A DNA stretch of 40,242 nt from assembly GCA_965263355.1 (NCBI GenBank), contig CBDHHL010000028.1, positions 1 through 40,242 on the forward strand, in the 5' to 3' direction. How positions within the stretch are numbered: the first letter of the stretch is position 1; the number at the start of each line of letters is the position of its first letter. The position numbers and the translations under genes are program-made. Positions 1-40,242 of the stretch are shown piece after piece. The notes beneath the pieces were generated by a model. It was not told where the DNA came from. It saw only the letters and a list, made by a program, of their open reading frames with translations, and ran no database searches. The stretch comes from Leptolyngbyaceae cyanobacterium. GTDB lineage: Bacteria; Cyanobacteriota; Cyanobacteriia; Phormidesmidales; Phormidesmidaceae.

Positions 1-600
1 AAAATAGAGCAACTGGCACACTAAAAAGCAAATTTAACGACAGAATGCGGGTTTCAGCGCTTTTTAGCTTTAGTGCATCAGTACTATAATCTTTGGGTGA
101 AACTTAGATTCTATTTAACAGACGTTAACCCCCTGGATTCTGCAAAAAAGCATTCAAAAAATCACTGGGTTTCACCTACTAATTCACTGCTTTTCAGTAG
201 TTATTTCATAGTTATTTCAAGTGCTTTTTGTCGGCTGTATCCCTTGCTATATATACGTTTCAGCTATTTCTATGCTTTAATATTTTATATATTTCAATTT
301 CAAACTTTCTGTTTTAGAAATAGATAGAGGCTAATAGGGCATAGATAGGGAGCACTCCCATAGAAAACAGAAAGTTTGAGCCAAAAAAAGGCCATTTCGA
401 TAAAAAAATCGCTGAAACCATTGATATAAAAGGATTTCAAAATTCAAGTTTTAGTGAAATTCCTAGGAATTTACTAATGATTTTTGTGAAAAAACTGATC
501 ACTTTTTGGGCTTAACTACCACTAGTCCTACAAATCACTATCAACTGGCACACTCAACCAGAGTTTTATGAAGACAGCCTATTTAGTGCTATTTGATACA
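1..600. other. AT-rich non-coding region, candidate replication origin
   Basis: No credible ORF; exact 13-bp repeat CAACTGGCACACT at 10-22 and 542-554; tandem TAGTTATTTCA at 198-219; several TGAAAC/GTTTCA motifs; lies just downstream of the primase-helicase. Confidence 0.45.
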
Positions 601-712
601 TCGCTAAGCTTTTCTTAGGTCCCCTCGTTCTAGGAAAGGGGGAGGGGAAAGCGGCGGCAGTTTTGTTTTGCTGGCTCTAGAACTGGTTGTAGCGGTCGAT
701 ACTGGCCAAAGT

Positions 713-745
713 AAAAGCGCCTCAGGTTTGGTGGCCTGAAGCGCT
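713..745 (-). terminator. Intrinsic terminator of the primase-helicase gene
   Basis: Minus strand AGCGCTTCAGG-loop-CCTGAGGCGCT followed by TTT, about 30 nt after the stop. Confidence 0.65.
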
Positions 746-775
746 CGTGTAGTTGTCTGTTTCGATGTTTGTAGT

Positions 776-3025
776 TCAGTTGAATAGTCCTAGCATTTTT
801 CTAATGTCAACGTCTTTTAGGGGAGGTAGTGTTAGCGGGATGCCTTCTCCTGTCTTCCTCTGAGTTTCGGCCCCGGCGGCAAGGATGTATTTTTTCCAAT
901 TTCTCATTTTTAATGGTTTGCAGCCTGTGTTAAGTACCCATTCTTTATAACGATTGTACCAGACACTAATTATCTGAGTTTGAGCAACGGATAGTTCTAG
1001 ATGTTCCATCCATTCGTAGACAGTATTTGACTCTGCCAAGTGGCGTTGCTGTAATGCTATATTTTCTTCAGACTTGAGATGAGTTTTTAGTGTTTCCACT
1101 GCTTCATCTAGGGAGATAGCCCAAGCCCAATTAAATATTCCTGGTAGCTCAGCTTTTAGCTTGTTAGCCAGCTCAGTATCGATCTCGGTAGGTTTGCGGC
1201 TAAATGGGATGTATAGTACTCGCCTACTAAGGCCCTCTTGGTCAGCTGCCCTGGACTTGATCGGCTGGTTCATGGCTGCCCATAAGACAGTTCTAAATTC
1301 TTCTGTTCGTTTGTCTTTATATTTAGCTTCTACGTCCAGGGGTTCATTGACACAGATTGAGTTGATATTCCCGACTGCCTGACTGCTCAACTCGCCTTTG
1401 AGATCCATTGCAAAACAAGCCCGTTTGCCGGACATCCCGTTCATGCCGCGAGCGTCATTTACATTGTGATAATTCCAGGCGGCATAACTGCCCTCGCCTA
1501 CCAGCTGCGTTAACACACTCAAGAATGTTCCTTTACCAATGCCAGCTGGGCCAATTAGAACAGGCCATATATGGATAGGGTAAGGGCCTTGTTTTTTAGG
1601 GGTGATCGTCCAACGAATAAGGGCTTGAATAATCTCTGGCCACTTTTCATCATCTTCAAATACCCAATTTAGCCAGGTTAACCACTGGATGCATTGCGCC
1701 TCAGGGTCATACGAAAACCCTAATGTCTGAGTAATATAATTTTGAGGAGAGTGGGGCATAAGCTCTTTTTTATTAAGCTCCAGCACTCCATTAATAAATC
1801 CTAGTAGATGCGGCTGGTCAAATTGGTCTTTACTTAATCGGGTTTTGTTTTCTACAAACCTCAGTTCTTGCGCCGCGATCGCACGCTTCCTATTTAGCCA
1901 GTGCTGGGCATCAGCTATTTGTTCGGAAAGTAATTTCCAGGCTTCCTCGCCTACGTCTTTCCAGACACCTTCTGGATAATATTGACGTTTTGAATAATCA
2001 GGGATATTGGCATAAATCCCATGCAAGGATAGCCAACTGATTAACCCCCTAACATGATGCTGTTTATTAATAGGAGTATCTTTGTGGGCATCGTCTCCCA
2101 ATGGTTCAGCCGCAAACAGGCACTCAGTATCTAATGATTTGTCTTCCCACTTGCATTTTACTAATGGCAATGCATGTCTTAACAATTCCTTTACTGGCGA
2201 TTCGCCCAATAGCATAATTGCGTCATCTAAGCCTAGTTTTTTGGTCTTTTTTTCATTACTAAGCTTCAACCGTGTTGGAAGCAGTGCATATTTTAGCTTT
2301 TTAGCTAATGCTAGTGTTCGGGTAGGCGCTCGCTCATTAGAACATGTCTCGTCTATTTCGAGCTGATGATAAGCCTCTATTAAGTTTCCAGCCAATGCTT
2401 TAATGGCCCTAGCGACTTGATGTTTGTGGGTGATATCGCTATCAAAAACTATGGTTAAGGTTTGCGCGGCTCTAATATCAATCTCATCAACCAGGCATCC
2501 TAGAGCACGATTACCCCATTCATCCTTATCGCCAGTCTTGTAACTGTCAACTCCTCCAATCCCTATGCATGGAATATTACAGAGTGTTGCCAGTAGGCTT
2601 TTTTTCTCGCCTTCTGTTAAGGCTAGATTAAGGCCTGAAAGCTTAGTAAAATCGACTTTGTTAGCCACTCTCGGAAAATAAATCCGTGGGGGCGCCCCTT
2701 TTGGGGACAGATATGTGCATTTTGGGCTTGGCGGGTTGTCTGGCCTGAGTCTAAAAAATGGCCTGCTATCATCCCCCCATCGATATACATCTTTGCCGTC
2801 AATCGTGAAATAAGTGAATATCAGACCGGCTCTACCGTGGCCTGTGAGCGTTCTAGCTAAGGCAGCATCAGCGCTAAATATGCCAGCTACTAGGGCAGCA
2901 CTGGGACTTATACCGCTTTCTGCTAAATGACTAACGTGATGGGCTTCTAGATAGTGCTGCTCGGGCAGCTCGGGAATAAACTTGCGTATTGATTTCCATC
3001 CAAAATCAGCTCCTAATCCACTCAT
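776..3025 (-). CDS. Primase-helicase: N-terminal DUF3854/Toprim-like domain plus D5/P4-type SF3 helicase
   Basis: LALTEGEKK...IGIGGV and IVFDSD Toprim-like motifs, KKLGLDD, D5_N-like LGFINGVLEL..HSPQNYIT, Walker A GPAGIGKGT, motif C AAMN, LSRR arginine finger. Confidence 0.88.
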   Translation of the reverse strand: MSGLGADFGWKSIRKFIPELPEQHYLEAHHVSHLAESGISPSAALVAGIFSADAALARTLTGHGRAGLIFTYFTIDGKDVYRWGDDSRPFFRLRPDNPPSPKCTYLSPKGAPPRIYFPRVANKVDFTKLSGLNLALTEGEKKSLLATLCNIPCIGIGGVDSYKTGDKDEWGNRALGCLVDEIDIRAAQTLTIVFDSDITHKHQVARAIKALAGNLIEAYHQLEIDETCSNERAPTRTLALAKKLKYALLPTRLKLSNEKKTKKLGLDDAIMLLGESPVKELLRHALPLVKCKWEDKSLDTECLFAAEPLGDDAHKDTPINKQHHVRGLISWLSLHGIYANIPDYSKRQYYPEGVWKDVGEEAWKLLSEQIADAQHWLNRKRAIAAQELRFVENKTRLSKDQFDQPHLLGFINGVLELNKKELMPHSPQNYITQTLGFSYDPEAQCIQWLTWLNWVFEDDEKWPEIIQALIRWTITPKKQGPYPIHIWPVLIGPAGIGKGTFLSVLTQLVGEGSYAAWNYHNVNDARGMNGMSGKRACFAMDLKGELSSQAVGNINSICVNEPLDVEAKYKDKRTEEFRTVLWAAMNQPIKSRAADQEGLSRRVLYIPFSRKPTEIDTELANKLKAELPGIFNWAWAISLDEAVETLKTHLKSEENIALQQRHLAESNTVYEWMEHLELSVAQTQIISVWYNRYKEWVLNTGCKPLKMRNWKKYILAAGAETQRKTGEGIPLTLPPLKDVDIRKMLGLFN

Positions 3026-3088
3026 ATTTATTAAATTCCAGGAAGCCCATTATATTTGCTGCGTTTTATATAATGGCATTGCTTTACA

Positions 3089-3152
3089 AGCATGGCTGTA
3101 TTTTTTCTTTTTTGTCAAGCCCCTTGACAAACTTGATTGTATTTTTTAGTGT
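3089..3152. promoter_or_regulatory. Back-to-back divergent sigma70-like promoters
   Basis: TTGTCAAG-CCC-CTTGACAA palindrome (3112-3130) supplies TTGACA on both strands; plus strand TTGACA(3124)-17 nt-TAGTGT; minus strand TTGACA(3118)-18 nt-CATGCT. Confidence 0.6.
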
Positions 3153-3227
3153 TGTACTTGTAAGGTTTAGGGCGGTTCGATGCCACGTTTGCCCTAACTC
3201 GATGTTCAAAAATTGGAATTTATTATT

Positions 3228-4409
3228 ATGGCTCGATTTCAAAAGAAAGGCTCTAGCACTCAAGCTGTTGAAACTACTGCAACTGCGATTGCACCAAACA
3301 TCAATCTTACTCAAAGGTTAATGGACCTTGAGACAGAGTTATTGAGTGCTGGGATTAGCGAAGATAAAATTGACATTCCAGATCAGAGTTTGCCGGAAGA
3401 TATTCGTGAGGCGTTTAACCAGCTTTGCAGCAAGCTGGGTTTTACTGAGTACAATCCAGATGGCTGTACTTGCGTTTTTGTAAACAATGATAATGGCGGT
3501 TATTTAGCCACACCTGCTGTTTACGCTTATGAAGACGGGATTTGTGTCAGATGGGGACAGCAGCGATTTGTCATCCCTAATGAAACTGTATTTCCTAGCG
3601 ATTTGTACGCGCTTAATTTAGGCGATGACACGCTGATTTTAGATCCATCTGGATATGCGTTGGTTTGCCCTGTTCGCTTACAGTATGAGCATCGCTCTGA
3701 AGATGGGCGAAAACTCGTTAGTGCTCGTTTATCTATGGCAAATACGCCTGAAAAACTTACTGGGTTTTTGTTGCGAGGTGAGGAAAGAATCAAGTGGGGG
3801 GATGTAGAAGACGGTTCAGATATTGAGTTTGCCCATATTAAATGGGTTCCCAAGAGAGACAAAGAAGGTGAATTTTACGGATCTATCTTAGGTGCTATCG
3901 GTGAAAAACCAGTGCTTTTTTACGCACCAGGCAATAAAGAAGATTGGGCAAAGTTTTCTATTGATGAAAATGGTTGGTTCGCTGAAGAACTAACCGTTTC
4001 CAAGGAAGGCAAAAAACTTAGTGTCAATGGGCATGAGTTTGAGCTGACGGGAGGCAATTACATGAAGCTTTCCGAGCTTACCCCTGAGGCTGAATATAAG
4101 GTAGTTGGTTACAAAAAGACTCAGGGCAAGTTTGGTGATGGGGTTGAAATTTATGCCATTGTTGATGGCTCTGAGAAGACGATCAATGGCAATACTTATA
4201 TTAAACGGGTGCTTTTGGGCTCTACTACTCAATTAAGCATTGATGCCCCTGCGATCCTTTCTATTGATAGGATTGAAGAGATGAAGAACAAAAACAAGCG
4301 AGTTATTTGTCGTTTACGTTTGCCTGAATCTTCTCAAAGTTCTTTTGTTGCGGGCATCAAGGCTCGTCTTGCTGAGAATTCTAAGGCTCCTCAGCCAGCC
4401 GCTATTTAA
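3228..4409 (+). CDS. Hypothetical phage replication-region protein, possibly with a C-terminal OB-fold
   Basis: Long ORF, ATG at 3228 (MARFQKKG); beta-rich C-terminus YMKLSELTPEAEYKVVGYKKTQGKFG resembles OB-fold ssDNA binders; divergent from the primase. Confidence 0.6.
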   Translation: MARFQKKGSSTQAVETTATAIAPNINLTQRLMDLETELLSAGISEDKIDIPDQSLPEDIREAFNQLCSKLGFTEYNPDGCTCVFVNNDNGGYLATPAVYAYEDGICVRWGQQRFVIPNETVFPSDLYALNLGDDTLILDPSGYALVCPVRLQYEHRSEDGRKLVSARLSMANTPEKLTGFLLRGEERIKWGDVEDGSDIEFAHIKWVPKRDKEGEFYGSILGAIGEKPVLFYAPGNKEDWAKFSIDENGWFAEELTVSKEGKKLSVNGHEFELTGGNYMKLSELTPEAEYKVVGYKKTQGKFGDGVEIYAIVDGSEKTINGNTYIKRVLLGSTTQLSIDAPAILSIDRIEEMKNKNKRVICRLRLPESSQSSFVAGIKARLAENSKAPQPAAI

Positions 4410-4422
4410 TAGTTAGTTTGAT

Positions 4423-4460
4423 GCAGGGGTCGTCATGGCCTCTGCTGTCTTGTTTTTTTG
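4423..4460 (+). terminator. Hairpin with U-tract between the 3228 gene and the Dam-like gene
   Basis: GCAGGGGTC-gtcat-GGCCTCTGC stem followed by TGTCTTGTTTTTTT. Confidence 0.5.
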
Positions 4461-4462
4461 AA

Positions 4463-5503
4463 ATGGTCATGAAAACAGGTTTATTCCCCACCCCTGGCAG
4501 CAAAAAAGATCGCGTTAAGTATCCTATATGGGACAGACGCTATGTTTATGATGCCAGCATTGAACCTTTTGCCTGTGCTGGCCACTTCAGTCATTGGATG
4601 CTCGGTAACGGAATTGTTAAGCGGGCTTTCTTGGCTGATATAGATCCTGTTGTCCAGATAGTTTATCGATGCTGGCAAGATGACAGTTTAAGGCAGCAAG
4701 TAGAGAAGACTATTAATAATTGGTCTAAAGAAGTGCTCTCGAAGGGGCCAAAGGTTGTTTACGAAAACCTTAAAGCTATTGTTGATACTAAGGATACAAG
4801 CGACTGTGTAACACTTGCTGCCGCATCTCTGTTGATTCGCGAGTTCACGTTTATGAGCTGCCTCAGGGCGAATACTAAGGGGCGATTAAACGTAAAAGAG
4901 AGTCGAGATAAGGTAGCCAGCCTCAAAAAAAAGTCTGGGTTTGTGAAAAATGAACCTCAATTATCGCCAGAGTTACTTGAGTCCTTGAATGATGGCTGGG
5001 GTTATAAGATGCCTTGGTTTGGCCCTGATTGGAGGCTTCACTTTTCTAATGACGCCCATGCTTGTATTGATAGTTTTGAACTTTCTTTTACTGGCAAGGC
5101 GATCGCTTTGCATGATGCACCTTATTGGGTGCCGAAAGGGTCTAGACCGGGACGACGGGGGACAGGGGCATTAACACCGTCTTACATTTGCCATGGTGAC
5201 CCACAGGGAATTGAGTTGTTTGATTTGATTGTTAGCACGCTAGAAAGGCTGTTGGCTAACCCTCGAATTGAACGGGTTGTGATGACTAATTATATTTCAG
5301 ACCCATTGTGTGAGGCGATTGAACGGATGGATAAGCTTGGCCGTGATTGGCGGCTAACATCTCTTAGCGTTTTGACTGGGGGCAACAACGGGATTAACGG
5401 CAATAGTCGAGACGATCAGTTTGTCGAGGGTTTTTGGGAATTCGGGGGCGAGTTTACGCTGGGGAAATACGAACAAAAAAGTTTATTGGAGCTGGCGGTT
5501 TGA
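4463..5503 (+). CDS. Divergent Dam-like (D12 class) DNA adenine methyltransferase
   Basis: Motif X-like PTPGSKK, motif I-like IEPFACAG, motif II LADID and motif IV-like HDAPY in alpha-class order; start at 4463 or 4469. Confidence 0.7.
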   Translation: MVMKTGLFPTPGSKKDRVKYPIWDRRYVYDASIEPFACAGHFSHWMLGNGIVKRAFLADIDPVVQIVYRCWQDDSLRQQVEKTINNWSKEVLSKGPKVVYENLKAIVDTKDTSDCVTLAAASLLIREFTFMSCLRANTKGRLNVKESRDKVASLKKKSGFVKNEPQLSPELLESLNDGWGYKMPWFGPDWRLHFSNDAHACIDSFELSFTGKAIALHDAPYWVPKGSRPGRRGTGALTPSYICHGDPQGIELFDLIVSTLERLLANPRIERVVMTNYISDPLCEAIERMDKLGRDWRLTSLSVLTGGNNGINGNSRDDQFVEGFWEFGGEFTLGKYEQKSLLELAV

Positions 5504-6174
5504 TGGCTGAATGGACATTAGAACAAATTAAGAACGAAGTTGAAAAATACGAACAGTCCAGAAAGATTAGAACCAAGATCTTAAATATGATTTGCCAGGG
5601 TGGGGGCCATGTTCTGCCGCCGTCTCGATCAGGTGCCGTTTTAAGCGCATTCCGTCGGGCTGGATTGCTCATAGAAGACAATGAGCTTGCCCCTGGAGTC
5701 CGTGAAATATGGATGAAGTATAAAAAACTTGAACCATTTACTGAGGTTGAATTAATCGAAACAGCGTTTGAGTTACTAACTGATATTCAGGCTAGAGAAT
5801 TCGAGAGTTTCTTGACTATGCACACTCCTATGAATCAGCGGGTCCGTGATGCACTTATAAGGCTAAAGTTAATAGAGTCTGGCTCAGGCCGTTATGATTT
5901 TCATGCGACTGAGCTGGTCAGAAAGCTATGGTTCAAAAGCAATAGGCAACGGACAATTCAAACAGAGATATATTCTAGACCAAGAATTTTTAGACAAGAC
6001 CCAATTCGCGAAGTTTCCCCGTTTGCTGGCTTGGAATATGCCGACATCTTGGAATATCAAGTGTTAAGGGAAAGTCAGAAAGACTATGTTTTTGCCCTGT
6101 TATTTAACGGGGAAATCAATAAAGCTAAACAATACTTGAGAGGAACTAAGCGTGAACTGTCCAGAAGAAATTAA
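5503..6174 (+). CDS. Hypothetical protein (possible winged-helix repeats)
   Basis: ATG overlaps the upstream TGA (TGATG); segments VLSAFRRAGLL and VRDALIRLKLIES loosely resemble wHTH. Confidence 0.65.
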   Translation: MAEWTLEQIKNEVEKYEQSRKIRTKILNMICQGGGHVLPPSRSGAVLSAFRRAGLLIEDNELAPGVREIWMKYKKLEPFTEVELIETAFELLTDIQAREFESFLTMHTPMNQRVRDALIRLKLIESGSGRYDFHATELVRKLWFKSNRQRTIQTEIYSRPRIFRQDPIREVSPFAGLEYADILEYQVLRESQKDYVFALLFNGEINKAKQYLRGTKRELSRRN

Positions 6175-6286
6175 AATAATTGCTCGCCAAAATGAAATCA
6201 ATAAAAAATGGCGAGCGTATGCAGGCGATAAAGCTTTGTTCCGCCTTGTATGGGCATGGATGTTTGCCGAGGGACAAAGACGATAA
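6152..6286 (+). CDS. Small hypothetical protein (44 aa, not in ORF track)
   Basis: GAGAGGA then GTG at 6152; MNCPEEIKIIARQNEINKKWRAYAGDKALFRLVWAWMFAEGQRR*; fills the operon gap. Confidence 0.45.
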   Translation: MNCPEEIKIIARQNEINKKWRAYAGDKALFRLVWAWMFAEGQRR

Positions 6287-6347
6287 CAACCGCGAATCTC
6301 GCATGTGTCGTATTGTTTGTTTGAATGTTTTGCCGTAGGGGAAATTT

Positions 6348-6593
6348 GTGGAACCAGTAGTATTAACGCCTAGGCAGTATGAGATTATTATGCTCATTAG
6401 CAAGGGCTGGTATAATAAAAAAATTGCCAGAGAGCTTGAAATCACCGTTCGTGTCGTCCGTAGTCATCTTAAGTTTGCCCGTGATAAAAATGGAGCTGTG
6501 ACGACTGGACAACTGATGTATTGGATAGGGCAAAGAGGCGTCGTTTCCAGTGATGAACGTGGCAAACATATGAAGCAACTCAACGTCGCTTAG
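6348..6593 (+). CDS. Stand-alone LuxR/GerE-type HTH regulator
   Basis: LTPRQYEIIMLISKGWYNKKIARELEITVRVVRSHL matches the LuxR consensus LTxRExE(V/I)LxLxxxGxxNKEIAxxLxISxxTVxxH. Confidence 0.85.
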   Translation: MEPVVLTPRQYEIIMLISKGWYNKKIARELEITVRVVRSHLKFARDKNGAVTTGQLMYWIGQRGVVSSDERGKHMKQLNVA

Positions 6594-6774
6594 CCCAGCT
6601 TGGAACATAGTCAGTACGATCGCAATTAGCCGCATATTCTCCAATTAATGGCAGTAGAACTTTATCGGCTGCCGCTAATATTTCGTCTCTTAGTAAATCT
6701 TGCACTGGGATCCCCAGCTGCCTAGCCTTTTCAAGTACAGCTGAGTCCACTGGAATTGTGATATTCGCCTTCAA
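6580..6774 (-). CDS. CcdA-like ribbon-helix-helix small protein
   Basis: GGAGG then TTG at 6774; KANITIPVDSAVLEKARQLGIPVQDLLRDEI resembles the CcdA/RHH pattern. Confidence 0.55.
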   Translation of the reverse strand: MKANITIPVDSAVLEKARQLGIPVQDLLRDEILAAADKVLLPLIGEYAANCDRTDYVPSWAKRR

Positions 6775-6776
6775 AA

Positions 6777-7568
6777 TCAACCTCCAAGTCCTTTGATATA
6801 GTTCCAAATCATATGGTCATCAACTATGAAAGCCTCAGCGGTCAGCCCCTTGATCGCTGAGGCAAACTTTTCGATACGGGTTACTGTGTCAGGCTCTTTG
6901 GCCCTGACATTTTGCCATTCGTCAGGGCTTTCTATGATTTTTCCCGTCTGATGGTTCGTGATTATCTCATGGCACCATGGATGAGACGCACCGACTCTGA
7001 CATCTAAGCCGATTAGGTCTAGTACTTTTTTGGTTGTATCGAAGCTCAGCATAATTCTACACACAGGGTCTGACCCATTGCGGACCTGCCAAGTTTTACT
7101 TTCTAGGCCTAATGCCCGGTGTTTATCGGCCCCGGCTTCATCCATGCCCCTGGGTGCTCCAAAGGTGCTGATACTTTCTACAGGAAAACCATTGTCAGCT
7201 GCAATCATGCCGAACATCAAAGCGATTGCGCCTCCAAGGCTATGGCCAATCAGTTCTAATGGGCTATCTAATAAATTTTCTTTCTGGCAATGCTGCATAA
7301 ACTTCAAAGCGCCATCGTAAAACCCAGTATGAGCCTTGAAGTCTTTGCATTCTTTATGGGGCCAAAAAATTAGATTAGATTGTTTCCAGTCAGACCATAG
7401 GGTATCGGTGCCTCTAAAAATAATGGTTGTTTTTTCTTTGCTTTTGAGATACCAAGCGACATTATTTTCTATCGTTATTTTTTTATAGTGCTCAAGAAAG
7501 CCAGCTGGGTTTTGCAGATAAGAAGCGTGGGCCAGTTGGGCTTGGTAGATGAGTCGGGATTGCTTCAT
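6777..7568 (-). CDS. Class 3 lipase (alpha/beta hydrolase)
   Basis: IIFRGT, HTGF, nucleophile elbow GHSLGGA, STFGAPR, DPV (Asp) and C-terminal DH (His); ATGA overlap with the upstream gene. Confidence 0.9.
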   Translation of the reverse strand: MKQSRLIYQAQLAHASYLQNPAGFLEHYKKITIENNVAWYLKSKEKTTIIFRGTDTLWSDWKQSNLIFWPHKECKDFKAHTGFYDGALKFMQHCQKENLLDSPLELIGHSLGGAIALMFGMIAADNGFPVESISTFGAPRGMDEAGADKHRALGLESKTWQVRNGSDPVCRIMLSFDTTKKVLDLIGLDVRVGASHPWCHEIITNHQTGKIIESPDEWQNVRAKEPDTVTRIEKFASAIKGLTAEAFIVDDHMIWNYIKGLGG

Positions 7569-7762
7569 TTTCGCGGAAAACAATTAGCAATTTCAATACT
7601 TAATACGCCTGCAAAAAATAGCAGAACGGTTAAGGTGAACGCGAGAGCCAGTAATAGACCAAATGCTTGCAGTAGGAAAGATAGTGGGATAATTTTTAGG
7701 ATATGCATTAGCAAAAAACCTATCAGGATAGGTTGCCAGAGCCTATTAAATATCTTGATCAT
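7565..7762 (-). CDS. Small 2-TM membrane protein (holin-like candidate)
   Basis: 65 aa, almost entirely hydrophobic, within the lysis block. Confidence 0.55.
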   Translation of the reverse strand: MIKIFNRLWQPILIGFLLMHILKIIPLSFLLQAFGLLLALAFTLTVLLFFAGVLSIEIANCFPRK

Positions 7763-7771
7763 TTTTTCTTT

Positions 7772-7990
7772 TTAGCTTTCTTTTTCTTCTTCTTTGAAGT
7801 CGCCTTCCCATTTTTTGAATATGCTTTCTTCATGTAAGTCGAACCCCGCGTTAATAATGGCAATTGAGATGGTCGCAAACATCCAGATAATGGCGATCGC
7901 TTGCAGCACTGAGAATTTAACGAACCACAAAGCGATCGCGCCAATCAGAGCCACGCTAGAAGTGAATAGTTCTTTCTGCTTTTGAGACAT
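7772..7990 (-). CDS. Small 2-TM membrane protein (class II holin-like candidate)
   Basis: Two hydrophobic helices and a highly charged C-tail (KKWEGDFKEEEKES), next to the endolysin. Confidence 0.6.
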   Translation of the reverse strand: MSQKQKELFTSSVALIGAIALWFVKFSVLQAIAIIWMFATISIAIINAGFDLHEESIFKKWEGDFKEEEKES

Positions 7991-8087
7991 CAGATTTCCC
8001 TATAGTTGCGGTTTTCTTGACGGGGATCAGTTACGGTAGGCTCGTCGTTAATGGCAAACAGAAAATGGATTTTGTATTTTACGTTGC

Positions 8088-8126
8088 ATTGCCACTGGCG
8101 TTGTTACTGCTAATGCCAGTGGCAAT
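8088..8126. terminator. Stem-loop downstream of the lysozyme gene
   Basis: ATTGCCACTGGC ... GCCAGTGGCAAT perfect 12-bp inverted repeat. Confidence 0.55.
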
Positions 8127-8138
8127 TTTCACTGAGTA

Positions 8139-8876
8139 TCACTCGAACGATTTATAGACTCCTTCATTAAATAGATGGGCTTCAGACTTGCGACGACGTA
8201 CTAAGCCTTGCAATACTTTGTTGCCGCCTTTAACCCACATATTGAAGGCATCGGCTACGCCTTCGAATTCTTCGTTGTTAACCCGCTTTAATAGCGTGGA
8301 ATCCTCCAATGCACCAAGTCCACAGTTGAACGCAAAGCTGACTAACGCCGAAAACTGATCATGGGTCAAGGGTACTGTCACCAGTTCTTGGACCCCATGC
8401 ATAAAGCGTTTCAAATCCTTGTGCAGCAGATCGTCGGCTTCATCTTGGCTAATCGTCATGCCTTCTTGAATATGCTTGCCAGTGCTGCCATAACCGATTG
8501 TTAGGACATTTGCAGCACAATAGTAAGCAGTAAGCTTGCAGCCTTCGAAAGCCTTTAGTAACTCTAGACCTTGATCACTAATTCGGTTGTATGTCGCTGC
8601 TGCAGCACGCACATTAGGATCTGTAGTATCCGCAACTTCGTAGTCGGTGTGGCTGGGTACGAGATAAACAGAGTTTCGCCCGTCAACAGTCTTAAATTTT
8701 TCACCAGGGTCTTGAGATAGCGTGATATATAAATTGTCACGCTCTAATTCGGGTCTTGCTGCAATTATATTAATCCATTCGCCCGCTCTGACTGGTTCTT
8801 TCTCGTAGTCCCCCAGCTGATCAGGGGGGACTGGCCTGTGTTTCAGGAATGAATCCTGTAAAAATGTTACTTTCAT
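8139..8876 (-). CDS. Endolysin, GH24 phage lysozyme with cyanobacterial-type N-terminal domain
   Basis: LLKAFEGCKLTAYYCAANVLTIGYG, QFSALVSFAFNCG, GLVRRRKSE; ATG at 8876 (MKVTFLQDSFLK). Confidence 0.92.
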   Translation of the reverse strand: MKVTFLQDSFLKHRPVPPDQLGDYEKEPVRAGEWINIIAARPELERDNLYITLSQDPGEKFKTVDGRNSVYLVPSHTDYEVADTTDPNVRAAAATYNRISDQGLELLKAFEGCKLTAYYCAANVLTIGYGSTGKHIQEGMTISQDEADDLLHKDLKRFMHGVQELVTVPLTHDQFSALVSFAFNCGLGALEDSTLLKRVNNEEFEGVADAFNMWVKGGNKVLQGLVRRRKSEAHLFNEGVYKSFE

Positions 8877-8880
8877 ATTA

Positions 8881-9717
8881 TTAAAATCCGTAGTTCCACT
8901 CTGCAAAATAACCCCTAGAGTCACCATGCGTAAACACACTGGCAGACGCTAGGGCCACGCCGTTTCTGATGCACCATGGCCGCAAAATCGCGTTGATCTT
9001 GTGGCATGGAATTTGTTTTTTGTTAATAAACACAAGAAAATCCGTCCCGTCACCATAGCAATGGCGAGAACGACTCGCGCCGCCTACACGACGGTTGGTT
9101 TCAGGGTCGCGATACCAGCTGTTGAATGAAATGCTGACTTTCTCAGGCGTCGTTTGATACGCCTCTGCAATAACATCCCTGAATTTTTCAATAGTTGTAT
9201 CGTGGGCAACAATTCGACTTACAACGCCAGCATCAGCAGGCTTGCGCCAAGATTTTGTTTTTGGGTCAAAATGTAGCGCCTCATACCACTTGTTTTTCCC
9301 CTTGCCATAGCGGATGGGGGCGCTCATGTTAAAGGTGCCAGAGCTACCAGGCAACGAAAATTTGAAGTCGTAGGCGTTTACAATTGGCTTGGGTTGGCTC
9401 TCTATCCCGCCATTAAGTGTTGTGATTGTATTCCCGACCGCCTTTTGCTTCTTCTGCGCATCAGTGCCGCCGATGACGACGTGTTTTAGGAAACAAAACC
9501 AGTTATGAAATTTTTGCTTTTTTCTTTTTAGTGAAACTTGAGCATAGTTGCCCTCATCAATCGGTGTGCCTGCATCGTCCTGTTGAGCTTCGGCCCAATT
9601 CAGTTCAAGCACGTCGCCTTCATGCAGCTTGAACTTTTGGTCTTCAGGCAGCTTGCTAGACTGGGTGATTATTCTCAGCAGCCAAGTGTCCCGTTTAGCG
9701 GTCAAGGTTTTAACCAT
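8881..9717 (-). CDS. Endolysin, peptidase M15A-type Zn peptidase with cyanobacterial-type N-terminal domain
   Basis: SWYRDPETNRRVGGASRSRH..GDGTD and FTHGDSR Zn-binding motifs; GGAG then ATG at 9717. Confidence 0.85.
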   Translation of the reverse strand: MVKTLTAKRDTWLLRIITQSSKLPEDQKFKLHEGDVLELNWAEAQQDDAGTPIDEGNYAQVSLKRKKQKFHNWFCFLKHVVIGGTDAQKKQKAVGNTITTLNGGIESQPKPIVNAYDFKFSLPGSSGTFNMSAPIRYGKGKNKWYEALHFDPKTKSWRKPADAGVVSRIVAHDTTIEKFRDVIAEAYQTTPEKVSISFNSWYRDPETNRRVGGASRSRHCYGDGTDFLVFINKKQIPCHKINAILRPWCIRNGVALASASVFTHGDSRGYFAEWNYGF

Positions 9718-9916
9718 GGCCTTCTCCTGTTCTACAATTTCCAAATTTGACCCCTGATGCTACTATTGTATCGAAAGCGGGGTTTTTATTAGCTTGTTTT
9801 CTCCTTAATCGGCTACTGCCTCGCAACTCATGGATTGCGGGGTATTTTTTTTCTGGATTTTTAGAATTAAAACTGTAGATATATTTAGATGAAGTCGAAT
9901 TCAATACGGGAACATT

Positions 9917-9947
9917 ATGGGGCCATGGGAACGGCCCCATTTTTTTG
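9917..9947. terminator. Hairpin/terminator downstream of the 9954-10385 gene
   Basis: ATGGGGCC-atgggaac-GGCCCCAT with adjacent T-run. Confidence 0.5.
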
Positions 9948-9953
9948 TCCTAT

Positions 9954-10385
9954 TTATTGACCAGGCGCGTCAACAGAAACGAACTCAGATGTTTGCACAG
10001 GGCCATTCTTGTTCAGTTTATTGAACTCGGTGGCTTTGAATTCTTCATCGATCTCATCTAGAAGAATTTTTAGCTCTCGTGGGTTTTCACCGATTTTTCC
10101 GGCGACTTGACGCATCCGGGATGTCATGCCGAGAACAGTGACTTCACCAGCGGCTACTTTGCGCAGCACATCAGCAGTACCATCAACCAGATCAATATGT
10201 TGAGCCAGCTTTGCATCAATCATGGGGAGAATCGTTTTAGCGATCTCAGTGTATTTATTAATTCCTGGGATAAATCCTTTTAGTGTCCGTGCTAACCGTG
10301 GGTTGATCACTAGTAGTACGGTGGACAATGCAGGTGCCAATGCCCCTGCAAGAATAGGGGTCAACGTGTCAAAATCGATAGTCAT
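9954..10385 (-). CDS. Membrane-anchored protein, possible holin
   Basis: N-terminal hydrophobic helix (LTPILAGALAPALSTVLLVI) then amphipathic helices; heads the endolysin block. Confidence 0.55.
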   Translation of the reverse strand: MTIDFDTLTPILAGALAPALSTVLLVINPRLARTLKGFIPGINKYTEIAKTILPMIDAKLAQHIDLVDGTADVLRKVAAGEVTVLGMTSRMRQVAGKIGENPRELKILLDEIDEEFKATEFNKLNKNGPVQTSEFVSVDAPGQ

Positions 10386-10519
10386 TTTTTCTCACAGTAG
10401 CTTCACGCCAATTTTAACAAATAAGCGGAATTCCCTATCCGTCTACACGGTGGGGTAGTTCATCTGTAGCTACCAAAATTGGATACAATATCCAGTAACG
10501 AGGTCGGTTCGATAGTTAC

Positions 10520-10563
10520 AAAATAACCCCTGTGTCTGCTTGAGCACGGGGGTTTTATTTTTT
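10520..10563. terminator. Bidirectional terminator
   Basis: AAAATAACCCCTGTG ... CACGGGGGTTTTATTTT inverted repeat with A/T tails. Confidence 0.6.
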
Positions 10564-10755
10564 GGGATGCCCGCGCAATTTCTCCCACACATAATCAATT
10601 CCCATGACATCCTGCAAATAGCGTACGGCTGCTGTTCTGACAAAATCAGCTTTCGTTATCCCTGTTGCATTACAATATTCAGCTATCAACGATTCGATCG
10701 CTTGAGTAAAAATCACAGTCGTTTTGGAGTCGCCTTGGTGGTCAGTTGGGGGCAT
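10555..10755 (-). CDS. Ribbon-helix-helix (CopG-like) DNA-binding protein
   Basis: KTTVIFTQAIESLIAEYCNATGITKADFVRTAAVRYL fits the RHH strand-helix-G-helix pattern; divergent from the FHA gene. Confidence 0.7.
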   Translation of the reverse strand: MPPTDHQGDSKTTVIFTQAIESLIAEYCNATGITKADFVRTAAVRYLQDVMGIDYVWEKLRGHPKK

Positions 10756-10879
10756 GGTGATATCAATTTGCCGTATCAACACAAATCAAATCGTGTTAAC
10801 GTAGGCTGTATAACGGTTCATAGCCTATTCTACGGCTACCTAGGGTCATCTACCGACCGGCCCATTATTTTCACCTCCA

Positions 10880-11644
10880 ATGGATACATGGTTAAGCCCA
10901 CGCGTAATTGAGCGATGCGGAGACAGAGAACTAACGCATGAAATCAACCTGGCTCAGGTGCCGGTTCGCATCGGTCGATCACCTGGGGTATATGAAGCTG
11001 ATTCGTATATTCGGATTGGTGCTATTGCTCCTGCCTTAATTCAGAAACGCATTAGTCGATGTCAGGCCACTATTACTTACAGTTCAGACGGAGAATACTA
11101 TATTAAAGATGGCAACGGGACTGAAAGCGGGCTAGGCGTTTATTATGATGGGAAGCGAATTGAAACGCCTCTAAAATTGCATCCTGGCATCCGTGAATTA
11201 TTGATTGTTCCTCAGCTTCAAGGGGCTAAATATGAATGCCGGTTTCAATGGCTGAAAAGCGAACAGTTAGAGGGGGAAAACGAGGTTGATCCCCTTAAAA
11301 CGATGGGTGCTCGCAACGTATATTTGGAGTCGCAGTTAGAGTCTAAAAATGCTGAAAACTCTCAGCTAGTGGGCGATGTGATCGCGTTGCAGGAACAAGT
11401 AGAATATTTAACTGCTCAGCATCAAAAAGAGAAATTAGCAGAAGTTGAGCAAAATCATAAGATTGCTCAACTTTACACGTCATGGCAGAAATTGAAAAAG
11501 CTTTGGACGGTGCTGGGCGTTTTAATCGCGTTGATTGCAGTCGTTCTACTGGGGATTGACCCTGAGTTGATTAATAAATTGATTAGCGGTGTTATTGTGT
11601 CGTTGACTGCTTTTGGAGTTATAAAGACGCAATCTGGGGATTGA
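10880..11644 (+). CDS. FHA domain + coiled coil + two C-terminal TM helices
   Basis: VRIGRSPG...ISRCQATI...YYIKDG..SGLGVYYDGKRI FHA signature; heptad Q/E/L-rich middle; two hydrophobic C-terminal segments. Confidence 0.8.
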   Translation: MDTWLSPRVIERCGDRELTHEINLAQVPVRIGRSPGVYEADSYIRIGAIAPALIQKRISRCQATITYSSDGEYYIKDGNGTESGLGVYYDGKRIETPLKLHPGIRELLIVPQLQGAKYECRFQWLKSEQLEGENEVDPLKTMGARNVYLESQLESKNAENSQLVGDVIALQEQVEYLTAQHQKEKLAEVEQNHKIAQLYTSWQKLKKLWTVLGVLIALIAVVLLGIDPELINKLISGVIVSLTAFGVIKTQSGD

Positions 11645-11654
11645 TGATTGATGC

Positions 11655-12767
11655 CTAGCTTGCAAGTAAATCCAATAAGCTTAGCTGTTGCTTTTTGGGG
11701 GCTTCCTCAGGTGTTGCGGTCTGTTGTTTTAGCCAGTCTAATCTAGCCTGCTGTGATACAAAGCTTTGTTCTTTGCCGACTTTGCCACGGGCTACATCTG
11801 CCCAATGAGGATCAATATCAATCCCGATAAAATGTCGTCCGTGCTTTTTGGCAGCTACTAGAGTATTGCCGGAACCACAAAAGCAATCTAGGACTACTGA
11901 ATTAGGCTTAGAACTAGCGTTTATTATGTGCGCCATCATGGTCAATGGCTTCTCGCATGGGTGCTTGCCTGGGTAGCTTTGCACTGTGGGAAAGTCCCAT
12001 ATATCGGTGTAGGGTACGTCTGACGATACGATAAACGGTCTACGTAGTTCTTCGTATTGCTGACATAGTTCTTCGTATTGCTGACGTAGTTCTTCGTATG
12101 GGCGTTGAAAGTAACCGGGGAATGAGTCTTGGAGGGTTTTGTACTGGTCTTCTAGAGGCAACTTCCATTGAATAGGGCTAAAAAAATGCGAGTCATGCCC
12201 CCGCATCCCAAGAATATGTATTATTCGTCTATGTGCAATTTTGGCTTTGGTCCTCTCTCCATCCAAATACGCTCGCAACGGTTCAAAAACAAACCCGCGC
12301 AACTCATCACACTTTGCCTGATAACCTGCTGCGCCTTTAGCTGCGTTATCTGCGCCGTAATGTTCACAAAAGATAATTGATTCCGATGCAGGAAAATAGC
12401 CTCTAAGAATTTCTTTGCATGATGCTTTATGTCTTCCTTGTTCCTTCCGCCATCGAATATTATTCAGCACATTAAACCGATCGCTCAACAACACCTCAAC
12501 TTGTGCTGACATTTTTGTGCTCGCGAAACAATACAGGCTGCCATTAGGTTTTAGGATGCGTTGCCATTGTGCGGCTAGCTGGTCAATCCATCTTAAGAAT
12601 TCTGCTGAATTATCCCAGGCGCGATCCCACCATTCGAATTTACCTTTAGAACCGCCCCCTTTTACCTTAAAAAAAGGCGGGTCAGTTGCTATTAGATCAA
12701 TGCTGCTATCAGGGATGCCGTCCATCACTTCCAAGCAATCGCCCTGAATAACTTGATTTAATTCCAT
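11655..12767 (-). CDS. DNA N4/N6-methyltransferase, beta class (MTase-1)
   Basis: QGDCLEVM, motif IV TDPPF, HPCEKP, motif I DCFCGSG, FIGIDID; ATG at 12767. Confidence 0.92.
   Translation of the reverse strand: MELNQVIQGDCLEVMDGIPDSSIDLIATDPPFFKVKGGGSKGKFEWWDRAWDNSAEFLRWIDQLAAQWQRILKPNGSLYCFASTKMSAQVEVLLSDRFNVLNNIRWRKEQGRHKASCKEILRGYFPASESIIFCEHYGADNAAKGAAGYQAKCDELRGFVFEPLRAYLDGERTKAKIAHRRIIHILGMRGHDSHFFSPIQWKLPLEDQYKTLQDSFPGYFQRPYEELRQQYEELCQQYEELRRPFIVSSDVPYTDIWDFPTVQSYPGKHPCEKPLTMMAHIINASSKPNSVVLDCFCGSGNTLVAAKKHGRHFIGIDIDPHWADVARGKVGKEQSFVSQQARLDWLKQQTATPEEAPKKQQLSLLDLLAS
12042..12099. repeat. 21-bp tandem repeat x~2.8 encoding YEELRQQ heptads in MTase-1
   Basis: ACGTAGTTCTTCGTATTGCTG units at 12042, 12063 and 12084. 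Confidence 0.85.
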
Positions 12768-12854
12768 AGCAAAACTTAGCACAATCACACTAGGACATTA
12801 TCCCCTGAAAATGCCAGAATAGAGCTAAGCTGTCAACCTTGGATATGTCGTGAG
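12761..12854. repeat. ~94-bp direct repeat copy 1 (upstream region of MTase-1)
   Basis: Core 12795-12846 matches 13724-13775 with one mismatch; flanks align at a 929-bp offset; contains minus-strand TTGACA. Confidence 0.9.
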
Positions 12855-12861
12855 ATTCCGT

Positions 12862-13563
12862 TCAGCTTGCCAATGCATCCCAGATATCTAGCTGCTCTTT
12901 TTCTGCAATAGGTTTCTTGTCGCTAGGCTCTGTTTGCCCCGGTGCCCATACTTCATTAATACGGTTTTTAGCGATCTCAAAATAATCAGTATCTAGTTCA
13001 ATCCCAATAAACTTACGACCTAGTTTTTTGGCCGCAACTCCGGTACTGCCACTGCCCATAGTAAAGTCTAGGACGGTTTCCCCTGGTAGCGTGTAGGTTT
13101 TGATTAGGTACTCCATGAGAGCAACGGGCTTTTGGGTAGGGTGGAGTCGGTCAATCCTATTCGCATTGCTAACTTGAATAAGATTAGTGGGGTAATACTC
13201 ATCATTGCGAGTGCCATCATTGCGAGTGCCGTTATTGAACACTCCCACCCACTGATTGCCGCTCCCTTTTGTTTTTAATTTCCCTTTCTTTTTTAGAGGG
13301 AAATAACAATGCTTCCCAAACACCAATATATTTTCAGTAACTTTTAGAGGTTGGTATGGGGCATTTGCAAAATTGGCAGCTAGTTTTTTATCCCACACCC
13401 AATCATATTTATAGTCTTTAATATTACTCATCCTAAGAGCACTACTAAAAGGCTCACTTCCAAATAAAGCTATTGCCCCATTAGGCTTAACTAGTTTCTT
13501 TAATCTCATCCACATTTCATCAAACGGGATTACGCTATCCCATTTGCAAGCGGTCGTGCTCAA
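12862..13563 (-). CDS. MTase-2 C-terminal part (beta-class N4/N6 methyltransferase lacking motif IV)
   Basis: TTACKWDSVIP, HPTQKPVALMEYLIKTYT, motif I DFTMGSG, FIGIELD; begins at a TTG overlapping the upstream TGA. Confidence 0.85.
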   Translation of the reverse strand: MSTTACKWDSVIPFDEMWMRLKKLVKPNGAIALFGSEPFSSALRMSNIKDYKYDWVWDKKLAANFANAPYQPLKVTENILVFGKHCYFPLKKKGKLKTKGSGNQWVGVFNNGTRNDGTRNDEYYPTNLIQVSNANRIDRLHPTQKPVALMEYLIKTYTLPGETVLDFTMGSGSTGVAAKKLGRKFIGIELDTDYFEIAKNRINEVWAPGQTEPSDKKPIAEKEQLDIWDALAS

Positions 13564-13673
13564 CCGTAAGGTGGATCTGTAATAATAGCGTCTACAGTTA
13601 CTTTGTCAGCTATTAGTTGGCCCATTACATCAAGGCATTCGCCTTGAAATAGTTGAACTAGATCTTCCTTCAC
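13560..13673 (-). CDS. MTase-2 N-terminal 37-aa part ending in the catalytic motif DPPYG (not in ORF track)
   Basis: Strong SD TAAGGAGGTGATC, GTG at 13673; MKEDLVQLFQGECLDVMGQLIADKVTVDAIITDPPYG*. Confidence 0.85.
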   Translation of the reverse strand: MKEDLVQLFQGECLDVMGQLIADKVTVDAIITDPPYG

Positions 13674-13689
13674 TAATGATCACCTCCTT

Positions 13690-13783
13690 ATTCCATGATA
13701 AAACTCAACACGATCGCACCAGTACATTATCCCCTGAAAATGCCAGAATAGAGCTAAGCTGTCAACTTTGGATATACTGTGAG
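13690..13783. repeat. ~94-bp direct repeat copy 2 (upstream of MTase-2 and the divergent 13786 gene)
   Basis: Aligns to 12761-12854. Confidence 0.9.
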
Positions 13784-13785
13784 CG

Positions 13786-14196
13786 GTGATGAACGTAACT
13801 GATAGCGATGATTATGTAGCTTTGATGATTGCTGCGGGCTCTCTAGCCTTAGGCGCGATCACAATTGTTGCATCGGCTGTATCTGACAAAATGGGCGCTG
13901 CTGAGACGACTGGGGGCTATGCCGTAGCTACAACCGGGTTAAGTGGCGCTGCGGGCTTAGCGCAAGGTGGTGGAAAAAAGAAAGAGGAAAAAGACATCCC
14001 TGATCCTGAGCCTACAGTCCCCACACCTGAACCTACGCCACCGACATTCAGCAGCCCAGTAGAACCCGTGAGTATCGATCCCCCTGGTGGTGACACTGAC
14101 TATGCTCATATGGGATTTCAATTGCCGTCGTCAGCTGGAGATACGGGCTGTCTTAAGGCGACACTTTACGGAATGGAGGTAAATTTTATCCCTTAA
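13786..14196 (+). CDS. Small membrane protein with Pro/acidic tail
   Basis: Hydrophobic Ala/Gly-rich N-terminal helices, KKKEEK, then PDPEPTVPTPEPTPP. Confidence 0.65.
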   Translation: MMNVTDSDDYVALMIAAGSLALGAITIVASAVSDKMGAAETTGGYAVATTGLSGAAGLAQGGGKKKEEKDIPDPEPTVPTPEPTPPTFSSPVEPVSIDPPGGDTDYAHMGFQLPSSAGDTGCLKATLYGMEVNFIP

Positions 14197-14198
14197 AC

Positions 14199-14240
14199 GA
14201 CAAAAACGCTCAAGCTTCTCAGTCTAAGAGCGTTTTTGTC
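14199..14240. terminator. Bidirectional terminator between convergent genes
   Basis: GACAAAAACGCTC ... GAGCGTTTTTGTC perfect 13-bp inverted repeat. Confidence 0.75.
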
Positions 14241-14280
14241 AGTGGTGACCATGCCAGACGGCTAGGGGATTTAATGTGCT

Positions 14281-14808
14281 CTAGTCTAGCACATCTAATT
14301 TTGTTTGCCATACAAAAGACGGCAGTAGTCCTTGAGCACCGTTTAAGATTTGCATGGATTCAACCAAAGTTTTGAATGTTTTAAGATAAATATCTGGATT
14401 CTTTTCCGAAAGCCGATTACCTGCGATGTTCACCTTTTCAACATCATTACTACAAATATAATCGGCTAATTCTTCGGCGCTAGGATTTATTAGCAATAAT
14501 TTTTTTAGATTTTTTGCAGTTCCTATTGTGAGCCTTCCACCTGGGCTATTTTGACGACCGAACCATACAGTTAAGTCTGTGTCAAAAACATTTGCTTTTG
14601 TCCTAGGTGGATATCCAGCCTCAGGATACTCTTTGAGGCCGAACATTTTAAGTGAGTAATCCGATATATTTTCTCCTGACCAAGTTTGAATCATGTAACC
14701 TTTGGCGGCCCATCCACCAGTTTTGAATCCGCAATACCTAGCAGCATCTAAACCCGCTCTATCTGCTCCGGTCTGGCCACCAGAATGAAACTTTAATTGT
14801 TTGAACAT
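14281..14808 (-). CDS. SLOG-superfamily protein (MoCo_carrier / cpYpsA-like)
   Basis: SGGQTGADRAGLDAA, GGWAAKG, YPPRTKANV, VNIAGNR hallmark motifs; ATG at 14808. Confidence 0.82.
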   Translation of the reverse strand: MFKQLKFHSGGQTGADRAGLDAARYCGFKTGGWAAKGYMIQTWSGENISDYSLKMFGLKEYPEAGYPPRTKANVFDTDLTVWFGRQNSPGGRLTIGTAKNLKKLLLINPSAEELADYICSNDVEKVNIAGNRLSEKNPDIYLKTFKTLVESMQILNGAQGLLPSFVWQTKLDVLD

Positions 14809-14845
14809 TTTTTTGTGCTGTGCTAATCCTTTATTTTTTAAGTCT

Positions 14846-15208
14846 CTAATAAGAAATACGATCAGGTAAATTAGCATTTAATGGCAATGCAGATTGAGCG
14901 TATTGAGGCAGTCGTTTAACCACCCTCCATCCTTTTGTTTTCAATGAACCTGCTAAATAATATCCTTTCCCAAAAGCCCAGTCTTCTCTGTACTCAACAC
15001 CTTCTAATCTTAAAAACTTAGTTCTTTCATCTAGCGATGCAGCTAACCGCATTTCCTTAAACAATCGGCGTGAATGATTTGAATACGCAAGCACGAAGCC
15101 TTCTTCAACTCGCAAAGAATCAAAATCTTCCATAGGGTGCCTATCATTGATAATTTTTTGAGCAATGATGACACCATGGGCAGCTTTTCTTGTAGTTACA
15201 AACGCCAT
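14846..15208 (-). CDS. Hypothetical protein
   Basis: 120-aa ATG ORF downstream of the leftward promoter. Confidence 0.6.
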   Translation of the reverse strand: MAFVTTRKAAHGVIIAQKIINDRHPMEDFDSLRVEEGFVLAYSNHSRRLFKEMRLAASLDERTKFLRLEGVEYREDWAFGKGYYLAGSLKTKGWRVVKRLPQYAQSALPLNANLPDRISY

Positions 15209-15224
15209 TGCTTTCTAACATCTA

Positions 15225-15270
15225 TTGACATCTCCTAATTTACACGCTACATTTTTGTGTGTCAACACAA
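15225..15270. promoter_or_regulatory. Overlapping face-to-face sigma70 promoters with a palindromic operator
   Basis: Plus TTGACA(15225)-17-TACATT(15248); minus TTGACA(15265)-17-TAAATT; TGTGT-CA-ACACA palindrome at 15258-15269. Confidence 0.65.
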
Positions 15271-15281
15271 ATATTGAATTG

Positions 15282-15524
15282 ATGCCAGACGTAAACATAG
15301 AGATTACGCTGGAGCTAGCCGAAAAAGTTCTTGACGCCTTGCCTGAACTACTTAAAGTAGAAACCCATGGCTTGACTCAAGAAGACTTAGGCTTAAAGCT
15401 AGGCTTAACAAAGTCTTCAGCTAGCACTACGATTTCTAGATACGAAAAAAGTTCATACCATGGTGTTAAACTGTGGAGACTAAGAGAGGTTGTAAAAGCC
15501 CTTTCAGATCTAGTCCAAAAGTAG
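15282..15524 (+). CDS. XRE/Cro-type HTH regulator
   Basis: HGLTQEDLGLKLGLTKSSASTTISRYEK HTH_3 pattern. Confidence 0.8.
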   Translation: MPDVNIEITLELAEKVLDALPELLKVETHGLTQEDLGLKLGLTKSSASTTISRYEKSSYHGVKLWRLREVVKALSDLVQK

Positions 15525-15643
15525 TCCAGAACAAAAATAGCTTTCAATAGAAGTATTGAATAACAAGGGTTGTAGCGTAGTTGATTAGTTGCGGATGCAG
15601 CAGCAAGTCAAAGTAATTTAGTAGGCCGAGTTTTTGATAAAAA

Positions 15644-15880
15644 ATGAAAGAAGAACTATTGACACTATTGACAATCCCTATCTACGGGCACATCAAGGTC
15701 TTTGCATCAGTGGCAGATGGTGTTACTGATGACGTTTTGAAGGACGCTATTTTAGATGCGGTGGAGCTCAACATTGATCCACGAATTATCCCAGGCAAAG
15801 AGAAAGTAGGAAAAGTGCAAATTTATTATGTGGAATTAGAAGGGATTGATTTTTACTTGAGTTTTATGAACCAACCTTAA
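15644..15880 (+). CDS. Hypothetical protein, possibly frameshift-extended to 15975
   Basis: 78-aa ORF; the -1 frame stays open from 15850 to 15975. Confidence 0.55.
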   Translation: MKEELLTLLTIPIYGHIKVFASVADGVTDDVLKDAILDAVELNIDPRIIPGKEKVGKVQIYYVELEGIDFYLSFMNQP

Positions 15881-16178
15881 ATGTTACATTGCTGAGCCGG
15901 GAAGTGGCCGCGAGCGACATCGACGAAGCCATTCGTGATTTTGCTTGTAGTCTAGAAAGCGTTTTTGACGCTTAAACCGCTTGCTGTAACGTCGTACTCA
16001 TCCCAGGTGCAATAAACGGGGTTATTGTATTAGTCTTCATCGTCTCGCCTTGGTCTGTTCCTGGCACTGGTGAAGCTGTCCCCTCGTAAACGATCGCTAT
16101 CATTCAAGGATTTCAGCTGCGTTCAGTTTTTGGCAAAAGAAATTACTGAAAAAACTTTTCCAGGCAGTCATGCCCAAT

Positions 16179-16240
16179 GTACGGATGAATGACAGGGGGT
16201 TGCATCGTGACAAAGGGTGAGGGTATATTAGAAGAGTAGC
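16179..16240 (+). promoter_or_regulatory. Repeated promoter element copy 1
   Basis: GTACGGATGAATGACA..GTGACAAAGGGTGAGGGTATATTAGAAGAGTAGC; TTGCAT-18-TATATT; duplicated at 16743-16804. Confidence 0.75.
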
Positions 16241-16255
16241 TGAGAGACAAGGATT

Positions 16256-16492
16256 ATGACTGACCAAGAAATTGCTAGACTTCAGAGATTAAACGAAAAG
16301 ATAGTTCAAAAGAAGCGAGAAATAAAAGAATTTTTAGAAGCTCCTGTTGTTGAGTCAATTTACTCAGAGGAAGCGGATCAGTATTCGGATGATGAATTCA
16401 TCTTGCAAAAAAAAGAAATTTGGGAAAACATCCCGACTGAAGTTTCAACGCTAGTTAAGCTTTGCAAGCAGCGTAAATCAATTTTATCTTAG
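16256..16492 (+). CDS. Small hypothetical protein
   Basis: 78 aa, AAGGA then ATG directly after the repeated promoter. Confidence 0.65.
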   Translation: MTDQEIARLQRLNEKIVQKKREIKEFLEAPVVESIYSEEADQYSDDEFILQKKEIWENIPTEVSTLVKLCKQRKSILS

Positions 16493-16502
16493 TGATGCCA
16501 CG

Positions 16503-16527
16503 GCCCCAGCAATGGGGCTATTTTTTT
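16503..16527 (+). terminator. Intrinsic terminator
   Basis: GCCCCA-gcaa-TGGGGC then TATTTTTTT. Confidence 0.7.
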
Positions 16528-16531
16528 AGCC

Positions 16532-16756
16532 ATGTCACCAACACCAAAAACGCCTAACCCACAGTGCCCGCACTGTCAAGGAAAGACCCAAAAAAACAAA
16601 GTACTGAAGTCAGGCAGACAACAGTATAAATGCACCGTATGCAAGCGCTGCCATACCCCAGGAAAGACCGTAGGCGGTAGGCCCCCAGTCGATGACCCGT
16701 CACCGGCAACCCTTAGACAGCGGAAAAGTAGGGCAGCAAAACGTACGGATGAATGA
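16532..16756 (+). CDS. InsA-like zinc-ribbon protein with GRP/basic tail
   Basis: CPHCQ...KN....SGRQQYKCTVC matches the IS1 InsA Zn-ribbon; followed by GGRPP and TLRQRKSR; no transposase catalytic part. Confidence 0.72.
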   Translation: MSPTPKTPNPQCPHCQGKTQKNKVLKSGRQQYKCTVCKRCHTPGKTVGGRPPVDDPSPATLRQRKSRAAKRTDE

Positions 16757-16804
16757 CACCCTATAGACATGTGACAAAGGGTGAGGGTATATTAGAAGAG
16801 TAGC
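16743..16804 (+). promoter_or_regulatory. Repeated promoter element copy 2
   Basis: Matches copy 1 except for the 12-nt segment carrying the -35 (TAGACA-18-TATATT). Confidence 0.75.
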
Positions 16805-16824
16805 AAGCGAGAGAGAAAAAGATT

Positions 16825-17085
16825 ATGTTGACTGGCAACTATTGCATTGACAAAGCCGCTAAAAACGTTCTAGAGGAACAAGTAAAAGCAGCTAGCAAAA
16901 AACTTAACGAATATCCAAGAGAAGCCAATGGGTTAACACCTGCATCTACAAAGGCCATGGTCGGTTGGCAGGAAGCTAAAATCGCTTATGGCAATGCATT
17001 TAACTCTCTTCGTAAGTTTAACGGGGCATTTTGTAAGCGATATAAAAAAGAAATTCGCGCTGAACGTAAAGTTAAGGCAGCATAA
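16825..17085 (+). CDS. Small basic hypothetical protein
   Basis: 86 aa after the repeated promoter; same GATTATG start context as the 16256 gene. Confidence 0.65.
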   Translation: MLTGNYCIDKAAKNVLEEQVKAASKKLNEYPREANGLTPASTKAMVGWQEAKIAYGNAFNSLRKFNGAFCKRYKKEIRAERKVKAA

Positions 17086-17135
17086 AACAAAAAACCTCGC
17101 TAATCAAGAAAAGGTTAGCGAGTTTTTTTGTTTTA
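17084..17135. terminator. Bidirectional terminator
   Basis: AAAACAAAAAACCTCGCTAA ... TTAGCGAGTTTTTTTGTTTT between convergent genes. Confidence 0.75.
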
Positions 17136-17148
17136 TGTCCGCTAAGCC

Positions 17149-17637
17149 CTAAAGTTTGTATTGCTCTAACACGCCCGAATCAATTTGTTCTTCTGTTAGG
17201 CCCATATCAAGCAAAACTTGCCTTGGAAGATTGCTCAAGTCTTGCGTCCGCTCGATTTTTACCCATGGGTTCTCTTTATCTGGCAATGGGGCATAGCTAA
17301 ACTTAAACGTATAGACTGCATTGTATGCGTGAGTAGGGATAGCAGGAATATATTCTGCATAGTCATCATTGACCATAGGAATATCAGGAATATATTCTTC
17401 ATACTCATCATCAATTAGCCATGGCCCCAAACGTTGATGAGTAGGCGCGCCGGGGAACCTAGGATCTGCGCTGTCAGGGTCTATTTTCTTTTCAGTCCCC
17501 ATGCGTTCTTGATCGTTAATCTTTGCCCTGCCGCTGTAATCGACTAAAACGCAAGTCATGTCTTGAGCTTCATCGTAAAGCTCGTCAGGGATTCGATCCA
17601 TGTCAGGGATGCAAACAATTAAATCTGGCTTATTCAT
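17149..17637 (-). CDS. Acidic hypothetical protein
   Basis: GAGGAGGAG SD then ATG at 17637 (MNKPDLIV); internal repeat DDEYEEYIPDIP / DDYAEYIPAIP. Confidence 0.65.
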   Translation of the reverse strand: MNKPDLIVCIPDMDRIPDELYDEAQDMTCVLVDYSGRAKINDQERMGTEKKIDPDSADPRFPGAPTHQRLGPWLIDDEYEEYIPDIPMVNDDYAEYIPAIPTHAYNAVYTFKFSYAPLPDKENPWVKIERTQDLSNLPRQVLLDMGLTEEQIDSGVLEQYKL

Positions 17638-17639
17638 AA

Positions 17640-17873
17640 TTACTCCTCCTCTTCGCTGTATATGTCGCCTTGGCTTTGGTCCATTGAACTGGCTGGAAAC
17701 TGGCAATCGCCTATGAAAATACAGTCTATCGGCAAGATAGGATCTCTTGTCTGTTCATAACGATTTTCAGGCTCTTTGTATTGTTTCCAGCCGTATCTTT
17801 TTGCCATGTCATCACAATGTTGTTTTGACGCGGCAGAGTATCGAGTCTCTTTTTTGTTGTTGAAAAAATTCAT
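17640..17873 (-). CDS. Hypothetical protein
   Basis: AAGGA SD, 77 aa, tightly packed in the operon. Confidence 0.65.
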   Translation of the reverse strand: MNFFNNKKETRYSAASKQHCDDMAKRYGWKQYKEPENRYEQTRDPILPIDCIFIGDCQFPASSMDQSQGDIYSEEEE

Positions 17874-17902
17874 TTTTCCTTATTGTTGGGGGTTTCTTTT
17901 AA

Positions 17903-18628
17903 TTAGGCAAACAACCAGGGCTGAATTACTTTTGTATGCCGATTGCGGATAAGTCGAAGAAACTCTGTCTTTTCTCCACATACAATCATTAGTTCGTATG
18001 ACGTGCGAATATAGTCTTTTAAGACCTGAGTATCAGCGTCATCTGTCAGGTACTGATGTTGCTTTGACTTTCTACGTCCTTTGGTATCTTGCGGGTTTAC
18101 TTCATTCAGCCTGTCTAGAACAGCTTTAGGCATCCAATCGTAAACAGCTTTATTGATGAAGCCTGACATACAACGGTAGCTCCAGCGCCATCCGGTTAAT
18201 CGCTCAGCTTCAGCCCTCCATTCTGGGAAAAAGTGCTCTTCCCATTGCTGAGGATGGTCAAGAACCCATGCTTCAATTGCTAAATTTTCAGTAGGCTGAA
18301 CTAAAGCTTTGAGCGCAGCTTTAGCTTTTGAAAATGCTTGTATTAGTTCGACTTTGCATTTTACGACATCTGGCGTATTGCGACTCAATGTCATAACGAA
18401 GGTCGCTTGATCTTCGTTGAGTAGGCAGTATTTGGGGCGTCGTCCCGGCCCATTTAATTTCTCCGTTTCAAACCTGAAAATTCCAAACGCCTGCGTAGCA
18501 ATAGTTCTGTGCTTTTCGATAGTTTCTAAGAAATTAGAATGATCAATTCCTAGCCGTTCTGCAATCAGCCTAGAATCAACTACTAATTCTCCATCGCAAT
18601 TGAATGCGGTAATATCTGTATTAGCCAT
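17903..18628 (-). CDS. Rha-family antirepressor fused to a P63C-like domain
   Basis: VVDSRLIAERLGIDH...LLNEDQATFVMTLSRNT...LIQAF (Rha); WEEHF..E...RLTGW...VYDWMP..VL..L...NP....GRRKSKQHQYLT (P63C). Confidence 0.8.
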   Translation of the reverse strand: MANTDITAFNCDGELVVDSRLIAERLGIDHSNFLETIEKHRTIATQAFGIFRFETEKLNGPGRRPKYCLLNEDQATFVMTLSRNTPDVVKCKVELIQAFSKAKAALKALVQPTENLAIEAWVLDHPQQWEEHFFPEWRAEAERLTGWRWSYRCMSGFINKAVYDWMPKAVLDRLNEVNPQDTKGRRKSKQHQYLTDDADTQVLKDYIRTSYELMIVCGEKTEFLRLIRNRHTKVIQPWLFA

Positions 18629-18707
18629 GTACTTACTTCCGTTAAGTTTGTGGTTAAGCAGCTGCCAATAGTTCCAATATTGGGAGCTGCTGCCAATCAT
18701 AGCATTT

Positions 18708-19874
18708 TTACTGATGCTCAACTAGTTCAATATGAGCCATATGATCAGGCTGGCTGTCCGCTATCGATTTCGCTTGTTGCTCAATAAATTCAGCATCAAC
18801 AGATATGGGGCACGGCTCAATTTTGACATCAAAGTTATTTATCAACGCTTCATAAACCATCGGATTTATGCCCGTCTCAACATTGATTAGTTCATCCAGT
18901 GAAGCGAAGTTATCGAGACATTGATTGCCTTGATAGTGGCTGCCGCAATCGCCCATAGTCTTTATATGGCGATCCCCAGCCATTACATTGCGGATTACTT
19001 GAGCAGTCGTGTCTTTTTCTGTATACTCGCCCGCGTCACAGGTGCGTGCATTGCTAGCAAATGTGTTGTTTTTTACGGTATTAATTCGGCTGTCATTCCC
19101 CTTAACAGTATTCAGGCCAACTCCAGATTTGCCATTAAACATACTGAGATTGTCTTTAATCAGTAGATTGCCCCGATAGATGCCCGTATCGTTTTGAAAA
19201 TGAATGCCGTTCCCTTCATCTAAGGCCATGGTTGCGAAACCCTTAGAAAGTACTCGTGAGATTACATTGCATTGGTTTCCAAAAACCAGATTTTCAGAGA
19301 TTTCATACAACGTTTCCGTCGGCCCTTTTGGCTGACTGTTGGCAATGCCATGGCTGCCAGAAATTGAATACCAGCAATTATGATAAATGACACTACCTTT
19401 AATCAGATGAGAGTGCCCATCCTTGTTAGTAATCCCCCCACCTGGAAAATGATGGATTTTACATCCCTGAATTTTGATGTTTGAGCAATTGTTTAATGCG
19501 ATGCCCCGTCCTGTTATTTGAAGCGGCGCATTATGCCACCATAAAGACAATGCATAGTCTAGGTCTAAATCCTGGCTGTGGCCTGCAAATTCTATATCAC
19601 TGATATAAATGTGATTGGAGTTTTTTATCGCTAAGCCATTCACGTCAGAGACTATAGTCACAGGGCCATCACCAAACGGCATTATCCTAATTGGAGCTTC
19701 GGCTGTTCCTTTTAGCCCACTAGCAAAAAAAGCATTTCCACGGGTCCGTGTTTCCCATGAAGTGTTGTATTCTTCATGTTGATAAACGCCAGACTTTAGC
19801 AGGATACGATCGCTCGCCTCAACAACTTTGAGTGCACTTTGAAATTGATCTGATGTCTCGATGATGTATCTCAT
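18708..19874 (-). CDS. Right-handed beta-helix (pectin lyase-like) protein
   Basis: ILLKSGVY, GTAEAPIRI, repeated Asn/Gly/Ile coils (GRGIALNNCSNIKIQGCKIHH, GNGIHF, IKDNLSMFNGKSG); no signal peptide. Confidence 0.8.
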   Translation of the reverse strand: MRYIIETSDQFQSALKVVEASDRILLKSGVYQHEEYNTSWETRTRGNAFFASGLKGTAEAPIRIMPFGDGPVTIVSDVNGLAIKNSNHIYISDIEFAGHSQDLDLDYALSLWWHNAPLQITGRGIALNNCSNIKIQGCKIHHFPGGGITNKDGHSHLIKGSVIYHNCWYSISGSHGIANSQPKGPTETLYEISENLVFGNQCNVISRVLSKGFATMALDEGNGIHFQNDTGIYRGNLLIKDNLSMFNGKSGVGLNTVKGNDSRINTVKNNTFASNARTCDAGEYTEKDTTAQVIRNVMAGDRHIKTMGDCGSHYQGNQCLDNFASLDELINVETGINPMVYEALINNFDVKIEPCPISVDAEFIEQQAKSIADSQPDHMAHIELVEHQ

Positions 19875-19877
19875 TGA

Positions 19878-20513
19878 TTAGCTCCCGAAAAAGCCTGCAT
19901 TACTTGCATCAAACGCAAAGATAGGACTTGCCCTAATAGACTCCGCAACAGTTTCTTTGTTTGCCATGACTCTATCAAAGCCAAAGGCTACATACCCAAA
20001 TATATCGCCATTTTGAGCCAGTATGGGGCAAGAAATAGTTAGCTGAATATTATTTGGTTCTAGCTGCTGTCTCAATAGGCCTTCTGGGAGATCCTTGGTA
20101 GGCTTGACCCAGCATTGACCTAACTTATGATAATCAAGTTGCTCTAGATATATATCCTCTTGCTGGATATCTAACCACCCGTAGGTTGCTGATACTGGCA
20201 CTCCGATTCGTGCGATCGCAAAACTAAAGCGCCGACGCTGGTCCTCGTCGTACAAAAATGACCCTACCCATTGAGCGTTTAGCCTATCGCCCATGGATGT
20301 AATAACATCTTCGATACTTTGTTGATATATAAGCCCCCTAGCGATGCCCTGTGCTATAGAACCAGGCGTTTTGATTTGCAAGCAAGCCTCGCTAAACTGA
20401 GTATGACTCGTCCAGAAAAGAACTAGGCCAAAAAATAACCCAATCGATGCGATTATGAACGCCCGACCTAATTGTGTTCTAAGGAATGGAAACAATGCTC
20501 TATCGTTTCGCAT
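19878..20513 (-). CDS. Single-TM protein with C-terminal GAF-like domain, T4 holin T-like
   Basis: 211 aa; basic N-terminus, TM at ~18-34; LDYHKLGQCW and LTISCPILAQNGDIFGYVAFGFDR parallel T4 T (YTVHLNGRHY; YMYSCPYFNLDNIYAGTITMYWYR, recalled). Confidence 0.55.
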   Translation of the reverse strand: MRNDRALFPFLRTQLGRAFIIASIGLFFGLVLFWTSHTQFSEACLQIKTPGSIAQGIARGLIYQQSIEDVITSMGDRLNAQWVGSFLYDEDQRRRFSFAIARIGVPVSATYGWLDIQQEDIYLEQLDYHKLGQCWVKPTKDLPEGLLRQQLEPNNIQLTISCPILAQNGDIFGYVAFGFDRVMANKETVAESIRASPIFAFDASNAGFFGS

Positions 20514-21246
20514 TAGGAGTTTTGCTATCTATTGACTTTTCATTAGCCATGTCCTTAGCCTTTGATACAATACCAACAGCTGCACCGGTCGCGTTAACGA
20601 GCGCCCCGATTACTAGGATCGTAGCGTCTCTGCCAAAAGACATCAGTTCCGTTGGCACTCGCCTAAAAATACTTAATAAAAATGGGGTCAGATAGAAAAA
20701 AACACCCGCATAGATCAGCCATTTAACGACAAGTTCTTGTAGCTCAGACTGGCGCAATTGAACTTGCATATCCTTGTTGGACGCTTTCAGTTCTTTATTG
20801 GATTTCTCCAATTGCAAGATCAAATCTCGTTCCTGTTGCTCTTGCTCCTTTATTTGTTCTTCTTGGCGTAAATATTCTGTCCGGTCTCGAACGACTTCGC
20901 CTACATAAGTTTCACCTTCGTGATTGACAATAAATAGTCGTAGCCAGATAGGGATCTGTCGTCCCATTCGTGTTTTGCCAAAAAGCGGAGCTTCAGAACC
21001 CATATCACGGGTCCTTTGCCCACGGAGAAACGCGTCATACATTCTGTCATGAGCGCCTTCTGATATAAGGGATTCGGGAACCAAACTGTAGACTTTCAAG
21101 CCAACCATTGCCGTTGGATTTTCGTACTCAAAAAGTCTAGCCGCTGCTGGGTTAGCAAGGACTATTTTGCGTTGTGAATTCCCAAAGATGACGGGATCAG
21201 GATTGAATTCAAATCCAGCTCTTGCTAACGCTGCGTCAGGCATCAA
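20500..21246 (-). CDS. FixL-like PAS domain + coiled coil + two TM helices
   Basis: NPDPVI...IVLANPAAARLFEY....MVGLKVYSLVPE...HDRMY...RDMG...GKTRMGRQIPI...VVRDRTE PAS/PAC; Q/E-rich coiled coil; two hydrophobic helices; no kinase domain. Confidence 0.85.
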   Translation of the reverse strand: MMPDAALARAGFEFNPDPVIFGNSQRKIVLANPAAARLFEYENPTAMVGLKVYSLVPESLISEGAHDRMYDAFLRGQRTRDMGSEAPLFGKTRMGRQIPIWLRLFIVNHEGETYVGEVVRDRTEYLRQEEQIKEQEQQERDLILQLEKSNKELKASNKDMQVQLRQSELQELVVKWLIYAGVFFYLTPFLLSIFRRVPTELMSFGRDATILVIGALVNATGAAVGIVSKAKDMANEKSIDSKTPNAKR

Positions 21247-21313
21247 ATTAAACCATTTTCAGTTCAATAATCCATAGTCTCTCTATTCTTACAGCACCCT
21301 GTTTCACAGAAGA

Positions 21314-23305
21314 TTAAGCAACTAGAACAATGAGCACGTAACCACCGCCGCCGTTACCTCCCGACGCATCTACAGTGCCATCTGAGCCGGTACCTCCCCC
21401 ACCACCGGCACCTGGCCCCGAACCATCACTAGCCGGATTCGTAGTGCCTCCGAAATTGCCCCCCTTACCTCCGGTTCCAAAGGCGTTAGGGTTATCTTTA
21501 TCAGGGATCACGACGCCATTGCCAGCGCCACCACTGGGGATACCAAACGCCGTTGGACCGGATCCCGCACTGGCTGATCCTCCACCACTGCCAGAACCCG
21601 GCCCCCCGTTACTTGTGCCCCCTTGAGACTGGGTAGCCCCCAGCTGTCCATTAGGTAACGCACTAGCTCCATCACCACCTTGTGCACCATTACGATAGAC
21701 GATGCCAGGAATGCTAGAGCTGCCGTTCCCCCCTGGTCCGCCTAACCCCCCGGCTATGTCTACGGTATCAACGGTGGATGTCTGGCCAGCAGCACCCCCA
21801 ACACCGCCCCTAAGCGTTATGGCATCAAACGGCCCTACAGCATCTATGGTTACTTGGCCTCCAGATGAACCGTTAGAGTTTGCAGATCCACCAAGGCCAG
21901 GATTGCCGATAGTCCCGGTTATCGTTTGCCCTTGCAGTGATAGCGGAAACGCCTGCACCAGTTCTAAAGAATCTCCTGAGCCACCGCCGCCGCCGCCAGA
22001 CTTACCGTTACTATAGTCACTTTGAGCGCCGCCGCCACCTCCGCCACCGGGAGCCGAGGCATATAGTCTAAATTCGCTATAAAGGTTGATCGGCACTGTG
22101 AAACTGAATGACCCTGGAGTGTTAAATAGTATGATCTCATCAGCTGTCGCTGGAGCACTTAGGCTCAGATCCTCAAAAACAAAAAAGACATATCCTCTAG
22201 CCCCCGATCCTCCCCTGGGAGATATGCCCGTATTGCCTGGTGCTCCTGGGCCACCACCTCCCCCTGCTCCTCTTAGTTCTCCTGATTGAGCCCTCAAGAA
22301 CAACCGAGCATTGCCCCCATCGCCACCATCACCATAGACTCTCGGATTGTCTTGCGTTATCTCCTGAGCACTATTAAAACCGGTTCCCCCGGTTGCAACG
22401 TTAGCCGGAAATAAGTTTCCCGATGAGTGACCCCCGCCGCCGCCGCCTCCAGTGCCCCCATAAGATTCCCCATTGCCAGGAGTGTTGTTAGTGTTAGTTA
22501 CCCCCCGAGAACCATTGCCGCCCCTACCGCCGGGAATAGTGACTAGTGAGGCGAATCCCTCGGTGACCTGGCCACCGGCTCCCCCTTGAGGGTTTGTCAG
22601 ACTAGCATGTTGTCCACCAGAGCCACCGCGAGCAAGGATCCTCGGGAAATTACCCCAGGCATTAATAATAGTGCTTCTCCCGCTGCCCCCTGGTGTCGGG
22701 CCACCATCACCTCCGGACCCTGCGCTCCCGCCACGTCCTACAGAAAGATTAATATTTTGTCCTCTTAAATCAGTCCCGTAGGGAAAGCGTACAAGCTCAA
22801 AAGCTGCGCCACCACCTCCTCCTCCGCCACCTGAGAGTATGGCAAAAGAGAACGTGTTAAATTGGCCTCCTCCGCCACCTCCGCCCCCTCCTGCGCCATA
22901 TATCGACATATGAGTATACGGATAAGTAGGCGATACGAAAGAAAAGTTACCGGCTGCCTCGAATAAGAAAAGCTCAGTCTGAGCCTCGATCTCCAGCACC
23001 GGTAACGGCTGAGTGAAGCTAGACCCATCGGACAACGTAATCACATAAGACGGATAGTACGTGCCCGGAGAGTAAACATGCGATATCGCATAGGGAGATA
23101 TAAGTGGTTTAAGTCCAGAATCCCCTGGATTAAATTGTATAGCAGTTACCGAGACACCAACCCCTACATTAAATAACTGTAGATTGTACTCTCTAGCGGT
23201 GTCTGCAGATTCCTCAAACGTATGATACACATGAGTCTGGGCGACATCAGACTCACTGAGATTAGGATACTCCGCAAGCCCTTGAAGGTAACGAACGATG
23301 CCCAT
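21314..23305 (-). CDS. Glycine-rich virion/tail-fibre-like protein with two Gly-rich domains
   Basis: Two repeats of F..(A/P)G.FSF..P....GGGGGGG ... GxxGYVxxV; N-terminal PKD-like HVYSPGTYYPSYVIT. Confidence 0.75.
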   Translation of the reverse strand: MGIVRYLQGLAEYPNLSESDVAQTHVYHTFEESADTAREYNLQLFNVGVGVSVTAIQFNPGDSGLKPLISPYAISHVYSPGTYYPSYVITLSDGSSFTQPLPVLEIEAQTELFLFEAAGNFSFVSPTYPYTHMSIYGAGGGGGGGGGQFNTFSFAILSGGGGGGGGAAFELVRFPYGTDLRGQNINLSVGRGGSAGSGGDGGPTPGGSGRSTIINAWGNFPRILARGGSGGQHASLTNPQGGAGGQVTEGFASLVTIPGGRGGNGSRGVTNTNNTPGNGESYGGTGGGGGGGHSSGNLFPANVATGGTGFNSAQEITQDNPRVYGDGGDGGNARLFLRAQSGELRGAGGGGGPGAPGNTGISPRGGSGARGYVFFVFEDLSLSAPATADEIILFNTPGSFSFTVPINLYSEFRLYASAPGGGGGGGAQSDYSNGKSGGGGGGSGDSLELVQAFPLSLQGQTITGTIGNPGLGGSANSNGSSGGQVTIDAVGPFDAITLRGGVGGAAGQTSTVDTVDIAGGLGGPGGNGSSSIPGIVYRNGAQGGDGASALPNGQLGATQSQGGTSNGGPGSGSGGGSASAGSGPTAFGIPSGGAGNGVVIPDKDNPNAFGTGGKGGNFGGTTNPASDGSGPGAGGGGGTGSDGTVDASGGNGGGGYVLIVLVA

Positions 23306-24745
23306 TTATATTGCTTCCTGCTCTAGCCTAATTGTTCTATCTGAGGCAGTGACAACACTAATTATCCCTAGATCATAGTCTCGTATAGTCACTCCTGGAG
23401 CCGGGTTAATGTTTGCTAACGCTAATCTGAAGCCAGGATCCAACGTTACCGCTATTTCAGCGAATTTCATATCTAGGAGATTAACAAAGGTCTGACCATT
23501 TAGAAACGTTTTAACACTTCCTGCCTGATCTAAAGAGACTATATGGGACGTAGGGGCCGTTAATCCGGTCTCAACCAGTGCGAAAAACTCTGCCTTTACT
23601 AAAATTACCCCGTAAGGATCCCCTCGTCTGAAAACAATATTCCCTACCGAGAGATCGGTTTCCGCACGGTCGTACTCTACGTCTATGTGACCGTTGTTAT
23701 AGATCACCGATAGATACGGAGTACTGGGATCTGCAGTAAGATCCTGAAAGTCACTAAAGAGATAGGGATTGTTAGCCGATAGAAACGCCTTATAGGTAAA
23801 CAAGACATGGGTAGCTGAGGACAAATCAACCGGGGATCCGTTACCCATGCTAATGGGAGGCTCAGTGCCCGATTTACCCAGAGTCACATTTCCGGTCCAC
23901 TGAAAAAACGATGTCAGGCCTTGGAAGCTGAGGTTGCTTGATGGCTCTTCAGCGCCCGCCGACTCTCTAACCCAGCCTGTACCATCGTTGTATAACTTCA
24001 GCCCTTGAGATTCAGTTAAGCTTGCGTTTGTGTAAAGCGTTCCGTCGACGGTAACAGCGCTGTTTGGAGGAATGATCGCGTCAACTTTTTTAGCTGTATT
24101 TATATTTGTTGTTAGCGTATAAGTCCCACCGTTCTGCAGATAACCAATAGAGGCATAGCCCAGCGTTGCACCGTCCAGCTGTTGAGTGATCTCTTTTCCA
24201 TCGTCCTCAGTAACAAATGTGTCCCAATCTGCCGCCACAAAAGGCCCCGGTGGATCAAGACTCGCTTTATTCGCTGTATAAAGCGTGCCTCCTTGGAAAA
24301 CCTGAGTGCCCGTGAAATAGCCACCCACTAGCGCTGGATCATATCCGCTAGGAATCTCTGGCAAAAGCATTGCCAGTTTGTCCTCTTGGGAGTCAGGAAC
24401 CTCGTTTGCAGTAAACGCGTCAGAATGCCATCTGTTATCCTCTGTACTCCAACTTGCAAATGTCCGAGCAATAACACCCTCATTATTTACAACATAACGC
24501 CTCTGTCCGTCTGTAGTTGGGTCTGCTTCAATTGTCCAGATCGCTCCATTACTGCTGACTACATAATCTCGATCTGTTGCTGCAATTATCAGCGTATTGC
24601 CGTTATTGGCTGTCGCTGGATAGGTAGCAGATATCGCAGATATCGCAGCAGCGCTACCCGTGGCTGCAACCACCGTGCGATCTTGTGCCGTGGCTGCGAG
24701 TGTATCCGTGGACGAGGTTGGGGTTTGTCGTCTGATGATAGGCAT
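23306..24745 (-). CDS. Virion/tail-associated protein (beta-rich, Thr/Ala-rich)
   Basis: 479 aa within the late operon; YFTGTQVFQGGTLYTAN...FVAADW resembles a small carbohydrate-binding module. Confidence 0.6.
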   Translation of the reverse strand: MPIIRRQTPTSSTDTLAATAQDRTVVAATGSAAAISAISATYPATANNGNTLIIAATDRDYVVSSNGAIWTIEADPTTDGQRRYVVNNEGVIARTFASWSTEDNRWHSDAFTANEVPDSQEDKLAMLLPEIPSGYDPALVGGYFTGTQVFQGGTLYTANKASLDPPGPFVAADWDTFVTEDDGKEITQQLDGATLGYASIGYLQNGGTYTLTTNINTAKKVDAIIPPNSAVTVDGTLYTNASLTESQGLKLYNDGTGWVRESAGAEEPSSNLSFQGLTSFFQWTGNVTLGKSGTEPPISMGNGSPVDLSSATHVLFTYKAFLSANNPYLFSDFQDLTADPSTPYLSVIYNNGHIDVEYDRAETDLSVGNIVFRRGDPYGVILVKAEFFALVETGLTAPTSHIVSLDQAGSVKTFLNGQTFVNLLDMKFAEIAVTLDPGFRLALANINPAPGVTIRDYDLGIISVVTASDRTIRLEQEAI

Positions 24746-24749
24746 TGTT

Positions 24750-27374
24750 TTATAGTGTGAACGCTGTCAACCCTGTCACTTTTGCGTATCTCAACTCGGA
24801 ACTAACTGATCCAAGCCCGCGTAAACGGAATCCGACTTGTTTGTCAAGCGGGTTCCCATTGTGGAAAAGCGCAACCACAGGTTCTGAGTTTACCTGCCAC
24901 CGCATCTCATTTGAGCTGTACTGGAGTTTCACTGTATATATATTGTCTCCTGCAAGTGTACCGGCAGTTATATTGAAAAAGGTAATTCCAGATTGAGCGG
25001 TCCTATGCCAGCCTGTAGAAATCTGCGCTTCTGTGTGTTTGACTTGCAAATTGTAATAAGACCCATTTGCATTTCTTCGGAAAATGGGTCCGTGAATAGA
25101 TCCGCCACTTGTTGAGAAACAAATAAAGTCAACTTCTATGACTTCTCCAACAGGAATTTCATTTATCAAGAACAACCATCTGTCGGGGTCAGCTTGCGCA
25201 GCTCCAGTCGCAGTCAAACCTGACCCAGAATCGCCAATCACAATGTCCCCTTGCACTGGGGTTATTGTTCCTGTTGTATGGGCAGCAGTTGTAATACTCG
25301 CGCCTGCTGTTCCAGTGAAGGTCGACTCAAACACAATGCCGCCACCAGTGACAGGAGGTGGGGGTGTAACTGCTGCGCTCGCTGATGTCAGCACTAAATT
25401 ATTATTGTTAATTAGCGATATGATCCTGTCGTTAGCCGCGTCATATGTTGGCTGGCCACTAAACTGTGTGGTCGAATAGTGAAGACCATCCGCGTCTAAT
25501 GTAAAATCATCAATCGCCATTAAATGAAAACGGCTGTCACTGGCGATAAACGCGTCTGTTTGGCTGATTATTTCTGCTGCTGCAACTCTAGTACTAGAGT
25601 TATTCAAACGAATTACCAACCAATTTAGTTGCAATCCGGTTTCTCGTTGAACATAAAAATCTAAATTGGTTAGTTGATCGGCAAATTCAACCGCATGTGC
25701 AGCGCTTGATCCGTCTGTTTCTCCTAGCCAGATAACGATAGGACCATAGTGAGTGGTTGTGGCCTTTGAAGTGTTCAACCCCGATATTAGGTTTGTGACG
25801 TTTGGATCGTCAATATTCCAAGCTCCGATCCCCGACTGGAAACCTGTACCAGTAGTTGCAGACAGTGTACTGTTTACTGTCCCCTGATATGTTGCAGCGA
25901 AAGAAGTTTCAAATCGAGAAGTTCCCATTAGGACTGCGTTAGATTGGCCTATTAAAGTGTTATGGAAAACATCGCTAGAGGTTAATGAGGCCAGGTCGCC
26001 CCCTGCTGACGCTGTGCTTGCAGTCATCGTTCCTAAGTTGACCAGTGCTCCTTGATTCCCCGCTGCGTCAGCATAGCTATTAGCCGGGACTGTGACTGTG
26101 TAATCGCCGTCTACAGGTGCTGTCACGTCAAAATCAACCCTAACGCCGTTATTGCCAATAGTTGTAGTATTGGAAATCGCAATCGTCGCCACGTTAGCAC
26201 CGTCAACAGCGCTGAGTGAAGCAACTGTTACAGATGAGGGGTTAAAGCTTGTTTCGTCGTCAAAATCAACTGTAACAGTTGCTGCGACCCCCGTTGTTGC
26301 TGTGGGGAGAACCCCAACTAACACAGCTGTTGGTGCTGTAGTGTCTGCGGCTCCACTGGCTGTCATTGTCCCCAAGTTAACCAGTGATCCTTGGTTACCC
26401 GCTGTATCAGAATAACTATTAACTGGGACAGTGACTGTGTAACTGCCATCCACAGGGGCTGTTACGTTAAAATCAACCCTTACACCGTTGTTGCCAATAG
26501 CTGTAGTGTTTGCAATTGCAATTGTCGCCACATTAGCGCCATCAACAGCCGACAATGAGCCAATAGTCACAGACGCTGGGTTAAAGTCCGTTTCGTCAGT
26601 AAAGTCAACTACTACCGTCGCTGCAACTCCCGTTGTTGCAGTGGGTAGGACTCCAACCAACACAGCTGTTGGCGCTGTAGTGTCTGTGACTCCAGCGATA
26701 TTGTTGGTTACTGCAAAATTACTAAATGCCCCAGCTGTGGCCGTATTAGTGCCCGTAATCGGGTTGCCCCCCGGTGTGTGAGAAACTGTGATTGTATCAG
26801 AGTTTATATAAGCAGAATCTACGGTTAGGGTGATTACTGAGCCTGCAATGGCAACATTATTTACAGTCTTTCCGCCTGATGCTGTAAAGTCAGTTGTTGC
26901 GGGGACACTAGCGCCATCTAATGCGCTGCTAAACGTCAGCACAATCTGATCAGGGTTCGCGTCCTCTACACTGGCTGATGCTAGTGATAAAGTTGGCCCG
27001 CCCGTTACAGGTGACATATCTCTAGCGTAATATGTCACATCTACTGTAATGATTGATCCTGCCGAAGCAACTAACGATGGATTCGTTACTAACCCTGATA
27101 TCAAATCCTCTAGCGCTGTCGCATTGCCAGGGGCATACCCAAACCCGATAGAGCTACCAAGTGGTAATGGAGTAGAATCATTAATTGATATCGTCGCATT
27201 GCTAGGGACAGCAGACGACACATAAAAAGTGACCCCAGTTATATCATTTGGGACATTGCCAACCGTTCTAAGAAAAACTTGCGTATCCGTAATGTTTGGG
27301 ATTTGTTCAGTAGCACCTACTTCAGGTTGAGCAGATAGTTTAAGTTGTGCAATAAAACTGTTAATTACGCTCAT
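24750..27374 (-). CDS. Multi-domain virion adhesin/esterase: SwmB-like domain, two Ig-like repeats, SGNH (SASA/CE6-like) esterase, C-terminal lectin-like fold
   Basis: PTL..ASV....IVLTFSSALD..SVPATTDFT; DTTAPT repeats; IGQSNA, WLGETD and DGLHY SGNH blocks. Confidence 0.72.
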   Translation of the reverse strand: MSVINSFIAQLKLSAQPEVGATEQIPNITDTQVFLRTVGNVPNDITGVTFYVSSAVPSNATISINDSTPLPLGSSIGFGYAPGNATALEDLISGLVTNPSLVASAGSIITVDVTYYARDMSPVTGGPTLSLASASVEDANPDQIVLTFSSALDGASVPATTDFTASGGKTVNNVAIAGSVITLTVDSAYINSDTITVSHTPGGNPITGTNTATAGAFSNFAVTNNIAGVTDTTAPTAVLVGVLPTATTGVAATVVVDFTDETDFNPASVTIGSLSAVDGANVATIAIANTTAIGNNGVRVDFNVTAPVDGSYTVTVPVNSYSDTAGNQGSLVNLGTMTASGAADTTAPTAVLVGVLPTATTGVAATVTVDFDDETSFNPSSVTVASLSAVDGANVATIAISNTTTIGNNGVRVDFDVTAPVDGDYTVTVPANSYADAAGNQGALVNLGTMTASTASAGGDLASLTSSDVFHNTLIGQSNAVLMGTSRFETSFAATYQGTVNSTLSATTGTGFQSGIGAWNIDDPNVTNLISGLNTSKATTTHYGPIVIWLGETDGSSAAHAVEFADQLTNLDFYVQRETGLQLNWLVIRLNNSSTRVAAAEIISQTDAFIASDSRFHLMAIDDFTLDADGLHYSTTQFSGQPTYDAANDRIISLINNNNLVLTSASAAVTPPPPVTGGGIVFESTFTGTAGASITTAAHTTGTITPVQGDIVIGDSGSGLTATGAAQADPDRWLFLINEIPVGEVIEVDFICFSTSGGSIHGPIFRRNANGSYYNLQVKHTEAQISTGWHRTAQSGITFFNITAGTLAGDNIYTVKLQYSSNEMRWQVNSEPVVALFHNGNPLDKQVGFRLRGLGSVSSELRYAKVTGLTAFTL
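26016..26684. repeat. Tandem 339-bp (113-aa) Ig-like repeat x2
   Basis: DTTAPTAVLVGVLPTATTGVAATV...LVNLGTMTAS occurs twice; DNA differs mostly at synonymous sites. Confidence 0.9.
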
Positions 27375-27376
27375 GA

Positions 27377-27976
27377 CTATCTCAGAGTAAGGATCAATCT
27401 ACAATCAACTGTCGCTGTTATATCTGCTGTGCTGTCTTCTCGACGCAACCTGACGGCATATGCGCCCTCCAATGAACCTGAATCTGAACCCGTATGCCCG
27501 ACCGTATCTCCCTGAGTTGGAGCTGCTGAATCTGCTTCAATCAAATCAAATTCATCAGCTGCTGCTGTCTGGAAAAAAGAAATTTCTGGATAGAAAACAA
27601 GTGGTCCATTAAGGGCAGAATTATAGTTGGTAACTTTGATCGCTGCTAGAACAGAAACAAGCTTTTTGCCCGTTGGGATTGCTACCGGTGTTGATACTTC
27701 ATTTTGAGTGCTTAACGTAAAGGTTGTTCTTAGCTGCTCAGTTGGACGCTCGCCTGAAAGACCCTGAATACTATTAAGAACTGCATCAGTCGCCCCCGTA
27801 CCGATAGGCACTGTGACCGTTCTATCGATGTCGGCGTATAGGACTTGATCGGTTTGATTGTACCAACCACGGTCAACAGTGCCGTCATTCAACTCGTATT
27901 GAACAGCATCGATTTCAGGGCTGTTTGCACTCCCTGCTGCTGAAGTATTTGGCAAAAAAGCGCCGACAGCTGGCAT
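27377..27976 (-). CDS. Putative virion protein
   Basis: 199 aa, beta-rich, tightly coupled in the late operon. Confidence 0.6.
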   Translation of the reverse strand: MPAVGAFLPNTSAAGSANSPEIDAVQYELNDGTVDRGWYNQTDQVLYADIDRTVTVPIGTGATDAVLNSIQGLSGERPTEQLRTTFTLSTQNEVSTPVAIPTGKKLVSVLAAIKVTNYNSALNGPLVFYPEISFFQTAAADEFDLIEADSAAPTQGDTVGHTGSDSGSLEGAYAVRLRREDSTADITATVDCRLILTLR

Positions 27977-27978
27977 TA

Positions 27979-28173
27979 TTAATCTTCCTCCTCTACTGAT
28001 TCAAGATAAGCCCCGGCATAATATAAATCGCTATCATCTTTATTAAAAACAACAAGCTGATTAGTCGCATTAAAAAACAGCTCAATCATGCTTTTATCAG
28101 CCAGCTCAATAGTCACTGATTGGCCAGCAGCCAACTTTCCAATAGGGATAGCCTTTAATACCTCGTTGCTCAT
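27979..28173 (-). CDS. Small putative virion protein
   Basis: GAGGTG SD, ATG at 28173 overlapping the upstream TGA. Confidence 0.6.
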   Translation of the reverse strand: MSNEVLKAIPIGKLAAGQSVTIELADKSMIELFFNATNQLVVFNKDDSDLYYAGAYLESVEEED

Positions 28174-28823
28174 ACCATCACCTCGTAAATGAATAAAGAC
28201 ATATGCCACCAGGTCAACCCTTTGGTGCTGTTCGACCCTCCATCAGCGTTATAAGCCCCCAGGCACAACTTTTTAGGGCTTGTTTCTCCTGATAGGTCCA
28301 AATAAAACTCACCAGCCAATAGCCGCAACGTGCCTGTATTATCATTCTCCCCAGTGCCATCCGCTTGATAATTCAATAGACCTGCTGCATGTGGTGGTGC
28401 GTCTGAAGCAATAACTTGAGCCTCAAACAGATCGGCGTCCATTAGCCCGATATCGACATACTCGCCGTTGCTCCAATTTTGAAAGCCAAAGTGATAATTG
28501 CCCTTATAGAAAAACCCGTTTTGCAATTCAAAATCTTTGCCAACGGTATTAGACCCTTCAGGGATTTCAACCCCGCTAGAGTCCAGCAACTTAATTTTTG
28601 GCCCTTTAATTCTGGCCTGTGAAACTCTCGCGGCTCCGCCCGTGCCAAACGTAAACGTTGTTCTAATTAGTGGAACTTTTGCATCCTCAGGATCGTTACT
28701 GTTTGGCCTAAACGTGATATTCGTTGGCTGAGCTGAACCTGGCGCGCCATTAGCAGGCATCGCAAACCAGGCCATACTATCAGGGAACCTGGACGAAATG
28801 AATTTCCCACCAATAGGAGCCAT
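28170..28823 (-). CDS. Putative virion protein
   Basis: 217 aa, TAATG-coupled. Confidence 0.6.
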   Translation of the reverse strand: MAPIGGKFISSRFPDSMAWFAMPANGAPGSAQPTNITFRPNSNDPEDAKVPLIRTTFTFGTGGAARVSQARIKGPKIKLLDSSGVEIPEGSNTVGKDFELQNGFFYKGNYHFGFQNWSNGEYVDIGLMDADLFEAQVIASDAPPHAAGLLNYQADGTGENDNTGTLRLLAGEFYLDLSGETSPKKLCLGAYNADGGSNSTKGLTWWHMSLFIYEVMV

Positions 28824-30511
28824 TACTGTGTAACCTCCCTCGCGACAATCTCGCCAGTTGCCGCCGCTTCTGCGATTACTCGAATCTCTCCGTTAAAATC
28901 ATCCGGTTCAAATCGTCCCGCCGGAATTGTGTAAACGTAATTTCCCCCGGTCGTTTGGGCAGCAGTAGAGCCGTATTGGACGTAAACGGTTTGATTCGTG
29001 CTATTTCGAATGACCACGTTTACTCTACTTGGATTCGCGGGCACTAACTGTTGATCAACATTGAGATTGGCACTAAGTATAACCGGAACCGATGCACTTT
29101 GTTGAACTGCCGTGTTAGCCCCCGTACCACCCGTCAAGAACCAAGACAGATCAGGTTTATTCCTAGCAACCCTAGGGCCAGGGAATGCGCCTTGATATTG
29201 ACGGATCGTCATTCGAGATCGGCTAAATGCTGTAGCTGCCCCCGCAATATCTTGGTTGCCGAATACTCGTAAGGCCTCCAATGCACTACGGCTAATCGTT
29301 ATCGTGGTTCCATTGCTTGCCCATTGCCCTAACTCTGATGCGATCGTGGGGTTCGGCGTAGTGCCATCGGTCGTGTAAATTAACAGCCACTCATTCTCTG
29401 TCGCGACTGCCGTTGTCTCACTCTCAGTGTTGATTTGATCGAGCCTATCTTGAGCAATTTCAAATGTGATAGTCGCAAACGTCGTCACAGGGGCCACAGT
29501 GAACCCAGTTGCGTCTGTGATTAGCCCGCCTGCAATTGGCCTGTTTGCTGTGGCCCCTGTGTCGCCTGTGACCGGGATTTCGAGAACAGATTCAGAAACT
29601 AATAGTATCGGGTCGTTAGTGCTCGAAGCTCCAACTACTGCCGTAACGATCGCATTCCCATTAGCGGTCCCAATCGTAACTCCGTTCTCATCGGCAAACG
29701 CGTCATTGGCCGTTGGATAAACAAGGTCATCGCGACCAATGACAGCAAAACCACTGTTCCCCGTGCTAGTAGTGCCACCGGCCCCATCACTAATATCGTA
29801 AGTGACAGATTCAAGCGAGCCTAAACCGCCAGTGGAAGAACTTGCTGTCAGCTGGGCTTCTGTTGGCCCGGTGCCAATCGTAATATCGACTCCTGATGGG
29901 ATGTTAGTTAGAGTCGTTCTATCTCTTGAAAGAACCCCAAACAGCACAGGCCCAGCACCATTAATTTGATAAGGCGTTGCGGTTGGCGATGGGGCCAACT
30001 GGTCTATGTCATCACTCGCCAAAGTAAATCGAGGCGTGTTTGCATCGACAAGGCCAGAACTTGTGGAAACTGTTGCAGGAAAATTTGTAACCTGAGTTGT
30101 CCCCCCAGATGACCCAGATCCGCTTGCTGGTTCCCGTTCTGCCGTTGGGGGTACGCCAATCCCACCAGAATTCAGATACCAGCTAGATCCGCCTGATGTT
30201 GTATTAAATACTTCATATAAATAATCGCCAACGGCATAGCCTAGCCCGCCATTAGCAGCGGTTGCCCGCCAAAGTAATATCTCAAAATCTGTTGAACCGC
30301 CAAACGTGCCTAAGTCTGCTGTATTTGGAGCACCAATAGTCGTGCCTGCAGTGACGTTACGCCAAGTATTATCTGATAATGCAATGATTAAATCGCCATT
30401 GCTGTACCCTGCTCCATTAGCCGTTGCCTGAAACGTGCCAATAGGTGTCGCGCCACCAGCTGCCCCAACGTCTGTAACTAATAATGCGCCCGTCCCAGTT
30501 TGATAACGCAT
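28823..30511 (-). CDS. Putative virion fibre/spike protein
   Basis: 562 aa, T/G/A-rich; N-terminal repeat (ATANGAGYSNGDL / ATAANGGLGYAVGDYL); C-terminal beta-sandwich ANPSRVNVVIRNST. Confidence 0.62.
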   Translation of the reverse strand: MRYQTGTGALLVTDVGAAGGATPIGTFQATANGAGYSNGDLIIALSDNTWRNVTAGTTIGAPNTADLGTFGGSTDFEILLWRATAANGGLGYAVGDYLYEVFNTTSGGSSWYLNSGGIGVPPTAEREPASGSGSSGGTTQVTNFPATVSTSSGLVDANTPRFTLASDDIDQLAPSPTATPYQINGAGPVLFGVLSRDRTTLTNIPSGVDITIGTGPTEAQLTASSSTGGLGSLESVTYDISDGAGGTTSTGNSGFAVIGRDDLVYPTANDAFADENGVTIGTANGNAIVTAVVGASSTNDPILLVSESVLEIPVTGDTGATANRPIAGGLITDATGFTVAPVTTFATITFEIAQDRLDQINTESETTAVATENEWLLIYTTDGTTPNPTIASELGQWASNGTTITISRSALEALRVFGNQDIAGAATAFSRSRMTIRQYQGAFPGPRVARNKPDLSWFLTGGTGANTAVQQSASVPVILSANLNVDQQLVPANPSRVNVVIRNSTNQTVYVQYGSTAAQTTGGNYVYTIPAGRFEPDDFNGEIRVIAEAAATGEIVAREVTQ

Positions 30512-30957
30512 TAAAGATACCCCAAGAAAATATCATCTAAAGAACCTACGGAATCAGTAGTTTCTGTATTCCTAGTTTCTGTCCAAGCCTGCCTACCCGC
30601 TTCGTAGCCACTCTTAGATACGTTAGTTTTATTAGCATCATCCACAGTCAATTGCAAGATAGCATCTTCTGCATTTTGTAAATCCAATAGAGCTTGTATT
30701 TGTTGCTCTGGACTGTCAATTGTTTTTGAATAATGATCAACTACACTTTTGCTACGCTCTAACGATGACGGGTCTAATTGTAGAAACCTAGCAGCCGCAT
30801 AATAGGCTCGATAGTAAATAACCCCATTCGGGTCCGTGCCTATTGATGATTCGAGTAAGTTTTCGAAGAAAACAGAGTCAGCACTCGAAACTTTTTGTCG
30901 AGTAGCGGGCAACGAATTTTGTATGAAACTAAACGCATCATTCAGGTTCGTGAACAC
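30511..30957 (-). CDS. Putative head-completion/adaptor protein
   Basis: 148 aa, helical, two genes after the capsid gene (position-based call). Confidence 0.45.
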   Translation of the reverse strand: MFTNLNDAFSFIQNSLPATRQKVSSADSVFFENLLESSIGTDPNGVIYYRAYYAAARFLQLDPSSLERSKSVVDHYSKTIDSPEQQIQALLDLQNAEDAILQLTVDDANKTNVSKSGYEAGRQAWTETRNTETTDSVGSLDDIFLGYL

Positions 30958-31285
30958 TGCTCGTCAAAGCCTCAATTACATCAGCCCACTTTTGATCGCT
31001 CATTCCAGCCGCATTTTGGGCCACCTCCAATGACTCAAAGCCTTGGTTGAATAAAGCTGTAGCCTTGGTTTTGCCAATTCCTGGCAATCCCTCTAATTCT
31101 GCCTCAGACATACTATTTAATACGTTCAAAGCAGGCTTAATCATTGTTGGCTGTTTAGCTACTGGCTTTAGATAGCCAAGCTTAATCAACGGTTGAGCCT
31201 CTTCAGGAGATAATGTTATTTTATCTCCTATCTTTTTGACCCCATCATTAGAGGCGACTTGCCCCAAGATGACTATATAGTTCAT
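30938..31285 (-). CDS. Small head-associated protein with helix-hairpin-helix motif
   Basis: KIGDKITLSPEEAQPLIKLGYL N-domain; LNSMSEAELEGLPGIGKTKA HhH. Confidence 0.72.
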   Translation of the reverse strand: MNYIVILGQVASNDGVKKIGDKITLSPEEAQPLIKLGYLKPVAKQPTMIKPALNVLNSMSEAELEGLPGIGKTKATALFNQGFESLEVAQNAAGMSDQKWADVIEALTSSVHEPE

Positions 31286-31290
31286 GATGT

Positions 31291-32283
31291 TTATGCAACA
31301 GCATTAGAAATTAAGTAACCGTGAGTGATTAAGTTAGCGTCATTCACGCCAACAGCCTGCACTGAACGATCAAAGTCAAGCTTGTAAACGGTTGCGCCGC
31401 GATCGTCATCACGGTATGGGGAGAATACTTGAGGGTTGCCCATATAGGTATAAGTGTAACCATAACTAGGCTCCTCCTGGTCAATTGTCCCAGTAGTCCG
31501 GAAAGGTAGGCGATCTTGACGCAATGCTGACGGGTTTGTATAGGCCATGACAAGGTTCTTGCCAAAGACATATTCCTTTGTCCCGTTAGCCCGCTTAACC
31601 AAAGCTGAGCACACCCGAACCTCATCAAACCCGTAGAAGTTAGCTAGCATTTCAGTGGTCAAACTGTCTCGCGTAGTGTGTTTCAAGCGGTCTTTGATCA
31701 ATTCATTTTCTTGAATGGTATCAAAAACTTCACGGCCCATCACCATCACATTTGGATCAACTCCAATCTGTTGAGCGATAGCAGAACGACCGGCCCGAAT
31801 ATAAGTACCAGGGTTAGAGGATGGATCATTAAACTGTTGCGCACCAGCAAGAGCAATTTGATTGCCTGCTGCGTAATTGGCTGGTGTAACCGCTACAGCA
31901 GCTGACTCAATCTCATGCTTAAGGCCAGCTCGTTGGATCATCCGAGTAGACGCACGACGCCCCCAGTTGATGTTCATCCGTTCCATTTTCTTGGCTTTTT
32001 TATCTCCTACGCGATAACTAAAGCCTTTGATACTCAACGAATAAGCAGCGCCCTGGTAACCGTCCTGAACTTCAGGATAGGTCGTGTCATCAGCTCGGTT
32101 ATCGTCAATTTCTTCATAGATTGCGTCATCAAAGCGAATGATGCGACCGTCATAATCCCCTGTCTCTACAAGTGGGAAAAGTGCCCGCATAACAAACTGC
32201 GGCATCTTAAAGCCTTGAGCCACATTTGTTAAGCTGATCGATACGCCAGCACTTGCATTCCGTAAGCTGTTTGGTGTTCCCAT
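31291..32283 (-). CDS. Major capsid protein (HK97 fold, gpE-like)
   Basis: 330 aa after scaffold and cement genes; LTNVAQGF, LFPLV, DPNVMVMGREVF, PSYGYTY motifs typical of this capsid family. Confidence 0.85.
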   Translation of the reverse strand: MGTPNSLRNASAGVSISLTNVAQGFKMPQFVMRALFPLVETGDYDGRIIRFDDAIYEEIDDNRADDTTYPEVQDGYQGAAYSLSIKGFSYRVGDKKAKKMERMNINWGRRASTRMIQRAGLKHEIESAAVAVTPANYAAGNQIALAGAQQFNDPSSNPGTYIRAGRSAIAQQIGVDPNVMVMGREVFDTIQENELIKDRLKHTTRDSLTTEMLANFYGFDEVRVCSALVKRANGTKEYVFGKNLVMAYTNPSALRQDRLPFRTTGTIDQEEPSYGYTYTYMGNPQVFSPYRDDDRGATVYKLDFDRSVQAVGVNDANLITHGYLISNAVA

Positions 32284-32314
32284 TTTTTATCTATCTCAAT
32301 TTCCAAAAAAAGAC

Positions 32315-32668
32315 TTAACTAACAGTGTCCGTGTATGGGAACACTTCGATAAATTCTCCTGCTGCCGCTGCTGTCACGCCAGGCTTTAACCGAGCGCAAA
32401 CATTGTTGCCAGCTGTCCAAGGAATAACCCGTCCGGTGGCATCGGTCATCAGTCGGTTTTCGGTGCCGTCAATGACAGCGCCCGTTTCCCAAATGCCGGT
32501 CACACCAACAATTACTCGGCCATTGTCACCAGCAAGAATCTCAGTATCGGCAACACCAATGCAAGCTTCACCGGCAACCGCTTGAGCTGCTGAAAAGTTA
32601 ACGCCACGCTTTGCCGCGATCGTCGCAGCTGGGGTGACCGTCATTACAAGACATCCAACTTGTTGCAT
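32315..32668 (-). CDS. Capsid cement/decoration protein (DUF2190-like)
   Basis: 117 aa, Ala/Gly-rich; IGVA, LMTDATGRVI and AAAAGEFIEV pattern; directly upstream of the capsid gene. Confidence 0.75.
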   Translation of the reverse strand: MQQVGCLVMTVTPAATIAAKRGVNFSAAQAVAGEACIGVADTEILAGDNGRVIVGVTGIWETGAVIDGTENRLMTDATGRVIPWTAGNNVCARLKPGVTAAAAGEFIEVFPYTDTVS

Positions 32669-33387
32669 TATTCTGTAACTCCTGCAGCTAAGGTGTAACG
32701 GTCATAAGCTTCTGTATAATCAGAGATATTGTGCTCTGACATATAAGCTCGAACTTTGCGGTCTAGCATCAGCGAATCATGATCAACTTCGCTCATGTCA
32801 ATGCGCAAAGAGTTTGATTGCTCAACAAAATCAGGATCGAATTCAGGCCCAATTGGCATAGCGCCACTTGACCATAGAGCAGGCCCTTCAGCGATTTGAT
32901 CCATTAACACTTGACGAGCCGACTTTTTGACAGTGCGGCCTGTCGCTGGGTCTGCAAAATCTTGCTCGCCCTCTGGCATCGCCATGATCATTTGAATCTT
33001 GGCTTTTTTGTCAGCTGGCTTGATCTTGCGGTTAGCATCACTAGCCATCTGCTCAACAAAGTTAGACACTCGATCTAACTCGCGTTGCCGATTTGCTTTA
33101 AGGTTTTCCTCGCGCTGGACCTGTAGTTGCCGTTCTAAGTCTTGATTGTGCTTTAGAAGGTTAGTAATCTGACCTTGCAGTTCTGAAAATGCCTGTGCCG
33201 TTACAGGGGCATGCATTGGGTCAATAACAGAGGATACAGGTTCCGGTGCTGGTGCGGGAACAGGCGCAGGTGGTTCATTGTGGTCTTGAATTTTTGACGC
33301 AACGGCTTTTTGAACCGAAGCAGTCAACGCCGTTAGTGTTTCTTTCAGCTCGTTAAATTGCTGAACTGTTACGAATTCGTCAGCCAT
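32668..33387 (-). CDS. Capsid scaffolding protein
   Basis: Coiled coil, Pro-rich linker, C-terminal VRAYMSEHNISDYTEA helix-turn-helix typical of scaffolds. Confidence 0.7.
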   Translation of the reverse strand: MADEFVTVQQFNELKETLTALTASVQKAVASKIQDHNEPPAPVPAPAPEPVSSVIDPMHAPVTAQAFSELQGQITNLLKHNQDLERQLQVQREENLKANRQRELDRVSNFVEQMASDANRKIKPADKKAKIQMIMAMPEGEQDFADPATGRTVKKSARQVLMDQIAEGPALWSSGAMPIGPEFDPDFVEQSNSLRIDMSEVDHDSLMLDRKVRAYMSEHNISDYTEAYDRYTLAAGVTE

Positions 33388-34292
33388 TAAGCCTCCAAAG
33401 TTACTATTTGTGAAATCTGTTTTTGTAGACTAGCAATTTCTGCCGTCACATCTGATAAATTTTGCTTTGTCGCAAATTCAGACAAATCTGTTTGCTGTGG
33501 TTCAAAAGCAGCTCTAAGTTCATCTGTTGTTATCCCTAACTTTTGAGCGGCTAAATCCCAGCTAGACTCAGAATAATCATCGTCGTACTTTTTCTTCATG
33601 CCTTCTCTAAGCTCCATAAGCTCAGTAGACATGCGCTCCATCCGGTCATTCAGTGAGCCCATTTGACCGGCATATTCTTTAAGCCCGTCAATCAATTCGC
33701 GAGGAAAAACTTTGTCCGCAGTTTCTAGAGAAGACGAATCAATCAACATATCGCGTTGCATTTGAAATACTTTTGCGATATGGCTTATTGCTTTCCCCAA
33801 TGGCATTTCACCAAACTCCATTACAGCCACTTCAGTGAATTCAAAATCCCAAAGACCATCGGGCTTACTTTCAGCAAATGCCAATGGGGCCATGCCTTTA
33901 ACCGCTGGTTGCTGTCCTCCAAGTGCCCCAATGTGACCAAAGTTCAATCGGCCAGGGGTAGGGTTGCTAGGATGCTGCCGTGGATAAATGCGAGGGCTGA
34001 TAGACTGAAAATGTTTATTTTCAACCCAATCAACCATTTCCTGACGGACATCTTTGAATTCGCCAAACAATGAATTGCCCACACGTTTAACGGCCTCTAA
34101 CCATCCCCATGCAGGACTATTGTCTTTAGGGTGGCCAAGCACTAACGGCACCCGATGACCAGCGCTAGCCGACTCGTTGAACGAATCCGCTAACTCTTGC
34201 AAGTCAGATTCACTAAATGTCGCAGTGCCACCACTAGACGGCGCATGGGTGCCGCTTCTAAATATTTCTATCCAACGTGTTTTAGACAGCAT
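33387..34292 (-). CDS. Mu gpI-like prohead protease
   Basis: WIEIFRSGTH, PLVLGHP....PAWGW, SISP, HIGALG...PAVKGM. Confidence 0.82.
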   Translation of the reverse strand: MLSKTRWIEIFRSGTHAPSSGGTATFSESDLQELADSFNESASAGHRVPLVLGHPKDNSPAWGWLEAVKRVGNSLFGEFKDVRQEMVDWVENKHFQSISPRIYPRQHPSNPTPGRLNFGHIGALGGQQPAVKGMAPLAFAESKPDGLWDFEFTEVAVMEFGEMPLGKAISHIAKVFQMQRDMLIDSSSLETADKVFPRELIDGLKEYAGQMGSLNDRMERMSTELMELREGMKKKYDDDYSESSWDLAAQKLGITTDELRAAFEPQQTDLSEFATKQNLSDVTAEIASLQKQISQIVTLEA

Positions 34293-34421
34293 TGACAACT
34301 ATCTACAATGACTGTCCCTAGGGTATTCCATTTGATTTTATGGATTCTGGCTTACGCGGTTATACTTGCAACGATGCTGATCAGTTAAAATAATTAGTGT
34401 CACTCACTGCCAATTCTGGCA

Positions 34422-34709
34422 ATGCTTGGAGATTTGCCGGTTGAACCTATGAAATTAAGAAAAATAATTGGGTCTAATATCAGAGATCGTCGTTCTGTCC
34501 TGGGATTGACTCAAGGCGACTTAGCTGAATCTTTTGGCTCTACTGCTGATAGAGTAAGCCGAATTGAAGCAGGCGCAACCGGTCTAGATTTCTCTGAGGT
34601 GCCAGGGGTAGCTCAAGCGCTGGACTTGCCAAACCCATTAGTTTTATTTGAAGAAAATATATTCAGAAAAGTGCCAAGTGCTCATCCAAAATTGCAATGG
34701 TTAGACTGA
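34422..34709 (+). CDS. XRE-family HTH regulator, antisense within the head operon
   Basis: IGSNIRDRRSVLGLTQGDLAE.......VSRIEAG; upstream TTGCAA(34366)-17-AATAAT. Confidence 0.85.
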   Translation: MLGDLPVEPMKLRKIIGSNIRDRRSVLGLTQGDLAESFGSTADRVSRIEAGATGLDFSEVPGVAQALDLPNPLVLFEENIFRKVPSAHPKLQWLD

Positions 34710-35363
34710 GGCACCACGTCTAATTGCCTCCTCAAGGCTCATATAAATAATTGAACATTTGCAGTTGTTACGGCACTCACACGCTTCTGTCGGCATAACT
34801 AATTCATCTATCGGCAACGGTGGGAATGACGCGTATATAGGGCAGCTAGGGCAATGGTCAACAGGGGCTAACTGTCGAATCCCATAAGTTAAGCCTTGCC
34901 GTCTAGCTATTTCTCGCTTAAACCTATTTTCTAAGGTGCGATCGCTGTCCCCAAACGCCCTAAGCCTGTTCTGTAATTGGGATAATGAATTTTTGCCCGC
35001 CAATAAATCCCTAACTAGCCACGCAAGCCCAAACGCTGTCCCGGTCAATTCCTCAAGACCTAAATAATATTGCTCCTTTAATGCAAATTGAATCATTCGC
35101 CTTAGTTGTTGGTCTGGTAAGTCGTTAAACTCATTTGCTTTTAACCAGTGCAAGTCACGAAGAATTACGGCGGCCCTGGATTGAAACTCGCGAGTGCCAA
35201 TGGTTTGACTAGCTAGCAATGCGGCCAATGCAATAAGCGCCGCAATTAAACTGTCCCTCTCTTGGTTGGGTATCGATTCAGACTCCGCAATCAAATCATA
35301 ATCAGCATTAGATAAAATGCCGTCATCCAATAAAATGATTGGTTCCAAGAGATCAAGCGGCAT
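34701..35363 (-). CDS. Minor head morphogenesis protein (Mu gpF / SPP1 gp7-like)
   Basis: HCPSC...P....CECRNNCKCSI Cys motif, directly after the portal gene. Confidence 0.72.
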   Translation of the reverse strand: MPLDLLEPIILLDDGILSNADYDLIAESESIPNQERDSLIAALIALAALLASQTIGTREFQSRAAVILRDLHWLKANEFNDLPDQQLRRMIQFALKEQYYLGLEELTGTAFGLAWLVRDLLAGKNSLSQLQNRLRAFGDSDRTLENRFKREIARRQGLTYGIRQLAPVDHCPSCPIYASFPPLPIDELVMPTEACECRNNCKCSIIYMSLEEAIRRGASV

Positions 35364-37824
35364 AGATTCTTGTAAGCTCACGTTCTGCCCACGCCTTGGC
35401 TGCTTGCTCAGACGCTTTCAAATTATGACGATCAGACAATCCTAGGCTGATATCTAAAAGTCCCTCCATGGTTGTTGGGTCACTAGGTAGATTCGGGTCT
35501 GCACTCGTCAAGTACTCTAAACAGTCATCTGGTGGAATAAACCTAAGCTCACTAGTATTAATGGCCTTGGCCTTGTCCGCTGCTTCCATCTGCCGCCATA
35601 GGCTATTAAACCAACTCATCCCAGCACGACCGCCCCAATAAGCCCATGCCGCCCATGCTGGTGTGTCTTTAGCAGCTGAGCCGAACCGAGCATTACGCTT
35701 AAAGAACCGATAGCCCATCCTCGCCCTGGCTGGTGTTACCGCATCGCCATTAGCAAGCTTACTGGCCCATCGTTTGGTTGCTGACTCCATGCCGCCCCCA
35801 ATCTTTAGGTTTTCGTTATTAATAGCAGACTTAAATGCTGAATGAACAACCATTGGAGGCTTAAAATTAATATGGCTGTAGCGGCCTTCAGCAAACGTTG
35901 GTGCATTAGCACACTGTTCAATATCTCGAATGGATACCTCTTCAATGCCACCAAAAAAACGAAATGGCATTTGTCGTTTATACGCTCGTTCAAATTGAGC
36001 AGCTGTTTCAAAAAAGATCCCATATTTGCATTCGTCAAATTCACCAGTCTGAGTCAATTGACGAATACGAAAAATACGATTGCTACTAAAATGAGGCCCC
36101 AAATAGACATCTAACGCCTCGTTATCCTCTCCCTTATGCCCTTCAAAATAACCATAGGCAACACGCATCGGTTTTTGAAACCGTAAGCTCCCTACTTCAT
36201 TTTCAATGCCGATCTTAAACCCGTTCCAAGTAACGAAACGACCAGCACCAGCAAAATCTAACTCAGCTTTGGCCGCCGCTTCATTGGGCAGCCCCCATCC
36301 AAACCGATTAGCGATCTCAATAATATTTTGCTGAATACTTTCTGGCATATGTTCAGATAGTCGCCAAGCCTTTTCTACGTCTGCATCACTAGAGATCGGC
36401 AATGTTTGACTTGGCCCAGCGAATGCCCCCTTGATTTTACCTGTAGCTAGCTGAGCACGTTTTAACTCAGTCCATTCAGTAAATGCTGCAGTAGGTTGCT
36501 GTTCCGTTGGAGGTGCTAAAACAGGAGCAGCGATAGACCAGTTTTGACCATAAGTTTCCTTCACATATTCATCGGTAGGAACAAGGCCAGAAGTAATTAA
36601 CGTGCTATCAGCAACAGCGCGTTCTGCTCGGTTAGCCTCTTCCCTGGCTTCCTCTTCTAACTGTTTAGCATCTTCCGTCGTCCATCGCTTAATGACGGGG
36701 ATCTCTGCCTTAGGCGCGTTCAATTCAAAAAATGGCTTCCACAATTGCTCTATTAATTGAGCGTCTAACAAATTACAATCCGCATCAGTTAACGATGATT
36801 CCCGCTCATCTTGTTGGCTGCTATTCGCCGCAAAACTCCCCCCTGTTGAGCGCTCTGCAAAAGATGATTCTCCCAACACAGCTTCTGTAATCTGACTATC
36901 CGCAAAATTCATTAGCCGTTCGTGGACATCTGGACTACTGGAATTAATAGCCTCCACTAATCTCACATCAAACCCAGCCGGAAACGCGCCATATCCGTTA
37001 GGGCTTATTGTCTGCAAAAAAGCTTCAAAATCGTTGTAATTCGCTAAATGACTTGGATTATTCAGCTGGATTATTTCCTCGTCATATGTTCCAACTACTG
37101 GGGGAGAACCCAGGCGATCGCTATGCAGCAGCCAAGCATTACGCGCCTCTTTTTTAATCTGCCTCCATGCCCAAATCTGGTATCCCAAACCCCTACCCCA
37201 TGGCAACCCCTGGGAACTGCCAAACGAATACATGATCATTCGCCCTTTAGGGATTCTTTCCCCTCTCACTGGGCTGCGCTTAGTCAGTAGCCTAACCTCA
37301 TAGCCGTTCTGCATCACTATCTGATCAGAAATTGGGATCCCACGACGCAACCGCTCGCCAGTCGTTAACGGAGTAAAATAATCGTCTTCTTTGTAGTGCG
37401 CAAAATTAAATCTATACTGAGGAACAAATTTTAACTGTGGCAGTAATAACCCCTCTACTTGCTCCCACTTTTCAACCGCTAATGCACTGAAACCAATCAA
37501 CATTCCACTGTCAATCAAATCATTGCAAAGCTGTTCATAATTAATACGCTTAAGCGCTAAGCCAAGAATTTCAAACGCTCGTTTATCTTGTCGCTTTTCT
37601 GATGCAGGCTTAGTAATTAATCGACGGCCTAATATCGCTAAGCGTCTTCGTTGTAGCCTAGAATGTATGTGGGCATCTTGCCTAAGCTTTTCATATAGTT
37701 GATACTCACGGCCAAGCCTAATATTTAGATAGTCGTCCTCAGGTTGCGGCCCCTCATTGATGTGAAACGCCAGATACGGATCTGTATCAATAAGATTTAA
37801 TTTTGTTTTTGTCGATAAGACCAT
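35353..37824 (-). CDS. DUF935 (Mu gp29-like) portal with long C-terminal extension (DUF6582-like, PPase-like and a further head-associated domain)
   Basis: DAHIHSRLQRRRLAIL, PWGRGLG, DRLGSP.VVG.Y, ITEAVLG portal motifs; FAGPSQTLPI; IGIENEVGS.R...YGYF.GHKGEDNEALDVYLGP...FDECK; AAWAYWGGRAGMSW. Confidence 0.82.
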   Translation of the reverse strand: MVLSTKTKLNLIDTDPYLAFHINEGPQPEDDYLNIRLGREYQLYEKLRQDAHIHSRLQRRRLAILGRRLITKPASEKRQDKRAFEILGLALKRINYEQLCNDLIDSGMLIGFSALAVEKWEQVEGLLLPQLKFVPQYRFNFAHYKEDDYFTPLTTGERLRRGIPISDQIVMQNGYEVRLLTKRSPVRGERIPKGRMIMYSFGSSQGLPWGRGLGYQIWAWRQIKKEARNAWLLHSDRLGSPPVVGTYDEEIIQLNNPSHLANYNDFEAFLQTISPNGYGAFPAGFDVRLVEAINSSSPDVHERLMNFADSQITEAVLGESSFAERSTGGSFAANSSQQDERESSLTDADCNLLDAQLIEQLWKPFFELNAPKAEIPVIKRWTTEDAKQLEEEAREEANRAERAVADSTLITSGLVPTDEYVKETYGQNWSIAAPVLAPPTEQQPTAAFTEWTELKRAQLATGKIKGAFAGPSQTLPISSDADVEKAWRLSEHMPESIQQNIIEIANRFGWGLPNEAAAKAELDFAGAGRFVTWNGFKIGIENEVGSLRFQKPMRVAYGYFEGHKGEDNEALDVYLGPHFSSNRIFRIRQLTQTGEFDECKYGIFFETAAQFERAYKRQMPFRFFGGIEEVSIRDIEQCANAPTFAEGRYSHINFKPPMVVHSAFKSAINNENLKIGGGMESATKRWASKLANGDAVTPARARMGYRFFKRNARFGSAAKDTPAWAAWAYWGGRAGMSWFNSLWRQMEAADKAKAINTSELRFIPPDDCLEYLTSADPNLPSDPTTMEGLLDISLGLSDRHNLKASEQAAKAWAERELTRIYAA

Positions 37825-37826
37825 AC

Positions 37827-39209
37827 CTAGTCAAGTGAAGTGATTTTTTCTCTAATGGGTCTCGATGGGGGTGCTGCTGATCTTTTATCCCCTCCACGTC
37901 CTTTTATTAAGGGCTCTAGTCCATAGCGTACGGAGTCTAGAACATGATTATCCTTATCCACGATTTGAGCTAAAACATCCCCACCCTTATTCTCTTTATA
38001 ACGATATCGTTTAAGCTCCGTTTGAGTATTAACACAATTAGGATGCACTAAAATTTCAAAGCTTCTTAGCCAGTCGATCCCATCTTCCACACAGTTTGGC
38101 CATTTACTGCAAGGCCTCAAATTTGGGAATCCATGCCGTCTTAAATAGCTTATACTCTCAGGTCGCGCATTATCAGCCCTACAAATGGCTTTCTCCATGC
38201 CAGGAATATCTTTAAGCCATCTATTAGCAATCTTGTCTGTCTCTAATCGATAAGCGTAGCTCTCGCGGCTAATGTATACTTGCTGGCCACTAACCCATAT
38301 CTCAACGGCTGCAGTCGGGTCATTAGCAAAACCCCAATCTGCTCCATAATATGGCCCATCCCAAGTGGCTGTGTCAGTCTCTGCAATACGCCAGCGGCCC
38401 GCAAACACAACTGCATCAGACTTAACATTATAGCCTCCAAGCCAGATCCATTCATGCTTTTCTGGGTCTGCTATTCGGTCCCGTTCTTCATCGTCTTTAC
38501 TGGTCTGAGTTAAGAATGGATTGTCCTTAAAACTGATGCCTTTGATAATCGAATTCTTTGGTAAATTCGGCCCTCTAAAAAAATAATCAACTGGGTCTGT
38601 CGGTTGATCTGGGTTCCATGAAAACCAAGTCTCGGCACCTTCACTTCTCAAAGTCGGGATAAGAAGATCTAACGAAAACTGATCAATCTCTGACGCTTCA
38701 TCAACCCACGCAATACCAAAATTTTCAAAACCTTTAATCGATGATGCGTTATGGTCCTGCATCCCGACAAAAGTGATAAATCCCCTCCCACCCTTCCGCT
38801 TGATTTGCGTCTGTTGCACATCAAAATAGTCATCCCAGCCAAGGTCAGTGACTTTATTTTTTAACAGCAGCTGAGTTGAGTTTGTAAGCGTTACTCGATA
38901 TTTACGAATACAAACACATTGCAAGTCAGGATCGCAAATCATCCTAGCCAACATCAGCTCTGCAAATGTATGACTTTTCCCACAAGCTCTGCCCCCATAT
39001 GCAGCCTTAAACCGTGCAGGCTTAAAAAAATCTAAGGCCCATTCTGGCGTTTTTGGCAGCAATTCTTGAGGCGCTTTGGGTAGCGCTTCTAACGCTTTAG
39101 CCCTCTTTATCCTGCATTGCCGGTCTATGCGCTTATGCAACTCCCGCATGGACGGAGTGTTAGCAACAGCCTTGGCCATAATCGAGCTACTGCTTTTCCG
39201 TCTCGACAC
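37827..39209 (-). CDS. terL: Terminase large subunit, PBSX-type
   Basis: Walker A YGGRACGKSH, Walker B WVDEA, FSWNP, nuclease GADWGFANDP, ADNARPE, DKDNHVLDSVRY. Confidence 0.95.
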   Translation of the reverse strand: MSRRKSSSSIMAKAVANTPSMRELHKRIDRQCRIKRAKALEALPKAPQELLPKTPEWALDFFKPARFKAAYGGRACGKSHTFAELMLARMICDPDLQCVCIRKYRVTLTNSTQLLLKNKVTDLGWDDYFDVQQTQIKRKGGRGFITFVGMQDHNASSIKGFENFGIAWVDEASEIDQFSLDLLIPTLRSEGAETWFSWNPDQPTDPVDYFFRGPNLPKNSIIKGISFKDNPFLTQTSKDDEERDRIADPEKHEWIWLGGYNVKSDAVVFAGRWRIAETDTATWDGPYYGADWGFANDPTAAVEIWVSGQQVYISRESYAYRLETDKIANRWLKDIPGMEKAICRADNARPESISYLRRHGFPNLRPCSKWPNCVEDGIDWLRSFEILVHPNCVNTQTELKRYRYKENKGGDVLAQIVDKDNHVLDSVRYGLEPLIKGRGGDKRSAAPPSRPIREKITSLD

Positions 39210-39720
39210 TAGCAGCCTCCAACTGTTCTTTTAGCTCAGAAATGCCCAACGCCTCAGCCCATACTTGAGGCGCATATTTCATAAAATCACCAATAATGCC
39301 GCTCAGCTGCTTCATCTCCGCAAAAGTCTTGGGGTGCCGATCCTTATCCTTCATGATCCGCTCAGCCGATTCTTGAAGGATTTTGCTGCAAAGCATCACA
39401 TTATTAAACGCAGCTTTTCCCGCGTTTTCATGCATCCGTCGGAAATCCTCTAGATCAGCCTCATACTTCTCTAAAGCTGCTTGCTTTCTCGCCTCATTCT
39501 TAGCATCTTGTATCCATTGGTGGTGTGCGTCTAACCGCTCTTCCCACTTCCAATCAATTTTCCATGTCTGCCAACGACCTGAAACCCTGGCATCTGGCTT
39601 GCCAGTATATTCTCTATAAACGTCAGTAATGTTTTTCTCTGGCCACCGCTTAAGCACTGCCTCAAATGCGTTATATGCAGCTACTGATTCCCCAGGCTGC
39701 TTGTTCCATGGCATGTTCAT
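39187..39720 (-). CDS. Putative terminase small subunit
   Basis: PWNKQPGESVAAYNAF...W...WKWEER helical pattern; overlaps the terL start. Confidence 0.62.
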   Translation of the reverse strand: MNMPWNKQPGESVAAYNAFEAVLKRWPEKNITDVYREYTGKPDARVSGRWQTWKIDWKWEERLDAHHQWIQDAKNEARKQAALEKYEADLEDFRRMHENAGKAAFNNVMLCSKILQESAERIMKDKDRHPKTFAEMKQLSGIIGDFMKYAPQVWAEALGISELKEQLEAASVETEKQ

Positions 39721-39837
39721 GAAGTGAGTGATCGGTGAGTGATCTAGGGGTGGAAAGTGAGTGACCGCGATTAATCTAGACACTCTAACCCTAGCAAATT
39801 ATAGCTACAATGCCAGCTATAGGGCTATTAAGGCAAC

Positions 39838-40242
39838 ATGGACAATCTAGAAAACCGTCTTACAATCCTGGACCTAAATCAAATTTTGCCCCAGGAAAAT
39901 AACGCCAACCAGCATACTGATCGCGGTATGACCATGCTTGACAACTCTATCTCACGAGATGGTTGGTCGGGTGCTGGTGAGATGGCTGCTAACAATCAGA
40001 TTTATCATGGTTCTGCTAGGCGAGAAACACTGTCAGACTCAGGTAAGGCACTGGTTTTAGATCATGATGGCAGTATGCCGATTTATCTTAGACGCACTGA
40101 TATCCCTACTGCTGACGATGCCAAAGCAGTAAGGCTTGGAGTCGCCCACAACCGAATTGCTGAAGTAAATCTTAGCTGGGAACCTACAATATTGCTTGAA
40201 GCTAATAATACTGGGCTACTTGATATTGATGATTTTTGGCTG
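39838..40242 (+). CDS. ParB/Srx-like N-terminal domain protein (truncated by the window end; not in ORF track)
   Basis: MDNLENRL..LNQILPQENNANQHT..G...L.NSISRDGW.......NNQIYHGSARRE...AHNRIAE...W; frame stays open to the end. Confidence 0.7.
   Translation, partial: MDNLENRLTILDLNQILPQENNANQHTDRGMTMLDNSISRDGWSGAGEMAANNQIYHGSARRETLSDSGKALVLDHDGSMPIYLRRTDIPTADDAKAVRLGVAHNRIAEVNLSWEPTILLEANNTGLLDIDDFWL

Follow-up and report, generated by a model that had tools for sequence, protein, structure and literature searches.

A PAS sensor gene overlapping that of a putative remote holin T homologue in a cyanophage: a candidate signal-gated lysis module

The time at which a phage lyses its host determines its fitness and burst size. 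To our knowledge, T4 lysis inhibition, in which RI and RIII act on holin T, is the only well-understood lysis control that responds to a signal. A contig assigned to a Leptolyngbyaceae cyanobacterium (CBDHHL010000028.1, assembly GCA_965263355.1) raises the question of whether lysis timing can also be tied to a ligand-binding sensor domain. The window, that is, the whole stretch of DNA analysed, comprises 40,242 nucleotides. A first-pass annotation made from its letters alone had proposed that two overlapping genes form a signal-gated lysis module, in which a FixL-like heme-PAS membrane protein acts together with a protein resembling T4 holin T.

The source of the pair is a novel siphovirus-like cyanophage or prophage of roughly 40 kb. 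Its closest capsid relatives are Nodularia phages (44-45% identity), and the host signal is cyanobacterial, with seven HIP1 sites observed against 0.46 expected. No integrase and no tRNA genes were seen within the window, which also has no terminal repeat. The window sequence was found in three sequencing runs, all from one study, with no RNA run among those listed.

Both genes encode membrane proteins and lie inside the late operon. ORF calling and the sequence itself bore out the first-pass coordinates, strand, and overlap (Table 1). The 14-nt overlap suggests translational coupling of the PAS gene and the downstream gene, here called ORF211. All four relatives of the PAS protein begin at the codon that follows the annotated TTG. 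Each of the two proteins has exactly four close relatives, their divergence is parallel, and two of the four relative pairs are on contigs of matching size (42393 and 91294). A search for related loci in genome, viral, and metagenome contigs recovered no family member. The sole locus returned (L002) was rejected as a chance motif match within an unrelated 640-aa ORF. Likewise, none of ORF211, the PAS protein, P0022, and P0015 had a tblastn match among 50,697 phage records.

Table 1. Positions of the gene pair, its neighbours, the separate lysis cluster, and the protein features discussed in the text
Feature	Position in the window	Strand	Basis
PAS / long helix / two-TM hairpin gene	20500..21246	minus	ORF; 248 aa if started at TTG 21246, 247 aa from the more probable ATG 21243
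FixL/DosP-like PAS domain, cytoplasmic, residues 9-122	20881..21222	minus	Foldseek, PDB sequence matches
His66 codon, candidate proximal heme ligand	21049..21051	minus	aligns with the His of FixL "RHDSY" and DosP "AHPEY"
Ala72 codon, position mutated in 2cmn	21031-21033	minus	alignment
Ala86 codon, position of FixL R220 / DosP R97	20989..20991	minus	alignment to mutants
Coiled-coil / signalling helix, residues 123-175, continuous with TM1	20722..20880	minus	AF2 model
Membrane hairpin, TM1 176-194, TM2 208-228	20563..20721	minus	hydropathy
Overlap of 14 nt, PAS gene end / ORF211 start, ATGCGAAACGATAG	20500..20513	minus	sequence
ORF211 gene, 211 aa, ATG start	19878..20513	minus	ORF; putative remote homologue of class III holin T
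Outer-domain conserved core of ORF211: H129, G132, C134, S161-C162-P163, G173	19995..20129	minus	20-sequence alignment
Glycine-rich tail-fibre-like protein, upstream neighbour	21314..23305	minus	Pfam Gly_rich_2 1.8e-18; PHROG minor tail / tail fibre families
388-aa beta-helix protein, downstream neighbour	18708..19874	minus	Pfam Beta_helix 3.5e-5, under its cut-off
Lysis cluster, 10 kb from the pair	6777..9744	minus	Pfam, PHROGs, hydropathy
M15 peptidase	8881-9744	minus	Pfam/PHROGs
Lysozyme	8139-8939	minus	Pfam/PHROGs
72-aa two-TM ORF, charged tail	7772-7990	minus	hydropathy, sequence
65-aa membrane ORF	7565-7762	minus	hydropathy, sequence
Class-3 lipase	6777-7583	minus	Pfam/PHROGs

ORF211 has, by hydropathy, a single transmembrane segment (residues 15-37 or 19-37) with the N-terminus inside. 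The N-terminal segment is short and basic (about 18 aa, net charge +3), and the membrane helix is followed by a bridge region (38-76) and an outer globular domain (77-198). A low-confidence fold model places helices at 51-72 ahead of a beta-rich domain. The family is rare, with 16 representatives in 1.84 billion proteins. Conservation is highest in the outer domain and lowest, at about 40%, in the N-terminus and transmembrane segment; H129, C134, C162, P163, and G173 are invariant in the alignment of 20 sequences, and G132 and S161 are invariant or almost invariant. The first-pass annotation had described a single-TM protein with a GAF-like C-terminal domain. Hydropathy agrees with the former, and the GAF likeness is weakly supported by GAF-type Pfam matches in 3 of the 20 family members (best E 5.7e-4). 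Pfam assigned no family to ORF211 at E up to 1, and the family profile matched no PDB sequence at E up to 10.

The proposed likeness to T4 holin T was therefore a matter for profile-profile comparison. Alignment of the ORF211 family with the holin T profile by hhalign gave a probability of 75.2 and a P value of 2.5e-5, with 159 collinear columns and a score of 43.5 vs 14.8 +/- 2.9 (maximum 25.2) for 100 column shuffles. Scores were 12.8 with reversed profiles and 12.3-13.9 with a membrane profile of no relation. The outer domains alone reached 33.6 vs 14.6 +/- 3.1 in 60 shuffles (maximum 23.6). In sequence searches with filters off, the ORF211 family profile ranked 23 of 23 T holins above all 313 decoys; in the reverse direction, the T profile found one ORF211 relative clearly (15.3 bits), and the others were mixed with decoys. 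The top ESM Atlas neighbour of ORF211 is a cluster named "Holin family protein" (score 0.94, 182 of 256 shared features), in which 45% of members carry PF11031, and all listed neighbours are viral. In a BFVD search with a poor ORF211 model, the matches ranked 10, 12, and 25 were class III and T holins. Against these results stands the Pfam model itself: Phage_holin_T (PF11031) matched none of the 20 ORF211 family members at E up to 5 and all 23 T holins used as a control. We consider with moderate confidence that ORF211 is a remote homologue of holin T, so that the holin-like part of the first-pass claim survives in the profile comparisons and not at the level of Pfam. By the same comparisons, PF11031 covers only part of the holin T family.

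The motif that had been seen as an echo of holin T proved to be aligned with it. S161-C162-P163 and G173 of ORF211 fall on the invariant S174-C175-P176 and G186 of T, with the same C-to-G spacing of 11 residues (SCP-x9-G), and H129 and G132 fall on H145 and G148. Of the aligned columns, about 10% are identical. Holin T has two invariant cysteines, C175 and C207, which we take to pair as a disulfide. C162 is the ORF211 equivalent of C175; there is no later cysteine, so C207 is without a counterpart and any disulfide in ORF211 would be wired differently. The ORF211 family also has an invariant Cys134 and a frequent Cys44, and these could form an alternative pair. The consulted portion of a study of holin T (PMC12162936) assigns the disulfide a key role and describes the N-terminus and transmembrane segment as essential for hole formation. 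A gp38-like tail-fibre chaperone was also considered for ORF211; this idea was dropped because a protein that is anchored in the membrane and has cysteines in an outer domain does not suit the role of a cytoplasmic assembly factor.

Against ORF211 as the holin of this phage, a separate lysis cluster lies at some distance from the pair. The endolysin part of that cluster spans 8139-9744, and the small membrane ORFs are directly downstream of it. Both endolysins appear on inspection to have no signal sequence, so a hole-forming holin is needed to release them. The 72-aa two-TM ORF, together with the second small membrane ORF, could be the real holin. In that case, the pair would be a membrane sensor unrelated to lysis (a moron, a superinfection-exclusion or host-physiology system, or a tail-fibre accessory), and the T-like domain would be a GAF-like ligand-binding fold that has been reused. 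The small two-TM ORF with its charged tail favours this explanation, as do the sparse GAF matches in the family, the best BFVD match of the poor ORF211 model ("GAF domain-containing protein"), and the low conservation of the ORF211 N-terminus and transmembrane segment. It is countered by two observations: no family, holin families included, was matched by the small ORFs of the endolysin cluster, and all characterised relatives of ORF211 are holins. A PADLOC scan of six window proteins, including both members of the pair, matched no defence family at E up to 0.1.

The gene neighbourhood speaks to both sides. The first-pass annotation had placed the pair right after the last virion gene, where lysis genes often lie. 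This could not be established, because the beta-helix gene, which starts 3 nt past the end of ORF211, comes after the pair and could encode a tailspike or depolymerase; its product has no PDB sequence match. The beta-helix gene and a Rha anti-repressor block lie on the far side of the pair from the tail-fibre-like gene, and a place between such genes is typical of accessory genes. On the other hand, no promoter-like or terminator-like site was found on the minus strand between the pair and the fibre gene, so that no site of its own separates the pair from the late operon. The positional argument for lysis is thus weaker than first put, given the endolysin cluster 10 kb off, but T4 t too adjoins tail-fibre genes, and the late-operon position of the pair resembles that of t. 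On balance, we regard a function outside lysis as somewhat unlikely.

The second question is what the upstream protein might contribute. The architecture read from the sequence, a PAS domain followed by a coiled coil and two transmembrane segments with no kinase or cyclase, was confirmed. Pfam PAS_9 matched residues 16-124 (E 7.2e-7, 29.9 bits vs a cut-off of 27), and the NCBIfam sensory_box model TIGR00229 scored 29.5 bits vs a cut-off of 22.9. The AF2 model gives the PAS region a mean pLDDT of 70-90 in most blocks of 10 residues, with two lower blocks (58 and 62), and shows one continuous helix (123-196) followed by a second (202-235). Hydropathy gives two transmembrane segments. They are joined by an outer loop of 13 aa (RRVPTELMSFGRD, residues 195-207), and a charged tail of 20 residues extends beyond TM2. 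Pfam, PHROGs, and NCBIfam matched nothing but PAS families in the 248-aa protein: neither a kinase, a cyclase, or another output, nor a holin or a described antiholin such as T4 RI/RIII or P1 LydB.

The likeness of the PAS domain to heme sensors is consistent across methods and upholds the FixL/EcDOS assignment. The ten best Foldseek matches are all FixL or EcDOS heme domains (top matches with E 2e-7, TMt 0.71-0.82, and 24-28% identity). A profile search of PDB sequences returned heme PAS domains in 14 of 16 matches, the remaining two being CitA PAS domains (E about 0.008), and all 12 matches of the single sequence were heme PAS domains. Among NCBIfam models, FixL (1.3e-6) and DosP (4.5e-4) follow the generic sensory_box. 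The histidine singled out in the first reading, His66, aligns with the FixL and DosP histidines that we take to be the proximal heme ligands (BjFixL His200 and DosP His77), and it is invariant in all five sequences. The PAS domain probably binds heme b through His66. The case for heme binding is one histidine in five closely related sequences.

The signalling and distal residues are different. It had already been remarked that the distal arginine of FixL was not evident, and the alignment agrees: invariant Ala72 and Ala86 occupy the positions of FixL R206 and R220 (DosP R97). The mutant structures DosP R97A, FixL R220A (1y28), and 2cmn even score above wild-type chains, with alanine opposite alanine. 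Where DosP has Met95, the PAS protein family has Ser, Lys, or Arg. Since both FixL signalling arginines are replaced by invariant alanines, classic O2 sensing by this protein is doubtful. For the same reason, the signal is less likely to be classic reversible O2 binding than the redox state of the heme, NO or CO, or a different ligand. The original suggestion of O2 or redox gating thus keeps the heme-PAS similarity and the histidine that supported it and loses much of its O2 component, with neither the arginines nor Met95 retained.

The best-conserved part of the PAS protein is not the sensor domain (69% identity) but the hairpin with its loop and juxtamembrane helix: identity is 77% in TM1, 90% in the loop, and 83% in TM2, and it reaches 97% among four sequences in the juxtamembrane stretch (159-175). 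In TM2, G221-x3-G225 is invariant. Such conservation could mean that the roles are reversed or shared, so that the PAS hairpin would be the hole-former, similar to a class II holin or pinholin and gated by its PAS domain, with ORF211 as a T-like regulator or co-holin. The two-TM topology with both termini inside and the charged tail, which are visible in the sequence, fit this explanation, and the globular domain of T is described, in the consulted portion of PMC12162936, as regulatory only. However, Pfam, PHROGs, and NCBIfam did not link the hairpin to any holin family, and the ESM Atlas offered no usable neighbour for residues 165-248. Moreover, we know of no precedent for a holin with a 170-residue cytoplasmic domain. 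We therefore judge a hole-forming hairpin to be improbable.

Another explanation keeps ORF211 as a T-type holin and makes the PAS protein an independent, membrane-anchored sensor with a different target, the overlap being compact gene packing. Short overlaps are common in this operon, and the beta-helix gene begins directly after ORF211. In addition, the transmembrane segment of ORF211 diverges and the PAS hairpin does not, which argues against tight co-evolution between the membrane helices. Against independence, the two proteins diverge in parallel, two of the four relative pairs appear to share contigs, and the membrane hairpin is the sole output of the PAS protein. A complex prediction of the two proteins gave a score of 0.00 in a run without controls, and this speaks neither for nor against binding. 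An unconnected sensor is, in our estimate, of low probability.

The explanation that we prefer, tentatively and at somewhat less than an even chance, is that ORF211 is a T-type holin gated by the PAS protein as a sensor antiholin. ORF211 would be a distant member of the T4 holin T lineage, with an outer regulatory domain that contains conserved cysteines. Late in infection, it would build up in the cytoplasmic membrane, and the endolysins, which lack signal sequences and are encoded 10 kb from the pair, would escape through its holes. The upstream PAS protein would act as a sensor antiholin or holin modulator, and we infer both its contact with ORF211 and the direction of this regulation. Its FixL/DosP-type domain, probably carrying heme b via His66, would be linked by a rigid helix to the membrane hairpin, of which the 13-residue outer loop and the GxxxG helix may touch the holin. 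The helix would then relay to the hairpin whichever ligand or redox state the PAS domain is in, and so shift the trigger time of the holin. The PAS protein would thereby be an "inside-out" analogue of T4 RI/RIII. Of the lysis module as first proposed, the two similarity claims have held, and the argument from O2 sensing and the argument from position have lost weight.

A more specific version of this proposal would have the heme-PAS "inside-out" antiholin read the redox or gas state of the cyanobacterium, which follows photosynthesis and day-night, so that the T-type holin bursts the host only when conditions are favourable. This would be the first recognised lysis clock controlled by a sensor domain. 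We consider this extended form rather unlikely as it stands. The first-pass annotation knew of no described PAS-controlled holin, and a literature search for a PAS-controlled holin or antiholin likewise found no paper describing one among the matches listed.

If a T-type holin does occur outside T4-like phages, it would widen the T4 lysis-inhibition paradigm. With a holin hard-wired to a ligand-binding sensor domain, the timing of lysis would follow the internal chemistry of the host and not superinfection. Light- or diel-dependent lysis in cyanobacteria could then be partly explained, and bloom-termination models would be affected. For engineering purposes, a pair of only 247 aa and 211 aa would offer a compact, testable basis for ligand-controlled lysis.

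Comparison with known systems places the PAS protein close to the heme sensors in its domain and apart from them in its output. FixL and DosP are its best and nearly its only solved relatives, the proximal histidine is aligned, and the "RDxTE" C-terminal junction that leads into the helix is common to all three. Unlike FixL and DosP, the PAS protein has a membrane hairpin in place of a kinase or EAL/GGDEF output, and it has alanine for R206 and R220 (DosP R97) and a replaced Met95. Its layout resembles that of Aer-type aerotaxis receptors, which have a PAS domain in the cytoplasm at the N-terminus and then a membrane anchor of two helices that are joined by a very short outer loop. The cofactor of Aer is FAD, and HAMP and kinase-control domains come after its anchor, whereas the PAS protein ends 20 residues past TM2.

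For ORF211, the closest comparison is holin T, whose architecture is given in the consulted portion of PMC12162936 as a short cytoplasmic N-terminus, one transmembrane helix, a bridge helix, and a large outer globular domain; the outer domain of the T4 protein has been solved (PDB 6PSK, 6PX4, and 6PXE). The two proteins are alike in length (218 vs 211 aa), in a single transmembrane segment with the N-terminus inside, in a large outer globular domain, and in a gene that directly follows tail-fibre genes and is distant from that of the endolysin. They differ in the cytoplasmic N-terminal segment (about 18 aa in ORF211 vs about 34 in T), in the phage that carries them (a roughly 40-kb siphovirus-like cyanophage vs a T4-like myovirus), and in that ORF211, unlike T holins, falls under Pfam detection.

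The antiholins RI and RIII complete the comparison. RI is periplasmic and RIII cytoplasmic, and both control holin T according to the consulted portion of PMC11413866. By Pfam and PHROGs, neither has a sequence relation to the PAS protein, which, unlike them, has a cytoplasmic sensor domain, a two-TM hairpin, and a gene that overlaps the holin gene. By analogy, the PAS protein would share with RI and RIII the role of a partner distinct from the T-type holin, which binds it and lets a signal set the time of lysis.

The window is a phage or prophage with its late genes on the minus strand, and the overlapping gene pair, encoding the PAS protein and ORF211 (211 aa), stands in this late operon. 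The features are listed in the table below. The two reading frames share 14 nt (ATGCGAAACGATAG), as the first-pass annotation had read them, and 4/4 relatives of the PAS protein start one codon further in, at ATG 21243. A simple consensus scan covering sigma-70 type promoters revealed neither a promoter-like nor a terminator-like site on the minus strand that would separate the pair from the fibre gene.

Features of the window around the gene pair and their coordinates
Feature	Coordinates	Strand	Remarks
D5-like primase/helicase	776-3025	-	749 aa; N-terminal DUF3854 (Toprim-like) region
Compact lysis cluster	6777-9744	-	same strand as the pair, 10 kb downstream
Class-3 lipase/esterase		-	last member of lysis cluster, after 65-aa ORF
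65-aa membrane ORF	7565-7762	-	lysis cluster
72-aa ORF	7772-7990	-	two hydrophobic segments, highly charged tail
Lysozyme endolysin	8139-8939	-	Phage_lysozyme E 1.5e-46; ~120-aa N-terminal part without family
M15 peptidase	8881-9744	-	lysis cluster
FHA protein	10880-11644	+	254 aa; N-terminal FHA 2.1e-8; early or middle region
N6/N4 DNA methyltransferase gene pair (377, 233 aa) and circularly permuted YpsA SLOG-family protein (3.6e-25)	11655-13563 and 14281-14877	-	
Rha/P63C anti-repressor-like gene	17903-18721		next after beta-helix gene
Beta-helix protein	18708-19874	-	starts 3 nt past ORF211
ORF211 gene	19878-20513	-	211 aa
PAS protein gene	20500-21246	-	248 aa from TTG; directly after fibre gene
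Glycine-rich tail-fibre-like gene	21314-23305	-	directly upstream of the pair
Large tail-region genes		-	no assignment; between capsid block and fibre gene
Protease, cement protein, major capsid	31291-32283 (major capsid)	-	after portal
Mu-type portal	35353-37824	-	823 aa; PF06074 1.3e-51
Large terminase	37827-39209	-	late gene block
Small terminase	39187-39783	-	late gene block

The fibre-like gene has a G+C content of 54%, compared to ~44% in the rest of the window, and its Pfam and PHROG matches divide it into two internally similar Gly-rich halves. In the portal protein, the Mu-type domain is joined to a C-terminal InPase domain (PF18823, 2.4e-20), and 'minor head protein and DNA pilot' is among its PHROG hits; the fusion may represent an ejected enzymatic head protein joined to the portal. 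Segment 208-226 at the C-terminus of the FHA protein is strongly hydrophobic (KD 2.86), which suggests a membrane-anchored phosphopeptide-binding protein. A role in anti-restriction or in the handling of nucleotide signals is probable for the methyltransferases and the YpsA SLOG protein.

The phage very probably has a cyanobacterial host. The HIP1 octamer, which is linked to cyanobacteria, occurs 7 times in the window versus 0.46 expected (~15-fold enrichment), a count reached in 0/100 shuffles. Two of these sites (7893-7900 and 7932-7939) lie within the 72-aa holin-like ORF and one (20212-20219) within ORF211. For the capsid, Nodularia siphophages match best (44-45% identity), and the large terminase has distant relatives only (<=42.5%). 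No integrase, tRNA gene or terminal repeat was seen in the 40-kb window.

Pfam places a PAS_9 domain at residues 16-124 of the PAS protein (E 7.2e-7, 29.9 bits versus a cut-off of 27) and detects no output domain. The AlphaFold model (mean pLDDT 69.5, most PAS blocks 70-90) has a PAS fold followed by an unbroken helix (123-196) and a second helix (202-235), and hydropathy locates two TM segments within these C-terminal helices. Together they give a predicted layout of cytoplasmic PAS, coiled-coil/signalling helix, TM1, an outer loop of 13 residues (RRVPTELMSFGRD), TM2, in which G221-x3-G225 is invariant, and a short, basic tail. This agrees with the first-pass description of PAS, coiled coil and two TM segments lacking a kinase or cyclase output.

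The class of the PAS domain was examined in four ways. With Foldseek against the PDB, FixL and EcDOS heme domains fill all top ten ranks (E from 2e-7, 24-28% identity, target TM-score 0.71-0.82). A five-sequence profile against all PDB sequences gave 16 matches at E <= 0.01, 14 of them heme-binding PAS domains (DosP, EcDOS, FixL, FG214) and the other two CitA PAS domains (E ~0.008). All 12 PDB matches of the single sequence are FixL or DosP, and in NCBIfam the generic sensory_box is followed by FixL (1.3e-6) and DosP (4.5e-4), both across their heme-PAS regions. His66 is invariant in 5/5 sequences and aligns with the histidines of FixL 'RHDSY' and DosP 'AHPEY', the proximal heme ligands His200 and His77. 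The protein has no Cys and a single further His, which is not conserved. It probably binds heme.

The signalling residues differ. The mutant chains DosP R97A, FixL R220A (1y28) and 2cmn, the last recorded as concerning 'a proximal arginine residue in the switching mechanism', each outscore their wild types because the PAS protein has alanine there, and both Ala86 and Ala72 are invariant. At the position of DosP Met95, Ser, Lys or Arg is found. The proposed FixL-like heme PAS that keeps its His and lacks the distal Arg is thus confirmed. With both arginines lost, a classic O2 switch appears less likely than a sensor of redox, NO, CO or another ligand.

The N-terminus of ORF211 is basic and 18 residues long; it is followed by a single TM helix, as the first reading had it, and by an outer part of ~170 residues with three Cys (C44, C134, C162). 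Its AlphaFold model is poor (pLDDT 39). It has no Pfam family match, and its only PHROG match is phrog_33305 (function not assigned, E 5.2e-4), which is matched by 7/20 family members. When 1.84 billion representative proteins were searched exhaustively with a profile, just 16 relatives appeared at E <= 0.001. H129, C134, C162, P163 and G173 are invariant in the 20-sequence alignment. The GAF likeness claimed for its C-domain is weak (3/20 members, best E 5.7e-4). P0022 and P0023, remote relatives of 398 and 380 aa, have a C-terminal extension in which the core motif of the outer domain (ICPI...G..IG) recurs, so that the T-like globular domain appears to be duplicated in tandem.

Several comparisons indicate that ORF211 is very probably a remote homologue of holin T, the phage T4 gene t product. 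In a language-model neighbour search, the nearest cluster was 'Holin family protein' (score 0.94, 182/256 shared features), with PF11031 on 45% of its members, and all listed neighbours were viral. A T profile was built from T4 T and 22 relatives (23 rows, 45-77% identity), chosen from among the 120 listed of 136 found. Aligned to the ORF211 family with hhalign, it gave a score of 43.5 (probability 75.2%, P 2.5e-5), with 159 collinear columns that extend from the TM helix through the last strands. Scores were 14.8 +/- 2.9 for 100 column shuffles of the T profile (maximum 25.2), 12.8 for reversed profiles and 12.3-13.9 for the profile of the PAS protein, which is unrelated. Removal of both TM regions left 33.6 (P 3.7e-4) versus 14.6 +/- 3.1 in 60 shuffles (maximum 23.6). 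In HMMER with filters off, 23/23 T holins scored 4.8-21.4 bits against the ORF211-family profile and outranked every one of the 313 decoys (window ORFs plus reversed and shuffled sequences; best 4.1 bits); in the reverse direction, a single ORF211 relative stood out, at 15.3 bits. Invariant residues coincide (H129/H145, G132/G148, S161-C162-P163/S174-C175-P176, G173/G186) with identical Cys-to-Gly spacing, so the SCP..G echo of holin T noted earlier is real. The similarity to T thus holds as profile-profile homology and not at the level of Pfam: 0/20 family members match Phage_holin_T at E up to 5, and ORF211 is not a member by that standard. ORF211 has no equivalent of T Cys207, and any disulfide in it would therefore be wired differently.

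Among 5.8 billion clusters, each of the two proteins has exactly four close relatives. These diverge in parallel (98/88/57/55% for ORF211, 99/76/70/66% for the PAS protein), and two relative pairs lie on contigs of matching size (42393 and 91294 bp); co-occurrence is therefore likely. An independent PAS protein beside a real T-type holin is improbable. Within the PAS protein, conservation is higher in the juxtamembrane helix (97%), outer loop (90%), TM2 (83%) and TM1 (77%) than in the PAS domain (69%), coiled coil (61%) and tail (39%), so the hairpin is more than an anchor. That the hairpin itself is a PAS-gated, class-II-like hole-former, with ORF211 as its T-like regulator or co-holin, would suit this pattern; we regard it as quite unlikely. 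In ORF211, the outer globular domain is 76% conserved versus ~40% for the N-terminus and TM. If the proteins touch, they would most likely do so between the conserved outer loop of the PAS protein and the T-like outer domain of ORF211.

The separate lysis cluster counts against a simple lysis-module reading of the pair. Its 72-aa and 65-aa ORFs, for which no family match was found, look like ordinary holin candidates. The class-3 lipase may be an outer-membrane-disrupting accessory, by analogy with the lysis accessory LysB of mycobacteriophages. On inspection, neither endolysin has an evident signal sequence, which makes some large-hole holin necessary. The small ORFs could be the real holin and the pair a non-lysis membrane sensor module, an alternative that we consider rather unlikely. 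Neither protein of the pair matched a known defence system. In T4, however, t too lies far from the endolysin, immediately following tail-fibre genes 37 and 38.

We tentatively propose that ORF211 is a T-type holin, which would form the hole, and that the PAS protein acts on it as a sensor antiholin or modulator. The cytoplasmic, probably heme-bound PAS domain would relay its state along the rigid helix as far as the hairpin with its outer loop and thereby, through contact with ORF211, change the time at which the holin triggers; this contact and the sign of the regulation are inferred. The outer domain of T4 holin T is described as dispensable for hole formation and as serving regulation by antiholin RI, while the antiholin RIII is described as working on the cytoplasmic side (PMC12162936, PMC11413866). 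A literature search, mostly of titles and abstract openings, returned no paper in which a PAS domain is connected with a holin or antiholin. One paper, PMC12843271, deals with a class III holin-like protein from cyanophage MaMV-DC. Holin T under antiholin control is known; what would be new is a sensor-domain regulator, in a siphovirus-like cyanophage.
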